DNA from: Chloroflexota bacterium
GTDB lineage: Bacteria > Chloroflexota > Dehalococcoidia > Lucifugimonadales > UBA3495
NCBI GenBank assembly: GCA_028875055.1
Contig: JAPPGG010000072.1
Span: forward strand, 51,032 to 115,031
Direction of reading: 5' to 3'
DNA length: 64,000 nt
Each line of letters opens with the position of its first letter. Position 1 is the first letter of the stretch. This document shows, piece by piece, positions 1 through 64,000 of this stretch. The notes under the pieces were generated by a model. The model was not told the DNA's origin. It saw only the letters and a program-made list of their open reading frames with translations, and searched no databases. A program made the translations under genes and the position numbers.

Positions 1-1
1 T

Positions 2-190
2 GTCAACACCCATGGGACGGGATGTACCTTCGCGTCCGCCGCCGCCGCCGGCCTGGCCCAGGGCAAGTCGGTTTTGGACGCCGTGGCCCAGGCCAAGGAA
101 TTCGTAACCGAGGCCATCCGCCACTCATATCCGCTGGGTCAGGGCCACGGACCGGTCCACCACTTCTACCGCTACTGGTCATACCCCTAG
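2..190 (+). CDS. thiD: 3' end of hydroxymethylpyrimidine/phosphomethylpyrimidine kinase (ThiD), 5'-truncated by the window edge
   Basis: Frame 2 reads [62 protein letters not shown], with stop TAG at 188-190. THGTGC plus the GxGxGPVxH tail is the typical ThiD C-terminus. It is absent from the ORF track because there is no start codon in the window. Confidence 0.8.
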
Positions 191-481
191 ACCAAAGCCA
201 GACCGAGTGTTCTGTTGGCGTTGGCAGCCATACTGTCGAGAGCCGACATCGCACTGACAGCCTCCGCGAATCTCCGAAAATGCGGTCTTAACACCGACTT
301 CCGTCCAGGGCGGGTGCGGAAATGTGAGGTTGCCAGAAGGAACGGCCGGCCTGCTGTTTGCCGGTCTTTGGAATTCTTTCCTGGGCTCTTCGGCATGTTC
401 TCGGTGACCCCATTCTTACTGTCCACTCCGGCCTGACTTGAGCTGAAGCTATGGCGCCACTGCCCGAGCGTCTTCTGCTCC

Positions 482-512
482 TTGCCCTGCTTTTCCGCCT
501 ATGGGCTATAAT
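482..512 (+). promoter_or_regulatory. Candidate sigma70-type promoter for ileS
   Basis: TTGCCC (482-487) and a perfect TATAAT (507-512), with a long 19-nt spacer. A GAGG Shine-Dalgarno lies 8 nt before the ileS ATG. Confidence 0.35.
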
Positions 513-553
513 ACCTTTTCGAAACCAAACCCCTCGTCCGAGGTAATTCAGCT

Positions 554-3500
554 ATGTTCACTCCCGTTCCCAGCCGGGTCAGTATGCCCGAGCTTGATGC
601 CCGCATCCTCCAATATTGGAAGGACAACGACGTCTTCCGCCGCAGCGAGTCGGAACGCCCAGATGCCCCCCTGTTCATGCTTTACGAAGGCCCTCCCACC
701 GCCAATGGCAGTCCCGGCATACACCACGTACTGGCCCGGGTGTTCAAGGACGTTATCTGCCGGTACCGCACCATGAAGGGCTACCGCTGTCTTCGCAAGG
801 GCGGCTGGGACACCCACGGGTTGCCCGTCGAGCTGGAAATTGAAAAGGAACTGGGCCTGAGTTCCAAGCGGGAAATCGAAGAGTACGGCATCGAAAAATT
901 CAACCAGAAATGCCGCGAGAGCGTCTTCCGCTACGTCAAGGAATGGGAGGTGATGACCGACCGCATCGGTTTCTGGGTGGACATGGACGATCCCTACGTT
1001 ACCCTGCACAACGACTTCATCGAGACCGGTTGGTGGATTCTCAAGAAGCTCTGGGACGACGGCCTGCTGTACGAGGGACTGCGGGGCACCCCCCATTGTC
1101 CCCGTTGCGAAACCAGCCTCAGTTCCCACGAGGTCGCGCTGGGTTACCAGGAAAACACCCCGGACCCCTCCGTGTTCGTCAAGTTCCGAATCACCGAACC
1201 GGCCGCCACCCTAACTATTGACGGTAGCGTTCCCACCTACTTCCTGGCCTGGACCACGACTCCCTGGACTTTGCCAGGCAACACGGCGCTTGCCGTGGAT
1301 GCCAATGCCCAGTACTCCCTCGTTGAACTGGAGGATGACGGAAACACGGAACGGCTGATCCTGGCTTCCGAGCTTCTGGAAACCAATGTCGAGCAGCCAT
1401 ACAACATCGTCGCAACCTTCAGCGGCGCGGACCTGGTGGATTCCGGTTACGAACCGCTGTACCACCCCGGCGTTTATGGCACTGATATCCGCCGCTTTGA
1501 GCACAAGGCAGGTCCGGGCGGCTCCCAAATAACGGAACTGGTTTCCACCAGTGATTTCGCTCCCAGAGTAGTCGCTGGCGATTTCGTCTCCATGGAAGAC
1601 GGCACCGGCATCGTCCACATCGCCCCAGCCTTCGGTGACGAGGACCTGGGCCTGGGTCGAGACAAGGAACTGGCATTTGTCCAGCCCGTCAACCTGACCG
1701 GCCTCATAACCGGCAATTATTCCTTCGCCGGCAAGTTCGTCAAGGACGCCGACGAAGACATAATGAAGGACCTCTCGGAGCGGGGTCTGCTGCATCGCCG
1801 GGACATTTATCGCCATACCTACCCCTTCTGCTGGCGCTGCGACACTCCCCTCCTTTACTATGCCAAGTCCTCCTGGTACATCCGTACAACCGCGCAGAAG
1901 GACCGTCTCGTGGAGGGCAACAGTTCCATCAACTGGTATCCCGATTACATCCGCGAAGGCCGGTTCGGCGAGTGGTTGAGGAACAACGTGGACTGGGCTA
2001 TTTCCCGTGAAAGGTACTGGGGCACCCCCATACCCATCTGGCAGTGCCCGGTGTGCAGCAACCGCGTTTGCGTGGGCGGTGTGGCGGAACTGAAGGACCT
2101 GGCCAACGGCAGCGTCGCCGAGCTGGACGAACTGGATTTGCATCGCCCTTACGTGGACGACGTGGTCTTGTCCTGCACCAAGTCGGGTTGTGGCGGGCAG
2201 ATGCGGCGGATTCCGGAAGTTATGGACGCCTGGTTTGATTCAGGGGCCATGCCCTTCGCCCAGTGGCACTATCCTTTTGACAATTCAGAAATCGAGGCCG
2301 ACGGCCGCTTCCCCGCCGACTATATCTGCGAGGCCGTGGACCAGACCCGGGGCTGGTTCTATAGCCTTCACGCCCTGGCCACCCTGCTGAAGGGTGAGCC
2401 CTCCTACAAGAACGTCATTTGCCTCGGTCTGATTCTGGACAGTCGCGGCCACAAGATGAGCAAACACGTGGGCAATGTGGTGCAGCCGGACACCATACTG
2501 GACGTCCAGGGCGCGGACGCCCTTCGCTGGTATCTCTTCACGGCCTCTCACCCCGGCGAACCCCGTCGCTTCTCCGACAAGCTGGTCAACGAGACCCTCC
2601 GGCGGGTGCTGCTGACGTTGTGGAACGTCTATTCCTTCTTCACGAATTACGCCAGCATTGACCAGTTCCATCCCGACCAGGTACCAGCGGACTGGAAGCC
2701 CGAAAATGAACTGGACCGCTGGATTCTTTCCGAGTTGAATGTCCTGGTTGAGCAGGTGGACGGCTACATGGATTCCTATAACCCCACCGACTCTGGTCGC
2801 CGGTTGCAGGAGTTTATCGACCAGCTTTCCAACTGGTACGTGCGCCGCAGTCGCCGTCGCTTCTGGAAGAGCGAGAACGACACTGACAAGCTCTCGGCCT
2901 ACGCTACCCTGTACCGGTGCCTGGTGACCGTTTCAAAGCTGATGGCGCCCCTGGCCCCCTTCATGGCCGAGGAAATCTACCGGAACCTGGTCTGCGTCGT
3001 GGATTCGGCCGCCCCGGACAGCGTACATCTGGCCAGCTATCCCGAACCCGATGCCACGCTTATCGACCGGGATTTGATGGAAGCCACCCGGCTGGCCATG
3101 CAGGTTTCCAGCATGGGGCGCGCAGCCCGTTCCCGCGCCGGCGTAAAGGTGCGGCAGCCCCTGGCCGAGGTCCGGGTCTGGGGCCACGCCGGCCATCTGC
3201 GCCAGGTGCAGGGTCAAATCCTGGAGGAGTTGAATATCAAGCAGCTGACGGTTCTCGACAAATTCGAGGGCGAGGCGCAGGCCTACTTCGACACCGTCCG
3301 GGACGCGACCCAGGCCAGCAACAAGGGCGAATTTGATGGTCGCGGTCTGCAGCAGGTTGACGACTACTGGGTTTCGGTGGAACCGGGCTGCCTGGTAGCT
3401 CTCGATACCAGGGTCTCTCCCGACCTTGCCGACGAGGGACTGGCCCGGGAGATCGCTCACCGCATCCAGGGTTTGCGCCGGACTGCCCAGTTCGACCTGA

Positions 3501-3688
3501 CCGACCGCATCGTAACCTACTACCAGGGGCCCGACGACGTGGCCAGGGTAATGGCAACCCACGCGGACTACATCAGCCAGGAGACCCTGAGCGAGGAACT
3601 GGTGGCCGGCTCCCTGGGTGACGCGGAAGGCAGCGAGACCCAGCAGTTCGAGGGCATGGAAGTCACCCTGGCCGTAAAACGGGTGTAA
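554..3688 (+). CDS. ileS: Isoleucine--tRNA ligase
   Basis: 1044-aa ORF with class I aaRS signatures: PPTANGSPGIHH (HIGH-type) and KMSKH (KMSKS-type). Overall IleS layout including the CP1 editing region. Confidence 0.97.
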   Translation: MFTPVPSRVSMPELDARILQYWKDNDVFRRSESERPDAPLFMLYEGPPTANGSPGIHHVLARVFKDVICRYRTMKGYRCLRKGGWDTHGLPVELEIEKELGLSSKREIEEYGIEKFNQKCRESVFRYVKEWEVMTDRIGFWVDMDDPYVTLHNDFIETGWWILKKLWDDGLLYEGLRGTPHCPRCETSLSSHEVALGYQENTPDPSVFVKFRITEPAATLTIDGSVPTYFLAWTTTPWTLPGNTALAVDANAQYSLVELEDDGNTERLILASELLETNVEQPYNIVATFSGADLVDSGYEPLYHPGVYGTDIRRFEHKAGPGGSQITELVSTSDFAPRVVAGDFVSMEDGTGIVHIAPAFGDEDLGLGRDKELAFVQPVNLTGLITGNYSFAGKFVKDADEDIMKDLSERGLLHRRDIYRHTYPFCWRCDTPLLYYAKSSWYIRTTAQKDRLVEGNSSINWYPDYIREGRFGEWLRNNVDWAISRERYWGTPIPIWQCPVCSNRVCVGGVAELKDLANGSVAELDELDLHRPYVDDVVLSCTKSGCGGQMRRIPEVMDAWFDSGAMPFAQWHYPFDNSEIEADGRFPADYICEAVDQTRGWFYSLHALATLLKGEPSYKNVICLGLILDSRGHKMSKHVGNVVQPDTILDVQGADALRWYLFTASHPGEPRRFSDKLVNETLRRVLLTLWNVYSFFTNYASIDQFHPDQVPADWKPENELDRWILSELNVLVEQVDGYMDSYNPTDSGRRLQEFIDQLSNWYVRRSRRRFWKSENDTDKLSAYATLYRCLVTVSKLMAPLAPFMAEEIYRNLVCVVDSAAPDSVHLASYPEPDATLIDRDLMEATRLAMQVSSMGRAARSRAGVKVRQPLAEVRVWGHAGHLRQVQGQILEELNIKQLTVLDKFEGEAQAYFDTVRDATQASNKGEFDGRGLQQVDDYWVSVEPGCLVALDTRVSPDLADEGLAREIAHRIQGLRRTAQFDLTDRIVTYYQGPDDVARVMATHADYISQETLSEELVAGSLGDAEGSETQQFEGMEVTLAVKRV

Positions 3689-3748
3689 GGCATTGACTGT
3701 TCCCAGCGGAATCGGGCAATTCATCTGCCCTTTTTCCCGTGAGTCCTG

Positions 3749-4567
3749 ATGCCTGAACTTCCTGAGGTAGAGAATGCCCGGCGGATTCTGCTGCGCGCGG
3801 AACTGCCGGGCAGTACCATTACCAGGGCCCACGTAAGCTGGGCGCCCACCGTCAAGTTCCCCTCCCTGGAAGACTTCGTGCTGGGCCTGCCCGTCAAGCG
3901 GGTAGAGACGGTTGAGCGCCGTGGCAAATACCTCCTGCTGCCCCTGGACACCGGGGAAACCTTCATAATTCACCTGGGTATGACGGGCGGCCTCACCATT
4001 CAACCTGCCGCTCGCGAGCTGGAACCCATGGTCCGCCACCATTTCGACCTGGACGACGGCCGCAGCCTCTGGTTCCGGGATCCCCGCAAGTTCGGCCACC
4101 TGTGGCTGACCGAAGAGCCCCACTCGGTATTGCCAGCCCTGGGTCCTGAACCCCTGTCCCAGGAATTCACGGCGGACGTCCTGCGGGAAAGGCTGGGACA
4201 GCGGGTTGCCCCGGTAAAGGCGCTGATGCTGGAACAGTCCGTCATTGCCGGGCTGGGCAATCTCTACGTGGACGAGTCCCTTTTTCTCGCGGGAATCCAT
4301 CCCGCCCGGAGCGCCTCAGACCTGACCCCATCAGAGTTTGCAACCCTGAGAGACTGCATTGTCCAGGCGCTGAATGCTGCTCTTGCCTTCTACGACCGGG
4401 CCCGGGAAGAACACTGGCCCGACCCTCCTTCGGCCCTCCATACCTGGACTGTTCCCCGCAAGGAAGGTAAACCCTGCCCTCGCTGCGGCAACCCCATCGC
4501 GACCATGCGTATCAGGGCGCGCGGCACCTTCTTCTGCCCCCACTGCCAGCCCCCTGCACAAGATTAA
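3749..4567 (+). CDS. mutM: Formamidopyrimidine-DNA glycosylase (Fpg/MutM)
   Basis: Starts MPELPEVE, with the catalytic N-terminal Pro after Met removal. C-terminal zinc finger CPRCGNPI...CPHCQ. Confidence 0.95.
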   Translation: MPELPEVENARRILLRAELPGSTITRAHVSWAPTVKFPSLEDFVLGLPVKRVETVERRGKYLLLPLDTGETFIIHLGMTGGLTIQPAARELEPMVRHHFDLDDGRSLWFRDPRKFGHLWLTEEPHSVLPALGPEPLSQEFTADVLRERLGQRVAPVKALMLEQSVIAGLGNLYVDESLFLAGIHPARSASDLTPSEFATLRDCIVQALNAALAFYDRAREEHWPDPPSALHTWTVPRKEGKPCPRCGNPIATMRIRARGTFFCPHCQPPAQD

Positions 4568-4674
4568 GCAGGCCCAGACATCCCTTACTCAATCGAGGGG
4601 TAGGGTCAGGATGGAGCTCACTCTCGCCAATTGCTACCCCACTGCAACCGAAATCGGCTTGAGCTCCCCCGCAG

Positions 4675-4703
4675 TTGACGCTAACAATGGCCTTGCATAC
4701 AAT
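4675..4703 (+). promoter_or_regulatory. Candidate promoter for the fusion gene at 4846
   Basis: TTGACG (4675-4680), 17-nt spacer, TACAAT (4698-4703). This leaves a leader of about 140 nt. Confidence 0.4.
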
Positions 4704-4845
4704 TGATTCGATGTCTGGCAAGCGCCCTTCTTGGCCCCATATCCGGGGCAGGGAATGCCAATGTGACAAGAATGTGGAGGCCTGAAAAGGCTCTAATCGG
4801 TTGCGGGTCTCATATCCGCCAACCATCAGCGGAAGGTGATTGTTA

Positions 4846-6906
4846 ATGGCTGACTACAGAAAGCATGAGGCGCAGGAGTGGGCGTGGGGGTTCCTCAAAG
4901 ACCAGTGGACCACCATCATGACTCCTTTTACTCCCGATAACCGCATTGACGAGGACGGTCTCCGGCGAAATATGCGGTACATTCAGAGCCTTGGCACCAG
5001 GGGCGGTGGCTGCACCTGGGGCATGGGCGAATTCTGGAGTCTCACCTTTGAGGAGCGCACTCGGGTGATGGATGTGGTCGCGGAGGAAGGCGCCGGACGC
5101 TGGGGAATCGCCGCCCACGTTACCCACACTTCCGTCAAGGATATGCTGGCCCTGGCCGACCGGGCCGAGGCCGACGGATTCGACCTCCTGGTGGTTGCGC
5201 CTCCCTACATGGTCGCCAAGACCGAGGAAGTCGTCTATGACTACGTCAAGACCCTGGCCGACCACACCAACCTGGCCATTATGTTCTATAACTCCCCCCA
5301 GTTTGGCATCGTGATGAGCCCCCAGGGACTGAAGCGTCTCTGCCAGATCCCCAACGTGGTGGGCGTCAAGGAAGCCAGCTTTAATCAGCAGACTTCCATC
5401 GAGACCCACCTGCTGGTGGGCAAGCAATCCATCATCAGCACGCCTGACGAGTGGATATACCCCAAGGCGAAGGAGCTGGGTTTCCACCAGCAGGTGATGT
5501 TCGCCAACACTTCCGACTGGCGCTTCGACACCCCCGAATGCAACAACTACGTCCAGTTCATCAACCGCGCCAGCCGGGGCGACCTGGACCTGGACTTCTA
5601 CAACGAGCACCTCAAGGACCTAAAGGCCCTTTCCGACAAATGGTGGGGGGGCACCGTCAAGAAATCCGGCGGCGTTCTTCCCGCTCCCATGTGCAAGTAC
5701 TGGGGCGAGCTTATGGGCATGGCCGGCGGCCACGTCCGTCCCCCGCTGATGCCGCTGACCGAGGACGAGAAAGCTGAACTCAAGCGCGAGCTAATGCCCC
5801 TGATTCCCCGCCCCCGGACTGCCAGCGTTCCCGCCCAGGCCAGGACTCACGCGCCCTGGTTGAACGAGAGCGTCGGCAGCGGCGCTGAAGGGTCCGGCAT
5901 GATGCTCCTGGTAAGCGTTCAGGACATGCCCGAGGCCCTGGAAGCGGACCGGGGGGGCGCAGACATTATTGACGTAAAGAACCTGCAGGAAGCCCTGGTA
6001 GGGTCCGGCCACCCAAACCTGGTGGAGGAAGTCCGACGGCGCATCCCCGCCCACAAACACGTCAGCGTTACCCTGGGTGTCGTACCGGATCAGGCGGGCA
6101 CGGTCGCCATGGCCGTCAAGGCGGCCGGTATGCTGAACGCCACTTCCGTCAAGGTAGGCTTCTGCGAGGCCACCTACGAGTCCGCCGTTGAAATTCTCCA
6201 GGGCGCCAGGGAAGCGCTGAGGGGCTACGACACCAAGCTCATCGGCTCCCTCTTTGCCGACAACCATCTCTTCAAGGGCGGCCTTGACCCGGACCTGATG
6301 GTCAAGCTGGCCATTGAAGGTCAGTGCGACGGCTTCCTGATTGACACCCTGACCAAGGACGGCCGCAACCTCTTCGACTTCATCCCCGAGACCCGCCTGC
6401 GGGAAATGGTGATGGAGGCCAAGCAGGCCGGCCTCAGCACCGCCCTTTCCGGCCACCTGAAACTCGACAATCTGGACGAGCTGGCCCGCGTGAACCCCGA
6501 CATCGTTGGCGTGCGCGGCGCCGTCTGCTCCAGCGGTGAACGCGACCGGGCCGTGGCCTGGGAAGCGGTGGCCCACTTCAAGGAACAGCTCGATCTACGC
6601 AAGTCCGGCCAAATAGACGTTCGCAGGCAGCCCGTGGGCGGCAACGGGCACAGCAACGGCAATGGCCACCACGACGGCTGGGCCGTGGTTGACGGTCGGG
6701 GCAAGAACTGCGCCGGCGTAATCGCCGCCCTCAGCCGCCAGATGGACGATGACCGGGGCTCCTTCGTTGAGGCCATTCTCCACGACGCCCTCAACATCTA
6801 CGACGTCATCTACTGGGCGGAACAGGCCGGCCACAAGCTGCTTACCCAGCGCAAGGAGGACGATGGCACCCTCCGGGTGCTGATCCAGCCCTTCGGCAGC
6901 AAATAG
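4846..6906 (+). CDS. Three-domain fusion: DapA-family class I aldolase (N) / MfnB-like DUF556 4-HFC-P synthase-like domain (middle) / TusA-SirA-like domain (C)
   Basis: ATG at 4846 is preceded by GGAAGGTGA; the track's TTG at 4840 is less likely. The N domain has APPY and GVKEAS (Schiff-base Lys) DapA motifs. From about 5899 the protein reads MMLLVSVQD...GGADIIDVKN...DIVGVRGAVCS, collinear with archaeal MfnB. After a G/N/H-rich linker it reads VDGRGKNCAGV...LRVLIQP, a TusA-like fold with CPxP degenerated to CAGV (Cys codon 6709-6711). Confidence 0.85.
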   Translation: MADYRKHEAQEWAWGFLKDQWTTIMTPFTPDNRIDEDGLRRNMRYIQSLGTRGGGCTWGMGEFWSLTFEERTRVMDVVAEEGAGRWGIAAHVTHTSVKDMLALADRAEADGFDLLVVAPPYMVAKTEEVVYDYVKTLADHTNLAIMFYNSPQFGIVMSPQGLKRLCQIPNVVGVKEASFNQQTSIETHLLVGKQSIISTPDEWIYPKAKELGFHQQVMFANTSDWRFDTPECNNYVQFINRASRGDLDLDFYNEHLKDLKALSDKWWGGTVKKSGGVLPAPMCKYWGELMGMAGGHVRPPLMPLTEDEKAELKRELMPLIPRPRTASVPAQARTHAPWLNESVGSGAEGSGMMLLVSVQDMPEALEADRGGADIIDVKNLQEALVGSGHPNLVEEVRRRIPAHKHVSVTLGVVPDQAGTVAMAVKAAGMLNATSVKVGFCEATYESAVEILQGAREALRGYDTKLIGSLFADNHLFKGGLDPDLMVKLAIEGQCDGFLIDTLTKDGRNLFDFIPETRLREMVMEAKQAGLSTALSGHLKLDNLDELARVNPDIVGVRGAVCSSGERDRAVAWEAVAHFKEQLDLRKSGQIDVRRQPVGGNGHSNGNGHHDGWAVVDGRGKNCAGVIAALSRQMDDDRGSFVEAILHDALNIYDVIYWAEQAGHKLLTQRKEDDGTLRVLIQPFGSK

Positions 6907-6943
6907 TTCCTGTACCGGTTCTCTCAGTTAACCAATCAGAGCA

Positions 6944-6977
6944 TTCACCCCTGCTTCCCACCGGGCGCAGGGGTGAA
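6944..6977 (+). terminator. Stem-loop downstream of the fusion gene
   Basis: TTCACCCCTGC (6944-6954) pairs with GCAGGGGTGAA (6967-6977), giving an 11-bp stem and 12-nt loop. The following T-tract (CACTTT) is weak. Confidence 0.45.
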
Positions 6978-7016
6978 CACTTTCAGGCCGCTACGCCGGC
7001 AGGGTGGTGAAGAGTA

Positions 7017-7637
7017 ATGGCTACCGAAGAACGCTGGAGCATGAAGGGCGACTACTTCGAGAACTGCAACTGCGAAATTCTTTGCCCCTGCATCGTGGGA
7101 GGCGGCCCCGCTGTCCCGACGGAGGGTCACTGCGACGTCGCCTTTGCCTTCCACATCCAGGAGGGCGAGTACCAGGGAGTTGCCCTGGACGACCTCAATT
7201 TCATCGTGGTGGCCTACACTCCAGGCATCATGGGCGACGGCGACTGGACCCTGGCCAACTACCTGGACGAGCGGGCCGACCAGTTCCAGCGCGCCGCCTT
7301 CGGGCGCCTGATGTCCGGTGAAATCGGCGGCCCCTTCGAACGCTGGATGCGCCTGACATCCAACTATCTGGGAATCAGCTACTGCCCCATCTCCTTTACC
7401 GCCGACGGTCACCAGCGCAGCGTCAGGATTCCCGGCATCATTGACTTCAACGTCAAGGGACTGGTCGTCGGTCGCCGTACTGAAGCCATGACCCTTATCA
7501 ACACCGGCCACCCGGTCAGTTCATCCCTGGCCCTGGCCGAAGGCGCCAGCAGTGTCTATACCGACCACGGAATGACCTGGGACAACACGGGAAAGAACGG
7601 CCACTACTCAACCTTTGAGTGGAGCTGGCCCCGATAG
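7017..7637 (+). CDS. DUF1326 family protein
   Basis: The N-terminus W.MKGDYFENCNCEILCPCIV matches the Cys-rich DUF1326 signature as I recall it. Length is about 206 aa. Confidence 0.75.
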   Translation: MATEERWSMKGDYFENCNCEILCPCIVGGGPAVPTEGHCDVAFAFHIQEGEYQGVALDDLNFIVVAYTPGIMGDGDWTLANYLDERADQFQRAAFGRLMSGEIGGPFERWMRLTSNYLGISYCPISFTADGHQRSVRIPGIIDFNVKGLVVGRRTEAMTLINTGHPVSSSLALAEGASSVYTDHGMTWDNTGKNGHYSTFEWSWPR

Positions 7638-7679
7638 AAGCGGGGAAAAGCAGGCAGGAAAAGGGAGGTATTACCCCGA

Positions 7680-7880
7680 ATGTGCCGGAGCATAAAGAAA
7701 CTGCGAGCTCAGGAGCCCTCCGCCATGCCTGAGGATGTGAGCGCCGCTGCCCTGCAGTTTGTCCGCAAGATCAGCGGCTATCGGACACCTTCACGCGCCA
7801 ACGAGGCCGCCTTTAATCTGGCCGTCGCCGAAATCTCGGTTGCCTCGGAGAAGTTGCTGGCCTCCCTCGAGAGCCGTTAA
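7680..7880 (+). CDS. DUF2277 family small protein
   Basis: MCRSIKKLR...AAALQFVRKISGYRTPSRANEAAFNLAV matches the conserved MCRNIK...AALQFVRK(I/L)SG pattern. 66 aa. Confidence 0.75.
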   Translation: MCRSIKKLRAQEPSAMPEDVSAAALQFVRKISGYRTPSRANEAAFNLAVAEISVASEKLLASLESR

Positions 7881-7899
7881 ACGCGCCCTGACCCGCGGG

Positions 7900-8322
7900 T
7901 CAGGAGACATTCCCCCCGTAGAGGTGGTCCGGTACCACAATAATCGCCGAGCGCCGTTGCTCCACCATGGCCCGGTCGTATTCTTCCCAGTCCGGGTGTT
8001 CCGTGGCGGCGGCCGTGCGGAACACGTCCCTCAGGGCCAGGCGCAGTTCATCGGCGTCGGTGTTATCGGCCGACAGCAGTCGCGCCGAACCCTGCAGCAC
8101 GATATACGCCGACCAGTTCTCCCGCGCCACCAGCAGTGTGCACTGAGGGTTGCGGCGCAGGTTCTTCAGCTTGGCCCGGTCTTCCGTGGTAGTGAATGCC
8201 ACCCCGTCCTGCAGCGGCCCGCAGGTGATGATGCTCATCTGCGCCGAACCGTCTCTCCGGAAGGTGGTCAGAACGCCCCTCCGGTTGTCAGCCACGAATT
8301 TCTTCAGGTTGTCGTCCAGCAT
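7900..8322 (-). CDS. PPOX-class (pyridoxamine 5'-phosphate oxidase-like), probably F420/FMN-dependent, oxidoreductase
   Basis: 140 aa. GVLTTFRRDGSAQMSII...AKLKNLRRNPQCTLLV is typical of split-barrel PPOX family proteins. Confidence 0.7.
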   Translation of the reverse strand: MLDDNLKKFVADNRRGVLTTFRRDGSAQMSIITCGPLQDGVAFTTTEDRAKLKNLRRNPQCTLLVARENWSAYIVLQGSARLLSADNTDADELRLALRDVFRTAAATEHPDWEEYDRAMVEQRRSAIIVVPDHLYGGNVS

Positions 8323-8359
8323 AACCTCTCCGCTTGTTCCTGTTTTTTCCGGCAGCGAC

Positions 8360-10951
8360 TCAACTCAGCCAGAAGGTGGAACCGTTGATGTCCTTCTGCA
8401 CTTCAATGCGCACCGGGAACATATCCTTTAAATCGTCCAGGTGGGTAATGACAATAATCTTGTCAAAGTCGTCCTCGATGGCGCTGATGACATCCAGGAT
8501 TCTCTCCCGCCCGGAAGCGTCCTGGGTACCAAATCCCTCGTCAATGAACAGCGTTGGCAGGGGTGCGCCCGTGCGCTGGGACAATACCCGGGACAGCGCG
8601 ATGCGCAGCGCCAGGTTAACCCGGAAGGCTTCTCCCCCGCTGTACATTTCGTAGGCGCGCGACCCCAGTTCGTCGCTCACATTGATTTCCAGGGTCTCGA
8701 TGGGTTCGCCAGCCCCGGAGCGGCGTTCCCGCTGGGTCTCCAGCTTTACGTGCATGCGGTTATCGGTCATCCGACCCAGCAGCAGGTTGGTCTCCTCTTC
8801 CAGGCGGGGCACCACAGTCTCAATCAACATGGCCTGGACTCCCTGGCGGCCAAAGGCCCCCACCAGTTCCTGGTAGATGCCCTGCGCTTCCTGGGCCTGC
8901 TTCTGCTCCCCCTCGGCCCTTTCTATTTCGTTCCCCAGGTTCCTCGCCTGCTCCAGCCGGCCCTCCAGCAGGCCCTTGTTGGCCAGGGCCGCCCGCTGCT
9001 GGTTATCCATAACCTCCATGGCCTGGGAAGTCTGTGCCAGTCGGGCCTCAACGCCGGGCAGTCCGGCAATGGACTCTTCCGCTTCGGCAATTGTCCGGTT
9101 CAACTCCTCCAGGTCCTTGCTCACCCTCTCGAGCAACTCCGAGCCCTGCTTCTGGGCGTTCCTGTCCAGCGCCAGCTGCCTTTGGGCCGAATCTAACCTG
9201 ACCTTCAGCTCCCCAAAGGGCTGAAGCTTCCTGACCGCTTCCACAGTCTCGCGGTAGGTGGCCTCATCGTAGCTTAACCTCTTCAGCTCTTGTTCAATTG
9301 TCTCCAGCTGAGACCGTTCGCTCTGGGCAAACGTTCCGTCATTCAGGCGAGCGGCCATCGCGCCAAGCTGGGTTTCCGCAGTTGCCAGTTCTTCCCCGGC
9401 TGCCCGCGCCGCCAGCAGCTGGGTCTCGGCTCGGGCCGCCTCTTCCCGCCACCGGTTCGACTCCGCGGCGAGCGCCCGTTCCCGGTTGTCCAGCTCTCGT
9501 TCCAGCTCCTTTTTTTCCTTTTCCAGGCCCTGCAGATTGCTGCGATTGGCCCGGTACAGCTCTCGTTTCTCCGCGATTTCCTTCTCGTAATTGCGGGCCA
9601 GGCGGGAGCAACCATCCTCGCTGAGTGGCGACAGGCAAAGGGGACATACCACGCTGTCGGGGTCGGCGCCGCTCAGGAGGCCCAGTTTCTCCTTGATTTG
9701 CTCCCCCTCCGCCTGGTAGCGGGCTGCCACTGATTGTGCTTCCCCCACTCCCGTGGCCAGCCCTTGGATTCTGTGCCGCAACTCGGCCAGTCCCGGCTCT
9801 GCGGATGTCACCTCTTCAAGCCTTTCCCGACACTCATTCAGCAAAGCGTCCAGAGCCGCCTCGGACGCTGCCACCGGCGACAGGCGCTCCTTTATTCGTC
9901 TCCGCAGTTGGCGGGCCTCGGTTTCCAGCCGGGTTTTTTCCACCTCGATGACTCGGCTCAGCTCCCCCTGCTCCCGGCGGAGGCTTTCGAACTCCTGCCG
10001 GGTCGCTTCCATGCTGGCAAAGCGATTCTGCCCCGCCTCAAGCTCAAGCGCGCCCGCTTCAATCTGCGGAGCCTTTGCAATCAATGCCTCGTGGTCCCTG
10101 ACCCGGAGTTCTGCGGCCTCGATTTCCGACTGTATTCTTCCCGACTCCGCGGTTGCCTGCTTCAGGCGGCTGCGGCGTTCACCCAGTTCCGATTCCTGCT
10201 GACGCAAAAGCGTAAGGTTGTTTCTCAGGTCCTGGGCGTCCCTTCGCAAGGGTTCCAGGCCTGCCTCCAGCTCCGCCAGTTGGCGGTTAACCGCTGCCAG
10301 TTCCGCCGCCGGGTCGCCGATGGCTTCCAGGTCCGCCTGCATCTGCTGGACCCGGCCCAGGAGGCGGTCTGCGTTGCTTCGCGACTCTACCAGCCGTTCC
10401 CTCGCCCGGGCCTGGAAACGGTCATAGGCCTCCAGGCCAAGGATGGAAGCCAAAAGGGCCTTCCTTTCCGCCGGGGTCTTGCTGGTAAATTCGTCGGCCC
10501 GGCCCTGCATCAGAAAGGCGGAATTGATGAAGGTCTCGTACTCCATCCCCACCAGTTGCTCTATCCTGGCCTGGGTTTCCCGCACCGAATTGCCGGAAAC
10601 AACCTGGGTGGCATTCCCGTCTTCGGACACCACCATCAGCTGCAGGTCCGTGGCCCCCTGGCGCCGCCGACCACCACCCCGCCGCCGGCTGCGAATGGCG
10701 CGGAATCGGCCATCCCTGGTCAGGAATTCCAGCTCCACCCTCGCGTCATCGGCGCCGTAGGACACCAGGTCATCCTGCACCTGTCCTCGCGCCTGTCCCC
10801 ACAGGCACCAGGTAATGGCGTCGAGCAGGGCGGACTTGCCGTGGCCGTTGTCGCCGCACAAGCAGGCGACGTGAAGACCGGTAAAGTCCAGGACCGGCAC
10901 ATTTTCCCGGTAGGAGAGGAAGTTCCTGATGTTGAGCTTGATGGGGATCAA
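8360..10951 (-). CDS. sbcC: SbcC/Rad50-family SMC-like ATPase
   Basis: N-terminal Walker A (GDNGHGKSALLDAI), long coiled coil and a central CPLC zinc hook. C-terminal signature YSGGEAF, Walker B LFIDEGFG and ITH. Confidence 0.9.
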   Translation of the reverse strand: MIPIKLNIRNFLSYRENVPVLDFTGLHVACLCGDNGHGKSALLDAITWCLWGQARGQVQDDLVSYGADDARVELEFLTRDGRFRAIRSRRRGGGRRRQGATDLQLMVVSEDGNATQVVSGNSVRETQARIEQLVGMEYETFINSAFLMQGRADEFTSKTPAERKALLASILGLEAYDRFQARARERLVESRSNADRLLGRVQQMQADLEAIGDPAAELAAVNRQLAELEAGLEPLRRDAQDLRNNLTLLRQQESELGERRSRLKQATAESGRIQSEIEAAELRVRDHEALIAKAPQIEAGALELEAGQNRFASMEATRQEFESLRREQGELSRVIEVEKTRLETEARQLRRRIKERLSPVAASEAALDALLNECRERLEEVTSAEPGLAELRHRIQGLATGVGEAQSVAARYQAEGEQIKEKLGLLSGADPDSVVCPLCLSPLSEDGCSRLARNYEKEIAEKRELYRANRSNLQGLEKEKKELERELDNRERALAAESNRWREEAARAETQLLAARAAGEELATAETQLGAMAARLNDGTFAQSERSQLETIEQELKRLSYDEATYRETVEAVRKLQPFGELKVRLDSAQRQLALDRNAQKQGSELLERVSKDLEELNRTIAEAEESIAGLPGVEARLAQTSQAMEVMDNQQRAALANKGLLEGRLEQARNLGNEIERAEGEQKQAQEAQGIYQELVGAFGRQGVQAMLIETVVPRLEEETNLLLGRMTDNRMHVKLETQRERRSGAGEPIETLEINVSDELGSRAYEMYSGGEAFRVNLALRIALSRVLSQRTGAPLPTLFIDEGFGTQDASGRERILDVISAIEDDFDKIIVITHLDDLKDMFPVRIEVQKDINGSTFWLS

Positions 10952-11204
10952 CTGAGAAGAACACCTGTAGCTGGCTTGAAGGAGAGACTCCTGGCAGGCA
11001 TTCTAGCACAGCGCCACTTGTCATAATGCGGACAGGGACTTGCAAACCTGGCATCGTTGGCTGGGGTTGGCGCAGCCGGCCCGGGAGAACTCTCGCCATG
11101 CAACTGCGCAGGCCTGAACCAGCCGAAGGAGGCAAATTTTCGGCTCGGCGGTGGGTTATGAGTCCCGATGCCAGGGTGGGAGGGACGGACTTGGCCGCTC
11201 CGGG

Positions 11205-11245
11205 TTCGCTCAGCATGATGTTTAATTGGAGCGCGGTTGCGCGGG
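11205..11245 (+). repeat. Partial copy (3' part) of the family-A intergenic element
   Basis: TTCGCTCAGCATGATGTTTAATTGGAGCGCGGTTGCGCGGG parallels TTCGCTCAGCATGACATTCAATTAAAACGCGATTGCCCTGG at 46178-46218. Confidence 0.5.
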
Positions 11246-11316
11246 TACTTCCTATCTCTAGCTGTAATACGGGGGAACCGTCTGATAATATGGACTGCGA
11301 AATGTGGACTGAATTA

Positions 11317-11364
11317 GGCGCCGGGTCTCCCCTGCCAGCAAGCTCCTGTTGAGACCCGGACGCC
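11317..11364 (+). promoter_or_regulatory. Strong stem-loop abutting the ffh ribosome-binding site
   Basis: GGCGCCGGGTCTC (11317-11329) pairs with GAGACCCGGACGCC (11351-11364). That gives 13 bp with one bulged A and a 21-nt loop. GGAG lies at 11366-11369 and the ATG at 11376. Confidence 0.4.
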
Positions 11365-11375
11365 TGGAGTAGCAA

Positions 11376-12707
11376 ATGTTTGAGAGTCTGACCGACAAAC
11401 TGACCGGAATATTCAATCGCCTGTCCAGCAAGGGCCGCCTGACCGAAAAGGACATCGACGATGCCCTGGCCCAGGTGCGCCGTTCCCTGCTGGAGGCCGA
11501 CGTGAATTTCCGGGTCGCCCGCGACTTTGTCGCCCGGGTCAAGGAAAGGTCCATGGGCGCCGACGTCCTGGAAAGCCTGACCCCCGGGCAGCAGGTGGTG
11601 AAAATTGTCCACGAGGAGCTGATCGAGATTCTCAGTGGCGGCGACCACCGTCTCACCCCCGCCAGCCAGCTCCCCTCAGTGCTCATGCTGGTGGGGCTGC
11701 AGGGTTCCGGCAAGACTACCACCGCAGCCAAGCTCGCCCTGCAATTGAGGAGGCAGGGCCACACCTCCATGCTCATTGCGGCGGACCTGCGGCGTCCGGC
11801 GGCGATTTCCCAGTTGGAAACCCTGGGCCGCCAGCTTGATGTTCCCGTTTACTCTGAAGAGCCCAACAAATCGAGCGTCCCCCAGGTCGTCAGGAATGGC
11901 GTGGAGCGGGCCAGGCAGCAGGGCATGACCTGGGCCATCATTGACACCGGTGGCCGCCTGCACATAGACGACGAACTAATGGAGGAGCTGGAGCAGGCCA
12001 GGAGCGTGGCCCAGCCTCACGAGACCCTGCTGGTGGTGGACGCCATGACCGGCCAGGACGCCGTCAATGCCGCCCAGGAGTTTCATGACCGTATCGGCCT
12101 GTCCGGGTTGGTGATGACCAAGATGGACGGCGACGCCCGGGGTGGCGCCGCCCTTTCCGTCACGCGCGTTACCGGGGTTCCCATCAAGTTTATGGGCGTG
12201 GGCGAGAGGCCCGACGGGCTGGAACAGTACCATCCCGACCGCCTGGCCTCCCGAATCCTGGCCATGGGTGACGTGCTTACCCTGATTGAAAAGGCCCAGG
12301 AGGCGGTTGACGAAAACCAGGCCAAGGAACTGGAACGCAAGTTCCGGGAGGCGACCTTCGACCTGGAAGACTTCCTTCAGCAGATTCAGAGCGTCAAGAA
12401 GATGGGTTCCCTGAGCCAGATAATGGAAATGATTCCCGGCATGAGCAACATGAACCGCAAGATGCCCACCGATCTCGACGATGACCAGATCAAGCGAGTG
12501 GAGGCCATCATTCAGTCCATGACGCCGGCAGAACGGCGGCGGCCGGAAATCCTCAACGGTAGCCGACGACGGCGCATCGCCCGGGGCAGCGGAACAACCC
12601 CCGCCGACATCAACCGTCTGATGAATCAGTTCAAGCAGACCCAGAAACTGGTCCGCCAGTTCTCCCGCACCCGCAATCCCCGCAGCCTTATGCGCATGTT
12701 CCAGTAG
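11376..12707 (+). CDS. ffh: Signal recognition particle protein Ffh
   Basis: MFESLTDKL start, GLQGSGKTTT G1 motif, DTGGR, and a Met-rich M domain at the C-terminus. Confidence 0.97.
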   Translation: MFESLTDKLTGIFNRLSSKGRLTEKDIDDALAQVRRSLLEADVNFRVARDFVARVKERSMGADVLESLTPGQQVVKIVHEELIEILSGGDHRLTPASQLPSVLMLVGLQGSGKTTTAAKLALQLRRQGHTSMLIAADLRRPAAISQLETLGRQLDVPVYSEEPNKSSVPQVVRNGVERARQQGMTWAIIDTGGRLHIDDELMEELEQARSVAQPHETLLVVDAMTGQDAVNAAQEFHDRIGLSGLVMTKMDGDARGGAALSVTRVTGVPIKFMGVGERPDGLEQYHPDRLASRILAMGDVLTLIEKAQEAVDENQAKELERKFREATFDLEDFLQQIQSVKKMGSLSQIMEMIPGMSNMNRKMPTDLDDDQIKRVEAIIQSMTPAERRRPEILNGSRRRRIARGSGTTPADINRLMNQFKQTQKLVRQFSRTRNPRSLMRMFQ

Positions 12708-12860
12708 GGGTCCCGTAGGCTGCGGAGTCCCCGGCTGACATCAACCTGGACGGCGCTTCCCCGTGTTAGCGGCCATTCCCTGCGCCCGGACCTTGCAGGG
12801 TAGTCCCGCCGAAGAAGCGGGAAGCCGTTACCTGCCCATCGGACCTGGTCCGGGAGCAGA

Positions 12861-13814
12861 CTAACCCGGCGTGCAGGCGCTGCTTCCCGAAACTGTCACC
12901 TCCTGCCCCTTTCCGGTCCTCAGGGCGGCAAAAAGGTATGAGGTGGCCAGCGAGCGGAAGGGCGCCCACCGCAGGGAATAGTCAGCCAGCTCGGCATCCG
13001 TCAGCGCCTCTCCCCCAAAGTACAGCTGGGACACTATGCGTCTCAGTGCCAGGTCTCCAATCGGGAATGCGTCCGGCCGTCCCAGGGCCCGTGACATCAC
13101 CCATTGGGCCGACCACATGCCCACGCCTCTCAGCGATGTGACCTCCTTAATAACTTCCTCGTCCGGAAGCACCGCGACCCGGTCCAGCCCGCCGGGCGTT
13201 TCCAGCTCCGCCAGGGCCAGCCCATGCAGATACTCCGCCTTCCGCTGGCTGAGCTTCATCCCGCGTAACTCGGCAACTCCGGCCTCGGCTATCTCCCTGG
13301 GCCTCGGAAAGGCGTAGTGGGTCTCGCCCTGCACCGTCAGGCGCGGTCCGTAGGTCTCAATCATCAACGCCCGTATGACCCTGGCCACGCTGGCCGAAAG
13401 CTGCTGCCCCAGAATCGCCTGGGCAATGGTCTCAAATACCGACAGGGACAGGGTCTGGTGCATCCCGTAGAAGGTCTCCACGAGGTTCGCCATCACCGGG
13501 TCTTCGCTGGCAGACTCGTAGAAGGGCCGCAGGTCCTGGCCTGTCCCCAACAGTTTCTCGATTTGCGCCCGGGCCAGCGACACCTCCGGCTTCGTCAGCT
13601 CGTTGCCCGCCAGCTCGACCCGCAGCTCCGGAGAGGAAGCGTCACCGTTGAATTGCACCGTGGCCAGGGCCAGTGTCCCCTCCAGGTCCAGCAGGCGCCG
13701 GTAAGAGTCGCTTCCATCCTCCTGGCCCTTCCGGAAGTAAGGCTGGTTCTCCGACGTGGCTTCAAAGTCGAAAGGCGCGGCAGGCTGGACCAGGAAGCTA
13801 TGGGCAGTCATCAT
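12861..13814 (-). CDS. alkA: DNA-3-methyladenine glycosylase II (AlkA-like, HhH-GPD)
   Basis: HhH motif LRGVGMWSAQWVM and PIGDLAL (catalytic Asp region). I place the start at ATG 13814 because it forms an ATGATGA overlap with the upstream stop. The 104 extra N-terminal codons of the track ORF are G/R/P-rich and overlap thpR. Confidence 0.85.
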   Translation of the reverse strand: MMTAHSFLVQPAAPFDFEATSENQPYFRKGQEDGSDSYRRLLDLEGTLALATVQFNGDASSPELRVELAGNELTKPEVSLARAQIEKLLGTGQDLRPFYESASEDPVMANLVETFYGMHQTLSLSVFETIAQAILGQQLSASVARVIRALMIETYGPRLTVQGETHYAFPRPREIAEAGVAELRGMKLSQRKAEYLHGLALAELETPGGLDRVAVLPDEEVIKEVTSLRGVGMWSAQWVMSRALGRPDAFPIGDLALRRIVSQLYFGGEALTDAELADYSLRWAPFRSLATSYLFAALRTGKGQEVTVSGSSACTPG

Positions 13815-14425
13815 GCCGCTCCTCCTTTTCCCTTCAGCGAGGCAGACCCTATGGAATCGTAAATAGCCCCGCCGGGAGTCAGTGTGCTGCGAATGAGATG
13901 GACTTCCCCCACCTGCCACTCCACTCTCTGTGGAGGAGTGGCTTGTTGAATCGCCTGACCTATCCTGCGGCGCTGCTCCGGGGCAACCTGGTCTCGGACG
14001 CGCCCCAGGGTGAGGTGCGGTCTGAAGGGCCGCCGCTCCCGGGCAAAGCCCGCGTCTTCCAGGCACCCGTCCGTCAGTCCCTGCAAATGTTCCAGCGCCT
14101 CCATGTCCCCGCTGACGCCAGCCCAAAGCACCCGGGGCTCGCGCGGGTTTGGAAACACGCCAAGGCCCGACAGGGCCAGCCGAAAGTTGGCCGGTTCAAA
14201 CTCCCGGGCGGCCTTATCCATTGCCGCCTGTATGTCTCCAACCCTTGCAGTTGACACGTCGCCCAGGAACTTCAGGGTAAGGTGGATCCCCTCCGGCCTC
14301 ACCCAGTGTATTCCCTGCTGCAGGTTGTCCTGGAGGTCCGCCACTGCCTGCCGCAGTGTTTCCTTGGCTGCCTCCGGCAGATCTATAGCAACAAAGACGC
14401 GGACGGTGTCGTCGTTGCGGTTCAT
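13811..14425 (-). CDS. thpR: RNA 2',3'-cyclic phosphodiesterase (ThpR/LigT, 2H phosphoesterase)
   Basis: Two HxT motifs, HLTLKFLG and PHLTLGRV. I place the start at 14425 because of an ATGA overlap with the mug stop. Confidence 0.85.
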   Translation of the reverse strand: MNRNDDTVRVFVAIDLPEAAKETLRQAVADLQDNLQQGIHWVRPEGIHLTLKFLGDVSTARVGDIQAAMDKAAREFEPANFRLALSGLGVFPNPREPRVLWAGVSGDMEALEHLQGLTDGCLEDAGFARERRPFRPHLTLGRVRDQVAPEQRRRIGQAIQQATPPQRVEWQVGEVHLIRSTLTPGGAIYDSIGSASLKGKGGAA

Positions 14426-15003
14426 TTTGGCAACTCGTCCCGGTACTTGGCCAGCCTTCTGTACCACTCCGCCAGATCATCCAGGGAATACTGAGCATTG
14501 GCGGGACTGGGATTCGGAATCAAGTAAATTCGGGTGCCGCCGATAGTGCGTTCCTGTGGTCCCAGTTCCGGACGTTCAATGGCGCCCTCTGCGTACTTCA
14601 AATACGCCTTGTAGCCCGTCATGCCGTGGAAGCAGGCGATTCGCGGCTGGAAATGTTCGAGCTTCTGCTTCAGCGCCGGCGCCCACTGCCGGTAGTCCGC
14701 CGCTCTCAGTCCCGAGGCCTGGGGGGTGGGCCGTTTCACGACGTCGGTGAACCCGATTCCATAGTTGCCTAGCTCCCCGTCCCGCTCAGGACCCAGTTCT
14801 TCTCCCACCAGTCCCGACCGGTTCAGAGCGGGCCAGAACCGGTTTCGCGGGTTGGCGAAATAGTGCCCCACCCGGACCGAGTAGCTGGAAGGGTTCAGCC
14901 CGACGAAGACTATATCCAGCCCCGGTCGCAGGTAGTCGGTGAGGGTTTCAAAATCCTGCTGTTGCACCGAATCGCCTGCGTCCTGATGCTCGCCGTTCTG
15001 CAA
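14422..15003 (-). CDS. mug: G/U mismatch-specific DNA glycosylase (Mug, UDG family 2)
   Basis: GLNPSSYSVRVGHYFANPRNRFW parallels E. coli Mug GINPG...HPANRFW. NPSPAN lies near the C-terminus. Confidence 0.85.
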   Translation of the reverse strand: MQNGEHQDAGDSVQQQDFETLTDYLRPGLDIVFVGLNPSSYSVRVGHYFANPRNRFWPALNRSGLVGEELGPERDGELGNYGIGFTDVVKRPTPQASGLRAADYRQWAPALKQKLEHFQPRIACFHGMTGYKAYLKYAEGAIERPELGPQERTIGGTRIYLIPNPSPANAQYSLDDLAEWYRRLAKYRDELPK

Positions 15004-15008
15004 TTTGG

Positions 15009-15857
15009 CTACTCTCCTAGACCCAGCAGCCTTGCAGCGTTTCTGCCCAGAACGGCCCTCTTGTCAGCCTCGCTCATTTCCGATTCTTCCACCTGCCGGA
15101 TCAGCCGGCGGTGCTCCAACAGGGGGTAATCGGTCCCCAGGAGAATCTTGCCCGCGCCAATCGTCCTCGCGGCAATGTCGAAGACCTCCTTCCGGTACAG
15201 GAAAGGCGAGGCCGCCGAATCGAAATACACGTTCTCCAGTTCCCCAGGCACTTCGGGCATCAGGCCGTAGAAGGGCAGTCCTCCCCCCCAGTGGGCGCCG
15301 ATTATCGTATTGTCCGGAAAATTCTGCGCCAGCCGGTAGAGCAGGTCGGGTGTAGTATGCCCTTTCCCGGGGTACTCGTGCCCCACCGGTTCGGAGGTAT
15401 GCAGCAGCAGCGGCAAGCCTAGACTCCGGGCCAGGTCCATCACCGGCGACATAACCTCAAACTCAGATATGTCGAAGCCCTGGCAATCGGGATGAAGTTC
15501 GCCAATGCCCTTCAGGCCGGCGCGGGCGAAACGCTCAACTTCCGCTGTTGCCGCGTCCTTCCCCCAGCATGGGTTGACGGAACCAAAACAGGACAGCCGG
15601 TCTTTGAATCTCTCTGCGGTGTCAATCAGGTAATCGTTGACCTCGCGGGTTATTTCAAGGCTGCACCACCCGAAACCGCAGGCAACCGCGTGGTCCACGC
15701 CTGCCTTGTCCATAGCAGTCAGCAATGACTCGGCAGTCGCCATCTTGCCGCCGCCCCTGGGAAACAGGGCAGCGTATGTGGGATCTTGCGCCGACAGTTC
15801 ATCGTGGCGGTCAGGGAAAGAGGGGGGCAGAATGTGGCAGTGAAAATCGACAATCAT
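15009..15857 (-). CDS. Amidohydrolase-2 (ACMSD-like TIM-barrel metal hydrolase) family protein
   Basis: MIVDFHCHI gives an HxH metal motif at the N-terminus, followed by a TIM-barrel hydrolase-like sequence. The internal ATG at 15857 is preferred over the track start at 15914. Confidence 0.75.
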   Translation of the reverse strand: MIVDFHCHILPPSFPDRHDELSAQDPTYAALFPRGGGKMATAESLLTAMDKAGVDHAVACGFGWCSLEITREVNDYLIDTAERFKDRLSCFGSVNPCWGKDAATAEVERFARAGLKGIGELHPDCQGFDISEFEVMSPVMDLARSLGLPLLLHTSEPVGHEYPGKGHTTPDLLYRLAQNFPDNTIIGAHWGGGLPFYGLMPEVPGELENVYFDSAASPFLYRKEVFDIAARTIGAGKILLGTDYPLLEHRRLIRQVEESEMSEADKRAVLGRNAARLLGLGE

Positions 15858-15941
15858 GAGAAACCAGGGCCGAAAACTCGCGGATGACCGCCCTGAACGG
15901 GACGGTAGTTGCACTCTAAACTATATATGAAATCGCTTGCC

Positions 15942-15970
15942 TAGACACCTTCAACCTGTAGAATTATAAT
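15942..15970 (+). promoter_or_regulatory. Candidate promoter for the split transketolase operon
   Basis: TAGACA (15942-15947), 17-nt spacer, perfect TATAAT (15965-15970), in an AT-rich divergent intergenic region. Confidence 0.4.
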
Positions 15971-16053
15971 CTTGGCGGTCAACTGCATGGAGTCGAAGGA
16001 AATGAAGCGGCAAGGTCGCTTGTAGCGAGTTTAGGGAGTAAAACGGCAGCACT

Positions 16054-16896
16054 ATGATTGGCGGCAGGGCCCCCACAGCGGGGCACACTTACAGCGTCCC
16101 CGAGTTGCAGGCTATGGCCAAGGAACTTCGGCGGGACATAATCCAGACCATCTATACCGCCGGCAGTGGACATCCCGGCGGTTCTCTTTCGGAATTGGAA
16201 ATACTGATTTCCCTGTATTTCCGGGTTATGCGGTACGACCCCGAAAACCCCGGCTGGGCCGACCGCGACAGGTTCATCCTCAGCAAGGGTCACGCCTCCC
16301 CCGGCTTTTATGCCGTTCTTTCTCGTGCCGGTTACTTTCCCAGGGAGGAACTGGCTACCTATCGTCAGCTGAACAGCCGGATCCAGGGCCATGCGCACCC
16401 AATGACACCCGGCGTGGAAATGAACTCGGGTTCTCTTGGCATGGGTCTGTCCTTCGCCCTGGGTTGCGCCCTCGCTGCGCGCTTGGACGGCAAGGACTAC
16501 ATGGTTTACGCCCTTCTTGGCGACGGCGAGTGCGACGAGGGCGAAATCTGGGAGGCCGCCATGTCCGCTGCCCACCACAAGGCTACCAACCTGGTGGCCA
16601 TTGTGGACCGCAACCGCATTCAAAACGACCGGTTCACCGACGACGTTATGACTCTCGACCCCCTGGACAGGAAATGGCGAGATTTTGGCTGGCGTGTTTT
16701 TGAGACCGATGGCCACGACCTGCCGGCGCTGCTGGACACATTTGAGAAGACCCAGCGTCGCCGCACCAGGCCGACGGTAATCATCGCCCACACGGTCAAG
16801 GGCAAGGGGGTCAGCTTCATGGAAAACAACCCCGGCTTCCACGGCCGGGCTCCCAACGCCGACGAATATCAGAAAGCACTGGAGGAACTGGCCTGA
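16054..16896 (+). CDS. tkt: Transketolase, N-terminal (TPP-binding) subunit
   Basis: SGHPGGSLS, GHASP and GDGECDEGEIWEA motifs. 280 aa, typical of split transketolase. Confidence 0.92.
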   Translation: MIGGRAPTAGHTYSVPELQAMAKELRRDIIQTIYTAGSGHPGGSLSELEILISLYFRVMRYDPENPGWADRDRFILSKGHASPGFYAVLSRAGYFPREELATYRQLNSRIQGHAHPMTPGVEMNSGSLGMGLSFALGCALAARLDGKDYMVYALLGDGECDEGEIWEAAMSAAHHKATNLVAIVDRNRIQNDRFTDDVMTLDPLDRKWRDFGWRVFETDGHDLPALLDTFEKTQRRRTRPTVIIAHTVKGKGVSFMENNPGFHGRAPNADEYQKALEELA

Positions 16897-17843
16897 TGGT
16901 GGCGCAACGGAAAATGGCCTCAACCCGCCAAACCTATGGCGAAACCCTGCTGGATATGGCCGATTCCTTTCCTGACATTGTGGTGCTGGGTGGCGACCTG
17001 AACGTCTCTGTCTTTACCCACCTTTGGCGTGACAAGTACCCCGAGCGGTTCTTCGATTTCGGACCGGCTGAGCAGAACCTGGTCGGAGTCGGCGCCGGCC
17101 TGGCCGCCAATGGCAAAATTCCCTTCGTAAGCACCTTCAGCGTGTTTGGCGTAGGGCGCCCGTTTGACCAACTGCGTGTTCTGGTCTCCCAGGGCAACCT
17201 GAACATGAAGCTGGTCTGCACCCACGCCGGCATTCTTACCGGGGAGGACGGCATGTCCGCCCACGGCATCGAAGACCTGTCCCTTATTTGTTCCCTTCCC
17301 GCTTTCACCGTAGTTTCGCCGGCCGACTCCGTTGAGACCGTACAAGCCATCAAGACTGCCGCCAGCACTGAGGGTCCCTTTTACATCCGGCTCTCCCGGG
17401 CGGCTACCCCCGTGGTGCACGAGGAGGATTACCGGTTCCAACTGGGGAAAGCGGAGGTAATGCGCGAAGGTTCCGACGTAACCATCTTTGCCACGGGCGT
17501 AATGGTTTCGGTAAGCCTGGACGCCGCCGATATGCTGGCCGCCCAGGGTGTGGAGGCGCGAGTGGTGAACATTCACACCCTGAAGCCGGTGGACGAAGAG
17601 GCAATAGTTGCCGGGGCCAGGGAGACCGGCGCGGTGGTTTCCGCTGAGGAGCATTACTTTCACGGCGGGCTGGGCAGCATAGTGGCCCAGGTGGTGGGTC
17701 AGAACCAACCGGTACCGGTGGAAATGGTTGCCCTGCAGGGTTACAGCGAGTCGGCCAGGGCCGAAGAACTTATGGTCAAGTGCGGCCTTACCCCCGAGAA
17801 GGTCAAGGACGCTGCCCTCAAGGCAGTGGCCCGCAAGAAATAG
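16896..17843 (+). CDS. tkt: Transketolase, C-terminal (pyrimidine-binding) subunit
   Basis: Start overlaps the upstream stop (TGATG). FDFGPAEQNLVGVGAGLA and HAGILTGEDGMSAHGIEDL motifs. Confidence 0.92.
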   Translation: MVAQRKMASTRQTYGETLLDMADSFPDIVVLGGDLNVSVFTHLWRDKYPERFFDFGPAEQNLVGVGAGLAANGKIPFVSTFSVFGVGRPFDQLRVLVSQGNLNMKLVCTHAGILTGEDGMSAHGIEDLSLICSLPAFTVVSPADSVETVQAIKTAASTEGPFYIRLSRAATPVVHEEDYRFQLGKAEVMREGSDVTIFATGVMVSVSLDAADMLAAQGVEARVVNIHTLKPVDEEAIVAGARETGAVVSAEEHYFHGGLGSIVAQVVGQNQPVPVEMVALQGYSESARAEELMVKCGLTPEKVKDAALKAVARKK

Positions 17844-17878
17844 TCGCCGGCCAGGGCTGATGCCCGCAGAATCTCTCA

Positions 17879-17901
17879 GGGGCAGCCACTTCGGCTGCCC
17901 C
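17879..17901 (+). terminator. Stem-loop after the transketolase operon
   Basis: GGGGCAGCC-ACTTC-GGCTGCCCC gives a 9-bp GC stem. The T-tract (TACCATTT) is weak. Confidence 0.45.
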
Positions 17902-18071
17902 TACCATTTGCCCATTACCCTCAATTGCGTCGATTCACGCTTCAGGGAATGGGTCCACAAAAGAACCGGAGCAGGTCAATTACCTGCCCCGGTCTTGTGC
18001 TCTCGTGCAAATGGCGCCATCTGATGCAAAGGCAGCCGGACCCGCCTTCTCGTACAACTCTTCGGCCCCGC

Positions 18072-19352
18072 TTACTCTCGCACCTGCCCGTCCCCGATAA
18101 TTACCCACTTGTAAGAGGTCAACTCGGCCAGGCCGAGAGGGCCCCGCGCGTGGAACTTTTGAGTGCTGATTCCCACTTCCGCGCCCAGCCCCAGCTGGCC
18201 TCCGTCGGTAAACCTGGAACTGGCGTTTACGATTACCGCCGCCGCGTCCACGTCGCGCTGAAAGCGGCTGGACGCATCCGCATCGCTGGTAATGATGGCC
18301 TCCGTGTGCCCCGAGCCGTACGTGTCAATGTGCTCCAGGGCCTCATCCAGCGAGTCCACAATCTTGATGGCTGCCGTCAGCGACAGGAACTCCTTGCCCC
18401 AGTCCTCTTCCGTGGCCGGCTGGGTGTTCAGGCCAGGTTCCGGTCCCAGGATACTCAGGGCCCGGTGGTCGCAGTGCAACTCCACGCCGGCATTCGACAG
18501 GTTGCGCGCTATGTCAGGCAGGCAGCCGGGCGCAACCTCGGAATGGACCAGAACCGTGTCAAGGGCGTTGCAGACCGTGGGTCGCTGGACCTTTGCGTTG
18601 AACACTATCCTGGCAGCCTTTTCCAGGTCAGCGGTCCGGTCAACGTAGGTATGGCAAACGCCCACGCCGCCGGCCACGACGGGCATGGCCGCGCTGGCGG
18701 CGACGAAGTTGATCAAGCCTGCCCCGCCCCTCGGTACCAGCAGGTTGATGTATTCCTTCATCTGAAGCATGGTGTCAACCAGTTCACGGTCAGGGTTATC
18801 CACGTATTGAACGACATCCGGGTTGATACCGGCTTCGCCGATGGCGCGGCGCAGCAGGCCAACCAGGGCGAGGTTGGAGTGCAGGCTTTCCCGTCCGCCC
18901 CGCAGCAGGCAGGCGTTTCCCGACTTCAAGGTCAGGGCCGCAATATCCACGGTGATATTCGGGCGGCTCTCGTAAATGCTTCCAATGACGCCCAGGGGTA
19001 CGCGCCGGCGCTCCACTTCCAGGCCGTTTGCCAGGGTCTTCCGCTCAATGACTTCTTCCACCGGGTCGGGCAGCTCCGCGATGGCCCTGACATCCCTTGC
19101 CATGCCCAGGAGACGGTCAGGAGTAAGCAGCAGGCGGTCCAGCATGGCATCGTCCATTCCGCCGGCCTTGGCCGTGTCGTAGTCCTTGCGGTTGCCCGCG
19201 AGGATCGGTTCCTGCTCCGTCTCCAGCCCGTTGGCCACGTTGAGGAGGGCCTGATTCTTCATCTCGGTGGACGTTCGGGCCAGTTGTTTTGCTGCCGCCT
19301 GGGCCGTTTTGCCCTGTGCCAGCAGCGCGTCTTTGTCTGTGGTGGTTGCCAT
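18072..19352 (-). CDS. proA: Glutamate-5-semialdehyde dehydrogenase (gamma-glutamyl phosphate reductase)
   Basis: 426 aa. ALDH-fold ProA sequence (YESRPNITVD, CNALDTVLVH, HTEAIIT). Confidence 0.95.
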   Translation of the reverse strand: MATTTDKDALLAQGKTAQAAAKQLARTSTEMKNQALLNVANGLETEQEPILAGNRKDYDTAKAGGMDDAMLDRLLLTPDRLLGMARDVRAIAELPDPVEEVIERKTLANGLEVERRRVPLGVIGSIYESRPNITVDIAALTLKSGNACLLRGGRESLHSNLALVGLLRRAIGEAGINPDVVQYVDNPDRELVDTMLQMKEYINLLVPRGGAGLINFVAASAAMPVVAGGVGVCHTYVDRTADLEKAARIVFNAKVQRPTVCNALDTVLVHSEVAPGCLPDIARNLSNAGVELHCDHRALSILGPEPGLNTQPATEEDWGKEFLSLTAAIKIVDSLDEALEHIDTYGSGHTEAIITSDADASSRFQRDVDAAAVIVNASSRFTDGGQLGLGAEVGISTQKFHARGPLGLAELTSYKWVIIGDGQVRE

Positions 19353-19402
19353 GTGCCCTCCTGGGGTTCTGTCAAGAGCGTTCAGCGGACCGGCCGCCGG
19401 GG

Positions 19403-20596
19403 TCAGATGAGAACCAGGTTGTTCCGGTGCACCACTTCCTGCCCGTAATGGTACCCAAGAATGGAGGTAATTCCATCCGACCGGAATCCACGAATCCGGG
19501 AAATATCCTCGGCGTCGTAGTTGGCTATGCCGCAGGCGATGTGCCTGCCCGGTTCATCAACTATATAGACAATGTCGCCCCGGTGAAAGTCTCCCCGAAC
19601 TCCCCTTACACCGGCGGGCAGCAGGCTTACGTGACGATTCAGCAGGGCATCCGCCGCCCCGCCGTCAACTTCGATCTCACCCCACTGCGAGTCCTTGACC
19701 CGGCTCAGCATCCAGCGTTTCCGGGCCTCCAATTTCCCCCCAGCCGGCTGGAAAAATGTGCCGATTCCTTCCCCTTTGGCCGCCCGTATAAGGGCGTCCT
19801 CTTCCCGCCCGCTGCAGAGCACCATGGCAATGCCGGCGGAGGTAACCAGCCTGGCTGCGTCAATCTTGGTCGGCATTCCTCCCCGCGCCCAGGGGTTCTG
19901 ATGCTCTCCTACCATGGCCTGAATACGGTCGTCCACCACATCCACTATGGACACCAACTTCGCGTCCGGGTTGCGCCGGGGATCGGAGGTATAAAGCCCG
20001 TCGATGTCGCTCAAAATCACCAGGAGATCGGCGTCCACCAGGTTTGCTACCAGGGCAGAGAGGCGGTCATTGTCGCCGAATACCTCCCCTATTTCGTCCA
20101 CGGCCACCACGTCATTTTCGTTTAGTATGGGGACAACGCCGATATCGAGCAGGGCGGTCAGGGTGTTTCGAACGTTGAGGTAGGGCTGCCGCTCCGCCAG
20201 GTCATCGATGGTAAGCAGGGCCTGGGCTACGTGCACTCCGTGGGCGCCGAACATTTGCTGGTAGGCATGGATGAGCCGACCCTGGCCTATGGCTGCCAGG
20301 GCCTGTCTCAGGGGAATGTCCCGGTCTGCCAGCTGAAGGCCGGCCTGCGTCAACTCGTCGCGGCCGGCCGCAATTGCTCCCGAAGTGACAAACAGGACCT
20401 CCACACCTTCGTGCTGGCGCAGCTGGCAGATCTGGCGGACCAGGTCCTCCATCACCGGCAGGTTCAACCCGCCGTTGCCCTGGATGTCGGTGAGCACTCC
20501 GGTGCCCACTTTCACCACTATCCGCCGATAAGACAGGCCTTCCGCGCCATTCACGTCGGGGGCTTGCGCGTCTTGAAATTTGTGGGGATTGTTCAT
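19403..20596 (-). CDS. proB: Glutamate 5-kinase with C-terminal PUA domain
   Basis: RIVVKVGTGVLT, the amino-acid kinase fold, and a PUA-like C-terminus. Lies upstream of proA in the same orientation. Confidence 0.95.
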   Translation of the reverse strand: MNNPHKFQDAQAPDVNGAEGLSYRRIVVKVGTGVLTDIQGNGGLNLPVMEDLVRQICQLRQHEGVEVLFVTSGAIAAGRDELTQAGLQLADRDIPLRQALAAIGQGRLIHAYQQMFGAHGVHVAQALLTIDDLAERQPYLNVRNTLTALLDIGVVPILNENDVVAVDEIGEVFGDNDRLSALVANLVDADLLVILSDIDGLYTSDPRRNPDAKLVSIVDVVDDRIQAMVGEHQNPWARGGMPTKIDAARLVTSAGIAMVLCSGREEDALIRAAKGEGIGTFFQPAGGKLEARKRWMLSRVKDSQWGEIEVDGGAADALLNRHVSLLPAGVRGVRGDFHRGDIVYIVDEPGRHIACGIANYDAEDISRIRGFRSDGITSILGYHYGQEVVHRNNLVLI

Positions 20597-20927
20597 TTTG
20601 GTGGGAACGACAGCGGCGAATTTGTAACCGCCCTGGCGTCTGCAGAGTCCTGTTTGAATGGGATTTGGAACCGCCCAATTATAGCATGGTCACATAGGAG
20701 CCCTGCTTTGACATCGGATGCCGCAAGGTGATTCCCGCCTGGAACTTGTCGACGGCGATGGGGCCAAAGCCATTCCCTCTTTCCACTCTCTGCCCTTGTT
20801 TATGCGTTCCCCGCGTCATAAAATTGTAGCCTGTTCGGGGCTGACGCAGGCCGTTAGCCCTTTTGTCTGTTGCAATTCAGTTGTTCGGAACAACCCGTAG
20901 AACTGGTTCCGATGGGAGTCTCTCCAA

Positions 20928-23900
20928 ATGTCCCTGGCTGGTCTGTTGCCCCTCTTCGATGACGAATTCGCCGGCTGGACCGAAGGCGCCGGAGTCTCTG
21001 CCGGCGACGACGCCAACGCGTACGCCGCATGGCGAGGCGTTCGCCCCTTGTACCTGGCATCCCTCTGGCGGAAGGCCCAGGCGCCGGTACTGGTTCTCAC
21101 TCCGCGGCCGGACGACTCCCGTCGCCTCTTCGATCAGTTGCTGACCTACCTGGGTGAGTCCGCGCCCGTCCACCTGCTGCCGGAACCCGAAGTGCTTCCC
21201 TTTGAGCGCCTGGCTGTCGACGCCCGCACGGTGAACCAGAGGCTGGTAAGCCTGTCCGCGCTGACCTCCTGGCGTAATAGCGATTCTGGCGCCCCTATTG
21301 TATTGGCCTCGGTGGCGGCTGCTCTGCGCTACACCTTATCTCCGGCGGCCTTTGAGGGTCCGGAAGGGACTGCCGATTCTCAAGCGACTGTAAGGCTGGG
21401 CCAAAGAGTTCCCAGCACGGAGCGCCTTCTGAACACCTGGGTAAATCTCGGGTACCGGCACGAACCGGTGGTTGAACACCCCGGCTCCTTCAGCCTGCGC
21501 GGCGGCATTATCGACGTATTCCCGCCCCAGGCGGAGTACCCCTTCCGGCTGGAACTGTGGGACGACGAGGTGGACACCATCCGGCTGTTCGATCCCTACA
21601 GCCAGCGGTCCATTCCCCCTGCGGAGAACGCCGGCCCCATCCAGTCCGTCAACGTTATTCCCGCCAGGGAGCAGCTGCCTGAACTGGCTGACCGGGCGGC
21701 CATCGAAGAGCGCGTGGCAGGGATGGACTTTTCCCGCTGCTCGGCTTACACCAGGGAGCGCTTTGAAGAAGAGCTGGTCGAGTTGTTTGCCACCCCCAAC
21801 ATAGAGACCCTGTCCTTCTATAACGGGCTGCTGAATCGCTATAACCTGCTGGACTACCTTCAGCCGGAGTGTGTCCTGGTCCTGGACCGTCAAAGCCAGA
21901 TTGAGACGGAAGCCAACGACCTGGAGGAAAAATTCTTCCGTATGCGCGAGAGCCGGGAGTCCAGGGGGGACCTCCCGCGAAACTTTCCGTCGCCTTATCT
22001 CTCCTGGGATCAACTGGCGGGCCGCCTCCGGGAACACCCCCGAAAGGCGCGGCTGGAAAGCTGGCTTGCCGAGGTTACCGATCCGACCTTCCGGCTCCCC
22101 AAGTCCTATTTCGGGCAACTGGGCCAGTTCATAGACGACCTGCAGGACCAGAGGTCTGCCGGCCGCGCCGTAGTGGCCGTCAGCCAGCACACGATGCGCC
22201 TTTCGGAGGTCCTGGCAGAGGTGGGCATTCCCTCGACCGTAACCGACAGCCTGGCGTCTCCCCCGCTCTCCGGCCAGGTATCCCTGGTACCCGGCTACCT
22301 CAGTGAAGGGTGGGAGACCGGCGGGAATCAGAGTCATCCTCCCGTCAGCCTGTACACAGATGCCGAGCTGTTCGGGACCTCCAAGGAGCGGCGTTATCGT
22401 CCTCAACGGCAGCGAGAGCAGTTGGGCGACGAAATCGTCCTGTCCGACCTCATTCCCGGCAGCTATGTCGTTCACGTGGACCACGGCGTTGCCCGCTTTG
22501 CCGGAACCACCCAGATGGATGACAACGGCGAGGAGAAGGAATTCCTGGTCCTGGAGTACGCGGAGAATGACCGGCTCTACGTTCCCACCGACCACCTTGA
22601 CCGCGTGGGGGCCTACATCGGGGCCCAGGACCAGCCTCCGACGCTGACCCGGCTGGGCACCGCCGAATGGGCCCGAATCAAGGAACGGGTAAAGGGTTCC
22701 GCCCGGGAAATGGCGGAGGAACTCCTGAAGTTGTACGCCTCCCGCAAGGCTGCCGAGGGTCATGAATTCAGCCAGGACTCCGTGTGGCAGCGGGAATTGG
22801 AAGACTCCTTCCCTTACGTGGAAACCCCGGATCAAATCCAGGCCATTGAGGAAGTAAAGGCCGACATGGAGCAGACCAAGCCCATGGACCGCCTCATTTG
22901 CGGAGACGTGGGCTACGGCAAGACGGAGGTGGCCCTTCGCGCCGCCTTCAAAACCGTATCCGATGGAATGCAGGTGGGTCTGCTGGTGCCAACCACGGTC
23001 CTGGCCCAGCAGCATTACGCCACCTTCAGCGAACGTCTCAGCCCATACCCGCTCCAGGTGGAGGTGCTCAGCCGCTTCCGCACCCCCAGGGAACAGCAGG
23101 AGGTCCTGGAAGGCCTCGAGCATGGAACGGTGGACATCGTCATTGGCACCCACCGCCTGTTGCAAAAGGACGTCAAGTTCAAGAACCTGGGGCTGGTTGT
23201 CGTGGACGAAGAGCAGCGCTTCGGTGTCGGCCACAAGGAAACCCTTAAACGCCTGCGAAACCAGATGGACGTGCTGACCCTCAGCGCCACTCCCATTCCC
23301 CGCACCCTGCACATGGCCCTCACCGGCATCCGGGATATGAGCGTGATGAACACCCCCCCGGAGGCCCGGCTGCCCGTTAAGACCTTCGTTTCCGAGTACA
23401 ACGAGGAGACCATCAGGGAGGCCATCCTGCGCGAGATTGAGCGGGGAGGACAGGTGTTTTTCCTGCACAACCGGGTGCGCACCATCCAGCAGACCGCAGT
23501 GGACCTGGCCCAGCTGGTACCCGAAGCCAGGTTCATGATTGGCCACGGGCAAATGCCGGAAACCGAGCTTGAAGAGGTAATGGAGGCCTTCGCCGACGGG
23601 GAAGCCGACGTGCTGGTCTGCACCACCATCATCGAGTCCGGCCTGGATATGCCCAATGTCAACACGCTCATCCTCGACCGTTCCGATCGCTTCGGGCTGT
23701 CCCAGCTCTACCAGCTGCGAGGCCGCGTGGGTCGGGGTGAGCACCGGGCCTACGCCTACCTGCTGTTGCCCCGAGGGCAGCGCATAACCGAGGCCGCGGA
23801 GCAGCGAGTCCAGGTAATTCTGGAGGCTTCGGAGTTGGGTTCAGGATTCCGCATCGCCATGCGCGATCTGGAAATTCGCGGGGCCGGCAACCTCCTTGGC

Positions 23901-24485
23901 GCGGCCCAGAGCGGCCAGATTCATGCCGTTGGCCTGGAACTCTACGGCCAGCTGCTGGAGGAGGCCGTGTCGGAGCTGATGTCCGGCGCCGACGGTGAAA
24001 GCGTTGAGGAATCACCCGCCGGTCCCGTCGAGTTGCCCCGCATTGAGCTGCCCATGGCCGCCAGCATCCCCGAGAGTTACATTCCCCACACGCCCACCAG
24101 GCTGGCTCTATATCAACGCCTGGCCCGGGCCAGGGATCGTCAGGAAGTTCCCGGATTTCGAGAAGAGATGCGCGACAGATTTGGTCCCGTTCCCCCTGCC
24201 GTGGAAAACCTGCTGGGCCTGGTGGAGCTGCGCATCCTCGCTATGGCGGCGGGGGTGGAGTCGGTGTTGCAGTCAAGTGGGGGAATCACCCTTGGCCTCA
24301 CCCAGGATGTAGGCAGCGCGCGGGTGCCCTTGCAGCGGGCCCTGGGTTCGTCGGCCAGCGTTGGCAACCGCCAGATCAGGCTGTCCAATCGTATTCTGGG
24401 CGATCAGTGGCTCAGGCGACTTACCCAGACTCTTGAACGGCTGATGGTCTTCCGTGACCGGCTTAGCGCGCTGGTCCCCCAGTAG
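20928..24485 (+). CDS. mfd: Transcription-repair coupling factor Mfd
   Basis: 1185 aa. UvrB-homology N-terminus, CarD/TRCF RNAP-interaction region, and a superfamily-2 translocase (GDVGYGKTEVA, DEEQRFG, QLRGRVGR). Confidence 0.97.
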   Translation: MSLAGLLPLFDDEFAGWTEGAGVSAGDDANAYAAWRGVRPLYLASLWRKAQAPVLVLTPRPDDSRRLFDQLLTYLGESAPVHLLPEPEVLPFERLAVDARTVNQRLVSLSALTSWRNSDSGAPIVLASVAAALRYTLSPAAFEGPEGTADSQATVRLGQRVPSTERLLNTWVNLGYRHEPVVEHPGSFSLRGGIIDVFPPQAEYPFRLELWDDEVDTIRLFDPYSQRSIPPAENAGPIQSVNVIPAREQLPELADRAAIEERVAGMDFSRCSAYTRERFEEELVELFATPNIETLSFYNGLLNRYNLLDYLQPECVLVLDRQSQIETEANDLEEKFFRMRESRESRGDLPRNFPSPYLSWDQLAGRLREHPRKARLESWLAEVTDPTFRLPKSYFGQLGQFIDDLQDQRSAGRAVVAVSQHTMRLSEVLAEVGIPSTVTDSLASPPLSGQVSLVPGYLSEGWETGGNQSHPPVSLYTDAELFGTSKERRYRPQRQREQLGDEIVLSDLIPGSYVVHVDHGVARFAGTTQMDDNGEEKEFLVLEYAENDRLYVPTDHLDRVGAYIGAQDQPPTLTRLGTAEWARIKERVKGSAREMAEELLKLYASRKAAEGHEFSQDSVWQRELEDSFPYVETPDQIQAIEEVKADMEQTKPMDRLICGDVGYGKTEVALRAAFKTVSDGMQVGLLVPTTVLAQQHYATFSERLSPYPLQVEVLSRFRTPREQQEVLEGLEHGTVDIVIGTHRLLQKDVKFKNLGLVVVDEEQRFGVGHKETLKRLRNQMDVLTLSATPIPRTLHMALTGIRDMSVMNTPPEARLPVKTFVSEYNEETIREAILREIERGGQVFFLHNRVRTIQQTAVDLAQLVPEARFMIGHGQMPETELEEVMEAFADGEADVLVCTTIIESGLDMPNVNTLILDRSDRFGLSQLYQLRGRVGRGEHRAYAYLLLPRGQRITEAAEQRVQVILEASELGSGFRIAMRDLEIRGAGNLLGAAQSGQIHAVGLELYGQLLEEAVSELMSGADGESVEESPAGPVELPRIELPMAASIPESYIPHTPTRLALYQRLARARDRQEVPGFREEMRDRFGPVPPAVENLLGLVELRILAMAAGVESVLQSSGGITLGLTQDVGSARVPLQRALGSSASVGNRQIRLSNRILGDQWLRRLTQTLERLMVFRDRLSALVPQ

Positions 24486-24588
24486 TCGGTCGGTCAAGTG
24501 CGAGGCAGCTTGCGCACGTGCCCTTCCAGAACCGCCGGCCACGCCGCAGCGTAATATTTATCAGACAGAAACTCACAGGGGATTTCCA

Positions 24589-25233
24589 ATGGCCCGTACC
24601 AACCGGCAATACCGCCGGCCAATGCTTTCGCTCCGGAATGCCATCGCTATCTCGCCCGGGACACTCCAATTGCAACGGGTTGTAATACTCATTGCGCTGG
24701 CCGGTCTTTTGCTCCTGGTCGGCGGGGCAGCCTGTTCCAGGCCCGTTTCCGACCTGGAACCGGGCCCTTCCGGAGAAACATCGGAAAAGGTGGCCGACTT
24801 CGAAATCAGCCTCTACCAGGGTGAGGATGCCCTGGGAACTGATGCCCTGTCCCTGTCGGACCTGGAGGGGCGGCCGGTAGTTTTGAATTATTGGGCCGGC
24901 CTGTGCCCACCGTGCCGTGCCGAAATGCCTGAGTTCCAGGAATTTGGAGACGAATACGAGGGCAGGGTAGTCTTGGTCGGCGTGGATATGGGCCAGTTTC
25001 TTGGCCTGGGTTCCAAAGAAGACGCTCTAAAGCTGCTGGCCGAATTGGGCGTATCCTACCCGGCCGGTTTTACTGATGATGGCGGGGTGGTGGAGGCCCA
25101 AAGGGTGTTGGGCCTCCCTACCACGGTGTTCATCAATGCTGACGGTACGCTGCACCGCAAGTGGGACGGGGTGCTGAACAAGGCCAAGCTGTCCGAGCTG
25201 GCCGACGAAATGCTCGCCGGAGCGGGAGGTTAA
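24589..25233 (+). CDS. TlpA/ResA-like membrane-anchored thiol:disulfide oxidoreductase
   Basis: Thioredoxin motif WAGLCPPCRAEMPEF and an N-terminal hydrophobic anchor. The start ATG at 24589 is preceded by AGGGGA. The track start at 24454 overlaps the mfd 3' end. Confidence 0.8.
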   Translation: MARTNRQYRRPMLSLRNAIAISPGTLQLQRVVILIALAGLLLLVGGAACSRPVSDLEPGPSGETSEKVADFEISLYQGEDALGTDALSLSDLEGRPVVLNYWAGLCPPCRAEMPEFQEFGDEYEGRVVLVGVDMGQFLGLGSKEDALKLLAELGVSYPAGFTDDGGVVEAQRVLGLPTTVFINADGTLHRKWDGVLNKAKLSELADEMLAGAGG

Positions 25234-25272
25234 GGTACTTTCCGGTAGCTTGGCCAACGGTTGCCGGCTTGC

Positions 25273-25393
25273 GGGGGCAATCGTGTTATAGATTTGGGAA
25301 AGAGGCGGTACAAATTCGGCAGGGAGAAGCCATGTCTCCCTGAGCCAGGCCGAAGGGTTCAGAGTGACAGGCAGTTAACGCGCGATTGCCCTG
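25273..25393 (+). repeat. Family-A intergenic element, short (about 120 bp) version
   Basis: Ends GGGGGCAATCG / CGATTGCCCTG are mutually complementary. Internal hairpin CAGGGAGA-N7-TCTCCCTG and a CCCTGAGC...CGAAGGG unit. Collinear with the 5' and 3' parts of the 196-bp copies at 46022 and 48979. Confidence 0.6.
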
Positions 25394-25528
25394 CCGGCAT
25401 GCGGAATCTTCGCACTGTATCTGACCCGATTGTTGTATAATGGGTTTCGCCTTTTCTTCGGCAACCATTTCAAGGGGAAACGGCGCCAGTCCTTACTGGG
25501 ACTGCTCCCGGGCCCGGGATTCAATAAT

Positions 25529-25604
<76 letters not shown>

Positions 25605-25821
25605 CCAGTTACCAGCAGTCCCCTTTTCGCCCTTACTCACTTGGCAGGACCTCCGCGCCGGCAATCCGGCGTGGCAATGGCTTTTGCCCTGGTCCGCCCG
25701 CCGGTGCGGGCAGGATTGAATCTGCGGCCTGCGCCAATGCGGGATTACTTCGAGCCTGCAGTCTCCTTCAGAAGCCCTTCAGGCCGCGCCATATTTTCCT
25801 CTCTACCCTCCGGGAGCCGGC

Positions 25822-27207
25822 ATGAGTGACTTGCCCCATATCCTCAGGCTTTCCGACTCTTTCTCCCAGCGTTCGGTTGCCCTGCGGCTCTCTGCAGAGG
25901 ACGCGTCCCTGCCGCTCAGCCATCTGATTGTCCGGTACCTGAAATGTCCTGACGGGCCCGACCTGCTGGCCAGGGAAGCAATTGCCCAGGAATCCCTCGT
26001 CACTCTTCAGTCGCTGCAGGACCTGGTTTACGCTTGCGATGACCTGGGTAGATTAACTGAGCCCTACTCGGGAGTCTCTTTCCGGCAGGATGACGCCCGA
26101 ATCGAAGTGAGTGAAATCCCGGGGTATTCCGAGATAGTAGTTGACGGGTCCAGCGCCAAGCTGACTGAGATTGTAATTGACCGCACCGATGCCGGTTACG
26201 ACAGGAACTGGGCCGGGTTTCATAGCCGTCGGTGGAACAATGCTCCCGGATTCTTTGAAGAGTTCGTGCTTGATTCGCTGGAGGAGGTCTTTGGTCCCCG
26301 GGAGGCTGGGCAGATTCTTCAACTCGAGAGCCAGGCGAGCATATTGGCCCTGGTGGAGACGCTTGCCAGGAAAATATGGGACAGCGAATTCGAAAATTAC
26401 TCCCGCTTTACCGGCCGGAAGCTGCTGTTCAAGACCGGCGACGAGACCGTCAGTAACATAGCTGCCGGCGCCGGCGGCATCTGCACCGAGAAAGTCCAGG
26501 CCCTCAGATTCCTCACCGACCACTACGGAATCCAGTCCGAGTACGTGATTGGCGGCGACGGCGCCCGTGACCCGGTCCCCGTCGAAAGGCTGAGGGAGAT
26601 GCTTCGGACCGGCGATTTCAGGTTTGCCCGGCGTCATATGCGCTACTGGCGGCACGCGGCCCTGCTTTACCAGATCGACGGGCTGCCCCTTCTCGTGGAC
26701 GCCACCAACGGCAACATCCCGTTCCTTTTCCTTAAGGGACCCGAGGCGGAGAGGCTCCTGGGGTATGAGCGCAAGCCATCCGTCCCCGTCAGGATGGTGG
26801 AAGCTGAGGAACAGTACTTCTACCACCGAGTCCCCCAGGACATTCCGCAGAACCTTTTCTTCGCCATGGAAAGCTGGATAACCGATACCGATATGGTCCA
26901 GGTTTTCGAGAATGAACTGGGCCTGTTTCTTTCCAGCGACTACTACGTCACTCCCCTACCCTATCGGACCCAGGCCGAATACCAGCGGCTGGCCGACGAA
27001 TACCAGGTCATCGCCGCCAGGGCAGGTTACCGGTGCCAGGCAAGCCCGCGGTGGACCCTGGACGGCGAGCCAGGTGAGGCCTTCTGCAAGTCCCACCCGG
27101 AAACTGCATCCCGGATATTGGACGCCAGGGAACATTTGCTGCTCAGGTATAATGGTTGGGACATTCCCGGTCACGACGCCGGCCTGGTTGTCATGGAAAT
27201 GGCCTGA
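25822..27207 (+). CDS. Hypothetical protein (461 aa) with possible transglutaminase-/papain-like Cys-His-Asp arrangement; first gene of the SecA-paralogue operon
   Basis: GGGAG RBS 6 nt upstream. GGICTEKVQALRFL (Cys221), RHAALLYQIDG (His278) and LLVDATNG (Asp293) have spacings of 57 and 15 aa, as in transglutaminase-core proteins. I recognise no other family. Confidence 0.7.
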   Translation: MSDLPHILRLSDSFSQRSVALRLSAEDASLPLSHLIVRYLKCPDGPDLLAREAIAQESLVTLQSLQDLVYACDDLGRLTEPYSGVSFRQDDARIEVSEIPGYSEIVVDGSSAKLTEIVIDRTDAGYDRNWAGFHSRRWNNAPGFFEEFVLDSLEEVFGPREAGQILQLESQASILALVETLARKIWDSEFENYSRFTGRKLLFKTGDETVSNIAAGAGGICTEKVQALRFLTDHYGIQSEYVIGGDGARDPVPVERLREMLRTGDFRFARRHMRYWRHAALLYQIDGLPLLVDATNGNIPFLFLKGPEAERLLGYERKPSVPVRMVEAEEQYFYHRVPQDIPQNLFFAMESWITDTDMVQVFENELGLFLSSDYYVTPLPYRTQAEYQRLADEYQVIAARAGYRCQASPRWTLDGEPGEAFCKSHPETASRILDAREHLLLRYNGWDIPGHDAGLVVMEMA

Positions 27208-27236
27208 ATCGACACCGGCGTCGCTGATTTCAGCCC

Positions 27237-30200
27237 ATGATTGCCAGCGACACTAAGCCACTCTACGCCCCGGCAAGACCAGGCGCCCTTACGCCTGGGG
27301 CCCTGCTGCGGCAGTGGCTGAGTGGTGTTGTTCATCCGGCTGCCAATTTGGTGTCACACCTTCGCGGGCAATCGCGGCAAGAGCTAGTGAAGAAAGTTCG
27401 CCAGGTTCGCCTGGATATGGCCCTGGAAGACTGGTCCGACTCGGACCTTCGCCGGCAAATGGACGACCTTCGGGCCGCCTTTTCTGAAACTCCAGGCCCC
27501 TCTGCCCGCGTCAATCGCCTTGTAGTCGCCTTCGCCATTGTCGATGAAAGTATTCGCCGGCGCGTGGGCTTCGGGCGTTTATTCAGCGACTCGGGCCGGT
27601 CCCCCGCTTTTGAGGCCTGTTTCGAGGCCTCGCAGGGACGTCGGAGCCTCAATGAGCTTTCGCCAGATGAAAAGACCGTCGCCGAAGCGATGATGCGGGC
27701 GGGCGCAGCAGGGAATGGTCGTTACGGTATTGACCTGATGTTCCCCGCCGGCCTCTACCGGGCGCTGGCTTCGGTGGACACCTCCGGTTCACTGCGCTTT
27801 CAGCCCACCGACGAGCAGCTGCTGGCGGGTATGTACCTGCTGGACAACCGGGTTGTAGAAATGCAGGCCGGCGAGGGAAAGACCGTTGCCATTGCTTTCG
27901 CCGCCATAGCCCACGCGCTTGGCGGACGGCATGTTCACATAATCACCGCCAATGATTACCTCGCCGACCGGGACTGCCGGCTACTGGCCCCGGTGTACAG
28001 GTCCCTTGGATTCTCTGCCGGCGCCATTCTGGAAGCCCTGGATGGCGCGGAGCGCAAGGCCGCCTACCAGAGCGATATTGTTTACGGCACCCTGAGGGAA
28101 CTGGGTTTCGATTTTCTTCGCGACCGACTGGCTGCCAGGGTCGAAGACGTGGTGCAGACCCCCCTTGGGGTGGCCATAGTGGACGAAGCGGACCAGGCGC
28201 TGGTGGATGAAGCGGACACTCCCCTCATTGTTTCCGGCCCACCGCTGCCCCAGTACCGTCCCTGGGCCCGCGTTCAAAAGGCGATCGGCGAAGTTGTCCA
28301 GGAGCAGCACAGAATCGCCGGGCAATATCTGCAACAGCTCAACGGCCTGGCCCCCGACGACAGAGCGTATGGCCGGTTGCTTTGCCTGGGGCTGCTTGCC
28401 AACCCCCACAGCAAGGACCTGCAGCGTCTTGCCCGCAACAATCCAGGTTCCTGCCGGCGGGGCCTTGGGGAACTCTACCCCGACGGCGGGGACAGTCCCG
28501 ACATGGCCCTCATCGCGAATCTGCTCTATGTCGTTGACCTCCACGAGCGATTCGTTACCCTCACCGAGAAGGGCGTGGACTTCCTTTCAAGTCGCCTGGG
28601 CGAATTCTGTCCCGCTTCCAACCACGGAGGCAAAGGTGGCGGGGACTCTGACCAGCTTACGAGGAGAGCGTCCCGGCAGCTGGCCCTGGCCAACCAGGTT
28701 TACCAGTCCCTCCGGGCCAACCTGCTCTTCGAAAGGGACGTCGATTACATCGTTTTCGATGACGCCGTCATACTGCTCGACCGGAACACCGGGCGTACCA
28801 GGCCCGATAACACTTACCGGTTCGGCCTGCAGCAGGCGGTGGAAGCCCGCGAAGGCGTAACCGTCCATCCCGAGAGTGAAACCGTGGCCCAGATTTCAGT
28901 CCAGGACTTTGCCGGGCGCTATCAGTTTCTTGCCGGCATTACCGGCACGGCCACCGCTGCCGCCAATGAGTTCAGGCGCCGCCACTCCCTGGACACCAAC
29001 GCAGTTCAACCCACTCAACCGTCCCAGCGTGTGGACTTGCCTTCCAGGATATTTGCTTCAGAAAGGCTGAAAATCGAGGCCATAGTGGAGGAAGTATCCT
29101 GGTGCCGGCGCATGGGCCGCCCGGTACTGGTGGGGACCGGTTCGGTCGGTTACTCCCTCGAAATCAGCCGGGCCCTCCGCGACGCCGGAATACACCACCG
29201 GGTCCTCAATGCAGTCCAGTCCCACCAGGAAGCGGACATTGTGCGCACTGCCGGCGCCCCGGGTGCGGTCACCGTGGCCACCAATATGGCTGGCCGGGGA
29301 ACCGATATCGTCCTCGATTCGGACGTGAACGATGTAATACTTGCCCGATGGGCTGACTTCGTTCTGGAAGCGGCCGCCGAGCAGCGGTTGCCCCTGGCAA
29401 TAAAGTGTTGCTCCAGGGCGGAGGCCGACCTTCTTGAGTCGGCCCTGGCAGATTCGCCTCTTATTTCAGTCTCTAGAGTCGGCGCACCCGGGGCGGAAGC
29501 CCTCCTGGTAACTGACCCACCCAGCCGGCTAGCCTGCAACCTGGACTCTGGCTTGTTCCATTGGGAATTTGGCCTGGGTCTCCACGTCATAAGCGCCGAG
29601 TTCAACCGGTTTCCCAGGGTTGCGCTGCAGCTCAGGGGACGCAGCGGACGCCAGGGTCTGTTTGGTTCAACCCGCTCAGTACTTTCCTGGGAAGATCCCG
29701 CTCTCCTCTCCCTGGGCCAAAGCCGCCCGGCCTTCCGGCGCTGCCAATATGAAGATGCCAGCGGCCGAGCCTGCTGGGAAGGTCAGGCTGTGGAAAGATA
29801 CATCGCCCGGCGGCAGGAGAACGCCGAGCAAGAGGCGGCTCAGCGCAGAAGCGTTGCCGGCGACTTTGCCTCCCTGATTGACGCCCAGAGTTCCGCCTAT
29901 TACGAGCTGCGCCAGGAACTCCTTTCCGGTCCTCGGGTCCTTGAGCGGTTGCCGGGCATTCTTTCAGACCGGGGTTCCCGCCTGGTACTGGAACATTTTC
30001 CCAACCTTGATACCGCCAGCTATCGTCAGCGCTATGAAGCCCTGATAAATGACGCCCGGCAGCGTTACGGGATAGTACTGGAAGAATTGTATGGGCTGTC
30101 ACTGGCCGCACTGCCTGCCGAAGTAGCCGCCAGAATGCGGCAGGCCGTGGACGAATTGGAACAGAGTCGCGGCCCCAGGGAGTTCAACTCACTGGTCCGG

Positions 30201-30479
30201 GGCTTGTGCGTCGAAACCTGCGATGAGTTGTGGCGCCGACACCTGGCCGACCTGCACCAGTCCGTTTTCAGTTCCCTCCTGAATGGCTATGGCCACAAGT
30301 CCGCGGTAGCCGACTACATTATCCACGCGGCGCAGTTGTGGGACCGTTTCAGCGACGACCTGTGGGACACGGTTTGTTCCAGATTGCTGACCCTTCCCTC
30401 TCCGCTGGATGAACCCGCAATCGGAAATCCCGTGGAGTGCGAAGAAATCCGAAGGGACCTGCTTTCCCTGATCCAGTGA
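27237..30479 (+). CDS. Divergent SecA-family ATPase (SecA paralogue, 1080 aa)
   Basis: Collinear with SecA. Walker A MQAGEGKT (27870-27884), ITANDYLADRD and DEADQALVDEADTPLIVSG. PPXD-flanking LFERDVDYIV, GLQQAVEAREGV and TGTA. NBD2 has PVLVGTGSV, ATNMAGRGTDI and QLRGRSGRQG. HSD/HWD-like tail (DELWRRHL). It differs from canonical SecA in several places (see findings). Confidence 0.9.
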   Translation: MIASDTKPLYAPARPGALTPGALLRQWLSGVVHPAANLVSHLRGQSRQELVKKVRQVRLDMALEDWSDSDLRRQMDDLRAAFSETPGPSARVNRLVVAFAIVDESIRRRVGFGRLFSDSGRSPAFEACFEASQGRRSLNELSPDEKTVAEAMMRAGAAGNGRYGIDLMFPAGLYRALASVDTSGSLRFQPTDEQLLAGMYLLDNRVVEMQAGEGKTVAIAFAAIAHALGGRHVHIITANDYLADRDCRLLAPVYRSLGFSAGAILEALDGAERKAAYQSDIVYGTLRELGFDFLRDRLAARVEDVVQTPLGVAIVDEADQALVDEADTPLIVSGPPLPQYRPWARVQKAIGEVVQEQHRIAGQYLQQLNGLAPDDRAYGRLLCLGLLANPHSKDLQRLARNNPGSCRRGLGELYPDGGDSPDMALIANLLYVVDLHERFVTLTEKGVDFLSSRLGEFCPASNHGGKGGGDSDQLTRRASRQLALANQVYQSLRANLLFERDVDYIVFDDAVILLDRNTGRTRPDNTYRFGLQQAVEAREGVTVHPESETVAQISVQDFAGRYQFLAGITGTATAAANEFRRRHSLDTNAVQPTQPSQRVDLPSRIFASERLKIEAIVEEVSWCRRMGRPVLVGTGSVGYSLEISRALRDAGIHHRVLNAVQSHQEADIVRTAGAPGAVTVATNMAGRGTDIVLDSDVNDVILARWADFVLEAAAEQRLPLAIKCCSRAEADLLESALADSPLISVSRVGAPGAEALLVTDPPSRLACNLDSGLFHWEFGLGLHVISAEFNRFPRVALQLRGRSGRQGLFGSTRSVLSWEDPALLSLGQSRPAFRRCQYEDASGRACWEGQAVERYIARRQENAEQEAAQRRSVAGDFASLIDAQSSAYYELRQELLSGPRVLERLPGILSDRGSRLVLEHFPNLDTASYRQRYEALINDARQRYGIVLEELYGLSLAALPAEVAARMRQAVDELEQSRGPREFNSLVRGLCVETCDELWRRHLADLHQSVFSSLLNGYGHKSAVADYIIHAAQLWDRFSDDLWDTVCSRLLTLPSPLDEPAIGNPVECEEIRRDLLSLIQ

Positions 30480-30566
30480 AAATCACGCTGCGCCGCGCCG
30501 GAAAGTCTCTTCCCGGCAGGGCGTCCGATTCCAGGAGCATTAGTCTTCCACCGGCAAGGAGTTGAA

Positions 30567-31391
30567 ATGGCCATAAGAATCAGAAGAATGAGCTCCGCGC
30601 TGTTTGCCGGCGCCATGCTGGCGGGGTCTCCGTTGATATCCGCGTGCAGCGCCGGCCCCACCTACGACACCTGGGCTGCCACCGACGGCGCCGCCGGCAG
30701 GATTAACCTGGACGACGTTCAGGAGGCATTCAAGGATTCCAGCAGCGCCACTGAGTTCGAGAATCGCGTCAACGAAATTTACGAGGGAGACGGCATAATC
30801 ATCATTCGGGCTCTCCAGGACGGAGACCGCCTGACCCTGGAAGGCTGGGAGGACCTGAACAATGACACCCAGATTGACGACTCCAGGGATGACCTGCTCT
30901 TCACCATCGTCAATCAGAATGACCAGAACGAGCTTCGCGGCCACCACGCCAACAGCTATTACCACAGCAGCTTCGGCGGCGGCGGCTTTTTGTTCGGCTA
31001 TATGCTGGCCACCGCCTTTATGCCCGGTCCATACTTCTACTCAACGCCGGTGACCCGCGGCTCTTCCATCCGCCAGACCCGCTCCTCCTATCGCCAGTCC
31101 GGCCGATACGGCACCCAGGTAGCCCGCAACAGCCGGTACGCGACCCAGCAGCAGGGTTTTGCCGGCTCCCGCTACCAGGATTCCGGCCGCAATCTCAGCT
31201 CCAACCGGCAGACTTACCAGCAGACGCAGCGAACTTCCGGCGCCTTTCGTTCCAGCAGCGCCGTTTCCAGGTCCAGGGGAACCTCCGGCTTTGGTTCCTC
31301 CGGATTCCGCTCCAGGAGCGGCAGCTTCAGCGGCGGCGGTGGCCACCAGAATCTGACTGGCAGGCGAGGCTCCACCCCGGATGCCCCCTGA
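30567..31391 (+). CDS. Predicted lipoprotein with R/S/G/Q-rich low-complexity C-terminal tail
   Basis: AAGGAG RBS 5 nt upstream. Signal peptide ending in the lipobox-like LISAC. A small acidic globular region, then the hydrophobic/Gly patch GGGGFLFGYMLATAF. The last 100 aa or so are dominated by R, S, G and Q. Confidence 0.75.
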   Translation: MAIRIRRMSSALFAGAMLAGSPLISACSAGPTYDTWAATDGAAGRINLDDVQEAFKDSSSATEFENRVNEIYEGDGIIIIRALQDGDRLTLEGWEDLNNDTQIDDSRDDLLFTIVNQNDQNELRGHHANSYYHSSFGGGGFLFGYMLATAFMPGPYFYSTPVTRGSSIRQTRSSYRQSGRYGTQVARNSRYATQQQGFAGSRYQDSGRNLSSNRQTYQQTQRTSGAFRSSSAVSRSRGTSGFGSSGFRSRSGSFSGGGGHQNLTGRRGSTPDAP

Positions 31392-32409
31392 CCGCCTGCA
31401 TATCGAACTGGCGCTGGAGGGTTTGCCGCCGGACGCCGTTCTTGAGTTTGAACTGCAGGAGGGCGCCACCGGCCTTTCCCTGGCCTCGCTTCTGGAAGAG
31501 GTTTTTCCTCGCGACGAGGCCGCCAGGATGGAGGTGGAAGAGTCCTTCGACTTGCGGTTAAATCCCGACGTGCCTGAAATCTACGGAGAATTCCTGGCGG
31601 TGGTCCGGCAATACCGGGCGGGCTTGTGCTCGCTCTCGGTCAGCTCCACCACTGGCCAGGACCTGTCCCCCACGGACCTGGTGGATGACCTGGTGGCCCC
31701 GGGTCCTCCCGGGAGCTTTTCGGTCCTGTCTCTGTCCCTGGCCGCCCAATACGATCCCCTGGAATATGCCGGGGACCAGGGTTACGATGCCGGCGAGCCG
31801 GACCTCCTGCACTGGTTGCTGGTGTGCTTAACGATGTACTTTATTGACAAGCACGAGTCATCCCTGCCAGCGCAGGAAAGCCTTGACCAGTGCCCGCCAT
31901 TGGCCTCGGCGGTGGATGAAATCCTCTCCCGAAACCTTGTAGAAACAGGGGACAACCCTCCAGCGGCTGCCATTACCCCCGAGGGCCGCAGGTTCATCGG
32001 AGACCTCCTGGCCGAAACCGAGCAGTTGATCGACTCTTATGACCTCTTCAAGGATGCCTGTTGGGATAAGGATACCGGCCAGGCCCTCTTTGGGACCGGA
32101 CAGGGGGAAGACTTGAGGGTCGAAGTGTTCATAGCAGATTCCATCGACCCGGTACGCGCCGTTTTTCTGCTTCGCCTCTACGACGGCTCGCTGGACCTTC
32201 TGGCTGACCGCTGGCCCGAGGCAGCCGCCGACATCGACCTCTTCAACAACTTGCTCTTGCCGGTAGTGGACCGGAGCGTCACTGAAAGTGAGTTGCTTGA
32301 GGAAATCATCGAGCAGGGCATGGAGTTGCTGGAGTCCCAGCAAGAAAGGATAAGGGAGGAAACCATATACAGAAGGGCTGCCCGCAGCGCGCTGGCCGAT
32401 GGATGCTAG
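31381..32409 (+). CDS. Hypothetical acidic protein (342 aa)
   Basis: ATG overlaps the 3' end of the lipoprotein gene by 11 nt (ATGCCCCCTGA). Strongly acidic, with no motif I recognise. The segment ITPEGRRFIGDLL is vaguely wHTH-like. Confidence 0.65.
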   Translation: MPPDRLHIELALEGLPPDAVLEFELQEGATGLSLASLLEEVFPRDEAARMEVEESFDLRLNPDVPEIYGEFLAVVRQYRAGLCSLSVSSTTGQDLSPTDLVDDLVAPGPPGSFSVLSLSLAAQYDPLEYAGDQGYDAGEPDLLHWLLVCLTMYFIDKHESSLPAQESLDQCPPLASAVDEILSRNLVETGDNPPAAAITPEGRRFIGDLLAETEQLIDSYDLFKDACWDKDTGQALFGTGQGEDLRVEVFIADSIDPVRAVFLLRLYDGSLDLLADRWPEAAADIDLFNNLLLPVVDRSVTESELLEEIIEQGMELLESQQERIREETIYRRAARSALADGC

Positions 32410-32462
32410 GAAATTGCACCGCACTCGACACCATTCTGTTGGTGGTGCAGTCTTTAGGGTCT

Positions 32463-32584
32463 GTCGTCAAATTGAAAATGGAAGCTCCCCAACCCACCAT
32501 TTCGTCGTTCCCGCGAAGGCGGGAACCTCGCCAGCTGCAGTCAGGATTCCTCCTGTTTCAAGAACGGCGAGCCGTTTTGACGAT
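32463..32584 (+). repeat. Family-B 122-bp intergenic element, copy 1
   Basis: GTCGTCAAA...TTTGACGAT terminal inverted repeats. Central perfect hairpin GTTCCCGC-GAAG-GCGGGAAC (32507-32526). Near-identical core to the copies at 52042 and 62793. Confidence 0.8.
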
Positions 32585-32669
32585 ACCCCCTGGTCTTTAA
32601 GGCTGAAGCTGTGGTGGGTTAAGACCGTCCCAAATGGCGCCACATTAAATTGTCGCCCGCTCCAAAACG

Positions 32670-32695
32670 TCTCGCCTGAGCGACGTCAGGCGAGA
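32670..32695. terminator. Bidirectional intrinsic terminator between convergent genes
   Basis: TCTCGCCTGA-GCGACG-TCAGGCGAGA gives a 10-bp stem. Flanked by CCAAAACG on the left (T-run on the minus strand) and AACCTTTTTCC on the right. Confidence 0.6.
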
Positions 32696-32760
32696 AACCT
32701 TTTTCCTATCCCCGGGGCTCACCGGCTAGACTGGAGTGGCGAACCCCCCTCGCAGCCAGC

Positions 32761-33663
32761 CTAAATGGCAAAAAACAGTATCAGGGAAGAACTGATCACC
32801 ACCGTGCTCTCCAGTAGCGCCACCCCGAGGTTGCGGCCCTCACTCATCTGCTGTGCGACCTTTACCCCGGGTAGCAGCAGCAGGTCCACAATCAGGCGAA
32901 GAATATAGAGCAGCACAAATCCTATGATAGCGAAAACCACGAATTCCGTGATGCTGGCCTGCCAGCTTACGAAATCGCCGGACAGGGCCTTCAGCATTAC
33001 CAGGCCGATGGCAATAAGGTTGCCGCCGAAGGCCACCCCTACGGCCGCGTTATCCTTCTCGATCTCATCGTGTACGTCGAACGAGGTGGTCAATTCATAG
33101 AACAGGGCAAACAATACCAGCACTACCAGGCCAAGCCCCAGGAAGACCAGCGTGGACACGGCTTCAAGGACCTCGCTCCCGCCCCCGCTTCCCGTGAGGG
33201 AGCCGGCAATCATCAAGCCTGTGGCTACGCTGATTCCGAACTCGGCGGCGCCGGTTCCCACGTTCCGGTCCTCAACGATTTCCTTCTCTACGTTGAACTT
33301 GTACAGCACCAGCTTGTCCATCACCAGTCGCAGAATGTTCAGCGCGACAATGCCGCCCAGGGAATACAGGAACACCCTGAGAACATCTACGCCAAACTCG
33401 GCGTCGAACCCCAGCCCCGGGTCCAGCAATGCCAGGTGCGCCGGCTGATAGACTGCCCCCACGAATACCAGCACAACCCCCAGCAGGTACCCCGACAGGC
33501 GCAGGGATTCCGCCAGGTTCTGCTTCTGGACTACTTCCTCATCCTCCTTGAGGGTGGTGATAGCGCTTCTGACCAGCTTGGCCAGCAGTACCACCACTAC
33601 GCCCAGGACCACATAAACCAGCCCCCGGGGGAAGAACGTCAGTGAATCGATCAGTGCTTCCAT
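32761..33663 (-). CDS. DUF350-repeat integral membrane protein (YjfL-like)
   Basis: Multiple hydrophobic helices with repeated DUF350-like segments (AAEFGISVATGLMIAGSL; NAAVGVAFGGNLIAIGLV). The start ATG at 33663 lies 17 nt after the DUF4178 stop, with AAGGAG overlapping that stop. The track's longer N-terminus is R/G-rich. Confidence 0.75.
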   Translation of the reverse strand: MEALIDSLTFFPRGLVYVVLGVVVVLLAKLVRSAITTLKEDEEVVQKQNLAESLRLSGYLLGVVLVFVGAVYQPAHLALLDPGLGFDAEFGVDVLRVFLYSLGGIVALNILRLVMDKLVLYKFNVEKEIVEDRNVGTGAAEFGISVATGLMIAGSLTGSGGGSEVLEAVSTLVFLGLGLVVLVLFALFYELTTSFDVHDEIEKDNAAVGVAFGGNLIAIGLVMLKALSGDFVSWQASITEFVVFAIIGFVLLYILRLIVDLLLLPGVKVAQQMSEGRNLGVALLESTVVISSSLILFFAI

Positions 33664-33680
33664 AAAATCTGCCGGCTCCT

Positions 33681-34271
33681 TTACCCGGGCCGTTCCCCCG
33701 GATAGAGCTGTATGTTTTCTTCCGAGATAATGTCCGCGAAGTGAGCTTCGAAGGGCGTGCCCTCGAATTTCGTGATTGACAGTATTCTGCTCTCGTCCTC
33801 GGCCAGGAACTCCCACATGTAGAACCCTTCCCCGTCCGTGGGCCGGTTGTCCTTGAAGTAAAAGGCCTCGAAACTGTTGCGGTACATGAAACGCAGCCCG
33901 TCAAACTCAATGGACCGGTCGATCGACCTGCGTTCATCCATCTCCAGCAGGGCGGACTCAGGCAGGCCTATGGCTTCCAGGCCCACAGGGCGTCGGTTGT
34001 CGGTGGCAGTAACGAACAGGGTTGGGCCATCCTCCGACCACTCCAGCCATATGCGATTCTCCGCGTCCGCCACCACCAGTTCGTACCAGACGGCCCCGTT
34101 GCCACCGTAACGATGCAGGCTTTCAACCACAAAATAACATTCTTCGTAGTCCAGGGCCCAACCCTGTATGGTGACCACGTCCCCCACCCGGGCCTCCCTC
34201 AAGCTGTTATCGGCCCGAAAGCCCGTAGGGGCCGGCCGCTTCTTCCCCCTGCCAAAAAGTCCCCGAAGCAT
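33681..34271 (-). CDS. DUF4178 domain protein (YjfK-like)
   Basis: 196 aa, beta-rich. ARVGDVVTIQG...WYELVVAD...IWLEWSED resembles DUF4178 as I recall it. Operonic with the DUF350 gene, a pairing I recall as recurrent. Confidence 0.7.
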   Translation of the reverse strand: MLRGLFGRGKKRPAPTGFRADNSLREARVGDVVTIQGWALDYEECYFVVESLHRYGGNGAVWYELVVADAENRIWLEWSEDGPTLFVTATDNRRPVGLEAIGLPESALLEMDERRSIDRSIEFDGLRFMYRNSFEAFYFKDNRPTDGEGFYMWEFLAEDESRILSITKFEGTPFEAHFADIISEENIQLYPGERPG

Positions 34272-34628
34272 GTTGTCTGTTCCTTCTCTCTCGAATTAGC
34301 TGGTTTTGGGAGAGGACGGCCTTCAACGTCCCTGGCTTCTACCGTAGGCGGCTGCAGCCTCCCTTCCCTGCTCAAAAGCAACAATAACTGGACAACATCA
34401 TAGCACGGGGCCGGTTGGTCGAGGGTTTGCAACGGCGGCCCTGTTGCCCAGCTTTGCGATTGTCGCCAGGCAGGCAGCCAACCCGGTTAGCCCGCGGGTT
34501 GCCCTCGCGGCAAAACCGGTTCTGAAACCCTGCCAAGGAACTTCGCCCCCTTCCGGTTCCGGGGGTCCGATCACCTGATCAAGAAGGGTGCTTGCCAGGC
34601 AGTCCCCCTGATTTGCATTGCCCTGCCC

Positions 34629-34657
34629 TTGACCCCTAATGGCGGGAAATGTATTGT
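34629..34657 (+). promoter_or_regulatory. Candidate promoter for the small-TM/pspA operon
   Basis: TTGACC (34629-34634), 17-nt spacer, TATTGT (34652-34657). Confidence 0.4.
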
Positions 34658-34733
34658 GGAGTTGAGCAACTCAGATACGGTGCTCACTTTTTTCGCATTT
34701 CATCCTTTCAAATCCATGTAGGCGGTGAACCTG

Positions 34734-34904
34734 ATGGGCTCATTCGGCGGCATCCTCGCTGCTATTTTTCTGCTGATTCTCGGGGTGCTCCTGATAACCG
34801 GTATTCTCGATTTCATCCTGTGGATACTTGGCGCCGTCTGCATCGTGCTTGGCATAATTGTAGGCGCCATGGCAGTTTTCGGAGGCAAGAGAAACAGCTT
34901 CTGA
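34734..34904 (+). CDS. Small hydrophobic two-TM protein (56 aa), not in the ORF track
   Basis: MGSFGGILAAIFLLILGVLLITGILDFILWILGAVCIVLGIIVGAMAVFGGKRNSF*. Clean hydrophobic periodicity and a basic C-terminus. It lies 100 nt upstream of pspA on the same strand. The competing track ORFs here are R/H/W-rich. Confidence 0.5.
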   Translation: MGSFGGILAAIFLLILGVLLITGILDFILWILGAVCIVLGIIVGAMAVFGGKRNSF

Positions 34905-35004
34905 ATTCGGACCCCCAGGTTTCCGGCCATTCGGTTTCAACCCGATTCCACGAAAGAATAAATCGAACAGGCTCCCCATCCTATCCAGTCTGGAGGTCCC
35001 CAGC

Positions 35005-35775
35005 ATGGGAATGTTCTCAAGAATGTCCACAATCGTTAAGTCAAAAATGAACCGAATCCTGGACTCAGCGGAAGACCCCAGGGAAACCCTCGATTACTCC
35101 TACGAGAAACAGCTGGAAATGCTCCAGAACGTGAAGCGGGGCGTGGTGGAAATGGTTACCGCCAAACGCCGCATCCAGCAGCAGGCAGCCAAGGTGCGCG
35201 AGAACGTTACCCGCCTCGAGCGCCAGGCCAGGCAGGCCCTGGACGCCGACCGGGAAGACCTCGCCCGTCTGGCCCTGCAACGCAAGCAGAACGCTCTCAT
35301 CGAACTTCAGGGTCTGGATGAGCAGATCGAAGGAATGGAGCAGGAACAGCAGAAACTCACCATCGCCGAGCAGAGGCTGCAGGCCAAGGTTGACGCCTTC
35401 CGCAACAAGAAGGAAATCATCAAGGCCCAGTACACCGCAGCCCAGGCCCAGGTGAGGATCGGCTCGGCCCTGGGAGGAATCTCCGAGGAAATGAGCGACG
35501 TTTCCCTGGCTGTGCAGCGCGCGGAAAACAAGACTGACCAGATGCGGGCCAAGGCCGGCGCCATCGATGAGCTCGTGGAAACCGGCGTTCTGGACGACAT
35601 CACCGGACCCCAGGACGACATTGAAAGGGAGCTCTCCCAGATCTCCATTTCCCAGGGCGTCGAGGAAGAACTTGCCGCCCTCAAGGGTGGTGGCTCCGGC
35701 GCCAGGGCGTTGCCAGCCTCTCAGTCTGCCGTGGACGCCGAACTGGACGCTCTCAGAAACCAGGGTTCCAGCTAA
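35005..35775 (+). CDS. pspA: PspA/IM30 (Vipp1) family protein
   Basis: MGMFSRMSTIVKSKMNRILDSAEDPRETLDYSYEKQ parallels the PspA N-terminus [25 protein letters not shown]. Long coiled coil. GGAGGT RBS. Confidence 0.9.
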   Translation: MGMFSRMSTIVKSKMNRILDSAEDPRETLDYSYEKQLEMLQNVKRGVVEMVTAKRRIQQQAAKVRENVTRLERQARQALDADREDLARLALQRKQNALIELQGLDEQIEGMEQEQQKLTIAEQRLQAKVDAFRNKKEIIKAQYTAAQAQVRIGSALGGISEEMSDVSLAVQRAENKTDQMRAKAGAIDELVETGVLDDITGPQDDIERELSQISISQGVEEELAALKGGGSGARALPASQSAVDAELDALRNQGSS

Positions 35776-35796
35776 TCTAGGGGCAGGTGGACAAAG

Positions 35797-36075
35797 ATGA
35801 TCGTAAGAATTCTGGGTGAAGGCCAGTTCAATCTGCCCGGCGCGGCAATCGACGAGCTGAACGAAATTGACAACCGCATGGTGGAAGCCGTGGAGGCGGA
35901 AGACCGCTCCACGCTGACTGCTCTGCTTCAGGAAATGGAAACCCTAGTCCGCGAAAAGGGAGAGCCGGTACCTATCGATGAGCTGGTGGAGTCAGACCTG
36001 ATTCTGCCCGAAACCGACCTCACCCTGGAAGAAGCCGAAAGCATATTTGTGGGCGAAGGGCTCCTGCCAGGTTAG
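35797..36075 (+). CDS. Small acidic PspA-associated protein (PspAA-like)
   Basis: 92 aa and very acidic, 21 nt downstream of pspA. Its size, position and MIVRILGEGQF... start fit the PspA-associated small protein family as I recall it. Confidence 0.6.
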   Translation: MIVRILGEGQFNLPGAAIDELNEIDNRMVEAVEAEDRSTLTALLQEMETLVREKGEPVPIDELVESDLILPETDLTLEEAESIFVGEGLLPG

Positions 36076-36098
36076 TTTCCGTATCGCACCAATCCAGC

Positions 36099-36126
36099 AG
36101 GGGGGACGCGCCGACGTCCCCTCTTT
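36099..36126 (+). terminator. Intrinsic terminator of the pspA operon
   Basis: GGGGGGACG-CGCCGA-CGTCCCCTC stem of 9-10 bp, followed by TTT. Confidence 0.55.
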
Positions 36127-36152
36127 CTGCCTCAATCCCCGTCCTTGAACCC

Positions 36153-37469
36153 TTACCCTTGCGTCTCCACCACCGGCGCCGGACGAATCGGTCGCCGGAC
36201 CGATGCGGGATCAATGCCGGCGCGCATGGCCGACATCACCCCTGCAGCCTCCCAGTAATTCTCCACCACGTAGAACTGTCCCGTTTGCCAGGGAAGCATT
36301 TCCAGGTCGTTCCGCATCAGGTTCCGGTTCTCTCTTACGGCGATCACCTTGATCCCCTGTTCCAGCGCCGCAAGCACCGGCAGCCCCAGGCAACCCTCCG
36401 GAATCACCAGGCAGGAAATGTTCGACGCGCCAATGACGCCCGGATGGGCCATGGCGGCAGCATCGGTAGTCAGGGCAGGGCTCTGCTGCAACCCCTTCAG
36501 AATGCATTGAATCAGCGCCAGGGAAACTCCCTCCGCTGCCATGCGAGGGTCAATAATCCCCGGGTCGGCGTTGGCAATGGCCTGGGTCTCCAGCATGGGC
36601 GCGTGGGCCGACGGCACGTCCAGCATTGCGGAAACGGCATGCGTCAGCATGGCTTCCACCCCGCCCCAGGGATTTACCATCTCCCCGTTGCTGTCAAAGT
36701 ACTCGGCGTGGAAGCCTTCTGGGACATTTATCTGGGAGGATATGGCGACGGCATCAAACTGCCCCCTGTACTCTTCCAGGGCGTCCAGAACGCGTTCCAG
36801 GCCCCTGACTTTGCCCGCTGCCCTCCCCGACCCCACATAGGCTGATGCCATCTCGAACTCCGGGCCCAGCCTGACCATCCCCGGGACAGCCAGTCCATAT
36901 GTGGCGCGGGCCGCGTTAACCGAGTTTATGGCGGCGTTCAGGAACAGCTCGTCATTGTGGTGACCCAGCAGAACCAGGACCCGGTTGCTGCGGGTTCGCT
37001 GCAGTCCCACCGCTCCCATCAGGAGCCGCGAGATTATGCTCCCTTCCACGTAAAGCGCATTCCCCGGAATGTCGATGATGTCCGATGCATTGACTACGTT
37101 GGGGTGGGTGATCAGGGTGTCGCAGGCGGCAGACAGCAGCTTTGCCACCGGCGTGGCATCCCCCGCATGCCCCCCAATTTCGGCCCCAATTCCCGTGGGA
37201 ACCAACAACACGCAGGTAAAATTCCCCACGTTCTCAAAGGAGCGGCGATGAAACTGGAATATGGAAGAGGGAGGCGCTCCTTCCCACTCCGACAGTATGC
37301 TTACTTCGCAGTTGAACGCTTCGCCGGAGGACGAAGTCACCGCCAGCCTGACGGGCCATTCACCCGCAACAAGCTGCCGCCCAACGCCATCTCCCAGATC
37401 CGCCAAAGCGGCTCCGGACCGGACGTCCACGGGGACGGTCAATTCCCTTTCATGAAGGATGGCTGGCAT
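36153..37469 (-). CDS. DUF3326 family protein
   Basis: LLVPTGIGAEIGGHAGDATPVAKLL...THPNVVNASD is the conserved DUF3326 core as I recall it. The start ATG at 37469 overlaps the nspC 3' end by 20 nt. Confidence 0.75.
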   Translation of the reverse strand: MPAILHERELTVPVDVRSGAALADLGDGVGRQLVAGEWPVRLAVTSSSGEAFNCEVSILSEWEGAPPSSIFQFHRRSFENVGNFTCVLLVPTGIGAEIGGHAGDATPVAKLLSAACDTLITHPNVVNASDIIDIPGNALYVEGSIISRLLMGAVGLQRTRSNRVLVLLGHHNDELFLNAAINSVNAARATYGLAVPGMVRLGPEFEMASAYVGSGRAAGKVRGLERVLDALEEYRGQFDAVAISSQINVPEGFHAEYFDSNGEMVNPWGGVEAMLTHAVSAMLDVPSAHAPMLETQAIANADPGIIDPRMAAEGVSLALIQCILKGLQQSPALTTDAAAMAHPGVIGASNISCLVIPEGCLGLPVLAALEQGIKVIAVRENRNLMRNDLEMLPWQTGQFYVVENYWEAAGVMSAMRAGIDPASVRRPIRPAPVVETQG

Positions 37470-38622
37470 TAGTTTTCCATCGTCCGGCGTAGTCCTCGTA
37501 GTCAAACTCCCTCAGCAGCCTGAGCCGCCCTTCCGGGCTGACCGCGTAAAGAGTTGGCAGATTGACACCGTTGAAGGTGTGGGCCTTGGCCAGGGTATAG
37601 GAACCGGCATTCTTGAATACCACCCGGTCTCCCACCTCTAGCGGACGCTCAAATCTGTACTCTCCGAATACATCGCCGGCCAGGCAGGTGCACCCGGCCA
37701 GCAGGTACTCCCATTTCCCGTCGTCCTGGTGACCATCCACGTCCGGCCCAAAGTCGAACTCCAGCAGTTCCGGCATGTGGTTGACTGTGGTGTCCAGCAC
37801 TGCGACCATCTTCCCGCCGCTGTCGAAAATGTCCAGCGCCGTGCTGACCATGTGCCCCGCGGAACGGGCAAAGGCCGTGCCGGGTTCAAGAAAAACCATC
37901 AGGTCGTATTCCCCGCGCAGGTGTTCGATGGTCGCACGCAGGGGGGCCAGGTCAACCCCCTCCGGCAACAGGTAGCCTCCGCCCAGGTTTATCCACGACG
38001 CCTGCTCCAGCAGATGGGGCAGCCGCTGCTCGAGGCAGTCCACCGTCTGTTGCAGCTCAAGGAAATCGGTAGATTCGCAGTTTGTATGCACCAGCAATCC
38101 CTCGGGCTTCCCGACGCCCAGTCCCTCCAGGCTGTCCATGCCGGCCAGGACGTCAATGGGAATGCCCAGCTTCGAGTGTTCGCGGCACGGGTCATACCGT
38201 TCGTCGTCAAGAAAGGACATTCCCGGATTGACCCTCAGTCCCGGGCTGGCCCGGCCATCAAAATAAGCCCCGGTGTTGCGCCATTGCCCCAGGCTGTTGA
38301 AGGAGACATAATCGCACAGGCCCGCCAGCTCCGAAGCGTCTCGAAGCCTGATTCCGGGGCTGGTGAAATGGATGGAACTGGGCTCTCCCACGACCGAGCG
38401 CGCCAGCCTGGCTTCAAACACCGAACTCGCTGCGAAGCCGCTCAGCCTCGGCGCCATCAGCTCCAGCATTGGCGGGAGGGGCAGGGGTTTGAGGGAATAG
38501 AGCATCCTGCAGCCTGTCTCCCTCTGCAGGGACTCGGCAACCTCCAGAACCCGCAGAATCTCTCCCTCATCGTAAACGAGGGCCGGGGTATTCACGGCAT
38601 CAAGCAGGCTGCTTAACTGCAT
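37450..38622 (-). CDS. nspC: Carboxynorspermidine/carboxyspermidine decarboxylase
   Basis: 390 aa. PALVYDE...LYSLKPLP (PLP-Lys region), GGGY and CLAGD(V/I)FGEY are characteristic of the CANSDC branch of alanine-racemase-fold decarboxylases. Confidence 0.8.
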   Translation of the reverse strand: MQLSSLLDAVNTPALVYDEGEILRVLEVAESLQRETGCRMLYSLKPLPLPPMLELMAPRLSGFAASSVFEARLARSVVGEPSSIHFTSPGIRLRDASELAGLCDYVSFNSLGQWRNTGAYFDGRASPGLRVNPGMSFLDDERYDPCREHSKLGIPIDVLAGMDSLEGLGVGKPEGLLVHTNCESTDFLELQQTVDCLEQRLPHLLEQASWINLGGGYLLPEGVDLAPLRATIEHLRGEYDLMVFLEPGTAFARSAGHMVSTALDIFDSGGKMVAVLDTTVNHMPELLEFDFGPDVDGHQDDGKWEYLLAGCTCLAGDVFGEYRFERPLEVGDRVVFKNAGSYTLAKAHTFNGVNLPTLYAVSPEGRLRLLREFDYEDYAGRWKTNASHPS

Positions 38623-38700
38623 CGGGCGTATAGCCGGAACGGTCCGGGCTTCCCACCCAGGTTGCCCTGAATCGAGAAGCCCGAGACCGAAAATCAGTGG

Positions 38701-39315
38701 CTAACGCATGGGGGAGAAGGAGGCGGGAATCAGGACCTTGTTCTCCTGGCGAATGCGGCCCGGCGCGCCCGAGGGCCAGTTGGGAGTGCCGCTGGAGGCC
38801 TTCCGGATTTCGTCCCGGTGGTTCAGGTCCTTGTAGGGCCAGACGTGCATCCACCGATTAAGCCCGCCCAGCTCGGAGTGCATGGCGGCCACGCAGGGTG
38901 AGAACTGCTCCCTCCAGGGAAGGGCCTTTTCCCACCGGTTGAGCAATTCGGGAATTGAGCCGGGCTTGTAGGTGTAAATGCGCATTTCGTACACGTTGCC
39001 CAGTTCCTGTCCGCCGCCCAGGGGTCGCATGAAGGATGCCGGGTTCCAGATTTCCGACTCCATCGTCATGATCATGCTGGTGTCGCGGGGCGGCCAGTTG
39101 GGGTCCTTGGCGGCCTCGGCGCGAATCTTCTCCCGTTCCAGCAGGTCTTCGTATCCCCAGACATGGACGACCTGGTTCAGGGTGCCGATGTCCGTGTGCC
39201 AGAATGCTGCCAGCGGGGAGTATTTCTCCCGGTGGGGCAGCGCTTCGGCAAAGCTCTCCTCGAACTGGGGCACCGTGCCGGGTTCCAGGGTGTAGGTCCG
39301 AACTTCGTAAATCAT
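38701..39315 (-). CDS. NIPSNAP family protein (two tandem NIPSNAP domains)
   Basis: MIYEVRTYTL...VVHVWGYEDL and YEMRIYTYKPG...WMHVWPYKDL are two repeats of the NIPSNAP pattern. Confidence 0.8.
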   Translation of the reverse strand: MIYEVRTYTLEPGTVPQFEESFAEALPHREKYSPLAAFWHTDIGTLNQVVHVWGYEDLLEREKIRAEAAKDPNWPPRDTSMIMTMESEIWNPASFMRPLGGGQELGNVYEMRIYTYKPGSIPELLNRWEKALPWREQFSPCVAAMHSELGGLNRWMHVWPYKDLNHRDEIRKASSGTPNWPSGAPGRIRQENKVLIPASFSPMR

Positions 39316-39407
39316 AGCTTCTCCTGGTTTATTGGAACTTGTTGGCCATTGGGGCCGTTTCCCTGCCTGGGCCCTCCGACCGGCGATTCAGCCTGCCGCC
39401 TCCGCGC

Positions 39408-40217
39408 TCAGGGAATCTCCACGCCTCGCCACTGCCTCCGGTCGCCCACCCTGACGAAGTGGCCGAATCCCGGGTCCGGAAAGTGTCCCGCTGAGACCAG
39501 TATGCCTTCGGCCTCCAGCATATCCAGCACCGCGTGACGGGTACTGCGGGATGTCTCCGGCTGGACGTCAAAGATGGGGTTCCAGTCGGTGTAGTGGGCC
39601 TGGGCCGGCGTATGGGCCACGTCTCCAAGAATATAACCCCGATGGCCCTGGGATGCAATCACGATGGAAACGTGGCCGGGGGTGTGTCCCGGCGTCGAAA
39701 CCGTCGCAAGCTCCTCCGTAATGTGGTAATCGTCATCAATGAGGTCCATGATCTTCAGTTCAGCCAGGGGGAGCACCTGGCTGGAAATATGAGGCGCGTT
39801 GGATGCCACCGACTCCTGCGTCCAGTGGTCCCAGTCCCGCCGGGGAATCAGGTAGCGGGCGTTGGGAAAGGTGGGCTGACCGTCCGTCAGGTTCCAGCCC
39901 ACGTGGTCCGGATGCAGGTGCGTGAAGACCACCAGGTCCACCGCATTGCGGTCCACACCCTTCCTCTCCATATCCGTCAGCAGGGCGCCGTCGGGAGCCT
40001 GCAGGCCGGTATCGACAATTATCAGCTTGCCGCCGGAACGGACCGCCGTGGTTCCGTATCGGCTGCGAATCTGTTCCTCGGGGTCCAGCAACTCGGGAAA
40101 CTCCCTCCACTGCTCAATGGTGGTTTCGGGAAAGGGCATAAAGGGCGAGCGTATGGGTTCGCCGTCGTTCAGGGAAATCAGTTCCACATTGCCAACGCTT
40201 ATCGAATAACCGGGCAT
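39408..40217 (-). CDS. MBL-fold metallo-hydrolase
   Basis: THLHPDHVGW (HxHxDH), a later TPGHTPGH, and a C-terminal His. Confidence 0.85.
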   Translation of the reverse strand: MPGYSISVGNVELISLNDGEPIRSPFMPFPETTIEQWREFPELLDPEEQIRSRYGTTAVRSGGKLIIVDTGLQAPDGALLTDMERKGVDRNAVDLVVFTHLHPDHVGWNLTDGQPTFPNARYLIPRRDWDHWTQESVASNAPHISSQVLPLAELKIMDLIDDDYHITEELATVSTPGHTPGHVSIVIASQGHRGYILGDVAHTPAQAHYTDWNPIFDVQPETSRSTRHAVLDMLEAEGILVSAGHFPDPGFGHFVRVGDRRQWRGVEIP

Positions 40218-40503
40218 GAATTGCCTCCTTCCTGATGCTCTGATTGACCATGCTCGATTCGGGGGACCTGTCGAGTGGGCTGACCGCCGGACTGCGTGGT
40301 ACCGCAGGCTTTTTGGCCAGGGAGCCGGGCGAATTGCCGCCTATACTACCCCGGCTGCCAGCGGCGGGCAACGGCGACGGCAGCCAGTTAGCAATTGAGG
40401 GCCGGCGACCCGCCAGAAAACGGTTAGCCCTGATGAGAGAACTTCGTCGTCTTTGCCAGCTGGCTGATATACTGGAACAAAGGCAACTTGGAGGTCCAGC
40501 GCG

Positions 40504-41964
40504 ATGCCGGTGCGGACTGGTGCGGAATATCTGCAGGGGTTGAGGGACCGTCCTCCCGAGGTGTGGGTGGGCGGAGAACGGGTAAAGGATGTCACGGTCC
40601 ATCCTGGATTTGCCAACGGCGCCAGGTCCGTCGCCGCCCTCTATGACATGCAGAATGAGCCCGGCCTTCGCGAGGAAATGACCTATCTTTCCCCGGCATC
40701 GGGCGAACGTGTAGGCCTGTCCTTCATCGCGCCGGAAAATCTCGAAGACCTGGAACGGCGGCGCGGGATGTTCTACAGGTGGGCCAGCTGGCACGGCGGC
40801 ATGATGGGACGGACTCCCGACTATATGAACGCCGCCTTCGTGGCAATGGCCTCCGCCGCTCCTTATTTCGACCAGGACCGGAAGGGCTTTGGCGACAATG
40901 TCAGGAACTACTATGAGCTGATCCGCGAGCAGGACCTGTGCCTCACCCACACCCTCGTTAATCCCCAGCGCAGCCGCTCTCCCCAGCGTTACATTACCGA
41001 TTCCCTGGCCGAGGACGTAGCCCTGAAGGTTATCCGGGAGACTGATGCCGGCATAGTGGTGCGCGGCGCGCGGGTGCTGGCCACCCTGGGTCCGCTCTCC
41101 GACGAGATCGCGGTCTATCCTTCCCGCTCGCACCACACCGCCGACAACGCCGAGCAATATGCCGTGTCCTTCTCCATCCCCAGTAGCACCCCCGGTCTGC
41201 GCTACATTTGCCGGGAGAGTTTTGACTACGGCCGTTCTCCCTTTGACCATCCCCTGGGCTCCCGCTTCGAGGAAATGGACGCGGTTGCCATTTTCGATAA
41301 CGTCCTGGTTCCCTGGGAGCGGGTTTTCCTGCTGGGCAGCGTGGAAAGCTGCAACAATATGACCAACCGGACGGGCTGGATCTTCCACAGTTTCCACCAG
41401 GTGGTCACCCGCATCCTCGCCAAGACCGAGTTCCTCCTGGGCACCGCCTCGCTGATGGTGGAAACCCTGGGCTCCGGGGAACAACCCCACGTTCAGGAAC
41501 GCATCGCCGAGATGATAATGCAGCTGGAAATCATCAAGGCTTTGCTGCGGACGGCCGAGGTGGACGCCGCCCCGGACGAATGGGGTCTCCTGACGCCGGC
41601 CCGGTTTCCCCTGACCGTCGCGGAGAATATGTACGCCCGGAGCTTCTACCCCCGGATGGTGGAGATTATGCAGCTGCTGGGCTCCAGCAGCCTGATGGCC
41701 CTTCCCAGCGAAGCCGATTTCGACTCTGAGATTGGCCCGGACCTTCAGCACTACCTGGCCACCGACACCGCTACTGCCATAGACCGTACCAGGCTTTTCC
41801 ACCTGGCCTGGGATATTTCCTGCAGCGCTTTTGGTTCCCGCAGCCTGCACTACGAGCGTTTCTTTGCCGGCGACCTGGTACGCAACGCCCAGATAATGTA
41901 CGCCACCTACGACCGCTCACCCATGATGGACGCCGTCCGCCGGTTCCTGGAACGGGAGGGCTGA
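40504..41964 (+). CDS. HpaB-family flavin-dependent monooxygenase oxygenase component (4-hydroxyphenylacetate 3-monooxygenase-like)
   Basis: MPVRTGAEYLQGLRDRPPEVWVGGERVKDV is the typical HpaB N-terminus. 486 aa with an acyl-CoA-dehydrogenase-like fold. Confidence 0.85.
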   Translation: MPVRTGAEYLQGLRDRPPEVWVGGERVKDVTVHPGFANGARSVAALYDMQNEPGLREEMTYLSPASGERVGLSFIAPENLEDLERRRGMFYRWASWHGGMMGRTPDYMNAAFVAMASAAPYFDQDRKGFGDNVRNYYELIREQDLCLTHTLVNPQRSRSPQRYITDSLAEDVALKVIRETDAGIVVRGARVLATLGPLSDEIAVYPSRSHHTADNAEQYAVSFSIPSSTPGLRYICRESFDYGRSPFDHPLGSRFEEMDAVAIFDNVLVPWERVFLLGSVESCNNMTNRTGWIFHSFHQVVTRILAKTEFLLGTASLMVETLGSGEQPHVQERIAEMIMQLEIIKALLRTAEVDAAPDEWGLLTPARFPLTVAENMYARSFYPRMVEIMQLLGSSSLMALPSEADFDSEIGPDLQHYLATDTATAIDRTRLFHLAWDISCSAFGSRSLHYERFFAGDLVRNAQIMYATYDRSPMMDAVRRFLEREG

Positions 41965-42129
41965 CAACGCCGCCTTCCCACGACCACAGCCTGCGTCCCC
42001 GCACCCGGCGCTTGCCCTTTGACCGGCCACTCTTCTTAACTTGCCCCTGCCGGCGGCCGTGATCCTCGTCATCCGATGCTGGCGGGCCACAATTCGGCCT
42101 GTGCATTGCCGGCAATTGCTGAAGGGGCC

Positions 42130-42303
42130 CTACCGCCATTCCTTCATAGAATCCGCAATCCTCTCTGGGTAGTCCGGCCCCGCCAGCAGCAGCGCCGACC
42201 GCTCCGGGTTTTCCGAAAGGCGCGAGGTCAGCACGCAGCCCGATGAACCCGCTTCCGCCACGATTACGCCGTACTTCAGGGCTAAGTCTCCAGTCCCGGC
42301 ATT
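42130..42303 (-). pseudogene. Remnant of the N-terminus of a GMC-family oxidoreductase
   Basis: The minus strand reads ...LKYGVIVAEAGSSGCVLTSRLSENPERSALLLAGPDYPERIADSMKEWR*. Compare [41 protein letters not shown] of the intact GMC gene at 47349. There is no start codon, the GxGxxG motif is degraded, and a stop follows after about 50 codons. Confidence 0.55.
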
Positions 42304-42395
42304 GTATTCAGGGGAATTATCGCGGGCGGGGTGGCCAGGGACGGACCGCGCCTCTCCAGGAACCAGCGCTCAATAGCCGCAGTGACCTTTGACCC

Positions 42396-43109
42396 TCAGG
42401 CGGATGCGCCCTCCAGCGCTTCCCGGGCCTGGTGGAAAATGGTGTCAAACATTTCCGTAGTAAGCTTACCCGTCTGGGTGTTCTGGCGGCTGGGATGGTA
42501 GGAAGAGATCAAGGTCACGCCACCTTCCATCTCCCTAGTTGCGCCATGCCCGAATTTCGGCAAAGGCCGGGGATTGGCCAGGCCGGCCGCAGCGCGGGTT
42601 TGCAGGTAAGCATCGAAGGCAAACTTGCCCAGCGCCACCACTACCTCGACCCGCTGCAGCAGTTCCAGTTCCAGGACCAGGAAGGGCTGGCATTCCGACT
42701 TCTCCGCAGGTAACGGCTTGTTTTCCGGCGGGGCGCAACGCACGGCATTGGTAATGTAGGCATCCGTCAAAGCCAGCCCGTCATCCAGGGACAGGGAAGA
42801 GGGCTGGTTGGCGAACCCGGCTCGGTACAACGCCCCGTAGAGCCAGTCCCCGCTGGGGTCTCCCGTGAAGGAACGACCGGTCCGGTTGCCGCCATGGGCC
42901 GCCGGCGCCAAGCCCAATACCAGCAGCCGCGCGTTGCAGTCGCCAAATGGTGGCACAGGTCTTCCCCAGTACTCCTGGTCACGGAATCTGGCCACCTTTT
43001 CCCTGGCAACCTTCTCCCGGTGGGCCACCAGCCGTGGACACCGGCTGCATTCGACTATTTGCCCATGAAGGGCTGAAAGAGATTGAGCTTGACCCAAGTT
43101 CATCTGCAC
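42396..43109 (-). CDS. Uracil-DNA glycosylase superfamily protein (family 5 / UdgB-like)
   Basis: CSRCPRL (Fe-S Cys), GLAPAAHGGNRTGRSFTGD motif A and SSYHPSRQN motif B. Confidence 0.8.
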   Translation of the reverse strand: MQMNLGQAQSLSALHGQIVECSRCPRLVAHREKVAREKVARFRDQEYWGRPVPPFGDCNARLLVLGLAPAAHGGNRTGRSFTGDPSGDWLYGALYRAGFANQPSSLSLDDGLALTDAYITNAVRCAPPENKPLPAEKSECQPFLVLELELLQRVEVVVALGKFAFDAYLQTRAAAGLANPRPLPKFGHGATREMEGGVTLISSYHPSRQNTQTGKLTTEMFDTIFHQAREALEGASA

Positions 43110-43142
43110 CCGGGGGCGACACCCCTGCCAGGCCCTGGCTTT

Positions 43143-44228
43143 CTAAGCCGTCTTCGCCACGTTGAAGTGGGGCATCACCTCTTCAGCGAAGAGCTGGAGG
43201 GAATGAAGAGTTTGCTCGGTGGTCAGCGAGCCAAAGAAAAAAGAACCCACGAAGTAGTTGGACCCGGTGATGTCCAGGTGTTCCTTCAGAGTCCGGGTTA
43301 CCGTCTCAGGCGAACCGACTATGTGCAGCCCGTCAGCCAGCCTTCCGTCGAAATCCGCCAGGTACGCGGTCCTGCCGGTGTCATCCCCGTTGAGTATGCG
43401 CAGGTGGTTGAAGTTGGCAATAAAATCGGCAAAAGCATCCCTGGCTTCTTTCAAGGCCCTCTCATCCGTGTCAGCCAGGTAAATGTGCCGGGTAATGCCG
43501 AACTTCGGTTCCTCCTCGTGACCGTTCAGGCGGTCAGACCTGGCCACGTTGTCCTGGTAAACTCCCTTGTAGAGTTCTATGTGCTCCCGCATCACTTCCA
43601 TCGGAGGGTAATGGGTGACGGTACTGATGCCCTCGGCGGCAATCCAGCGTATCGAGTCCGGGTTCGCCGTGGGATACCAGAGGGGCGGATAGGGCTGCTG
43701 CCATGGCCGGACGGGAAGCGTCACGTCCTTGAAGGTATAGTGCTGTCCCTCATAGTTGACCTTTCCCGTCTTGAGTCCCATCAGGAGAATGTCCAGGGAT
43801 TCCTGGAACATGCTCCGCGACTCATCCACAGAGATGTCGAAGAAGTCCAGCTCATAAGCCGAGATGCCCCGGCCCAGGCCAACTTCCAGCCGGCCCCGGC
43901 TCAGGTTGTCCAGCATGCAGATTTCCTCTGCCAGCCGCAGGGGATTGTAGAAAGGTAGCGGATACACCAGCGGACCCATGCGCAGGTTCCTGGTGCGCTG
44001 GAACGCCGCCGAAAGAAAAACGCTGGGAGACGGCGCCATCCCCAGGGGCGTCCCCTGGTGCTCTGCCATGTGGTAGCAGTAGAAGCCGGCCCGGTCAGCG
44101 TACTCCAGAAACTTCAGCCGTTGTTCGTACAGATCGGCTGCATCGCCCCCATTGGAATCAATCCAGTCGAAAATTCCGAACCTGACGGGTGCGGCTCTCC
44201 CTTCGGCAGCCAGTCTTTCCACCATCAC
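43143..44228 (-). CDS. LLM-class (luciferase-like) flavin-dependent oxidoreductase
   Basis: 361 aa. VRFGIFD...YHMAEHQGTPLGM and an overall luciferase-like TIM barrel pattern. Confidence 0.85.
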   Translation of the reverse strand: MMVERLAAEGRAAPVRFGIFDWIDSNGGDAADLYEQRLKFLEYADRAGFYCYHMAEHQGTPLGMAPSPSVFLSAAFQRTRNLRMGPLVYPLPFYNPLRLAEEICMLDNLSRGRLEVGLGRGISAYELDFFDISVDESRSMFQESLDILLMGLKTGKVNYEGQHYTFKDVTLPVRPWQQPYPPLWYPTANPDSIRWIAAEGISTVTHYPPMEVMREHIELYKGVYQDNVARSDRLNGHEEEPKFGITRHIYLADTDERALKEARDAFADFIANFNHLRILNGDDTGRTAYLADFDGRLADGLHIVGSPETVTRTLKEHLDITGSNYFVGSFFFGSLTTEQTLHSLQLFAEEVMPHFNVAKTA

Positions 44229-44267
44229 CTATTCTCCGCTGCGAATTCCGACACCGGTCGCCGGTCC

Positions 44268-45866
44268 CTACTCGAAGGGTGTGGGCATGGCTTGAACCGG
44301 GACCTCGATCAAAGTCGGAGCTTCAATCGCCAGGGCTTCCTGCAGGGCCGGCCCCAGCTTGTCGGGCTCCACCCGCACTCCCCGCGCTCCGTAAGCCTCC
44401 GCCAGCTTCACGAAATCGGGATTGTGCAGCGCGGCCCCATATACCCGTCCTTCAAACCGATTGACCTGGTCTCGCAGCACGTTGCCGTAGGCGTTGTCGT
44501 TGAAGACCACCACCACCGCATTGATGCCGTATTGCACCGCCGTGGCCAGTTCCTGGGAATTGAACAGGAACCCCCCGTCTCCCGACACTGCCACCACCGC
44601 CTTGTCCGGCTGCGCTACCTTGGCGCCCAGGGCCACCGGATAAGCGTAGCCCAGGTTTCCGGCGTATGAAGACGTCAAGAAGGTGCGAGGCTCATAGACC
44701 GGGTAAAAAGCCCGGCAGTAATAGCCTATCTGCGTCATGCCGGAAATCAGTATGCCGTCATCGGGCATGACTTCCCGGATAGTGGCGGTAAGGGACTCCT
44801 GCGGCTCCACCCGGATTGCGGAATTGGCCCGACGCTGGCGAAGGGCATCGAACTCGGCTGCCCTGCTCTCCCGGGCCGGCGTCAGCTGTGAGACCTGCGC
44901 GTAGAGGTCCTCCAGGGCCAGTCGGGCGTCACCCTGGATGCCAAAGGTGTTGTCGTAGTTGCGTCCCAGTTCCTCCGGGTCTATGTCGATCTGCACAATG
45001 CGCTGACCGCCCAGCCACGCCGGGTTGGCCATGCGGGTTCCCACCGCCAGTATGGCGTCAAAATTGGGCTCCTCCCTGGCCACGGGGTCATTCCGAAGGC
45101 GGTGGGCGCCCAGGGACAGGGGATGACGGTCGGAAATCGCACCCTTGCCCTCGGGCGAGGTAATGACGGGCGCCTGCAGATGTTCGGCCACGCGAAGCAG
45201 CGCCTCTTGGGCCCCCGAGGAAATTACGCCCCCTCCGGCCCATATCAAGGGATTGTCGGCTTCCGCCATGATCCGGGCGCCGGTGCGGATAGCCTCACTC
45301 TCCGCCGCGGGGCGAGGGTATTCTTCGGGCTCCCGCAGTTCAACATCGGCCATGTCGGCCAGCGTCTCCGGCGGAATCTCAATCTCCACAGGACGGGGGC
45401 GCCCCGTCTTCAGGTGGTAGAAAGCCTCGTGGACGGCGTCGGGAATCTCTGCGGGATCCAGTATCCGTTTCGCCCACTTGGTGACCGGCCGGATGGTGTC
45501 AAGCTGATCGTTCACCTCGTGGAGAATTCCCCGGTCGGCCCCAATCAGGTCGCGCTCAATCTGTCCCGACACCACCAGTATCGGTGAAGAGGCGGCGAAG
45601 GCGGTGCCAATTCCGGCGGAGGCGTTCTGCAGCCCGGGCCCGGGAACCATCATCGCCGTACCCGTGCCGCCGCCGGCCCGCGTGTACCCGTCGGCCATGT
45701 AGGTCGTTGCCTGCTCGTGGCGGGCGGTAATGAACCGGATTCCTGGCTCCCCCTGCAGCCCGTCCAGCGCGTGATAAAGCTGTACCCCCGGGAGCCCGAA
45801 AATTACCCGTACTCCCTCCAGGTACAGCGACCTGGCCAGGGCTTGTCCCCCCGTCATTTTTGGCAT
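44268..45866 (-). CDS. Thiamine-pyrophosphate-dependent enzyme (acetolactate synthase large-subunit-like)
   Basis: MTGGQALARSLYLEGVRVIFGLPG N-terminus and the TPP-binding motif GDGGFLFNSQELATAV...NN. Confidence 0.85.
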   Translation of the reverse strand: MPKMTGGQALARSLYLEGVRVIFGLPGVQLYHALDGLQGEPGIRFITARHEQATTYMADGYTRAGGGTGTAMMVPGPGLQNASAGIGTAFAASSPILVVSGQIERDLIGADRGILHEVNDQLDTIRPVTKWAKRILDPAEIPDAVHEAFYHLKTGRPRPVEIEIPPETLADMADVELREPEEYPRPAAESEAIRTGARIMAEADNPLIWAGGGVISSGAQEALLRVAEHLQAPVITSPEGKGAISDRHPLSLGAHRLRNDPVAREEPNFDAILAVGTRMANPAWLGGQRIVQIDIDPEELGRNYDNTFGIQGDARLALEDLYAQVSQLTPARESRAAEFDALRQRRANSAIRVEPQESLTATIREVMPDDGILISGMTQIGYYCRAFYPVYEPRTFLTSSYAGNLGYAYPVALGAKVAQPDKAVVAVSGDGGFLFNSQELATAVQYGINAVVVVFNDNAYGNVLRDQVNRFEGRVYGAALHNPDFVKLAEAYGARGVRVEPDKLGPALQEALAIEAPTLIEVPVQAMPTPFE

Positions 45867-46021
45867 GTCATTCCCCTTGATGAACAGCAGGTCGCCAGCT
45901 TCGGATTTGCTCCCCGAGAGCGTGGCGCCTTTCTGCGATGTTGAGCCGGATTGTAGTTGGGGTTATCTGGAGCGTCAAGTTGACTCATATCTGTATCAAG
46001 CTGTTGGAGCGGGGCGAAAGC

Positions 46022-46217
46022 CAGGGCAACTGCACTATAGAATCAGGCTACAGGGGGCACAATTCGGTAGGCAGAAGTCATGCCGCCCTGAGCTTGCCGA
46101 AGGGCCTGAAGTCCTCATCCTCAGCCCGGCTGCGGGTAGTGAAGGTGGTTCCAGGGATAGATCTTAGATGCTTCGGCTTCGCTCAGCATGACATTCAATT
46201 AAAACGCGATTGCCCTG
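46022..46217 (+). repeat. Family-A intergenic element, full-length (196 bp) copy
   Basis: Ends CAGGGCAACTGC / GCGATTGCCCTG are complementary. Contains TATAGAAT, the hairpin unit GCCCT-GAGCTTGCCGA-AGGGC, and the oppositely oriented unit ATGCT-TCGGCTTCGCTC-AGCAT. High but imperfect identity, with a few scattered mismatches by eye, to the reverse complement of 48979-49175. Confidence 0.85.
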
Positions 46218-46320
46218 GGAGGAAGGCGCTATGTTGGACGGCTGTCATACCTTTTGCTAAACTTGCCGGCGAAAGAAATCCCACTCAGGCTAATTCCCCG
46301 GCTGGTGGAGGAACAGACCT

Positions 46321-47241
46321 ATGAAGAAAGTGGTCAGCGAAATCAATGGAGCCATTTTCAGTTTGCCCTGGTTGGTCGCCCGGGACGAGGGGCTGTTTGA
46401 GGCGGAAGGCATTGAAATGGAGTTCGTCACCGCCGTCAGCAGCGGCCAGGTGACCCACACGGAGAATCCCGAGGAAGTCAACCCGGTCCTGGGCCACGTG
46501 GCCTTTGAGGATGCCAAGGTCTCCATCTACCGCGCTTGAGAGGAGGGCCAGGTCCGTCGGGCCTACGAAAGCAAGCAGGGCGCCAGGATTATTGCCCTCC
46601 GTTCCGCAGTTGCCAGCCAGGCCATCCTGGTGCGCGGCGACTCGCCCCACTATTATCCGGGAACCCTGGGCAACCGTCCCGTGGCCGTCCAGTTCCACGC
46701 CGGATCCCATTACGTGGCCCTCAGGCTGCTTTCCGGGTACTTGCCCGAGGAAAAGCTCAAGCTGGTCCACTATGGCTCTCCCCAGTACCGGTTCGAAGCC
46801 CTGATGAATGGCGAGGTTGACGCCGCCGCCCTGATGGAACCCTGGATAACCCTGGCGGAAAAGCTGGGTTGCCGTCCCGTCTGTGAAGGCCATTACCTGG
46901 GCGCCGAAAACGCCAGCGACAACATGGATGAGGAGACCTTCGCGGCCATCAACCGGGCAGTGGTGAAGGCCGTGGATATTATTAATGCCGACAAGCGCAA
47001 GTACCTCCACTACCTGATTGACGAACCCAGGTTTGCATCGGTGGCAATCAAGTACGGAAGCATCACGCCTGAAGACTTCCACCTGTCCAGGATCCGCTAC
47101 TCGTACAACACTCCTTACAACGATGAAATCATCGAGGACACCTATCACTGGATGGTTAAGTGGGGTCTGCTGACCGACGCGGCCTGCGCTACCGACCTGG
47201 TGGACAATCGTATTGCTGAGCCCGCGCCTGCTGACGATTAG
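46321..47241 (+). pseudogene. NMT1/THI5-/SsuA-like periplasmic-binding-fold protein without signal peptide, one reading frame interrupted by a single in-frame TGA (46537-46539)
   Basis: Track ORFs 46321-46539 and 46630-47241 are in the same frame. The 90 nt between them also read as sensible protein (EEGQVRRAYESKQGARIIALRSAVASQAILVRGDSP). This is either a recent nonsense mutation or recoding (see finding). Confidence 0.6.
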
Positions 47242-47268
47242 TCCTTTCCGCCCCCGCGCAATTAAATT

Positions 47269-47296
47269 GCCGGCCATAGGAAGCTCCGTGGCCGGC
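47269..47296 (+). terminator. Stem-loop after the NMT1-like gene
   Basis: GCCGGCCA-N12-TGGCCGGC, an 8-bp stem, followed by CTTCTTT. Confidence 0.5.
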
Positions 47297-47348
47297 CTTC
47301 TTTAGCCCCGTCTGACTGCCGCTGTTCCACTCTTTCTCCCGCTGGCAG

Positions 47349-48956
47349 GTGGAAATGAAATACGACGTAGTTATCGTGGGCGCCGGTTCCGCCGGGTGTG
47401 TCCTGGCGGCGCGCCTTTCCGAAGATGCCCGAAAGTCCGTCTTGCTGCTGGAGGCCGGCCCCGACTATCCGGACTTCCAACGGCTTCCCGACGGTCTCAA
47501 GTATGGCTTCGCCTCGTCTCCCAATGCGCCATCCTTCCGGACACCCAGCGGACACCCGAGCTGGCTTACCTCCGACTTCCACAACTGGCAGTTCACCGCC
47601 ACCAGCACAGAACTGGCTCCGCCCATGCTGGTCCCGAGGGGCCGGGTCACGGGCGGGTCCAGCGCCATCAACTCCTCGGCCTTCTATCGCGGCGTCCCCG
47701 AGGACTTCGACGCCTGGGCCGCCCGGGGCAACAGCGCCTGGAGCTACCAGCAGGTCCTGCCCTTCTTCCGAAAGCTGGAGAACGATGCCGACCAGCGGGA
47801 CGACTTTCACGGAATGGACGGCCCCATCTTTGTCCACCACTCCAATCCCGAAAGCTGGCACGCCACCCAGAACGCCTTCTATGAGGCCTGCGTCGCCAGC
47901 GGCCATCCCACCACCGTCGACCACAACAACCCCGACTCCTCGGGAATAGGTCCCGGTATCTCCAACAACCACCAGGGTGTGCGTTACAGCACGGCTTTGG
48001 GCTACCTCGACGAGGCCCGCCACCGCCTGAACCTCACCATCAAGGCCGGTTGTCACGTGAGGCGCATCCTCTTCGACGACAGGCGCGCCGTTGGCCTGGA
48101 GGTCGAGTCCGGTGGCCAGACCTTCACGGTGGAGGGTGAGGACATAGTACTTTCCGCTGGCGCGGTCGGGTCCGCCCACTTGATGCTCCTGTCGGGCGTG
48201 GGACCGGAAGCCCAGCTTGCCGAACAGGGCATTCCCCTGGTGCATGACCTGCCGGGCGTTGGCCGAAACCTGAAGGATCACCCCAAAGTCTACATAACCT
48301 GGGCAGTCCCGGACGACTATCCGCCGCAGAGCCGCGCGGCTCCAGGGGGTACGGCGCTGCGCCTGACCGCCCCCGGCTCGGATTTCAGGAACGACCTCAG
48401 CATCAGCCTGGCCTGCTTCGTGCCGCCCCGTATCCACGACATCAACCCGGCGCTCCGTGAAGGACAGGAAGCGCCCCGTTACGTAGAGATGATGGTGGCC
48501 CTCCTGATGCCGTTGAGCCAGGGTGAACTGCGTTTATCTTCGCCGGACTACCGGGTGCAGCCACGGATGCATTACAACTACCTGGCCGAGCCCTTCGACC
48601 GGGAACGCCTTCGCGCCGGCGTCGGACTTGCCCTCGACTTGGCCCAGCGGCCTGAAATCTCGGAATACGTGGGTGACTTGCTCGACCCCAAGCCTGAAGA
48701 CCTGGCCACTGACGAAGCCCTGGACCGCTGGCTGCGGCGGGAAGCCACCACCTATTCCCACATTTCCTGCACCTGCCGCATGGGACCCGCCGACGACGAA
48801 ATGGCGGTGGTGGACCAGTTTGGCCGGGTCCGAGGCGTTGAGGGATTGCGTATCGTGGATGCCTCCATTATGCCCGACCTGGTTCGCGCCCCCATCAACC
48901 CGGCGGTAATTATGCTGGCGGAAAAAATCGCCGACGCCATGCGTTCGGACCGATGA
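47349..48956 (+). CDS. GMC-family FAD oxidoreductase (choline dehydrogenase-like)
   Basis: [22 protein letters not shown] (FAD GxGxxG), GGSSAINS, and the C-terminal HISCTCRMG active-site region. Confidence 0.9.
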   Translation: [535 protein letters not shown]

Positions 48957-48978
48957 CGTTCCCCCCTTCCACCCGTGG

Positions 48979-49175
48979 CAGGGCAACCGCCCGCCAATTG
49001 CATGTCATGCTGAGCGAAGCCGAAGCATCTAAGATCTATCCCTGGAGCCACCTCCACAGCCCGAAGCCGGGCTGAAGATGAGGACTTCAGGCCCTTCGGC
49101 AAGCTCAGGACGACATGACTCTTGCCAACCGAACTGGCGCCCACTGTCGCCTGAATCTATTACCCGATTACCCTG
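48979..49175 (-). repeat. Family-A intergenic element, full-length copy in inverted orientation
   Basis: The reverse complement aligns end-to-end with 46022-46217, from ...TAGATTCAGGCGACAGTGGGC... to ...GCGGTTGCCCTG. The spurious track peptides VVLSLPKGLKSSSSARLR(A/V)V(E/K)V(A/V)PGIDLRCFGFAQHD occur at both loci. Confidence 0.85.
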
Positions 49176-49293
49176 TCCCCTTCGTGGGCGCCTGCCTCAT
49201 AACCTGCCGTTATCCTGCTATAATTGGGATGTTTTACTTCTTCCCCTTGCCATGACCTGGCCCACTCCAAATCTCTGAGAGGAGGAACACGGA

Positions 49294-50247
49294 ATGGCCG
49301 ATGAATTGCTGGTCCTCCACGAAAAACCTGAAGCGAAATACATGATCGCCGGCTGGCGTCGCCAGTGGTCCAACGGCGGCAGGATATCCAGCGGTCTGCC
49401 CCGCTACCTGATAGAAAAACTGGGCGCGCGCCGCATTGGCCGGCTGGGCGACCAGGTTTCCACCCTCTGCTATCCCTTCCAGGTTGCCGGCACCCACGAC
49501 ACCTTTCGCCCCGGCGCCGCCTTTCAGGATGGCCTGCCCTCCACCCGGATGGCCCGCGAGAACGAGTTTTTCGACGCGGGTAACGGACTTATCATCTTCC
49601 TGGGCGAGGAACCCTGGAGCCGCATCGATATTTACGGCCAGGGCTTCTTCCAGGCCGTCCGCGAGCTGGGAATTGAACAGACGGTGGCGGTGGAAGGCGT
49701 CAACGGCCCGGCTCCCCCCGAATTGGAGCGGCGCATTAACTGCGTTTACAGCCGTTCCGATATGAAAGAAACGCTGGACAGGTACAGCGTCATAATGTCC
49801 AGCCGGGGGTCGGAGGGTCGGCGCGGCCCCACCATTGGCATGGCCATGGTATCCCTGGCCCACTTCGACTATCCGGAAGTGCAGATGTTCCGCCTTGGAG
49901 CCATGGCCCCTATGTATCCCTTCGTCGTCTCCAACAACGAGCAGCTGGGCATCTTCCGCGACCATCGTTCCTTCTACGACATAATGCGGCGGCTCAAGTC
50001 GCTATTCAAGCTGGACATTGACCTGAGCGAGCTGCTGGCCCTGGCGGAAACCGAGTCCAGGGAACTGCAGACCAACCTGGACCGCATCGCGGAAAACAAC
50101 GCCGAAGCCAAGCGCATAATCGAGCAGGTCCGCGCGGACTACGACGTTACACCCTATGTGGAACCGGTGGACCTGGATCCCGCCCTTGACCGCACCCTGG
50201 AGGACATCCTGATGGGCATGTCCGATCCTCCGGAAGAACAGCAATAG
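49294..50247 (+). CDS. PAC2 (proteasome assembly chaperone 2-like) family protein with acidic coiled-coil C-terminus
   Basis: KYMIAGWRRQWSNGGRISSGLPRYLIEKLGA...LIIFLGEEP resembles PAC2-family N-terminal patterns. This is a moderate-confidence recollection. Confidence 0.6.
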   Translation: MADELLVLHEKPEAKYMIAGWRRQWSNGGRISSGLPRYLIEKLGARRIGRLGDQVSTLCYPFQVAGTHDTFRPGAAFQDGLPSTRMARENEFFDAGNGLIIFLGEEPWSRIDIYGQGFFQAVRELGIEQTVAVEGVNGPAPPELERRINCVYSRSDMKETLDRYSVIMSSRGSEGRRGPTIGMAMVSLAHFDYPEVQMFRLGAMAPMYPFVVSNNEQLGIFRDHRSFYDIMRRLKSLFKLDIDLSELLALAETESRELQTNLDRIAENNAEAKRIIEQVRADYDVTPYVEPVDLDPALDRTLEDILMGMSDPPEEQQ

Positions 50248-50312
50248 CTCCCGCAGTATTCAGGGAACCGGAAAACTTGGTAGCGTTGCGATTTAGGTGG
50301 TCTATAGGAGAA

Positions 50313-50335
50313 GGGGCGGGTTTCAAACCCGCCCC
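50313..50335. repeat. Family-C GC hairpin (GGGGCGGG-TTTCAAA-CCCGCCCC)
   Basis: Perfect 8-bp stem. A related hairpin GGGCTGG-CTTCAACC-CCAGCCC lies at 52768-52789. Both sit just 3' of + strand genes. Confidence 0.5.
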
Positions 50336-50401
50336 TACCTGCATTTCAACCCTCCTGCCTGCGCCTTACCATCCAAAATGGAACCCTTCCGAAAAACTTT
50401 C

Positions 50402-50424
50402 GGGGCGGGTGATTCACCCGCCCC
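50402..50424 (-). terminator. Intrinsic terminator of the M24 peptidase gene
   Basis: GGGGCGGGTGA/TCACCCGCCCC palindromic hairpin. On the minus strand it is followed by AAAGTTTTTCGG. Confidence 0.6.
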
Positions 50425-50461
50425 GTTCCAGTTCTGTGCAGCGCTCCGGCCGCAGCCCGGG

Positions 50462-51787
50462 TCAGGCGTGCGCTGCCGGCATGGCCGGGCGATTTCGGTG
50501 CGACTGGCTGTCCCGGGTCGTGTTCAGCGGCCCGTTCGCCGAATAGTACTTTACTCCGGCCACCATCAGTTCCTCCGCCGGGAAGCGGGTAATCACCTGC
50601 GGCCCGTCTGCGGTCACCACCACTTCTTCCTCAATGCGCGCCGCCGACCATCCGTCCGCTGCCGGCCAAAAGGCCTCCAGGGCAAACACCATCCCCTCCT
50701 CAATGGGCTGCGGATGCTCCAGCGAGAACAGGCGGCTGAATATGGGCGCCTCCCAGATATTTAAGCCCACGCCGTGACCGTACTGCAGGGCGAAGGCTGC
50801 CTCCTCGTTGGCGAATCCGAACTCCTCCGCCTTTGGCCAGTCCTTTACAATGTCGGCCGTCGTAATGCCGGGCTTCACTGCTTCGATGGAAATGTCCAGA
50901 ATTTCCCGGCACTTCTTGTATGCGTCAATCTGCGCCTGGGACGCGCTGCCGATGGCCAGCGTGCGGTAGTAGCAGGTCCGGTAGCCCATGTAGCTGTGCA
51001 GAATGTCGAAATATACCTGGTCGCCGGGCCGCAGTATCCGGTCGGCGAAAAGGTGAGGATGGGGACTCGTCCGCTCTCCCCCGATGGCGTTCACCCCCTC
51101 AACGAACTCCGACCCCAGTTCGTACAGCACTTTGTTCACCAGGGCCACCCCGTCGTTCTCCCGCACCCCGGCCCGCAGTTCCTGGTACAGCACATCATAG
51201 GCCGCGTCCACCATGGCGCATGCCGTATTGAGCAGCGTAATCTCGTCCTGCGTCTTGATGCGGCGCGCCTCCAGCATGATTTGCTGGCCGTCAACCACGT
51301 TGATCCCTTCCTTCTGCAGGGCGAACAGCACTACCGGTTCAACCACGTCCACGCCGATGGGTTCGTTCTGCAGCCCCCTGAGTTCCAGCTCCGCCTTGAT
51401 CTTTTTGGCCACATCCTCGGCCAGGTTGGCGGAGGGCGGTGTTGCCCCCCTCAACGTCGATATGCCCGCCCGCGAGCGTTCCCCCAGCCAAGGACAGTAA
51501 AGCTGGTGATGCCGCGCCGCCGAACCAAAGTCCCACAGAATGGGCTCGTCGTCCTGGGGCAGCAGGCAGAACCTTACCAGCTTGTCCAGGGCCCACGTGC
51601 CAATGATGGTAGCCGTCAGGTACCGGATGTTGTTCATATCGAAGGAGAGGATTGCCCCCAGTTCCGACTCCTTCAGGAGCCCCTTGATTCGGTCCAGTCG
51701 CTGGGTTCGGAGGCGCTCGAAGTCAACACGCTCCTCCCAGTCAACATTCATGGTCCCAAAACTCTTGATCTGCGTCACGGCTATCAC
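50462..51787 (-). CDS. M24-family metallopeptidase-fold protein (creatinase/Xaa-Pro aminopeptidase-like)
   Basis: 441 aa. Creatinase-like N domain plus a pita-bread C domain (DILHSYMGYRTCYYRT, HGVGLNIWE, EEVVVVT). Confidence 0.85.
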   Translation of the reverse strand: MIAVTQIKSFGTMNVDWEERVDFERLRTQRLDRIKGLLKESELGAILSFDMNNIRYLTATIIGTWALDKLVRFCLLPQDDEPILWDFGSAARHHQLYCPWLGERSRAGISTLRGATPPSANLAEDVAKKIKAELELRGLQNEPIGVDVVEPVVLFALQKEGINVVDGQQIMLEARRIKTQDEITLLNTACAMVDAAYDVLYQELRAGVRENDGVALVNKVLYELGSEFVEGVNAIGGERTSPHPHLFADRILRPGDQVYFDILHSYMGYRTCYYRTLAIGSASQAQIDAYKKCREILDISIEAVKPGITTADIVKDWPKAEEFGFANEEAAFALQYGHGVGLNIWEAPIFSRLFSLEHPQPIEEGMVFALEAFWPAADGWSAARIEEEVVVTADGPQVITRFPAEELMVAGVKYYSANGPLNTTRDSQSHRNRPAMPAAHA

Positions 51788-51926
51788 CCGAAATGTAGGT
51801 TAGGTAGGTTGCCAGGCCCCGCAGGCAGGCTTGGGCCAGGGCTTGCGGAAGTGTAGTTGGGCCGCCCCTACCTGTCAACCGAAACCCTGACCCGGTGAGT
51901 TCCGCCGGGCGCTACCCAACCGCCAA

Positions 51927-52220
51927 AAAATTCAGAAGGCAAAAGTCATGTCGCCCTGAGCTTGCCGAAGGGCCTGAAAGTCTTGTCTCCAAACCGGTTT
52001 CGGTTCCGAAAGCACGCTTGTTTGTTGGATTCCAGGGGCTGCCTTCAAATCAAGGGTTCCAGCTTCCCAGAGTACAATCTCGTCGTTCCCGCGAAGGCGG
52101 GAACCTCGCCGGCGGTAGTCAAGATTCCTTCTGTTTCAAGCAAGATTAGCCGATTTGACGACAGCCACAGGACTTCTCGCCTTCCATCAGAGTGGCAATC
52201 AATTAAGGCGCGATTGCCCT
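51927..52220 (+). repeat. Composite repeat: family-A 5' and 3' parts with a family-B element nested between them
   Basis: The 5' part AATTCAGAAGGCAAAAGTCATGTCGCCCTGAGCTTGCCGAAGGGCCTGAA and the 3' part CAATCAATTAAGGCGCGATTGCCCTT match family A. The interior holds family-B copy 2. Confidence 0.65.
52042..52162 (+). repeat. Family-B element, copy 2 (left end degenerate)
   Basis: Core TCGTCGTTCCCGCGAAGGCGGGAACCTCGCCGGCGG...AAGATTCC...TTTGACGAC. The left TIR is reduced to CCTTCAAATCAAG. Confidence 0.7.
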
Positions 52221-52327
52221 TGCCTCCCCTTCCACTATTGAAGCGGGCTATGGACTGCTCAACTATAATGGGACGTTGCACCTCGATTGCGGGTGCACTC
52301 CCACTTTCCAATACTGGAGGAAAAACA

Positions 52328-52756
52328 TTGCCTGACAGAATCGAAGTCATCCACACCTCCGACCGGGACCCCTCCGTCAACCTGCCCTACGCCCCCGCCG
52401 TCAAGGTGACCGGCGGGTCCCTGCTGTTCCTCGCCGGCGTCAACGCCGCCAAGGTGTACCACAGCCACCCCCACATCGAGTCGGAATTCGACGACATTCC
52501 CAGCGACATGGAAGGCCAGACCCGCATGGCCCTCGAGAACGTCCGCAAGGGCCTGGAAGCCTGCGGGGCCACCTTCAGCGACGTAGTCCAGGTAACCAGG
52601 TACATCACCAACGTGGACGAACAGGACCAGATGAACGAAGTCTGGTGGGAATACTTTGGCGACCATCGCCCCGGCACCGCCACCATTGAGGTTACTCGCC
52701 TGGCCACCCACGAAAAACTCAAGGTGGAGCTGGCCGCCATCGCAGTCGTGGACTAG
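52328..52756 (+). CDS. RidA/YjgF/TdcF-family (Rid) protein
   Basis: I infer a TTG start at 52328, 7 nt after a perfect GGAGGA (52315-52320). YAPAVKVTGGSLLFLAG...ATIEVTRLA matches the Rid family. The track's 264-aa version runs through the repeats. Confidence 0.8.
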   Translation: MPDRIEVIHTSDRDPSVNLPYAPAVKVTGGSLLFLAGVNAAKVYHSHPHIESEFDDIPSDMEGQTRMALENVRKGLEACGATFSDVVQVTRYITNVDEQDQMNEVWWEYFGDHRPGTATIEVTRLATHEKLKVELAAIAVVD

Positions 52757-52860
52757 ACGAAAGGCGAGGGCTGGCTTCAACCCCAGCCCCCGCCAAAAGA
52801 CCCCGCTTCAGTTGCCCAGGCGATTGGATTTACTGCAATAGGCGACCTGTCGCTCCCCAC

Positions 52861-54549
52861 TCAGAAATCCACTTCCTGGTGCACAATTCTGCCCCCCAGC
52901 ATGGTCAGCACGGAGTGGACTTCAGGTATCTCTTCTTCCGGCATTTCCAGCAGGTCATGGGAGAGGGCCGCCAGGTCCGCCAGCTTTCCCGGCTCAAGGC
53001 TGCCCCTTTCACCCTCATCGAATGAGTACCGGGCGCCACCTTCCGTAAACGCCCGCAGTGCCTCCGGCCGGCTCAACCGCTGGCCTGGACCCAATACCTG
53101 GTCCGTTACCCTCTCCCGCCGGGCCACTGCCGCCCAAAGCGTGGCAAAGGGATTGTAGGGCTTGTTGTCGGTGCCAAAGCTGAAATCTACGCCCATTTCC
53201 AGGTAGCGGCGATGGGCCACTGCGGTCTCCGCCAGTTTCTGGTTGTCCAGGTATGGCGAGCCCCGCAGCCACAGTTCCGTCAGCGGAATGGTCTCCACCA
53301 GCAGCCCCATATCCCGAATCCTGTTCAACTGCTGGTCCGTGGTTTGAAGCACGTGGGCCAGGGTCCATCGCCGGCCCCGCAAAGGAATTTCCCGGTCAAC
53401 ATCCTCAAAAACCTGCAGTACCTCTTCCAGCGGTTCCCTGACCAGCGTATTCACCCTGATGTTGTTCCGTGCCGCCAGCATCACCGCTTCGGCAAAAAAC
53501 TCGGGCGAATGGTAGCTCTGGATGAAGCCGGCCCAGCCGGTATAGGGCAGCAGCGACGAGCGTTCCCCGGCGGTATAGCGATTACCTCCGTACTGAATGA
53601 AGTATCCGCTCACCCGCAGGTACTCGTCGCCAAACCCGGGGCCGGAAAAGGAGTGCCCCCACGACTCCATCTCTCGGGCGGCGTCCGCCACGCTCTGCCA
53701 GTGAGGGCTAACAGTCAGGTTGGCTCGGACCGTCATTTCTCCGGCGTCCCAGACCGTCTTGTAGGCCTGCAGCACTTCGGGCGCGACCCCATGTCCCTCG
53801 TAGGTCCCCGTTGTGCCCACGGAGTTGTAGAGGCGCATCGACTCTTTCAGCGCTTCAACCCTCTGCTGTGCCGTGAATCTGGGCGCCCCTTGCATCAGCG
53901 TAAATTCCACCGATGGGTAGCGACCCGTATCAACGAATACACCTGTTGGCTCCCCGTCCGTGGCCACCTCTATGGTGACGCTGGAATCCGGGGAGCGGGT
54001 GTGCCGGTCTATCCCCGACAGCTGAAGGGCGGCGCTGTTGGCAATGGACACGGCGGGTGGGACGTTCCACGGAGTCCAGATTCCCTTGATGTAAACCGGA
54101 TTGTCCGGCGCCGCCTCGTCCAGGTCGTGCCTGTTGGGGAAGCGGCCCTCTTCCAGCAATTGGGGCATATCAGCGTAGTTGGGCGGGTCTCCAATTGGCA
54201 TGGTGACCACCCATTCCCCGGGCGCCTTGTCCGCCGCCAGTCCCCTTATCCGCTCCTGAATTTCCCTGATGGACCGGAGGCCTTCCAGCGACGGGTAGAT
54301 CGACTTCAAACCCTCCCGGTCCATGTGCGCGTGAATGTCCACTATCCCCGGAATAACGGTTCGCCCGCCGAGGTCGATTGTCCTGGCGCCCGGTCCCGCC
54401 AGCTGCAGCACATCGGAGTCTCTTCCCACTGCCACAATGCGGCTGCCCCGAATGGCCACCGCCTCCTGGATGGAGTCACGTGCGTCCACTGTCAGGACTT
54501 TCCCGTTGTGGAGGACGCAGTCTGCCGCGCCCGCCATAATGCCGACCAT
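52861..54549 (-). CDS. Amidohydrolase-3 (YtcJ-like) metal-dependent hydrolase
   Basis: GKVLTVD...AVAIRGSRIVAVG, and GIVDIHAHMD (HxH). The start ATG at 54549 is preceded by GGGAGG 6 nt upstream. Confidence 0.85.
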   Translation of the reverse strand: MVGIMAGAADCVLHNGKVLTVDARDSIQEAVAIRGSRIVAVGRDSDVLQLAGPGARTIDLGGRTVIPGIVDIHAHMDREGLKSIYPSLEGLRSIREIQERIRGLAADKAPGEWVVTMPIGDPPNYADMPQLLEEGRFPNRHDLDEAAPDNPVYIKGIWTPWNVPPAVSIANSAALQLSGIDRHTRSPDSSVTIEVATDGEPTGVFVDTGRYPSVEFTLMQGAPRFTAQQRVEALKESMRLYNSVGTTGTYEGHGVAPEVLQAYKTVWDAGEMTVRANLTVSPHWQSVADAAREMESWGHSFSGPGFGDEYLRVSGYFIQYGGNRYTAGERSSLLPYTGWAGFIQSYHSPEFFAEAVMLAARNNIRVNTLVREPLEEVLQVFEDVDREIPLRGRRWTLAHVLQTTDQQLNRIRDMGLLVETIPLTELWLRGSPYLDNQKLAETAVAHRRYLEMGVDFSFGTDNKPYNPFATLWAAVARRERVTDQVLGPGQRLSRPEALRAFTEGGARYSFDEGERGSLEPGKLADLAALSHDLLEMPEEEIPEVHSVLTMLGGRIVHQEVDF

Positions 54550-54739
54550 TGCAGACCTCCCAAGTCTGGTCTGTGACCTTTCGTTCTGGCAGGGCGACAG
54601 CGCCCGTGCTCTGCATCCGGTGCCCTTGGAAATCGTACCGAAACCGGAAAGACTATACACTATCTGCCAAATTGACACCCGTACGGCGCCCAATTAGAAT
54701 CAGGCCAAGGCAGAAGTATCAGAAATCAGGAGAAATAGA

Positions 54740-55816
54740 ATGACTCAGCTATTGGGAAGGGTCAGCCCTGAAGAAGAAGAACAGTTTTACGCGGGAACCG
54801 AGGCGGCCGGCCTGCGGGCTGCCTGGATGGGACGCCGCCTCGAGCGGAAACCCCAGGTTGTTCCCTTTGCCTGGCGCTGGAACGACGCCCAGCCCCTGGT
54901 CCTGCGCAGCGGCGACATCGTAACCCCCGACCGGGACGTGGAGCGGCGCGTGCTGCGCCTGGCCAATCCCGGCCTGGACCACGGCACCACCCACACCATT
55001 TCCGCTGCCTTGCAGCTGCTCCTGCCCGGGGAGAACGCCCCGGCTCACCGGCACACGCCCACGGCCATCCGTTGGGTCCTGCAGGGCACCGGCGCCTATA
55101 CCACCGTGGAAGGTGACAAGTGCTACATGGAGCCCGGCGACCTGGTCTTGACTCCCTCCTGGACCTGGCACGACCACAACAATGAGGGCGACGTGCCCAT
55201 GATCTGGCTGGACGGGCTGGACACTCCCCTGGTGAACAACCTGGAGGCCACCTTCTACGAGCAGTTCCCCGAAGACCAGCAGCCCATAGTTGGCGTGGGT
55301 GAATCGGAGCGCAAGTATGCCTCCGGCGCCCTGAGGCCGGCCTGGGAAGACAACAACACTCCCTACTCTCCCCTTTGGCACTACAAGTGGGAGCGCTCTC
55401 ACGCCGCCCTGCAAAGCCTGGCCGAGACCGACTGCAGTCCCTTTGACGACGTCGCCATGGAGTTCTCCGACCCCGCCACCGGGGGACCGGTCCTGCGGAC
55501 CATGGCCTGCTGGATTCAGATGATCCGTCCCGGCATCAATACCAAGGCCCACCGCCACACCACCAGCGCCGTGTACCAGGTCTTCCGGGGAAAGGGTCAC
55601 AGCGTCATCAACGGCCAGCGCTTCGACTGGGGCGAGGGAGACTTCCTGGTGGTCCCGTCCTGGTCCTGGCACGAACACGCCAACGATTCCGACGAAGAGG
55701 CCATCCTCTTCTCCATCCAGGACATTCCCGTAATGAAAGCCCTTTCCCTGTACCGGGAAGAGCCCTACGCCGAGAACGCGGGGCACCAGCCCATAACCTC
55801 GGTGTTCGAGGGCTAA
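54740..55816 (+). CDS. Gentisate 1,2-dioxygenase-like bicupin
   Basis: PGENAPAHRHTPTAIRWVLQGTGAYTTVEGD...GDLVLTPSWTWHDH, and a second cupin HRHTTSAVYQVFRGKG...GDFLVVPSWSWHEH. Confidence 0.85.
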   Translation: MTQLLGRVSPEEEEQFYAGTEAAGLRAAWMGRRLERKPQVVPFAWRWNDAQPLVLRSGDIVTPDRDVERRVLRLANPGLDHGTTHTISAALQLLLPGENAPAHRHTPTAIRWVLQGTGAYTTVEGDKCYMEPGDLVLTPSWTWHDHNNEGDVPMIWLDGLDTPLVNNLEATFYEQFPEDQQPIVGVGESERKYASGALRPAWEDNNTPYSPLWHYKWERSHAALQSLAETDCSPFDDVAMEFSDPATGGPVLRTMACWIQMIRPGINTKAHRHTTSAVYQVFRGKGHSVINGQRFDWGEGDFLVVPSWSWHEHANDSDEEAILFSIQDIPVMKALSLYREEPYAENAGHQPITSVFEG

Positions 55817-55860
55817 GAGCCAGAGAAAAAACTCCTTCCCCCTCGACGGGGAAATGACTT

Positions 55861-55894
55861 GAGGGGAGGGTCAATCGCCCTTCCCCTCTTTTTT
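55861..55894 (+). terminator. Intrinsic terminator of the dioxygenase gene
   Basis: GAGGGGAGGG-N7-CCCTTCCCCTC followed by TTTTTT. Confidence 0.7.
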
Positions 55895-55916
55895 CAAGAC
55901 TTTGCGGCAAGACAAA

Positions 55917-55939
55917 GGGGCAGGCAATTCGCCTGCCCC
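55917..55939 (-). terminator. Terminator hairpin for the LigB-type gene
   Basis: GGGGCAGGC-AATTC-GCCTGCCCC. On the minus strand it is followed by TTTGTCTTG. Confidence 0.55.
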
Positions 55940-55968
55940 AAAATCTTGTAGTCCCTGTCCCGGAATAC

Positions 55969-57018
55969 CTAAGGCTTGAACAGGGCCACGCACTTGTTGG
56001 AATTGAAAATGTAGGTCTCGACGTAGTCAATGACTTCCGTCTTGTAGTCCAGTTCCTGCATGGCGCCAGCGATGCACATCCAGTTCAGCAACTCCTGCTG
56101 GCCCGCGTCCTCAATCTGTTCCGTGGAAAGCCGACTCCAGGCGGCGAAATCGCTGTCCTTCAATTCCTCAAATCGCGCTCGGTCCGAGGGAACATCGGGA
56201 TAAAGCCTGTGGTTCTTGTCGGTCAGAAACGCGTGGGACCAGCTTGAAGACGCGATCAACGCAACCCGGTATGGGCTGTCCTTCACCACCCGCGCCACCG
56301 CGGCGCCCACTTCCATGCACCGCTTGGGCGAAGGGCCGGGCGGGTCGAATTCCTCCTCGTACTGCACTGCGCCACCCCGGTTGCGGACCACCCGGCTGCC
56401 GTAGCAGTTGACCAGGAAGGGCACCACCGGATAGTCGAAACCCTTGCGATCGTAGTCCAGGTAAAGCAGGGTGTTCAGTATGGCGTGACCCAGGCCGCCC
56501 TTCTCGTGCAGCGGCTTGTAGGAGTAGGACATATCAATGCCCTGCTCAATCAGGCCCCGCACCAGGGAACGGGCGGCGGTGCGGTGTCCCTGGTACTTGA
56601 ATGTAGTTTCCCCCGGTTCGTCCCACACATTGATGCGGGTTCCGCCGTCCCCTGTCCGGAAAGGCTGGCATTCCATCTCGTCATAGGCCAGCACACAGAA
56701 AGGCGGAATAATGTCCTCTTTGAAATTTTCGTACTGGTCATCTCCCCAGATTACGACGAAGTCCGGGTTGAATGCGTCCAGTTCCTCTCGCAGTTTCCGA
56801 AAGCCGTCAACTATCCGCGCTCGCGCCTTCCTGGCTGACTCCAGTCCCTCGTCCTCGCCGTACTCAATGCGCATGGGTTCCGGCCAGTTGGTGGGAATTT
56901 TCAGCTCGGGGGGCAGGTTGGGGTTGCGCAGACTGCGGGTAATGGAAAAATCCTTCTCTTCATCGGGCTTAATGAAGGAAGGGGAGTGCGTAAGCCCAAG
57001 TCCCAGAATCTCTGCCAT
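55969..57018 (-). CDS. Class III extradiol ring-cleavage dioxygenase (LigB/PCA 4,5-dioxygenase-like)
   Basis: GLGLTHSP...VVIWGDDQYENF...SSSWSH pattern of the LigB family. The start ATG at 57018 has GGAGGA 4 nt upstream. Confidence 0.75.
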   Translation of the reverse strand: MAEILGLGLTHSPSFIKPDEEKDFSITRSLRNPNLPPELKIPTNWPEPMRIEYGEDEGLESARKARARIVDGFRKLREELDAFNPDFVVIWGDDQYENFKEDIIPPFCVLAYDEMECQPFRTGDGGTRINVWDEPGETTFKYQGHRTAARSLVRGLIEQGIDMSYSYKPLHEKGGLGHAILNTLLYLDYDRKGFDYPVVPFLVNCYGSRVVRNRGGAVQYEEEFDPPGPSPKRCMEVGAAVARVVKDSPYRVALIASSSWSHAFLTDKNHRLYPDVPSDRARFEELKDSDFAAWSRLSTEQIEDAGQQELLNWMCIAGAMQELDYKTEVIDYVETYIFNSNKCVALFKP

Positions 57019-57211
57019 ATTTCCTCCGGTTCCGGCAATTGTCGGGTCAATTTCCACAGACTATACGCTTTTCGCGTTGAATTGTGTAGCCTTTTTGCTG
57101 TTCGCCGCAGCGTTACGGCCTGGACGGGATGGGTTTGCCCTTGCCAGCCGTACGGGCTAACGCTATTATCCGACGAAGCAGATACGACCGCACTGCCCGG
57201 GAGGTACAGCG

Positions 57212-58888
57212 ATGCCAAGGATGACCGGCGCCCGATTCCTGGTGGAAACCATGAAGGCCTACGGGGTAACCCACGCCTTCTATATGCCTATGATTGTGAC
57301 CCGCGCCCTTGTGGAAATGGAACAGGTGGGCATCGCCCGCATAATGGCCCACAGCGAGAAGGCCGCCGCCTATATGGCCGACGGTTATGCCCGTGCCGCC
57401 AGGCGCCCCGCCGTCTGCATGGCCCAGAACGTGGGCGCCGCCAACCTGGCCGCCGGACTGCAGGACCCCTTCCTGGGCGGTTCTCCGGTTGTGGCCCTGA
57501 CCGGGCGCGGCGGGCCCTCCCAGCAGGACCGCAACTACTACCAGGAAGTGGACCACGTCCAGCCCTTCAATGCCGTCACCAAGTTTAATGCCCTGGTGGA
57601 CAACCCCGACGAGTTTCCCAGGCTCCTTCGCCAGGCCTTCAGGGAAGCCACTGCCGGGGCCCCTGGTCCCACTCACCTGGACCTTCAGGGCTCTTCCGGC
57701 GCGCTGATTATGGACGTGGAAGCCGACTTGGACGTGGTGGTTGAGGCTCCCTTTACCCATGTGCCTCCCTTCCGCGGCGAACCGGAAACCGAAATGGTGC
57801 TCGAGGCGGCACGAGCTCTTACCGAAGCCCGCCGTCCGGTAATCGTGGCCGGTGGCGGCGTCCGCTCCTCCGGCGCCCAGCAGGAGGTGGTGGAACTGGC
57901 CGAAATGCTTGCAATTCCGGTGGCCACCTCCCTCAATGCCAAGGGCTCGATCCCCGACGATCATCCCCTGTCCGTGGGTGTTTGCGGCACCTACTCCCGC
58001 TGGTGCGCCAACCGCGTGGTCTCGGAGGCGGACCTGGTCTTCTTCATCGGCAGCCACACCGGCAGCCAGGTAACCACCGAATGGCAGATTCCCAGGGAGG
58101 GGACCCCAGTAATTCAGCTGGATATCGACCCCAGCGAACTGGGCCGCAGCTATCCCATCCAGGTCGGCCTTCAGGGCGATGCCAGGGCATCCCTGCGCAA
58201 ACTCATCGAGAGCCTGGAACCCATCGGCGGCCGTTCCGAATGGGTGGGCCGGGCCCAGGAACTGGTAGCTGAATGGCGGGAGGAGGTGGCGCCCCTGGCC
58301 AACTCCAGCGCTTCCCCCATTCGCCCGGAACGTTTGTGCAAGGAGATTACCGAGTACCTGCCTGACGACGCCGTACTGCTCTCCGACACCGGCCATTCGG
58401 GCATCTGGACCGGCACAATGATCGACCTCTACAAGCCTACCCAGACCTTCCTGCGCTGCGCCGGTTCCCTGGGCTGGGCCTTCCCGGCCGCCCTCGGCGC
58501 CAAGTGCGCTGTCCCCGACCGGCCGGTGGTCTGCTTTACCGGCGACGGCGGGTTCTGGTATCACCTGAGCGAGATGGAGACCGCCGTGCGTTACGGGATC
58601 AACACCGTCACCGTAATCAACAATAACCACTCCCTGAACCAGGAGAAACGGGGCAACGAGCGGGCCTACGAGAGTGTGGGCGTAACCGGCAACGTGGACG
58701 AGCTCTGGGTATTCCCCGATACGGATTTCGCGAAGCTGGCCGAAGATATGGGCGGCTTTGGCGTTCGTGTTGAGCGCCCCGAAGATTTGCAGGACGCCAT
58801 GACCGAAGCCGCCAACTCCGGCAAACCTTCGGTGGTTGACGTGGTAACCGACATCGAAGGTATCGCCCCCCGCGCCTGGGTGGGTTAG
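57212..58888 (+). CDS. Thiamine-pyrophosphate-dependent enzyme (acetolactate synthase-like), paralogous to 44268-45866
   Basis: MTGARFLVETMKAYGVTHAFYMP N-terminus and the GDGGFWYHLSEMETAVRYGINTVTVINNN TPP motif. Confidence 0.85.
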   Translation: MPRMTGARFLVETMKAYGVTHAFYMPMIVTRALVEMEQVGIARIMAHSEKAAAYMADGYARAARRPAVCMAQNVGAANLAAGLQDPFLGGSPVVALTGRGGPSQQDRNYYQEVDHVQPFNAVTKFNALVDNPDEFPRLLRQAFREATAGAPGPTHLDLQGSSGALIMDVEADLDVVVEAPFTHVPPFRGEPETEMVLEAARALTEARRPVIVAGGGVRSSGAQQEVVELAEMLAIPVATSLNAKGSIPDDHPLSVGVCGTYSRWCANRVVSEADLVFFIGSHTGSQVTTEWQIPREGTPVIQLDIDPSELGRSYPIQVGLQGDARASLRKLIESLEPIGGRSEWVGRAQELVAEWREEVAPLANSSASPIRPERLCKEITEYLPDDAVLLSDTGHSGIWTGTMIDLYKPTQTFLRCAGSLGWAFPAALGAKCAVPDRPVVCFTGDGGFWYHLSEMETAVRYGINTVTVINNNHSLNQEKRGNERAYESVGVTGNVDELWVFPDTDFAKLAEDMGGFGVRVERPEDLQDAMTEAANSGKPSVVDVVTDIEGIAPRAWVG

Positions 58889-58936
58889 GATTTCACGGCC
58901 AGGGAGCAAATCGGAAAAGCGCAAAGGAACATCCAG

Positions 58937-60010
58937 ATGCCTGAAACTCTCATCACCGACGAAGTTCGCGCGCTGATAGGGACCGAAACTCCGCCCGAGC
59001 GAAACCGCTTCCCCATCAGCGACGAGATGGCCTTCGACGTGGCGGATGCCATCGAAGACGGCAACCCCCTCTACCGGGACCCAGACTACGCCCGTAGCTC
59101 CCGGTTTGCCGGGATTCTTTGCCCGCCCCTCGCCACCTGGAAGGACATCGCTCCCCCCATTGGCTACTTTGGCGCCGGCCAGGAATCCCACTTCCAGGTG
59201 CCCCTGCCCTTCAACAGCTACGGACTCAACGGCGGCAGCGACTGGCAGTTCCTGCGCCCCGCCTACTCCGGTTCCTGGGTCACCCGCCAATTCAAGGTTC
59301 TGGACATTTTCGAAAAGCAGGGTCGCTCCGGTCTCCTGGTCTTCGTCGTGCGCCAGGAGACCCAGACCAACCAGTTGGGGCAGGTCCTCAGCCTGGCCAA
59401 GCGCGTCAGCATTCACCGCAGCCTGCCCGACCAGGCGGCTGCCGCTTCAACGCCCTCCGGCGAAGAGCGTCAGTTGGCCGCCGTGCCCGTGGCGCCGCCC
59501 GAAGCCGACGTTATCCTGGCCAAGCCCGAGCGGCCATCATTGGCCCAGCGTTTCTTCGAGGACGTATCGGTGGGTGACCGCCTCCCGCCCGTGGTCAAGG
59601 GCCCCATGACCACTTCTCACCTGGTGCGCTGGGCGGCCGCCAACGGCAACTACGCCCGCATTCACTGGGACCTGCCCTTTGCCCAGCTGGAACAGGGCCT
59701 TCCCAATGTGGTGGTCAACGGCTCCCTCAAGAACCAGTACCTCGGGCAGCTTATGATCGACTTCGCCGGTGAGCAAGGCTGGTTCAAGCGTTTTTTCGTC
59801 CAGCACCGGGGTATGGACTTTCCCGGCGACGTGCTGACCGCCTCCGGGGTAGTTTCGGCCATGCGTGAAGTTGGCGAATTTGGCGTCGTTGACTGCGTGG
59901 TGGAACTGACCAACAGCCGGGGTCACCAGACCGCGGCCGGCGAAGCCTCCGTTATTCTCCCCCGGCGCGGCCAGAGTCTCCCCCTTATCTGGCCCGAGGA
60001 ATCCTGGTAG
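58937..60010 (+). CDS. Double hotdog-fold (MaoC N-terminal-like + MaoC-like) acyl dehydratase/hydratase
   Basis: The N half resembles the FAS1-like/MaoC_dehydrat_N domain. The C half (SHLVRWAAANGNYARIHWD) resembles MaoC-like hydratases. Confidence 0.7.
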   Translation: MPETLITDEVRALIGTETPPERNRFPISDEMAFDVADAIEDGNPLYRDPDYARSSRFAGILCPPLATWKDIAPPIGYFGAGQESHFQVPLPFNSYGLNGGSDWQFLRPAYSGSWVTRQFKVLDIFEKQGRSGLLVFVVRQETQTNQLGQVLSLAKRVSIHRSLPDQAAAASTPSGEERQLAAVPVAPPEADVILAKPERPSLAQRFFEDVSVGDRLPPVVKGPMTTSHLVRWAAANGNYARIHWDLPFAQLEQGLPNVVVNGSLKNQYLGQLMIDFAGEQGWFKRFFVQHRGMDFPGDVLTASGVVSAMREVGEFGVVDCVVELTNSRGHQTAAGEASVILPRRGQSLPLIWPEESW

Positions 60011-60012
60011 CC

Positions 60013-61203
60013 GTGCGTTTGCTGGAAGGCATCCGCGTCCTGGAATTGGGCGGCCACACCTCCGCTCCCTTCTGCGCCCGGCTGCTGGCCGACTGCGGGG
60101 CCGACATCATCAAGGTTGAACCGCCCGGCCTGGGCGATCCCGGGCGCCGCAAGGGCCCCTTTGCCGGCGATGATCCCAATCCCGAAAAAAGCCTCCCTTT
60201 CCTCTACCTGAACACCAACAAGCGGGGAATTACCCTCGATATCGAAAGCCCCACGGGCCGGCTGTTCCTGGACCGCCTGCTGTCCGAAACCGACGTCCTG
60301 GTGGAGAACTTTTCCCCCGCTCAGCGAGACTCCCTGTCCCTCGATTTTGATTCCCTGGCTGCCGTAAACCCCGGCCTGGTCTCGGTATCTATTACTCCCT
60401 TCGGATTGGCGGGACCATACCGGGACCGGCCCGCCGAAGACATCGAGGCATTTGCCTGGAGCGGCCACCTATACCATTCGGGCGACTCCGACCGGGAGCC
60501 CCTGCACAACGCCCTCGACCAGGCCTGGTACGTAGCGGGAGTCAACGCCGCCACCGCTGCCGCCGCCGCCCTGTTCCAACGCCTGTTCACCGGCCGGGGC
60601 CAGCCGGTTGAAGTTTCAGCCTCGGAATGCCTCGCCGCCCACATGGTCCAGGCCGTCCCCTATTTCAACTACATGGGCGCCATAAAGGGCCGCCGCCCCA
60701 TCCGCGGTTCCGGCTTCGAGGAACTGATGCCGGCCAGGGATGGCTACGTGGTCCCCTCCGTCCAGGGTTCGCAACCCTGGTCCGTTGTAGCCGACCTGAT
60801 CGGCCTGGAAGAACTGGAAGACGAGAAGTTTTCCAGCGGTTCCGGCCGGATTGAGCACGGCGAGGAGCTCAAGGAACTGGTTGCCCGGGGCCTGTCCCAG
60901 TGGGACCGCAAACCCCTGTTCGAGGCTTCGGGCCAGCGTCGCCTGGTTTTCGGAATGGCCCAGGATTCCGGCGATCTTTACGCCTGCCCTCACCTTGAGG
61001 AAAGGGGCTATTTTGTCCAGGTGGACCATCCCGTCGCGGGAAGCGCACCATATGCCGGCTTCGGGCCCTGCCTTTCATCTGACCAGTATGAGATTACCCG
61101 GCCCGCGCCTCTCCTGGGCCAGCACAACCAGGAAATTTACGGCGACAGCCTGGGCCTCTCGGACCTGGACCTGGTCTGTTTGAGGGCAGGCGGCATCGTC
61201 TGA
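60013..61203 (+). CDS. Family III CoA-transferase (CaiB/BaiF)
   Basis: LEGIRVLELGGHTSAPFCARLLADCGADIIKVEPP is the typical N-terminus. GTG start 2 nt after the upstream stop. Confidence 0.9.
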   Translation: MRLLEGIRVLELGGHTSAPFCARLLADCGADIIKVEPPGLGDPGRRKGPFAGDDPNPEKSLPFLYLNTNKRGITLDIESPTGRLFLDRLLSETDVLVENFSPAQRDSLSLDFDSLAAVNPGLVSVSITPFGLAGPYRDRPAEDIEAFAWSGHLYHSGDSDREPLHNALDQAWYVAGVNAATAAAAALFQRLFTGRGQPVEVSASECLAAHMVQAVPYFNYMGAIKGRRPIRGSGFEELMPARDGYVVPSVQGSQPWSVVADLIGLEELEDEKFSSGSGRIEHGEELKELVARGLSQWDRKPLFEASGQRRLVFGMAQDSGDLYACPHLEERGYFVQVDHPVAGSAPYAGFGPCLSSDQYEITRPAPLLGQHNQEIYGDSLGLSDLDLVCLRAGGIV

Positions 61204-61273
61204 CGGGTCCTGGTTTTTGCCGGAATTCAAACCCTGGAACATTGTGGAACCGCCGCTCCCGACTGCGAAGAGA

Positions 61274-62653
61274 ATGACTGAAATGCTGCGACAATCTCCC
61301 CTTTCCGGCATACGCGTTGTGGACCTCAGCAGGGTCTTTGCCATGCCCTATGTGGGAGCATACCTGGCCGACATGGGCGCTGAAGTAATCAAGATTGACA
61401 CCCACCATGCAGCTTTCATCGATACCACCCGCACCATTACCGGACCCTATCCCGACAATGACCCCGGCAGGGAATTCTGGAACCGGGCCGGTACCTACCA
61501 GACCCTCAACCGGGGCAAGCGCAGCCTCACCCTGGATTTGCGGTCTGACGAAGGCATGGCTGTTTTGCTGGACCTCATTTCCGTCAGCGACGTGGTCCTT
61601 GAGAACTTTACCCCGCGCGTAACCCGCCGCTTCGGCCTGGACTATCCCAGCCTCCGGAAGGCTCGGCCGGACCTGGTGCTGGTGTCCAACACCGGCTACG
61701 GCCATAGCGGCCCCTGGAGCGATTTTGGCGCAATGGCCTCGGCCCTCGAACCGACCCATGGCACTGGCGCCTTCATGGGCTACCTGGAACTGGATGAGGA
61801 CGGCAGTCTCTCGGCCAGTGCAACCCCCAACAAGATCGGAAACTCCTTTACCGACTTCCTGGCCTGCTGGTCGGCGCAAATGGCTATTATGGCTGCCCTC
61901 TACCGGCGGGCCCTCACCGGGCAGGGAACGTGGGTCGATCTGGCCATGTATCAAAACGGCGTTTCATTCATCGGCGAGGGCCTGCTGGACTTTGCCTTCA
62001 ACGGCCGACCTGCCCGCCGCCAGGGAAACCGCCACGAAAGCCAGTCGCCCCAGGGCTGTTACCCCTGCCTGGGGCAGGACCGCTGGGTTGTGCTGACTGT
62101 CCGCGACGATCGCGACTGGCTTGCCCTCTGCGAAGCCCTGGGCCAGCCGGATCTGGCCTCCGACGACCGGTTTGCCGACCCCATCACCCGCCACCGGAAC
62201 CAGACTGAGCTGGACCGGATTATTGGCGGCTGGACCCGGTCCAGGACCCAGGCCGAAGTGGTTGAAGCTTTGCGGTCCAGCGGCATTCCCGTCGCCCCCG
62301 TTCTGGACGGGGAACAACTGCTGTCCGATCCCCACCTTCGCGGTCGCGGTCTCTTTGAGGTTGTAGAACATCCGGAGAGCAGCGGCATCGGCCGCCGTGA
62401 ATATCTTGGCCGTGGGTGGAAACTCGCCAGCGCGGACGTGGCCATCCGGGGCCCGGCTCCGGACCTGGGAGAGGCCAACGGCTATGTGCTGGAAGAAATA
62501 CTTGGCCTGACTGCCTCACAGGTGAAATCCCTCAGGCGCGACGAGGTCATCGGGGAAGAACTGGCCGGCGGGGCGGCCCCCGGCGTTGTGCCCCTCCAGC
62601 GCCAGGCCGAACTGGGCTGGATTGCCGATTACCGCGAGAATTTCTCCCCCTGA
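61274..62653 (+). CDS. Family III CoA-transferase (CaiB/BaiF), second paralogue
   Basis: LSGIRVVDLSRVFAMPYVGAYLADMGAEVIKID. The ATG at 61274 is preferred over the track's TTG at 61217. Confidence 0.85.
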   Translation: MTEMLRQSPLSGIRVVDLSRVFAMPYVGAYLADMGAEVIKIDTHHAAFIDTTRTITGPYPDNDPGREFWNRAGTYQTLNRGKRSLTLDLRSDEGMAVLLDLISVSDVVLENFTPRVTRRFGLDYPSLRKARPDLVLVSNTGYGHSGPWSDFGAMASALEPTHGTGAFMGYLELDEDGSLSASATPNKIGNSFTDFLACWSAQMAIMAALYRRALTGQGTWVDLAMYQNGVSFIGEGLLDFAFNGRPARRQGNRHESQSPQGCYPCLGQDRWVVLTVRDDRDWLALCEALGQPDLASDDRFADPITRHRNQTELDRIIGGWTRSRTQAEVVEALRSSGIPVAPVLDGEQLLSDPHLRGRGLFEVVEHPESSGIGRREYLGRGWKLASADVAIRGPAPDLGEANGYVLEEILGLTASQVKSLRRDEVIGEELAGGAAPGVVPLQRQAELGWIADYRENFSP

Positions 62654-62792
62654 CCCGTCTTCCCTGACATTCCCCCCTTTCCCAACAGGACTGCAGCCAC
62701 GTAGCATAAGCAAAGGCTTCCTCCCGGGGCTCGGCGCGTAAGCAGTCCGGCAGTAAACTCGGGCTACAGGAGACAATAGTTCCTTAGGGGGC

Positions 62793-62914
62793 GTCGTCAA
62801 ATTGAAGATAGAAGCTTCCCAGCGTACCAATTTGTCGTTCCCGCGAAGGCGGGAACCTCGCCGGCTATGCTCAAGATTCCTCCCCTGTCAAGCATGACGA
62901 GCCGAGTTGACGAC
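62793..62914 (+). repeat. Family-B 122-bp element, copy 3
   Basis: GTCGTCAAATTGAAGATAGAAGCTTCCC...GTCGTTCCCGCGAAGGCGGGAACCTCGCCGG...GTTGACGAC. Same orientation and length as copy 1. Confidence 0.8.
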
Positions 62915-62959
62915 ACCCACCCAAATGTCTCATCTTCCCCCAAGAGGTCGGCAAACTTA

Positions 62960-63034
62960 CTCATTTGACCTCATTCTGGTCTCCTCAACCCAGATCGCCC
63001 CCATTGGAAATGAGTGAAAATGAGGTCAAATGAG
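62960..63034. promoter_or_regulatory. Perfect 16-bp inverted repeat in an AT-rich intergenic region
   Basis: CTCATTTGACCTCATT (62960-62975) and AATGAGGTCAAATGAG (63019-63034), separated by 43 nt. AATGAG is reiterated three times on the right side. Confidence 0.4.
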
Positions 63035-63259
63035 ATCTAATTTGGAAGAGAGCTCCTTTTGCCGGCTGCACTTACCGAATACGTACAAACCCTTGCAAAC
63101 TCCGCCCCGCCGCCATCCCCGCTTCTGCAGCATCCGCTATTCGGATGTTATACTCGGGGACACAGGCGCTCCAGGCAGCGACCCGGCGCTGGTCCCCGCC
63201 ACCGCTTGGCCTTGCTCCTGGTACGGGCAACATAAACAGGACCTGTCGGAGGGCGAAGA

Positions 63260-64000
63260 ATGGCAAGCAAGGAACTGGCTCTAATGGCCCACCTGCTTCG
63301 CAGGGCTGGATTCGGCGCTACCCGCGATGAGTTGGACAGTTTCGTCGCCCAGGGCTATGAGGCCACCGTCGAGCAGCTCCTGCACCCCGAAGCTGCCCCG
63401 GTGATGGAGGAGGACCTGCTCCGCCGCTACCATATTGACCAGAACAGCTTGATGCTCATCGAGAGCTCCCAGGCCTACTGGCTTTACCGCATCATCAACA
63501 CCCGCCGCCCCCTCGAAGAGAAGATGGCCCTGTTCTGGCACGGTCTCTTTGCCACCGCCTATGGCAAGCTGAATCATGCCAAGGCCGTCGTAAATCAGAC
63601 CAACACCTTCCGCCGTTGTGGCCTCGGCGACTTCCGCACCCTCCTGCTCGAGTTGTCCAGGGACCCGGCCATGATCTTCTGGCTGGACAACAAGGACAAC
63701 CACAAAGACGCCCCCAACGAGAACTATGGGCGGGAACTCCTTGAACTGTTCTCCATGGGCATCGGCAATTACACCGAGGACGACGTCAAGGCCTGCGCCA
63801 GGGCCTTCACCGGATGGACCATTGCCAACGCCGACTATATGAGCGTCCGCGCCTCCCGGGACTCCATCTGGCCCCACGGGCGCCTGGACTGGCAGTTCGA
63901 GTACCTCCCCGAGGACCACGACGACAGCGAGAAGACCTTTCTCGGCCACACCGGCCCCTTCAATGGCGAGGACGTCATAGACATCATTTGCCGGCAGCCG
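63260..64000 (+). CDS. DUF1800 family protein, 3'-truncated by the window edge
   Basis: ATG at 63260 with GGAGGG 6 nt upstream. HLLRRAGFGAT...FWHGLFAT...NENYGRELLELFSMG is the DUF1800 pattern. It has no stop in the window, so it is absent from the track. Confidence 0.8.
   Translation, partial: MASKELALMAHLLRRAGFGATRDELDSFVAQGYEATVEQLLHPEAAPVMEEDLLRRYHIDQNSLMLIESSQAYWLYRIINTRRPLEEKMALFWHGLFATAYGKLNHAKAVVNQTNTFRRCGLGDFRTLLLELSRDPAMIFWLDNKDNHKDAPNENYGRELLELFSMGIGNYTEDDVKACARAFTGWTIANADYMSVRASRDSIWPHGRLDWQFEYLPEDHDDSEKTFLGHTGPFNGEDVIDIICRQP

Follow-up and report, generated by a model that had tools for sequence, protein, structure and literature searches.

The fusion gene

The locus raises the question whether a gene that joins a DHDPS-like aldolase, a homologue of the methanofuran enzyme MfnB and a TusA-like domain is real and, if so, what its product might do. 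The window, the 64,000-nucleotide stretch of DNA from a marine SAR202 bacterium that was analysed, contains the following features of this gene:

4675 to 4703, forward strand: sigma-70-like promoter (TTGACG-17-TACAAT), with a 5'UTR of about 140 nt downstream
4846 to 6906, forward strand: fusion protein of three domains, complete ORF of 686 aa and stop
4846 to 5805, forward strand: DHDPS/NAL-family class I Schiff-base TIM-barrel domain, residues 1–320 (Pfam PF00701, structure and residue mapping)
5806 to 5898, forward strand: linker 1, residues 321–351, variable and predicted disordered (pLDDT <50 at 325–350)
5899 to 6600, forward strand: MfnB-family (4-HFC-P synthase-like, PF04476) TIM-barrel domain, residues 352–585 (Pfam, PDB 4rc1 and Foldseek)
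6601 to 6678, forward strand: linker 2, residues 586–611, length-variable, predicted disordered (pLDDT <50 at 594–610) and of low conservation
6679 to 6903, forward strand: TusA/SirA-fold domain, residues 612–686 (PF01206, profile, AlphaFold and Foldseek)

Translation gives a single ORF of 686 codons and a stop with zero internal stops, and the ATG at 4846, which is preceded by GGAAGG, is conserved among orthologues. The three-domain ORF described in the earlier note is borne out by translation, Pfam, AlphaFold and Foldseek, and the motifs listed there (GVKEAS, GGADIIDVKN, DIVGVRGA and C-A-G-V) are all present, as is GGNGHSNGNGHHDG (residues 598–611), a Gly/Asn/His-rich stretch of linker 2. 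AlphaFold predicts three confident domains, with pLDDT values below 50 confined to the two linker stretches given above. The promoter is the sole promoter-like site within 4400–8500, and its boxes (TTGACG and TACAAT/TACACT) are kept in 9 of the 11 orthologous upstream regions, with divergence of the remaining spacer. The 5'UTR has no match to an Rfam family, and no riboswitch or other RNA was found upstream, where Rfam gave chance-level matches only (4450–4950). The sole Rfam match above the gathering threshold is a tRNA at 25529–25601.

The full-length fusion recurs with lengths of 676–776 aa and identities of 68–99% in more than 500 clusters (at 90% identity) and at loci in 196 species genomes, some of them recorded under single-chromosome titles. 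All named records with this architecture belong to SAR202/Dehalococcoidia. An assembly or frameshift artefact, or an ordinary dapA lying by chance beside an unrelated gene, could appeal to the split versions found in related lineages, but the artefact is already refuted because the same in-frame fusion recurs across independent assemblies; moreover, disordered, variable linkers join the domains in frame, and the N-terminal domain lacks the DHDPS-defining Arg138, Thr44/45 and Tyr107, so that the chance of this explanation is negligible. The frame error or assembly join raised in the earlier note is thereby excluded, and the fusion is not an assembly artefact. The fusion had also been called unusual. 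The combination of aldolase, MfnB and TusA is not described in the searched literature (an apparent mention of DUF556 in PMC10364804 is in fact DUF5565), but it is not rare: it was found at 80 of 80 SAR202 loci and much of SAR202 carries it as the standard form. The names given to the protein by public pipelines, 'dihydrodipicolinate synthase family protein' or 'MfnB', both mislead.

Across 80 orthologues, neither the catalytic residues of the two barrels nor the Cys of the TusA-like domain changes, in contrast to the variable linkers; for linker 1 the mean top-residue frequency is 0.65 versus 0.85–0.90 in the domains. All three parts are under equally strong purifying selection. The chain thus contains two independent Schiff-base (class I aldolase-type) sites and a Cys-bearing TusA-fold domain, and each of the three parts departs from the standard of its family.

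The N-terminal DHDPS/NAL-like domain

Pfam places DHDPS (PF00701) at residues 22–316 (110 bits, E 1e-31), and the predicted domain (pLDDT about 96) resembles DHDPS in Foldseek with a TM of about 0.87. The Schiff-base Lys is Lys175 (5368–5370) within GVKEAS, and alignment to the DHDPS structures 3flu and 2yxg identifies Tyr148 in FYNSP as the equivalent of Tyr133. The stretches GVKEASFNQQ, MFYNSPQFG and GEFWSL do not vary among 80 orthologues. Since the fold, the Schiff-base Lys and the Tyr133 equivalent are kept, it is most likely that a 2-oxo acid is bound here as an imine or enamine.

In E. coli DHDPS, Thr44/Thr45 and Tyr107 take part in the catalytic triad and Arg138 binds aspartate semialdehyde. 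Alignment to 3flu shows that GTTGE is changed to WGMGE (Gly59/Met60 in place of Thr44/45), PYY to PYM (Met122 in place of Tyr107) and YNVPGRT to YNSPQFG (Phe153 in place of Arg138). The carboxylate-binding Thr pair is replaced by Gly/Met, so that the substrate need not be pyruvate. The domain had been taken for a complete DapA, which does not hold given these losses and a score of 84.5 bits against the cut-off of 206.15 of the dapA equivalog model TIGR00674. The KdgD-type model PRK03620 scores slightly higher (90.9 bits, below its cut-off of 278); the best DHDPS-type NCBIfam matches are KdgD dehydratase models, and the domain lies under every NCBIfam cut-off. It forms a subfamily of its own, with stand-alone members in archaea and bacteria.

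The MfnB-like domain

The Pfam model 4HFCP_synth matches residues 354–578 with 177.9 bits (gathering threshold 22.4, E 3e-52), sequence alignment matches PDB 4rc1 at E 1e-39, and Foldseek superimposes the domain on MJ1099/MfnB (4rc1) with a TM of 0.93, an rmsd of 1.6 Å and 37% identity. Asp376, Lys378 (within GGADIIDVKN), Lys436, Asp500, Lys504 and Arg566 correspond to MJ1099 Asp25, Lys27, Lys85, Asp151, Lys155 and Arg217, and all six are invariant in 80 orthologues; the position numbers Asp25, Lys85 and Asp151 are presumably those of Wang et al. (2015) on the MfnB mechanism. Two Lys and two Asp are essential in MfnB, with Lys27 making the Schiff base (PMC6604932), while Lys155 is catalytic and Arg217 conserved (PMC11365854). 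Because the barrel keeps every residue known to be essential for the MfnB reaction, we infer MfnB-type chemistry, and the conserved fold and residues of MJ1099 make it most likely that the domain performs Schiff-base chemistry on triose phosphates.

The best NCBIfam matches are MfnB equivalog models, but the scores stay far below their cut-offs (NF002573, 179.7 versus 341; NF002575, 166.4 versus 304), as does that of the archaeal MfnB-like partner (216 versus 341). The loop after the Schiff-base Lys reads KNLQEALVGS here and KNL[QKR]E..VGS in all module-associated members, whereas 41 canonical MfnB representatives have KN-x-x-E-G-x-LGA, mostly KNPxEG[SA]LGA; P0161 has an intermediate loop, KNPNEERMGA. 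Identification as an MfnB homologue was right as to family, fold and catalytic residues, but with these scores and its changed loop the domain is a distinct subfamily and not an equivalog.

It seems unlikely that the domain works as a true MfnB and supplies 4-HFC-P for a methanofuran/methylofuran-type cofactor in H4MPT-linked C1 metabolism, with the DapA-like and TusA-like parts as accessory or unrelated additions. The conserved essential residues, the close structural match and the best-matching models would all agree with such a role, and some Chloroflexi were reported to have H4MPT/MF genes (PMC5020050). However, besides the low scores and the changed loop, genes of the mfnC/E/F, fhc, fae and mch type are not among the conserved neighbours within 10 kb on either side of about 250 loci, and no methanogenesis genes lie near the Thermoplasmata-type archaeal loci. 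The searched literature contains no mention that pairs SAR202 with methanofuran, and SAR202 papers describe these bacterial hosts as heterotrophic degraders of dissolved organic matter (DOM). Lastly, the known mfn pathway has no counterpart of the strict linkage to DHDPS-like and TusA-like parts (PMC8141765). The link to methanofuran and H4MPT-linked C1 metabolism raised in the earlier note is thus unsupported, both by the neighbourhoods and by the SAR202 literature.

The TusA-like domain

PF01206 matches residues 614–681 with 24.7 bits in the whole protein, under the gathering threshold of 28.6, and with 30.4 bits when the domain is taken in isolation; it was matched by eight of eight members of the TusA-like family. 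The domain alone is modelled with a pLDDT of 93–96 and a β-α-β-α-β-β topology (E-H-E-H-E-E, DSSP on the AlphaFold model). Foldseek retrieves YeeD, TusA, SirA-like proteins and YhhP at a TM of 0.74–0.82 and an rmsd of 2.0 Å, and a profile of the domain matches PDB 1PAV, 1JE3, 1DCJ and 3LVJ with the Cys aligned. Cys622 (6709–6711) aligns with the cysteines of CPGP in 1PAV and CPEP in TusA/YhhP, at the position of the persulfide-carrying Cys19 of TusA, and is invariant across fused, split and archaeal forms. DGRGKNCAGVIAAL is invariant in 80 orthologues. The CPxP motif, which proven sulfur carriers have, is absent: the sequence reads C-A-G-V here and C-S-G-I, C-K-G-A, C-R-G-V, C-T-G-A or C-Q-G-I in relatives, among which the Gly at +2 from the Cys is invariant.

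No IscS, cysteine desulfurase, rhodanese or DsrE-type partner is conserved near the module at fused, split or archaeal loci. As no sulfur donor is conserved nearby, sulfur transfer is just one possible role, and a regulatory or structural function is conceivable instead. The first assignment to TusA was correct but undervalued this part, which equals the catalytic domains in conservation and belongs obligatorily to the module.

Distribution and genomic neighbourhood

The three parts lie adjacent in five gene or fusion arrangements (four besides the fusion) in bacteria and archaea. Pelagic SAR202 have a split form in which the DHDPS-like gene lies 12–44 bp upstream of an MfnB-TusA gene, in a neighbourhood completely different from that of the fused form and with 30–42% GC. 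The same gene order, DHDPS-like gene before MfnB-TusA gene, is found at L170, L172 and L173. MfnB, TusA and DHDPS-like parts are three separate genes in one Thermoplasmata MAG and at 75 peat metagenome loci, none of which shows a further conserved neighbour, and L177 and L178 have convergent arrangements, among them an archaeal MfnB-TusA fusion. The TusA-like part always follows the MfnB part; in archaea it is a free protein of 94 aa, and the junction at linker 2 coincides with the gene boundary in Thermoplasmata. Archaeal and bacterial barrels are 50–60% identical and the TusA-like parts 31%, and the genomes that carry the module span 30–69% GC. The parts are obligatorily co-located across domains of life, against which count some archaeal DHDPS-like orthologues (49–52% identical) that stand alone, with no MfnB or TusA within 5–6 kb. 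Since the parts stay adjacent as separate genes in some archaea, they are probably one undescribed enzyme system. The proposal that the two Schiff-base modules cooperate is therefore strongly supported by comparative genomics. The hypothetical channelled condensation between them, towards a furan-type cofactor precursor according to the earlier note, has no structural support, since AlphaFold does not fix the inter-domain geometry (pTM 0.53).

In the window the fusion gene is surrounded by ileS, fpg, a DUF1326 gene, sbcC and ffh, which give no pathway signal, and about 250 loci have no universal neighbour beyond the three parts. With its own conserved promoter, its core-gene synteny (ileS/fpg/ffh/sbcC) and its high orthologue identity, the gene looks housekeeping-like in SAR202. 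A coxMSL-like Mo-hydroxylase follows on the same strand at 51 of 58 loci in the clade with <85% identity and at 0 of 22 in the clade of the window, and it is absent from split SAR202 and archaeal loci; as a universal partner it was rejected for this clade-specificity.

The Mo-hydroxylase also bears on the idea that the protein breaks down a sugar acid or organosulfur compound of DOM. The N-terminal domain would then serve as aldolase or dehydratase of a 2-keto-3-deoxy acid, the triose or aldehyde set free would be processed by the MfnB-like domain, and TusA would handle the sulfur that is released. We consider this improbable. Many DHDPS/NAL members are catabolic and SAR202 are known for organosulfur catabolism. 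KdgD dehydratase models outscore dapA among the NCBIfam matches, the Mo-hydroxylase accompanies one clade, and broad DOM catabolism was described for SAR202 (PMC6306507). However, the Mo-hydroxylase is missing from the window's clade and from the split and archaeal loci, the module has no conserved transporter, regulator, kinase or dehydrogenase, the high conservation, core-gene synteny and own promoter are atypical of accessory catabolic genes, and MfnB-family enzymes have no known catabolic role.

Other neighbours could suggest that the module makes the head-group precursor of a prenylated quinone-like lipid cofactor. Stand-alone archaeal DHDPS-like genes (49–50% identical to the domain of the window) lie divergently beside a MenA-like UbiA prenyltransferase in two lineages, at L091/L092 and at the Thermoprotei locus L175, a cluster of UbiD, MqnP-like UbiA and UbiX is found 6–8 kb downstream of the split SAR202 loci, and L091 and L177 each have a UbiE-like methyltransferase at the edge. 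This reading is nevertheless very unlikely: the prenyltransferases match weakly, at about 100 bits where the cut-offs exceed 260, the SAR202 ubi cluster is set apart from the module by trk and pheA, which are unrelated, neither the fused form nor the peat Thermoplasmata trio has genes of this kind nearby, and trioses and pyruvate would lead to known quinone head groups by no obvious carbon arithmetic. Because of pheA, which is found near the split SAR202 loci on the opposite strand, archaeal-type aromatic amino acid or 3,4-AHBA-like ring synthesis from aspartate semialdehyde and a triose was also considered; it was rejected on account of this strand orientation and the missing Arg that binds aspartate semialdehyde.

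Upstream of the fusion, thiD is present at a distance of 4–8 kb in 63 of 80 loci, with thiC in the same span. Together with the sulfur carrier and the Schiff-base barrels, these genes prompted the idea of a thiamin thiazole synthase. Since thiG and thiE are present in about 65% of SAR202 genomes (PMC12236431), the module is not simply a ThiG replacement, and this function was rejected as the main reading. Moreover, the thi genes are parted from the fusion by ileS and fpg and are missing at split and archaeal loci, and class I aldolase chemistry would be unable to build the branched DXP skeleton.

Proposed function

We tentatively favour, as a possible function, a self-contained three-component Schiff-base system that would act on a triose phosphate and a 2-oxo acid with the help of a tethered Cys carrier. 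The MfnB-like barrel would bind the triose phosphate (GA3P or DHAP) on Lys378 and, through isomerisation, phosphate elimination and aldol condensation, give a reactive carbonyl or heterocyclic aldehyde intermediate. The DHDPS/NAL-like barrel would bind a pyruvate-like 2-oxo acid on Lys175 and condense or process it with the MfnB-derived intermediate by aldol addition and dehydration. The TusA-like domain, on a floppy linker or free in archaea, would present Cys622 as a swinging carrier, whose most probable role, judged from the analogous ThiS/ThiG and BexX systems, would be to hand persulfide sulfur to the intermediate bound as a Schiff base; alternatively, it might shuttle the aldehyde intermediate as a thiohemiacetal. 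Every chemical step in this scheme is drawn from family membership. The end product would be a small metabolite, probably a heterocycle and possibly sulfur-containing, and probably a precursor of a cofactor or of another part of core metabolism that is not methanofuran.

It is doubtful that the module is a new C–S bond-forming heterocycle synthase, in which a TusA-fold persulfide carrier would attack a triose-phosphate-derived, Lys-bound electrophile on the MfnB-like barrel and the DHDPS-like barrel would extend or cyclise the product with a 2-oxo acid. If true, it would imply a new small molecule or cofactor that contains sulfur, such as a thiophene or thio-sugar-acid compound, made by the abundant deep-ocean SAR202 and by Thermoplasmata archaea.

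Few bacterial lineages of the dark ocean and sponge microbiomes are more abundant than SAR202, whose core metabolism is for the most part inferred from annotation only. The module is a well-defined target, with five arrangements across Bacteria and Archaea, retained MfnB catalytic machinery and an invariant Cys-bearing TusA domain, and the whole system is contained in one recombinant protein. If the product of the favoured three-component system is new, the MfnB-type chemistry of many reactions in one active site would extend past methanofuran and could bring to light a new metabolite or cofactor of microbes that abound worldwide. A more modest gain is that the present annotations need no longer lead to false inference of lysine biosynthesis or methanofuran/H4MPT metabolism.

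Comparison with known systems

The N-terminal domain shares the fold, the Lys in GVKEAS and the Tyr133 equivalent with the DHDPS/NAL family (DapA, EC 4.3.3.7, NanA, KDG aldolases and KdgD; PF00701), but it has the family-specific Trp/Phe-rich motifs GEFWSL, PDEW and QQVMFANTSDWRFDTP and an N-terminal helix. The MfnB-like domain has the TIM-barrel fold and all six key residues in common with MJ1099 MfnB, which forms (5-formylfuran-3-yl)methyl phosphate (4-HFC-P) from two GA3P (EC 4.2.3.153; PF04476; PDB 4RC1/4U9P), but unlike that enzyme it is always linked or fused to TusA-like and DHDPS-like partners and stands outside an mfnC/E/F or fhc context. With the TusA/SirA/YeeD(TsuB) carriers (PF01206) the C-terminal domain shares the fold and the invariant Cys that starts helix 1, whereas it reads C-x-G-[VIA] for C-P-x-P and is fused to, or lies directly after, an MfnB-like enzyme. 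The ThiG/ThiS thiazole synthase and the BexX 2-thiosugar system each combine a Schiff-base TIM barrel with a protein sulfur carrier. The module resembles them as a functional analogy, in that a sugar phosphate would be held as a Lys imine on a TIM barrel next to a small protein able to deliver sulfur, but the barrel families are unrelated and its carrier has a TusA fold of the Cys persulfide type instead of a ubiquitin-like thiocarboxylate.

A Three-Domain Fusion Protein of SAR202 Bacteria

An earlier note on this DNA had proposed that one ORF joins DapA-like, MfnB-like and TusA-like domains, and the unbroken translation, the Pfam matches and the predicted structure confirm a single ORF with three domains. 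The motifs GVKEAS (Lys175), GGADIIDVKN (Lys378), DIVGVRGA and C-A-G-V (Cys622), as well as the linker GGNGHSNGNGHHDG, were all recovered in the translation. The gene and its domains, with the best Foldseek matches, are as follows:

4675-4703: sigma-70-like promoter of the fusion gene, TTGACG-17-TACAAT
4846-6906 (+): fusion ORF, 686 codons and a stop, zero internal stops in translation
Residues 22-316: DHDPS domain (Pfam, E 1e-31); DHDPS structures (TM about 0.87, rmsd about 3 A)
Residues 354-578: 4HFCP_synth/MfnB domain (Pfam, E 3e-52); MJ1099/MfnB (TM 0.93, rmsd 1.6 A)
Residues 614-681: TusA domain (Pfam, 24.7 bits in the whole protein against a gathering score of 28.6); YeeD/TsuB, TusA, SirA-like protein and YhhP (TM 0.74-0.82, rmsd 2.0 A)

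Of 11 orthologous upstream regions, 9 retain the promoter as well as the ATG and a ribosome-binding site of the GGAGG type. Promoter and 5'UTR together occupy 4675-4845; the 5'UTR, of ~140 nt, differs in sequence between clades and matched no Rfam family, and no riboswitch was found upstream of the fusion.

The AlphaFold model, built from an alignment of 74 sequences, contains three confident domains (pLDDT about 96, 85 and 77), with disorder only at residues 325-350 and 594-610, which are the two linkers. With a pTM of 0.53, the model gives the domains no fixed arrangement. DHDPS-type enzymes are typically tetramers, and MJ1099 is a hexamer. Modelled alone, the C-terminal domain reaches a pLDDT of 93-96 with a beta-alpha-beta-alpha-beta-beta topology; in isolation it scores 30.4 bits against PF01206, which is matched by all eight diverse members of this domain family.

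An architecture search, which the earlier note had called for, found the same combination to be widespread. Full-length proteins of 676-776 aa (68-99% identity) occur in >500 clusters at 90% identity and in 196 species genomes of GTDB, many of the records being titled single chromosomes, and with such recurrence an assembly artefact is practically inconceivable. The inter-domain junctions at 5806-5898 and 6601-6678 are accordingly expected to prove continuous at read level. At 50% clustering every full-length fusion falls into one cluster (P0121). Every fusion record that carries a name is a MAG of the SAR202 cluster, Dehalococcoidia or Chloroflexota; the source organism is a SAR202 bacterium. 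SAR202 has a cultured representative, 'Candidatus Lucifugimonas marina'. The three domains are conserved about equally across 80 orthologues, with mean top-residue frequencies of 0.85, 0.89 and 0.90; the linkers reach 0.65-0.67.

Identity of the Domains

In the MfnB-like domain the essential two lysines and two aspartates of MfnB are present and invariant, and likewise Lys155 and Arg217 (MJ1099 numbering); for the essential residues other than Lys27 we take the numbering to be Asp25, Lys85 and Asp151. Still, the domain scores 180 bits against an NCBIfam equivalog cut-off of 341, and all members associated with the module read KNL[QKR]E..VGS following the Schiff-base lysine, which is Lys27 in MfnB (PMC6604932; PMC11365854), whereas 41 canonical representatives have KN-x-x-E-G-x-LGA, mostly KNPxEG[SA]LGA. 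The low score and altered loop place it in a distinct subfamily of the MfnB-family enzymes. A plain MfnB serving a methanofuran-like cofactor is unlikely in view of the same score and subfamily-specific loop.

The description of the first domain as a complete DapA did not stand. It retains the Schiff-base lysine and the equivalent of Tyr133 of DHDPS, but Thr44/Thr45 are replaced by Gly/Met, Tyr107 by Met and Arg138, which binds aspartate semialdehyde in DHDPS, by Phe. Its score on the dapA model is 84.5, where the cut-off is 206; from these sequence features we conclude that the DHDPS-like domain is not DapA. KdgD-type models score slightly higher; that the protein would form a catabolic aldolase/dehydratase system is doubtful. 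The domain's subfamily is marked by Trp/Phe-rich motifs of its own, and several phyla contain stand-alone members.

Cys622 of the TusA-like domain aligns with the persulfide cysteine of TusA, YhhP and Ta1170 and is invariant in all forms. As previously noted, CAGV replaces the CPxP of the TusA family, and relatives read C-x-G-[VIA].

Split and Archaeal Arrangements

Ocean metagenomes, Tara among them, contain a large group of pelagic SAR202/Dehalococcoidia sequences in which a separate DHDPS-like gene of 322-324 aa lies 12-44 bp upstream of an MfnB-TusA gene of 325-333 aa. The split parts are 61-67% (DHDPS-like) and 60-65% (MfnB-TusA) identical to the window domains, except for the DHDPS-like gene of the 30%-GC locus L086 (49%). 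These loci have wholly different neighbours (recG, acn, pheA, trk, ubiD/A/X) and GC contents of 30-42% (L086 and L088) and 61% (L173). Aconitase is encoded about 4.5 kb upstream in split loci L086-L089.

Outside SAR202, archaea hold the closest relatives of the DHDPS-like domain (49-52% identity). A Thermoplasmata MAG encodes MfnB-like (254 aa), TusA-like (94 aa) and DHDPS-like (325 aa) proteins in three consecutive genes, and the set reappears in 75 metagenome loci from peat or soil, where gaps in the count stem from contig ends and no further conserved gene surrounds it. Locus L178 has the DHDPS-like gene in convergent orientation to TusA and MfnB genes; in archaeal locus L177 it converges on an MfnB-TusA fusion. 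A citrate-synthase-family gene adjoins the module in both of these archaeal-type loci (L177 4475-7958; L178 195-3788), in differing gene orders.

Five arrangements were seen in all, spanning Bacteria and Archaea and genomic GC contents of 30-69%; in each of them TusA lies directly 3' of MfnB. The three parts are a conserved, co-located module, and this Rosetta-stone and gene-neighbour evidence argues that the three proteins act together.

Stand-alone archaeal DHDPS-like orthologues are divergent from a MenA-like UbiA-family prenyltransferase gene (loci L091 5058-6987, L092 5058-6987 and L175 4056-5990), a pairing found in two distinct lineages of archaea. The MenA-like and MqnP-like prenyltransferases encoded close to certain orthologues would fit a quinone head-group route, which nonetheless seems very improbable.

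Genomic Neighborhood

In the window the fusion gene is accompanied by ileS, fpg, a DUF1326 gene, sbcC and ffh. The order rpsL-rpsG-fusA/(thiC)/GYD/thiD/ileS/fpg/fusion is conserved among 80 fused loci, and the gene downstream varies by clade. thiC and thiD (HMP-P synthase and kinase) lie 4-8 kb 5' of the fusion with ileS and fpg between (compared loci L083-L085, 46-3418); thiD is present in 63 of the 80 loci, and their proximity probably reflects synteny, not function. Since thiG is present in most SAR202 genomes (PMC12236431), a role as thiazole synthase was not retained.

DUF1326 and DUF2277 genes follow the fusion in 21 of 22 loci of the clade with at least 85% identity, window included. 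DUF1326 (7017-7637, +) begins 110 bp past the fusion stop without a terminator-like site between, and the small DUF2277 gene comes after it; the pair also occurs at compared locus L081 (12172-13015), is absent outside this clade, and may be co-transcribed with the fusion. A coxM/S/L-like molybdenum hydroxylase is instead downstream in 51 of 58 loci of the <85%-identity clade. At L083-L085 its genes (FAD_binding_5, Fer2/Fer2_2, Ald_Xan_dh_C; 12454-16400) lie directly 3' of the fusion on the same strand. The enzyme may be a partner specific to this clade, one that could oxidise a heteroaromatic or aldehyde product. Transposases (DDE_Tnp_1, DDE_3, IS66) and a phage-integrase fragment lie beside these cox-like genes in one SAR202 lineage (L083-L085, 16419-21118).

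Elsewhere the 64 kb consists of ordinary core genes, among them mfd, secA, proB and a split transketolase. The following further features were observed:

16054-17843 (+): split transketolase; 315-aa ORF (16896-17843) with pyrimidine-binding and C-terminal domains, abutted directly upstream by a 280-aa ORF
27237-30479 (+): SecA; the DEAD-like motor match spans residues 48-580 on a 290-position profile, implying an insertion of roughly 240 residues
36153-38622 (-): DUF3326 protein gene (450 aa) overlapping an adjoining Orn/DAP/Arg-decarboxylase-like gene; may be an uncharacterised pair
17925-19448 (+), 25822-27207 (+), 30567-32409 (+), 40114-41850 (-): candidate genes, ORFs of 274-578 aa without a Pfam match at E <= 1e-5

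Proposed Function and Comparison with Known Systems

Existing labels read 'dihydrodipicolinate synthase family protein', 'UPF0264 family/.../TusA-related sulfurtransferase' or 'MfnB', and we found no experiment or annotation that assigns a function to the fusion. We tentatively propose, inferring the chemistry, that the two barrels and the cysteine-carrier domain could take part in a joint reaction. The MfnB-like barrel would convert triose phosphate to a reactive carbonyl or heterocyclic aldehyde on Lys378, and the DHDPS/NAL-like barrel would activate a 2-oxo acid on Lys175 and condense or process it with that intermediate. The TusA-like domain, on its flexible tether, would use Cys622 as a carrier, most likely of persulfide sulfur, or alternatively of the intermediate itself.

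Our literature search returned no paper on the three-part combination and none linking SAR202 with methanofuran; as far as searched, the module has no prior description. The evidence is strong that a lineage abundant worldwide carries a genuine, conserved system open to experimental study. Each part belongs to a known family and none qualifies as its family's named enzyme: the system is an MfnB-family one with new partners.

Follow-up and report, generated by a model that had tools for sequence, protein, structure and literature searches.

We report a block of four transcription units (~13 kb) at positions 25822-38622 of the window (the whole 64,000-nucleotide stretch analysed) from a marine SAR202 (Chloroflexota) genome, which we interpret, with a probability of roughly 55%, as a multi-operon SAR202/Dehalococcoidia system that is kept together by selection and for which we propose a mechanism. 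Gene-order comparisons support the synteny-level hypothesis that these units constitute one functional neighborhood, and comparative genomics shows an older polyamine module at its center.

Organization of the block

The features of the block are the following:

25822..27207, +, g461, a 461-aa cytoplasmic protein (unit 1, first gene)
27237..30479, +, SecA-family protein, 1080 aa (unit 1, second gene)
30567..31391, +, lipoprotein, 274 aa (unit 1, third gene)
31381..32409, +, acidic protein, 342 aa, pI 4.05 (unit 1, fourth gene)
32670..32695, +, terminator-like hairpin in the convergent gap 3′ of unit 1; 10-bp stem with 6 G-C pairs, then a T-run
32761..33663, -, DUF350 membrane protein, 300 aa, two tandem DUF350 domains, ~8 TM segments (unit 2, second gene)
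33681..34271, -, DUF4178 protein, 196 aa; Pfam DUF4178, 37.8 bits (unit 2, first gene)
34272..34733, no strand, divergent intergenic region between the DUF4178-DUF350 and PspA units; presumed from the gene layout to be a promoter/regulatory region
34734..34904, +, 56-aa protein with one TM segment, upstream of pspA; gene called in the source contig (unit 3, first gene)
35005..35775, +, PspA/IM30 family protein, 256 aa; Pfam PspA_IM30, 92 bits (unit 3, second gene)
35797..36075, +, PspAA (PspA-associated domain A) protein, 92 aa; Pfam PF22743, 115 bits (unit 3, third gene)
36153..37469, -, DUF3326 protein, 438 aa; Pfam DUF3326, 300 bits; 20-nt overlap at the stop codon of the decarboxylase gene (unit 4, second gene)
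37450..38622, -, carboxy(nor)spermidine-decarboxylase-family PLP enzyme, 390 aa (unit 4, first gene)

Every gene listed in the earlier note was recovered at its coordinates. The DUF4178 and DUF350 genes form one unit, the former preceding the latter by 18 nt; in the DUF350 protein, which is also encoded in distant operons, the Pfam match (171 bits) extends across two stretches and the TM segments were delineated by hydropathy. Terminator-like hairpin sites such as the one following unit 1 do not exceed chance in their total count across the region, and neither does the one promoter-like site (34629-34657) inside the divergent intergenic region, which matched no Rfam family.

Conserved linkage and rearrangement in SAR202

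Relatives of the lipoprotein, which also occur within distant operons, turned up in 281 genomes when each species was represented by a single genome in the scan. We examined the best 80 of these; all 80 are Dehalococcoidia/SAR202, i.e., the SAR202 evidence all comes from one class. Co-localization was counted in those 71 loci whose 10-kb flanks were complete. Here, the check suggested in the earlier note bore out the expectation of conserved co-localization, with the block families found in 57-69 of 71 loci versus 12-25 of 71 for the flanks: the SecA-like gene is present in 69, the acidic protein in 68, DUF350 in 67, g461 and DUF4178 in 66 each, the NspC-like decarboxylase in 63, DUF3326 in 62, PspA in 58 and PspAA in 57, and the 56-aa TM protein was detected in 42 despite its short length. 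The window's flanking genes are kept far less (NIPSNAP 25, Trx 20, Mfd 19 and MBL 12), and any other family recurs in 14 loci at most.

The linkage persists through rearrangement. While 41 loci display the window-like gene order, the polyamine pair is upstream and co-directional in 15, has its internal order swapped in four and is inverted in locus L073; it remains linked whichever end of the block it occupies and whichever internal order or orientation it has. In L008 both flanks are replaced and the block is retained, and in L007, which has suffered an IS insertion, PspA-PspAA still lies beside DUF4178-DUF350, an adjacency that likewise survives flank turnover and relocation of the polyamine pair. 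These observations bear on the possibility that the arrangement reflects descent alone, namely a slowly rearranging region in one class whose units have no functional link. Such a reading would fit with the confinement of all the examined loci to a single class, with arrangement types that follow clades, and therefore represent a handful of independent events rather than dozens, and with the window's own clade, in which the flanks (Mfd, Trx, tRNA-Pro, NIPSNAP and MBL) are also conserved. However, it is already disfavored, and we consider it highly improbable, given the disparity between the flanks and the block genes, the changes of end, order and strand through which the polyamine pair stayed adjacent to the block, and the single operon that genes from three of the units form in other lineages, described below.

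The earlier note had envisaged a single neighborhood linking the SecA-like motor, DUF350/DUF4178, PspA and polyamine genes. The linkage is indeed kept, but the sub-blocks are unequally bound: the SecA operon of four genes occurs by itself in L009 and three of the 71 SAR202 genomes (L034, L044 and L085), and 13 of 71 loci have no PspA gene less than 10 kb away.

A polyamine-centered core in unrelated lineages

In unrelated marine lineages of 29-57% G+C, genes of three of the four sub-blocks constitute one operon, which codes for a decarboxylase, a DUF3326 protein, an enzyme of the 461-aa type, the acidic protein, the lipoprotein and a DUF350 protein with 8 TM segments, often together with an AMP-binding enzyme or an RCK-domain K+ channel. 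Since these cross-lineage core operons contain no SecA, PspA or DUF4178 genes, the comparison shows three SAR202 additions to the older polyamine module: the SecA paralogue, lodged between the NAT-like and lipoprotein genes; DUF4178; and the PspA-PspAA unit with its small TM protein.

The lipoprotein of this core has a lipobox with Cys27, as seen from its sequence and alignments, and combines, by composition, an acidic N-domain (pI 4.1) with a basic Ser/Arg/Gln/Gly-rich tail (pI 12); a Gly/aromatic segment is located at 136-160. The acidic protein has no Pfam match. Its structural model (pLDDT 90.5) begins with a beta-grasp-like domain, followed by a winged-helix-like one, and ends in a long helix; its PDB matches, to Ubl and wHTH folds, are weak, and its weak relatives occupy the equivalent position in distant operons.

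The NAT-like enzyme and the polyamine pair

The g461 protein, a previously unannotated enzyme type, has no match in Pfam or NCBIfam. Its AlphaFold model (pLDDT 83.7) predicts an N-terminal beta-rich domain and a NAT/transglutaminase-fold core, for which Foldseek searches against the PDB recovered arylamine N-acetyltransferases and the GdmF amide synthase as the best matches, followed by transglutaminase-like proteins (E 1.6e-3, probability ~1.0). A putative triad, Cys221-His278-Asp293, is invariant at all three positions across 28 homologues, and in a low-probability hhalign alignment to E. coli NhoA the FEN motif is matched and C221 falls on Cys69. Based on this alignment and the Foldseek E-value of ~1e-3, g461 models as an arylamine-N-acetyltransferase/transglutaminase fold that is amine-acyltransferase-like. 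Gene context elsewhere ties the family to polyamines: one homologue is fused to an arginase-family (agmatinase-family) domain, a distant homologue has an NspC-like gene directly 3′, and in L064 and L081 an AMP-binding enzyme takes the place of g461.

Of the polyamine biosynthesis pair proposed in the earlier note, the first member is a CANSDC-family decarboxylase, with a full-length match to a solved CANSDC (254 bits, E 2e-74) and a TIGR01047 score of 273 bits, under the equivalog cutoff of 409. The second is a DUF3326 protein, for which we found no solved relative, rather than the canonical dehydrogenase; in distant operons DUF3326 is paired with an NspC-like gene or AdoMet_dc. A straightforward interpretation of this pair would be a housekeeping spermidine/norspermidine pathway, with the 461-aa protein unrelated to it and polyamine chemistry not the purpose of the block, as the match to solved carboxynorspermidine decarboxylases might suggest. 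We think this unlikely in light of the sub-cutoff NspC score, the retention of DUF3326 in place of the partner dehydrogenase at the above-stated frequency, and the 461-aa family itself, which is both fused to the agmatinase-family domain and adjoined by the NspC-like gene and DUF3326 in distant lineages.

A divergent SecA paralogue

The SecA-like protein displays the four SecA Pfam domains (SecA_DEAD, PP_bind, P-loop and SW), an N-terminal extension of ~190 aa and an insertion in NBD2; an alternative start at 27417 is chosen for its gene by a gene caller elsewhere. It matches E. coli SecA with 355 bits, scores 515 bits against an NCBIfam SecA cutoff of 814, and falls under every NCBIfam SecA and SecA2 cutoff; its close relatives are labelled 'hypothetical protein' by NCBI. 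It is a true paralogue, because L047 has a canonical secA in the same locus, 4.5 kb away. The Walker A, DEAD, TGT, AGRGTD and GRSGRQG motifs are invariant among 83 family members, and with these ATPase motifs fully intact the protein is predicted to be active; the tip residue of the two-helix finger is not conserved in this set. The gene lies within the operon, flanked by the NAT-like gene on one side and the lipoprotein gene on the other, in 69 of 71 loci, and no SecY2-like partner gene is present within the block.

Proposed function

We propose that the decarboxylase and the DUF3326 protein generate one specific polyamine, which the NAT-fold enzyme would link via an amide bond to a peptidyl or acyl moiety, a type of reaction also carried out by the ATP-grasp peptide-spermidine ligases YjfC and YgiC. 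The resulting product might function in concert with the DUF350 protein and the lipoprotein at the membrane. The SecA paralogue could then serve to export or insert a client of its own, for which the lipoprotein is the most plausible candidate, and PspA-PspAA would protect the membrane while the system is active. Given the solitary SecA operons and the core operons with neither SecA nor PspA, the motor and PspA may have a looser or different role.

Indeed, the block might comprise two or three independent neighbors: a module of the polyamine, NAT-like, lipoprotein and DUF350 genes, a general PspA-PspAA stress operon, and an accessory SecA with non-polyamine clients, with their adjacency tolerated rather than functional. 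The above-mentioned solitary operons, the loci with no nearby PspA and the core without SecA, PspA and DUF4178 are consistent with this, as is the standalone occurrence of PspA-PspAA dyads in many phyla (PMC11237479). We regard it as possible but doubtful: the SecA gene sits inside the operon rather than next to it, PspA-PspAA stays with DUF4178-DUF350 through the rearrangements of its surroundings, and PspA is also found with DUF350, DUF4178, lipoprotein and polyamine genes in proteobacteria, where the association has recurred independently (PMC11237479).

Comparison with known systems

The g461 protein shares its predicted fold and Cys-His-Asp residues with arylamine N-acetyltransferases and amide synthases, and, like NATs, has a FEN motif, a GGxCxE catalytic-cysteine motif and a His-to-Asp spacing of 15 residues. 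Unlike NATs, it shows no Pfam NAT match, is 461 aa long, extended both by the beta-rich N-terminal domain and at the C terminus, and has an insertion between the Cys and the His. The polyamine pair is paralleled by the pavABC pavettamine cluster of Burkholderia s.l., where genes for an NspC-like decarboxylase domain and DUF3326 are likewise adjacent, and PavA (with the NspC-like domain) and PavB (DUF3326) are required for a triamine intermediate (bioRxiv 10.64898/2026.06.12.731819); in contrast, our decarboxylase has no Rieske domain, there is no JmjC hydroxylase, and the polyamine genes sit inside an envelope-related block.

Like accessory SecA2 (the mycobacterial SecA2 and the SecA2/SecY2 of Gram-positive cocci), the paralogue is a divergent additional SecA whose ATPase motifs are intact, coexists with the canonical SecA and is encoded beside candidate client/helper genes. 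Unlike them, it scores far under all four NCBIfam SecA2 models, bears the ~190 aa N-terminal extension, is accompanied by neither SecY2 nor Asp genes in the block, and belongs to a polyamine/PspA gene context in a Chloroflexota lineage.

The resemblance to the E. coli yjf locus suggested in the earlier note is thematic, with PspA_IM30 and DUF350 being the only common families, but not orthologous. The lipoprotein is not detectably DUF1190/YjfM/YgiB-like (Pfam E=1.7; hhalign probability 0.2% and 8%), the DUF4178 protein has no detectable relation to YjfK/DUF2491 (hhalign probability 1.5%), and PspA, for which a BLAST comparison with YjfJ yields E=0.27, is of the PspA-PspAA and not the YjfI-YjfJ type. 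Like yjfIJKLMC and ygiBC, the block combines a PspA_IM30 protein with a DUF350 membrane protein and encodes a lipoprotein whose C-terminal region is rich in Gly, Ser and Arg, comparable to the DUF1190 lipoproteins YjfM and YgiB, and an enzyme expected to form polyamine amide bonds, comparable to YjfC and YgiC, the peptide-spermidine ligases whose genes adjoin lipoprotein genes; K+ channels accompany both operon types in some genomes. In contrast to yjf, the block has no DUF2170/YjfI, DUF2491/YjfK, detectable DUF1190 or ATP-grasp ligase, its PspA is PspAA-paired, its DUF350 domain is duplicated, and it includes polyamine synthesis genes and a SecA paralogue.

Operons uniting PspA, DUF350, DUF4178, lipoprotein and polyamine genes have already been described (Ravi et al., mSystems 2024, PMC11237479), with a 7TM-spermine-synthase; the block resembles these in uniting, within one neighborhood, PspA, a lipoprotein, DUF4178 and an 8-TM DUF350 protein with an enzyme that forms a polyamine. 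Unlike in those operons, its polyamine enzyme is a CANSDC-family decarboxylase with DUF3326 rather than a membrane-fused aminopropyltransferase, and a CesT/Tir-like chaperone is absent. Beyond them, it adds the NAT-fold enzyme, the acidic beta-grasp/wHTH protein and the SecA paralogue, SecA having 0 occurrences in that article. The block is a variation on the known PspA/DUF350/polyamine theme, and its combination of polyamine enzymes, a NAT-like enzyme, a lipoprotein, a membrane protein, a SecA paralogue and PspA appears to be previously undescribed.

Gene content and layout of the block

The segment at 25822–38622 of this Chloroflexota genome (~61% G+C) holds eleven genes in four transcription units, which bears out the gene inventory of the earlier note:

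25822–27207, + strand: unit 1, a 461-aa protein without a family match
27237–30479, + strand: unit 1, a 1080-aa SecA-family protein
+ strand: unit 1, continuing with a 274-aa lipoprotein and a 342-aa acidic protein
− strand: unit 2, a DUF4178 gene, then a gene with two DUF350 domains
+ strand: unit 3, a 56-aa single-TM protein, PspA and PspAA, in this order
37450–38622, − strand: unit 4, a carboxynorspermidine-decarboxylase-family (NspC-like) gene, overlapping the next by 20 nt
36153–37469, − strand: unit 4, a DUF3326 gene

The genes of unit 1 are tightly spaced (30 nt, 88 nt and an 11-nt overlap, in order), and a strong hairpin lies 3′ of the unit at 32670–32695, in a region where the overall counts from promoter and terminator scans are no higher than chance. 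The deposited gene call for the SecA-family protein starts 60 codons later than the 1080-aa form, for which an exact look-up returned no record.

The sole match of an Rfam search was a tRNA, tRNA-Pro(CGG), at 25529–25604 (+), with 218 nt between it and the block's first gene downstream; an ORF at 25430–25825 is a spurious read-through of it. We rejected the idea that this tRNA marks a genomic island because outside the clade of the window the block lacks it. Elsewhere in the window, a DHDPS-family domain (PF00701) is joined in a 688-aa ORF at 4840–6906 (+) to a 4-HFC-P synthase domain (PF04476), of the MfnB type known from methanofuran biosynthesis, an unusual fusion for a Chloroflexota genome. 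Ffh/SRP54 is encoded at 11376–12707 (+), 13 kb upstream of the block, and an HpaB-like monooxygenase at 40504–41964 (+), downstream of the MBL gene, with a related gene in 13 related loci.

Conservation across SAR202 genomes

A synteny scan seeded on the lipoprotein, with one genome per species, recovered relatives in 281 genomes; the best 80 of these were taken with 10-kb flanks and annotated with the window's proteins, and families were counted over the 71 loci with full flanks. The related genomes are all Dehalococcoidia/SAR202 MAGs. The synteny-level claim of a single neighbourhood is upheld by these counts: the families of the block occur in 57–69 of the 71 loci, versus 12–25 for the genes that flank it in the window. 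No further family recurs in more than 14 of these SAR202 loci.

Table. Occurrence of block and flanking families in the 71 loci with full flanks
SecA-like: 69
Acidic protein: 68
DUF350: 67
461-aa protein: 66
DUF4178: 66
NspC-like: 63
DUF3326: 62
PspA: 58
PspAA: 57
NIPSNAP (flank): 25
Trx (flank): 20
Mfd (flank): 19
MBL (flank): 12

Separation of the sub-blocks in related genomes had been named as the observation that would speak against a single neighbourhood. Locus look-ups found the whole block intact around SecA-like homologues ranging from 71% to 42% identity, including one locus where both flanks are replaced (L008) and another with mobile elements upstream (L006); at 38% identity, in L009, the four-gene SecA operon does stand without the rest. 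The polyamine pair, formed by the NspC-like and DUF3326 genes, lies convergently at the PspA end in 41 window-like loci and in L041, directly upstream of and co-directional with the 461-aa gene in 15 loci, and upstream with its internal order swapped in four; in L073 it is inverted jointly with the 461-aa and SecA-like genes. These arrangement types follow the clades in a distance tree of the SecA-like proteins, and thus reflect a handful of rearrangement events rather than many, through each of which the genes stayed together. The block is therefore a maintained neighbourhood, and we put the probability that it is a functional one at about 0.9. In L007 (13631–15639 and 18860–20185), a DDE transposase sits between DUF4178 and the PspA unit of a block that is not dispersed; the lipoprotein gene of this locus is duplicated, with copies of 387 and 265 aa.

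Several further genes join the block in subsets of the loci. A K+ channel with Ion_trans_2 and RCK domains is encoded between the 461-aa and SecA-like genes in 13 SAR202 loci (L009, L034, L041 and L055 are among the channel loci), and an Ion_trans channel adjoins the polyamine pair in about 11 (L008, L047 and L048 are among these). An AMP-binding (adenylate-forming) enzyme of ~430 aa takes the place of the 461-aa gene in L064 (5533–6840) and L081 (1612–2886) and stands alongside it in L041 (4387–5727) and L085 (3889–5187). SNase-like genes adjoin the module in L088 (10915–12503), L098 (6698–7330) and L099 (11307–11942). TelA was considered as an alternative stress partner and rejected, being present in only two loci.

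An older core in distant operons

Among 1.84 billion representative proteins, a profile search with the 461-aa family retrieved only 175 clusters. A pattern scan for distant relatives was built on a 6-sequence alignment subset, the 18-sequence alignment being too diverse, and a metagenome scan seeded on the distant members yielded co-directional operons on contigs of 29–57% G+C:

Distant operon 1: DUF350, lipoprotein, 368-aa protein, 461-aa-like, NspC-like, DUF3326
Distant operon 2: AdoMet_dc-like, DUF3326, DUF350, lipoprotein, acidic-like, 461-aa-like, SNase-like, K+ channel (RCK)
Distant operon 3: 461-aa-like, 263-aa protein, AMP-binding enzyme, K+ channel

The RCK K+ channel is thus found in distant operons too, and the AMP-binding enzyme replaces or accompanies the 461-aa gene in L103–L105 as well. 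On a contig of 38% G+C (L092, 1597–3912), a 771-aa protein consists of an arginase-family (agmatinase-like) domain and, fused to it, a 461-aa-type domain that keeps the Cys, His and Asp residues, with an XRE-type regulator rather than SecA encoded downstream; another distant member lies directly 5′ of an NspC-like gene. Three observations tie the core to polyamine enzymes: this fusion, the adjacent genes in distant lineages and the shared operons. Since genes of three sub-blocks share the distant operons, they form one older module. The SecA-like gene, PspA and DUF4178 are absent from all these distant operons on the metagenome contigs; the SecA paralogue, DUF4178 and PspA–PspAA are SAR202-specific additions to the older module. 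Hence, of the picture of adjoining sub-blocks in the earlier note, the linkage stands and the make-up of the core is corrected: it cuts across three of the proposed sub-blocks and leaves the additions outside.

The SecA paralogue

The SecA-like protein aligns to E. coli SecA with 355 bits, and all 83 members of its family examined share GEGKT, DEAD, TGT, AGRGTD and GRSGRQG without variation. We rejected the interpretation of its gene as the housekeeping SecA on three grounds. First, on the NCBIfam SecA equivalog model the protein reaches 515 bits, below the cutoff of 814. Second, the NCBI pipeline labels its close relatives "hypothetical protein". Third, in the Dehalococcoidia MAG locus L047, the N-terminus of a canonical secA lies 4.5 kb upstream of the paralogue operon, and thus both genes coexist; aligned from residue 1, this fragment shares 52% identity with E. 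coli SecA but only 40% with the paralogue of its own locus, and its SecA_DEAD score is 285 bits. No second SecA is encoded within the 64 kb of the window. On the three grounds above, the gene is a SecA paralogue, as the earlier note named it.

Judged by its sequence, the paralogue, whose gene lies within the operon, is a conserved ATPase with intact motifs, a ~190-aa N-terminal region without SecA similarity and an enlarged NBD2 insert. While the ATPase motifs are invariant, the tip of the two-helix finger (residue 1018) is variable in a fast alignment of the 83 members (Tyr in 22, His in 28, Arg in 14), so that its engagement of substrate may differ from that of canonical SecA.

The enzymes of the block

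The AlphaFold model of the 461-aa protein (pLDDT 83.7) has as its top Foldseek matches arylamine N-acetyltransferases (NATs) and the GdmF amide synthase, with transglutaminase-like proteins ranking next; the matches are modest (E ~1e-3, target-normalised TM-scores of 0.37–0.44). Only the fold comparison was informative, the family profile having retrieved nothing useful from PDB sequences, and the protein has no Pfam NAT match. C221, H278 and D293 are invariant among the homologues, and the His–Asp spacing is 15 residues, which equals that of the NATs in the Salmonella and E. coli numbering. An ungapped hhalign comparison with E. coli NhoA, at a probability of 0.6%, brings the FEN motifs of the two proteins into register and pairs C221 with the catalytic Cys69; the distant tier retains PFEN…GGxCxEK…H…D, and one distant member has a weak Transglut_core match. 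We accordingly describe the protein as a predicted Cys–His–Asp enzyme of the NAT/transglutaminase fold, a modestly supported assignment, which probably acts in polyamine-related chemistry. Since an AMP-binding enzyme replaces or accompanies it in some loci, amide-forming enzymes may be exchangeable within the system. The lipoprotein gene of L088 is adjoined by a gene for a bona fide Transglut_core protein.

The decarboxylase matches a solved carboxynorspermidine decarboxylase (CANSDC) over its full length with 254 bits and TIGR01047 with 273 bits, versus an equivalog cutoff of 409. No saccharopine-dehydrogenase-like CANSDH is adjacent; the translationally coupled partner is instead DUF3326, and the two genes are kept as a pair in 62–63 of the 71 loci.

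The membrane-associated and acidic proteins

Besides its lipobox cysteine, the lipoprotein has an acidic domain, a Gly/aromatic segment and a Ser/Arg/Gln/Gly tail that is very basic. The model of the acidic protein (pLDDT 90.5) comprises a beta-grasp-like domain, a winged helix and a long helix, with weak structural matches. Both this protein (31381–31760) and the 461-aa enzyme (25822–26200) open with a beta-beta-alpha-type domain with weak ubiquitin-like (beta-grasp) matches. The DUF350 protein matches its Pfam family with 171 bits over two tandem domains, and PspA matches PspA_IM30 with 92 bits.

Proposed function and significance

We propose that the decarboxylase and the DUF3326 protein would generate a polyamine, which the NAT-fold enzyme would couple to an acyl or peptidyl group, while the lipoprotein, the acidic protein and the DUF350 protein would place this chemistry at the membrane. 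The SecA paralogue would handle a dedicated client and PspA–PspAA would contribute membrane protection. The lipoprotein is a possible client, an identification that we regard as doubtful. Far more speculative, and in our estimate improbable, is a "modify-then-export" pathway: the CANSDC-family decarboxylase and DUF3326 would supply the polyamine, the NAT/transglutaminase-fold enzyme would link it covalently to a protein client (e.g., on Gln or carboxyl groups of the Ser/Arg/Gln/Gly tail of the lipoprotein), the acidic protein would chaperone that tail, the SecA paralogue would translocate or insert the modified client, and PspA–PspAA would seal the membrane.

In the dark ocean, SAR202 bacteria rank with the most abundant cells, and their envelope biology is, to our knowledge, hardly characterised. 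The block links a second SecA motor with polyamine chemistry and PspA, and gives context and testable roles to four functionally unassigned families: the 461-aa predicted NAT-fold, acidic beta-grasp/wHTH, lipoprotein and DUF3326 proteins.

Comparison with known systems

The SecA paralogue resembles accessory SecA2 proteins in being a second SecA-family ATPase beside canonical SecA, as seen in L047, with the ATPase motor motifs intact. However, it falls below the cutoffs of all four curated SecA2 models (TIGR04397, TIGR04221, TIGR03714 and NF012136; 339–426 bits versus 725–1100), and, unlike in SecA2/SecY2 loci, no block protein has a Pfam match to SecY or an Asp family. If true, the modify-then-export pathway would be the polyamine counterpart of glycoprotein export by SecA2/SecY2.

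The DUF3326 gene beside an NspC-like decarboxylase recalls pavAB, where the triamine intermediate of pavettamine requires both a protein with an NspC-like domain and one of the DUF3326 family (bioRxiv 10.64898/2026.06.12.731819). The block differs from pav in that Pfam found neither a Rieske domain, which in pav is fused to the decarboxylase, nor a JmjC hydroxylase.

One kind of operon described by Ravi et al. combines PspA, an 8-TM DUF350 protein, a lipoprotein, DUF4178 and a membrane-fused spermine synthase, and their yjf type combines an ATP-grasp ligase, a K+ channel, DUF350, DUF1190 and DUF2491; SecA goes unmentioned there (PMC11237479). The block shares with the former an 8-TM DUF350 protein, DUF4178 and PspA in a single neighbourhood, but lacks the 7TM-fused spermine/spermidine synthase and the CesT/Tir-like chaperone, having the CANSDC-family and DUF3326 proteins. 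It also encodes a lipoprotein, which in those operons is of the Ctha_1186 type.

The echo of the E. coli yjf locus heard by the earlier note survives as a shared theme, with the PspA_IM30 and DUF350 families in common, but the one-to-one equivalences fail. As a DUF1190 (YjfM/YgiB) protein, the lipoprotein reaches a Pfam E-value of only 1.7 (0.12 for the best of eight homologues in a relaxed scan) and an hhalign probability of 0.2% against YjfM; a broader profile against YjfM and YgiB gives 8%, over the lipobox region only. The DUF4178 family aligns to YjfK (DUF2491) at 1.5% probability, and PspA, whose partner is PspAA, matches YjfJ at a BLAST E-value of 0.27. The block has no DUF2170 (YjfI) protein, and none of its proteins has an ATP-grasp or GSP-synthetase match in Pfam or NCBIfam; what the block has instead is the modelled NAT-fold enzyme.

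Peptide-spermidine ligase is now the annotation of both YjfC and YgiC of E. coli, either of which adjoins a DUF1190 lipoprotein; were modify-then-export to hold, it would point to these neighbouring lipoproteins as their long-sought physiological substrates. The arrangements suggest that different amide-forming enzymes occupy equivalent places, ATP-grasp in E. coli, the NAT-fold here and AMP-binding in some relatives, and the physiological role of yjf/ygi thereby becomes more directly testable. Thus, the block belongs to an already known PspA/DUF350/polyamine theme, extends this known but unexplained gene association, and adds the SecA paralogue and the predicted NAT-fold enzyme as new components.

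What the first reader, a model, noticed from the sequence alone, without database searches (positions are those of the whole stretch)
32761..36126. PspA/IM30 envelope-stress module with divergent DUF4178-DUF350 pair and a PspAA-like partner
On the minus strand, DUF4178 and a DUF350-repeat membrane protein form a 2-gene operon, with a 17-nt gap and the SD overlapping the stop. A 460-bp divergent region follows. Beyond it lie a candidate promoter, a 56-aa two-TM protein, pspA and a 92-aa acidic protein, closed by a terminator.

DUF350 and a DUF4178/DUF2491-like protein next to a PspA paralogue mirror the E. coli yjfJ (PspA-family)-yjfK-yjfL arrangement. The small acidic protein fits the PspA-associated 'PspAA' class known from comparative genomics. 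This combined architecture appears to be poorly studied experimentally.
Basis: partly seen in the sequence, partly recalled or inferred. Interest (0 to 1): 0.55.

Follow-up and report, generated by a model that had tools for sequence, protein, structure and literature searches.

The report
PspA membrane-repair operon beside DUF4178–DUF350
A SAR202-type Chloroflexota genome carries a three-gene PspA membrane-repair operon back to back with a DUF4178–DUF350 membrane-protein pair, inside a larger conserved gene cassette that includes polyamine-synthesis enzymes; it is a new variant of gene neighbourhoods already known from comparative genomics, and none of it has been tested experimentally.

Summary
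Pfam supports DUF350 (two repeats), DUF4178, PspA_IM30 and PspAA above their curated cut-offs. Independent gene callers give the same gene models.

Comparative data add to it:
- The 56-aa two-TM ORF is a real gene, found upstream of pspA in all 55 related PspA-bearing loci.
- The candidate promoter is conserved in 48 of 56 loci.
- DUF4178 has its own conserved extended -10 promoter.
- pspAA is followed by a terminator hairpin, which recurs in most close relatives.

The module is syntenic in 56 of 63 Dehalococcoidia/SAR202 species genomes.

The E. coli yjfJKL analogy is weak. Only DUF350 is demonstrably shared. The closer precedent is the Shewanella SO_3765-type PspA/YjfL/DUF4178/polyamine operon of Ravi et al. 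2024.

The pair DUF4178–DUF350 proves to be the edge of a wider cassette. That cassette holds a SecA-like gene, a lipoprotein, two unnamed families, and an NspC-like decarboxylase with DUF3326. It recurs in distant lineages without PspA.

When anchored without bias, the PspA trio adjoins DUF4178 in only 5 of 21 metagenome loci. It does so, however, in two different cassette layouts.

Verdict: real, a new variant of a known kind, moderately interesting.

The parts
34629..34657 (+). Sigma-70-type promoter TTGACC-N17-TATTGT for the tm56-pspA-pspAA operon
   Evidence: Consensus scan. It is the only conserved block in the upstream alignment of 21 relatives. The motif TTGACN-N16-18-TANNNT is found in 48 of 56 loci and in 4 of 6 alternative-layout metagenome loci.
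34734..34904 (+). Small 56-aa two-TM hairpin membrane protein, with no Pfam family; first gene of the PspA operon
   Evidence: ORF. Called independently on public contigs. A homologous 55-65-aa hydrophobic ORF lies upstream of pspA in all 55 PspA-bearing genome loci and in 6 metagenome loci. No Pfam, NCBIfam or PADLOC match.
35005..35775 (+). pspA: PspA/IM30 (bacterial ESCRT-III) protein, 256 aa, Vipp1-like in length with a C-terminal extension
   Evidence: PF04012, 92.1 bits. Matches solved Vipp1/PspA structures at E 1.8e-18 and 1.1e-17, the latter (Vipp1/PspA, 6zvr) aligned over residues 1-253. 74-100% identical among relatives.
35797..36075 (+). pspAA: 92-aa acidic PspA-associated protein, 21 nt downstream of pspA
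   Evidence: PF22743, 114.8 bits, covering the full length of the profile. pI 4.05. 4340 homologous clusters found. The AlphaFold model has low confidence (pLDDT 67), and the fold search found nothing.
36099..36124 (+). Terminator-like hairpin closing the PspA operon; convergent with the DUF3326 gene
   Evidence: 10-bp G+C-rich stem. A G+C hairpin followed by a T-run occurs at the same place in most close relatives.
34396..34406 (-). Extended -10 promoter element (GTGCTATGATG on the minus strand) for DUF4178-DUF350, about 125 nt upstream of the DUF4178 start
   Evidence: It is the only conserved block (consensus CCGTGCTATTATG) in the alignment of DUF4178 upstream regions from 21 relatives. It occurs once in the window.
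33681..34271 (-). DUF4178 protein, 196 aa, acidic, beta-rich, no TM segment
   Evidence: PF13785, 37.8 bits. AlphaFold model with pLDDT 85, mostly beta strands. No solved structure with a similar fold: best E 0.1, TM about 0.2.
32761..33663 (-). Double DUF350 (YjfL-family) membrane protein, 300 aa, about 8 TM segments; the 17-nt gap suggests translational coupling to DUF4178
   Evidence: PF03994, two stretches, E 2e-50. Hydropathy profile. Adjacent to and co-directional with DUF4178 in all 63 genome loci. BLASTP E 4e-5 to E. coli YjfL.
32670..32695 (.). Bidirectional terminator-like hairpin between the convergent unk342 and DUF350 genes
   Evidence: 10-bp stem with T-runs on both sides.
36153..37469 (-). 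DUF3326 protein (438 aa), overlapping its upstream NspC-like partner gene by 20 nt; associated polyamine-synthesis candidate
   Evidence: PF11805, 300 bits. Present in 60 of 63 genome loci. A DUF3326 protein (PavB) acts with an NspC-like decarboxylase domain (PavA) to make a triamine (bioRxiv 10.64898/2026.06.12.731819).
37450..38622 (-). Carboxy(nor)spermidine-decarboxylase-like PLP enzyme, 390 aa
   Evidence: TIGR01047, 272.8 bits, below the equivalog cut-off of 409. E 2e-74 to the solved carboxynorspermidine decarboxylase 9eaf.
30567..31391 (+). Lipoprotein of an unnamed family: lipobox Cys27, a conserved globular domain, and a conserved Ser/Arg/Gly-rich tail; part of the wider cassette
   Evidence: Alignments A2 and A6. 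No Pfam match; the only weak hit is DUF1190 at E 1.7. Only 157 representative homologues among 1.84 billion proteins. A SecA-like gene lies upstream in 46 of 47 loci, and unk342 lies downstream in 48 of 49.
31381..32409 (+). Acidic 342-aa protein of an unnamed family (pI 4.05), overlapping the lipoprotein gene by 11 nt
   Evidence: No Pfam, NCBIfam or PDB match. Conserved next to lipoprotein homologues in organisms with GC content from 34% to 72%.
25822..30479 (+). A 461-aa unnamed protein (25822-27207) and a divergent SecA-like ATPase (27237-30479), upstream members of the wider cassette
   Evidence: SecA domains present, but 515 bits against the equivalog cut-off of 814. Both are conserved in 58-59 of 63 genome loci and recur beside lipoprotein homologues in distant lineages.

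Best explanation
What it is: two divergently transcribed operons in an uncultured SAR202/Dehalococcoidia bacterium.

Operon 1 is driven by a sigma-70-type promoter. It encodes a 56-aa two-TM protein, a Vipp1-like PspA (bacterial ESCRT-III) and the acidic PspAA protein.

Operon 2 is driven by an extended -10 promoter. It encodes the soluble beta-rich DUF4178 protein and an 8-TM double-DUF350 (YjfL-family) protein.

Operon 2 is the outer edge of a wider conserved cassette: a 461-aa protein, a SecA-like ATPase, a lipoprotein and an acidic 342-aa protein, which converge on DUF350-DUF4178. A movable NspC-like decarboxylase plus DUF3326 pair, inferred here to make a polyamine, goes with it. Together these form a lineage-specific variant of the PspA / YjfL(DUF350) / DUF4178 / lipoprotein / polyamine neighbourhoods described by Ravi et al. 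2024.

How it most likely works (inferred, not shown):
- The cassette acts at the cytoplasmic membrane. It makes a di- or triamine-derived compound with the NspC-like/DUF3326 pair, and handles or senses it through the DUF350 membrane protein and its cytoplasmic partner DUF4178, together with the exported lipoprotein.
- PspA polymerises on the inner face of stressed membrane to seal it.
- The small two-TM protein is the PspA membrane anchor or recruiter, in the role of LiaI, PspB/C or PspM.
- The acidic PspAA binds PspA and holds or chaperones it, in the role taken by CesT/Tir proteins in the related operons.

No PspF, sigma-54 or two-component regulator is present.

Shown: gene identities, operon anatomy, conserved promoters and conserved neighbourhoods. 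Inferred: every biochemical role and the functional coupling between the units.
For: Identities: Pfam, PDB and NCBIfam matches.

Operon anatomy:
- The 17-nt and 21-nt intergenic gaps.
- Conserved promoters.
- Terminators.
- The small TM gene is present in 55 of 55 PspA-bearing loci.

Conservation of the block in 63 species genomes: DUF350 63, NspC and DUF3326 60 each, PspAA 57, PspA 56, and unk342, the lipoprotein and SecA 59 each. The flanking genes are kept far less often: NIPSNAP 28, Trx 18 relatives (19 tblastn hits, one weak and displaced) and MBL 14.

The same block is recovered when anchoring on PspAA.

The PspA trio stays divergent from DUF4178 in a second layout, where NspC-DUF3326 sit on the far side of the cassette (L087, GC 41%; L123, GC 61%). 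The small TM gene is present there too.

Cassette reality:
- One co-directional array, DUF350-lipoprotein-unk342-u461-SNase-K+ channel-NspC-DUF3326, occurs in an organism with 39% GC.
- SecA-lipoprotein-unk342-u461-NspC-DUF3326 occurs in L159.
- SecA lies upstream of the lipoprotein in 46 of 47 loci, and unk342 downstream in 48 of 49.

Independent recurrence of the theme elsewhere: PspA with YjfL, DUF4178 or DUF2491, a lipoprotein and polyamine enzymes in Proteobacteria (PMC11237479).

A DUF3326 protein plus an NspC-like decarboxylase domain makes a triamine.
Against: - The PspA trio is not part of the cassette core. With the unbiased lipoprotein anchor it adjoins DUF4178 in only 5 of 21 loci that have enough flank.
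- It is absent from L059, L060, L062 and L067-L070 and from the distant cassettes L075 and L076.
- The units are separate transcription units with different promoter types, and no shared operator was found.
- All genomes with the trio belong to one class, so shared ancestry could explain much of the synteny.
- No CesT/Tir protein, spermine synthase or ATP-grasp ligase is present, so membership in the published operon classes fails on several defining parts.
- The function of every non-PspA component is unknown. The fold searches gave nothing.
Confidence: 0.55

Rival explanations
1. Mere juxtaposition. The tm56-PspA-PspAA trio is a self-contained, constitutively poised membrane-repair operon. 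It landed at the edge of an unrelated cassette in one SAR202 sub-lineage and has stayed there through phylogenetic inertia. DUF4178-DUF350 works only with the SecA-lipoprotein-polyamine cassette.
For: - The trio is absent in 16 of 21 lipoprotein-anchored loci, where the gene beyond DUF4178 varies (amidohydrolase, tRNA synthetase, GlmU-like), so DUF4178 marks the cassette boundary.
- It is absent in L059, L060, L062 and L068-L070, where the rest is intact. In L060 and L062 the order NspC-DUF3326-DUF4178-DUF350 is co-directional.
- The distant cassettes lack both PspA and DUF4178.
- The units have separate promoters of different types.
- PspA-PspAA dyads exist on their own in many phyla.
Against: - The adjacency persists in 56 of 63 species genomes, down to 39-42% DUF4178 identity, while the outer flanks are lost.
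- It persists in two different cassette layouts.
- PspA-family genes have become linked to DUF350, DUF4178 and polyamine genes independently in Proteobacteria, through non-orthologous partners.
Confidence: 0.3
2. A secretion-centred system. The core is a specialised SecA-like translocase with its dedicated lipoprotein substrate and accessory proteins (unk342, u461, DUF350-DUF4178). PspA is retained next to it to buffer the membrane or proton-motive-force stress caused by translocation. The polyamine genes are incidental.
For: - A SecA-like gene lies immediately upstream of the lipoprotein in 46 of 47 loci across GC contents of 34-72%.
- This SecA is divergent: 515 bits against a cut-off of 814, and only 37-50% identical among most relatives (those beyond the closest) whose PspA is 74-92% identical.
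- From established knowledge of E. coli, the classical Psp response is induced by secretion defects.
Against: - It cannot be told whether this is a second SecA or the only one in these genomes.
- L075 and L076 have the DUF350-lipoprotein-unk342-u461 array without SecA.
- NspC-DUF3326 accompany the cassette in several layouts, which argues that they are not incidental.
Confidence: 0.1
3. One reading: an orthologous counterpart of the E. coli yjfJ-yjfK-yjfL (PspA paralogue - DUF2491 - DUF350) operon.
For: Both loci have a PspA_IM30 protein, a DUF350 protein, a lipoprotein and a polyamine-related enzyme nearby. DUF350 matches YjfL at E 4e-5.
Against: - PspA against YjfJ gives E 1.6.
- DUF4178 against YjfK gives hhalign probability 1%.
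- The lipoprotein against YjfM gives probability 0.4%.
- unk342 against YjfI gives no match.
- There is no ATP-grasp YjfC homologue.
- YjfL has 4 TM segments, against 8 here.
- E. coli has one co-directional operon, against four transcription units here.
Confidence: 0.05

Closest known systems
Shewanella oneidensis SO_3765-type operon (Ravi et al. 2024, mSystems, PMC11237479): LipoSIG+Ctha_1186+low-complexity -> 8-TM YjfL -> 7TM-spermine synthase -> CesT/Tir -> PspA -> DUF4178 -> RHH
   Same: A PspA_IM30 protein, a DUF4178 protein, an 8-TM double-DUF350 protein, a lipoprotein with a low-complexity tail and a polyamine-biosynthesis enzyme all lie in one neighbourhood. A small acidic partner is encoded next to pspA.
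   Different: - The partner is PspAA, not CesT/Tir.
- The polyamine enzymes are an NspC-like decarboxylase plus DUF3326, not a 7TM-spermine synthase.
- There is no RHH regulator.
- There are four transcription units rather than one operon.
- Extra members are present: the small two-TM protein, a SecA-like gene, and the 342-aa and 461-aa unnamed proteins.
- Homology of the lipoprotein to Ctha_1186 could not be tested.
PspA-PspAA dyad (Ravi et al. 2024)
   Same: pspA is followed directly by a PspAA (PF22743) gene on the same strand. The dyad is reported in Chloroflexi, Actinobacteria, archaea and other groups, with occasional PspA-PspAA fusions.
   Different: Here the dyad is a triad with a conserved upstream 55-65-aa two-TM gene. 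It is embedded beside DUF4178-DUF350. The published contexts for the dyad are stand-alone, with a two-component system, or with PspAB and a metallopeptidase.
E. coli yjfIJKLMC (DUF2170 - PspA-family YjfJ - DUF2491 - DUF350 YjfL - DUF1190 lipoprotein - peptide--spermidine ligase YjfC)
   Same: The theme is shared: a PspA family member, a DUF350 membrane protein, a lipoprotein and a polyamine-related enzyme.
   Different: Only DUF350 is detectably homologous. YjfL has 4 TM segments against 8 here. The PspA subfamilies differ. E. coli has one co-directional operon.
Small membrane partners of PspA-family proteins: LiaI (B. subtilis), PspB/PspC (E. coli), PspM (M. tuberculosis)
   Same: Each is a small integral membrane protein encoded in the same operon as the PspA homologue. 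The role these partners suggest for the 56-aa protein is to recruit or anchor PspA at the membrane.
   Different: There is no sequence similarity to any of them: no PspB, PspC or LiaI-LiaF-TM hit in Pfam. At 56 aa it is shorter than any of them. No cognate regulator (PspF, LiaFSR, ClgR) is nearby.
PavA/PavB of Caballeronia leaf endophytes (bioRxiv 10.64898/2026.06.12.731819)
   Same: A DUF3326 protein is paired with a carboxynorspermidine-decarboxylase-like enzyme. Together they produce a symmetric triamine.
   Different: PavA is a 1119-aa fusion with Rieske and racemase-like domains, and it is accompanied by a JmjC hydroxylase. Here the decarboxylase stands alone, and the substrate and product are unknown.

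Membership tests
PspA/IM30 (bacterial ESCRT-III) family | PspA_IM30 domain over the whole protein, above the curated cut-off | tested here: met
   PF04012, 92.1 bits against 33.9, residues 2-228.
PspA/IM30 (bacterial ESCRT-III) family | Sequence homology to PspA/Vipp1 proteins with solved ESCRT-III-like structures | tested here: met
   E 1.8e-18 to sll0617 and 1.1e-17 to Vipp1/PspA (6zvr), the latter aligned over residues 1-253.
PspA/IM30 (bacterial ESCRT-III) family | Formation of rings or rods and binding or remodelling of membranes | not testable with these tools
   Needs purified protein. Only the N-terminal amphipathic-looking segment MGMFSRMSTIVKSKMNRIL can be read from the sequence.
Classical Psp system (PspF-sigma54-PspABC) | PspB, PspC and the PspF activator encoded nearby, with a sigma-54 promoter | tested here: not met
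   No such domains in the roughly 45 ORFs of the window that were scanned. The conserved promoter is sigma-70-type.
PspA-PspAA dyad (Ravi et al. 2024) | A PspAA-domain protein encoded immediately downstream of pspA on the same strand | tested here: met
   PF22743, 114.8 bits against 27, covering the full profile; 21-nt gap. Present in 57 of 63 relatives.
PspA-PspAA dyad (Ravi et al. 2024) | Absolutely conserved Arg and Asp in the domain (supplement Text S1.3) | tested here: inconclusive
   R4, D25, D67 and D74 are invariant in alignment A5. But all 33 sequences are at least 75% identical, and the positions were not mapped onto the published family alignment.
Shewanella SO_3765-type PspA/YjfL/DUF4178/spermine-synthase operon | DUF4178 protein, 8-TM YjfL (DUF350) protein and PspA in one neighbourhood | tested here: met
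   neighbourhood conserved.
Shewanella SO_3765-type PspA/YjfL/DUF4178/spermine-synthase operon | CesT/Tir (DUF2170) chaperone-like partner forming a dyad with PspA | tested here: not met
   No CesT or DUF2170 hit in any neighbouring protein. unk342 against YjfI gave hhalign probability 0.2%. PspAA occupies the partner position.
Shewanella SO_3765-type PspA/YjfL/DUF4178/spermine-synthase operon | 7TM-fused spermine/spermidine synthase | tested here: not met
   No Spermine_synth domain among the ORFs of the window that were scanned. An NspC-like decarboxylase and DUF3326 are present instead.
Shewanella SO_3765-type PspA/YjfL/DUF4178/spermine-synthase operon | Lipoprotein with a Ctha_1186 domain and a low-complexity tail | not testable with these tools
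   A lipoprotein with a conserved domain and a low-complexity tail is present. No Ctha_1186 or SO_376x sequence or profile was available for comparison.
E. coli yjfIJKLMC-type operon | DUF2170, YjfJ-type PspA, DUF2491, DUF1190 lipoprotein and ATP-grasp YjfC | tested here: not met
   BLASTP and hhalign were negative for all of them. The DUF1190 hit has E 1.7 only. Only DUF350 is shared.
Carboxy(nor)spermidine decarboxylase (NspC, TIGR01047) | Score above the equivalog cut-off | tested here: not met
   272.8 bits against 409. It is clearly in the family at superfamily level (E 2e-74 to 9eaf), but its substrate is not assignable.

The most novel reading that the evidence does not exclude
The wider cassette is a previously undescribed envelope machine. 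It comprises a SecA-like ATPase, the lipoprotein with its Ser/Arg/Gly tail, the 342-aa and 461-aa unnamed proteins, 8-TM DUF350 with or without DUF4178, and the NspC-like/DUF3326 pair, sometimes with a K+ channel. It would synthesise a dedicated polyamine and deploy it at the membrane or on the exported lipoprotein. In one SAR202 lineage it has captured an ESCRT-III trio (small TM anchor, PspA, PspAA) as built-in membrane repair. If so, polyamine chemistry and ESCRT-III membrane remodelling would be mechanistically coupled in bacteria, as Ravi et al. suspected from unrelated operons.
Probability: 0.15. Interest if true: 0.7.

Novelty: new variant of a known kind. Interest (0 to 1): 0.5.

Why it matters
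PspA/Vipp1 proteins are the bacterial ESCRT-III. How they are recruited and held in check outside Proteobacteria and Firmicutes is largely unknown.

This locus offers a compact, strongly conserved triad of a 56-aa membrane protein, PspA and PspAA as a candidate minimal recruitment and regulation unit.

It is also a third, independent instance of PspA genes sitting beside DUF350-family membrane proteins and polyamine enzymes. The partners are non-orthologous each time. That recurrence strengthens the case for a real polyamine-membrane-PspA connection.

It further exposes three protein families with no Pfam or NCBIfam model, and a divergent SecA, in SAR202. By my own knowledge, not tested here, SAR202 is among the most abundant bacterial groups of the deep ocean and of marine sponges.

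Tried and rejected
- **Rfam:** an E-value scan of 30-39 kb gave only two chance-level hits, so there is no riboswitch or sRNA in the 462-nt intergenic region.
- **Repeats:** a repeat and inverted-repeat search of the intergenic region found nothing convincing and no shared operator.
- **tm56-pspA spacer:** it shows no conserved sequence or structure apart from the Shine-Dalgarno sequence.
- **DUF4178 fold:** the model is good (pLDDT 85), but no PDB fold match was found (best E 0.1, TM about 0.2), so no function could be inferred.
- **PspAA fold:** the model has low confidence (pLDDT 67). The fold search returned only helical-hairpin noise and was discarded.
- **E. coli comparisons:** profile comparisons of DUF4178 with YjfK, the lipoprotein with YjfM, and unk342 with YjfI were all negative.
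- **unk342:** the profile against PDB sequences gave no hit.
- **PADLOC:** no defence-system match, so an anti-phage reading was rejected.
- **Distant homologues:** the PspAA and DUF4178 homologue searches list only the best 120 hits, all from the same clade. Distant PspAA or DUF4178 contexts therefore could not be surveyed.
- **Cluster names for lipoprotein homologues:** 19 of 20 are unnamed metagenome proteins and one is a named Spirochaetota MAG protein. Two longer lipoprotein-domain variants have unrelated contexts.
- **Composition:** the profile shows no foreign-DNA signal.

Full report
**1. Observation**

DUF4178 (33681-34271, 196 aa) and a double-DUF350 protein (32761-33663, 300 aa) lie on the minus strand. 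They are separated by TAA-AGGAGCCGGCAGATTTT-ATG, a 17-nt gap whose Shine-Dalgarno sequence overlaps the stop codon.

A 462-nt divergent region follows (34272-34733). On the plus strand lie a 56-aa hydrophobic hairpin protein (34734-34904), pspA (35005-35775) and a 92-aa acidic protein (35797-36075). A 10-bp G+C-rich hairpin sits at 36099-36124.

Pfam places all four named domains above their curated cut-offs:
- DUF350: two stretches, E 2e-50.
- DUF4178: 37.8 bits against 25.
- PspA_IM30: 92.1 bits against 33.9.
- PspAA: 114.8 bits against 27, covering the full profile.

Gene callers on two public contigs carrying the identical PspA give the same five gene models. The organism is an uncultured Chloroflexota bacterium of the SAR202/Dehalococcoidia type. 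The nearest records are sponge or marine MAGs with 90-100% identical proteins.

**2. Anatomy refined by comparison**

I fetched 63 species-level genome loci around DUF4178 relatives. All are Dehalococcoidia, with 39-95% DUF4178 identity.

*The small membrane protein.* tblastn detected it in only 28 loci. A direct ORF search found a homologous 55-65-aa two-TM ORF upstream of pspA in all 55 PspA-bearing loci. It carries a conserved LG(I/V)L...G(I/V)L(D/N)F(L)L.I.G..CI core and a basic-aromatic C-terminus. It is therefore a real gene and the first cistron of a three-gene unit.

*Promoter of the PspA operon.* The candidate promoter is not significant on its own: one site against 0.9 expected. But CCCTTGAC-N17-GTATTGTTGA is the only conserved block in otherwise unalignable upstream DNA. 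A TTGACN-N16-18-TANNNT motif is present in 48 of 56 loci.

*Promoter of DUF4178.* Upstream of DUF4178 the only conserved block is CCGTGCTATTATG. This is an extended -10 element. In the window it is the complement of 34396-34406.

*Terminators and spacer.* A G+C hairpin followed by a T-run lies downstream of pspAA in most close relatives. A bidirectional hairpin (32670-32695) separates DUF350 from the convergent upstream genes. The spacer between the small gene and pspA conserves only the Shine-Dalgarno sequence, so pspA is most likely transcribed from the upstream promoter.

*What is absent.* I found no Rfam element, no operator-like repeat, and no PspF, PspB, PspC, Lia or ClgR component.

**3. 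Synteny**

In the 63 genome loci the counts are: DUF350 63, NspC-like and DUF3326 60 each, PspAA 57, PspA 56, and the 342-aa protein, the lipoprotein and the SecA-like gene 59 each. The 461-aa protein is present in 58.

The outer flanks decay much faster: NIPSNAP 28, thioredoxin-like 18 relatives (19 tblastn hits, one weak and displaced), metallo-beta-lactamase 14.

Anchoring on PspAA instead recovers the same block.

**4. The pair belongs to a larger cassette**

To the right of pspAA lie a DUF3326 gene and an overlapping carboxynorspermidine-decarboxylase-like gene. The latter scores 272.8 bits on TIGR01047, below the equivalog cut-off, and E 2e-74 to the solved enzyme 9eaf. A 2026 preprint shows that a DUF3326 protein (PavB) and an NspC-like decarboxylase domain (PavA) jointly make a triamine. 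I therefore read this pair as a polyamine-synthesis unit.

To the left, convergent with DUF350, lie four genes without family assignment or with a divergent one:
- A lipoprotein of an unnamed family, with a lipobox, a conserved domain and a conserved Ser/Arg/Gly tail.
- An acidic 342-aa protein with no family.
- Further upstream, a divergent SecA-like ATPase (515 bits against a cut-off of 814).
- A 461-aa protein with no family.

An exhaustive phmmer search found only 157 representative homologues of the lipoprotein among 1.84 billion proteins. Of the 20 I looked up, 19 are unnamed metagenome proteins and one is a named Spirochaetota MAG protein.

The contexts of these homologues were decisive:
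- In an organism with 39% GC, one co-directional array reads DUF350 - lipoprotein - 342-aa homologue - 461-aa homologue - SNase - K+ channel - NspC-like - DUF3326. Each homology was confirmed by BLASTP.
- A second array has DUF350 - lipoprotein - two unnamed proteins (the second a 461-aa homologue by tblastn) - AMP-binding - SNase - K+ channel.
- A third, at 34% GC, has SecA - lipoprotein - 342-aa homologue.

A metagenome scan anchored on the lipoprotein family gave 80 loci with GC contents of 39-72%. A SecA-like gene lies upstream in 46 of 47 loci with enough room. The 342-aa gene lies downstream in 48 of 49. DUF350-DUF4178 lie convergently beyond it in 30 loci.

**5. Where PspA fits**

With this unbiased anchor, the PspA trio adjoins DUF4178 in only 5 of 21 loci that have at least 2.5 kb of flank. 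Where it is absent, the gene beyond DUF4178 is variable, so DUF4178 is the edge of the cassette.

In some deep-branching relatives the order NspC-DUF3326-DUF4178-DUF350 is co-directional with no PspA (L060, L062). In others the polyamine pair is divergent from DUF4178 (L059, L068).

Against this, the trio, including its small TM gene, remains divergent from DUF4178 in a second cassette layout. There NspC-DUF3326 sit on the far side, upstream of the 461-aa and SecA genes (L087 at 41% GC; L123 at 61% GC).

So the association between the PspA trio and DUF4178-DUF350 is lineage-restricted. It has nonetheless survived rearrangement of the rest of the cassette.

**6. Mechanism**

Shown: identities, operon structure, promoters and conserved neighbourhoods.

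Inferred:
- PspA is Vipp1-like over its full length. I infer that it polymerises on stressed membrane.
- The 56-aa hairpin protein is its membrane anchor or recruiter. This is by analogy with LiaI, PspB/C and PspM, and there is no homology to any of them.
- PspAA (pI 4.05) binds and restrains or chaperones PspA. Two facts support this: its fixed position after pspA, and the PspA-PspAA fusions reported by Ravi et al..
- DUF4178 is soluble and beta-rich. Its model has pLDDT 85 and no PDB fold match. It probably forms a complex with 8-TM DUF350, given the 17-nt coupling and 63 of 63 adjacency.
- That complex acts with the lipoprotein, SecA-like and polyamine genes.

I put 0.55 on the coupled-module reading, 0.3 on mere juxtaposition, 0.1 on a secretion-centred system and 0.05 on E. 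coli-type orthology.

**7. Comparison with the known**

Ravi et al. 2024 (PMC11237479) already defined PspAA and the PspA-PspAA dyad. They also described PspA operons containing YjfL/DUF350, DUF4178 or DUF2491, lipoproteins, K+ channels and polyamine enzymes. They proposed a link between polyamines and PspA.

E. coli yjfIJKLMC was fetched and compared. Only DUF350 is detectably shared.

The Shewanella SO_3765 class shares four families or roles. It differs in the PspA partner (CesT/Tir against PspAA), in the enzyme (7TM-spermine synthase against NspC-like/DUF3326) and in organisation.

I found no paper that treats PspAA or DUF4178 experimentally, and none on the function of DUF350.

**8. Verdict**

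The finding is real and well observed. Its interpretation is partly right.

It is a new variant of a known kind of neighbourhood, not a new kind of system. The new elements are:
- the conserved small TM cistron;
- the combination of PspAA with DUF4178-DUF350;
- the replacement polyamine pair;
- the recognition of a wider cassette built from three families without a Pfam or NCBIfam model and a divergent SecA.

Interest is moderate (0.5).

Noticed in passing
window 27237-30479 (+): The SecA-like ATPase is divergent: 515 bits against the 814-bit equivalog cut-off. It is only 37-50% identical among most relatives (those beyond the closest) whose PspA is 74-92% identical. A SecA-like gene lies directly upstream of the lipoprotein gene in 46 of 47 loci spanning GC contents of 34-72%. 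Whether it is a second, accessory SecA or the only one could not be determined.
   Followed up: partly
window 25822-27207, 30567-31391, 31381-32409 (+): Three protein families have no Pfam or NCBIfam model, and the one searched against PDB sequences (the 342-aa protein) has no match there: the 461-aa protein, the lipoprotein with a conserved Ser/Arg/Gly tail, and the acidic 342-aa protein. They travel together across distant lineages (L075, L076, L079, L159). The lipoprotein family has only 157 representatives among 1.84 billion proteins.
   Followed up: partly
window 36153-38622 (-): The DUF3326 gene and the NspC-like decarboxylase gene overlap by 20 nt. This is the same pairing as PavB/PavA, which makes a triamine, so DUF3326 may be a non-homologous substitute for carboxy(nor)spermidine dehydrogenase. 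The substrate is unknown.
   Followed up: partly
L068 16943-19978; L075 11351-13022; L076 13524-17471: An SNase-domain protein recurs next to an Ion_trans_2+RCK potassium channel in the distant cassettes L075 and L076. A small unnamed protein and an AMP-binding enzyme accompany the channel in L068 and L076. This echoes the K+ channel in the Alteromonas PspA/YjfL operon of Ravi et al.
   Followed up: no
promoter spacers upstream of the small TM gene, e.g. L018, L022 (CGGCTTGCCAGGCAAGC) and L030-L053 (GCCGCCGGCGACGCCCAT); window 34635-34651: The 17-18-nt spacer between the -35 and -10 elements holds clade-specific G+C-rich palindromes. These could be operator sites for an unidentified regulator, or they could simply reflect relatedness within clades.
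   Followed up: no
L059 4297-9746: In one PspA-less relative, the locus divergent from DUF4178 carries a glutamine-synthetase-like gene (a possible gamma-glutamyl-polyamine synthetase), DUF3326 and two tandem NspC-like genes.
   Followed up: no
window 38701-39315 (-): The double-NIPSNAP protein next to the NspC-like gene is exceptionally conserved, at 74-98% identity (median 91%). But it is syntenic only in the closer relatives (28 of 63).
   Followed up: no
L025, L026, L048, L067: Local rearrangements sit exactly at the DUF4178 upstream boundary. L067 has a Transposase_mut gene there, L025 and L048 have large inserted genes, and L026 has the PspAA/DUF3326/NspC/NIPSNAP segment inverted and displaced. 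This suggests the divergent intergenic region is a recombination-prone junction.
   Followed up: no
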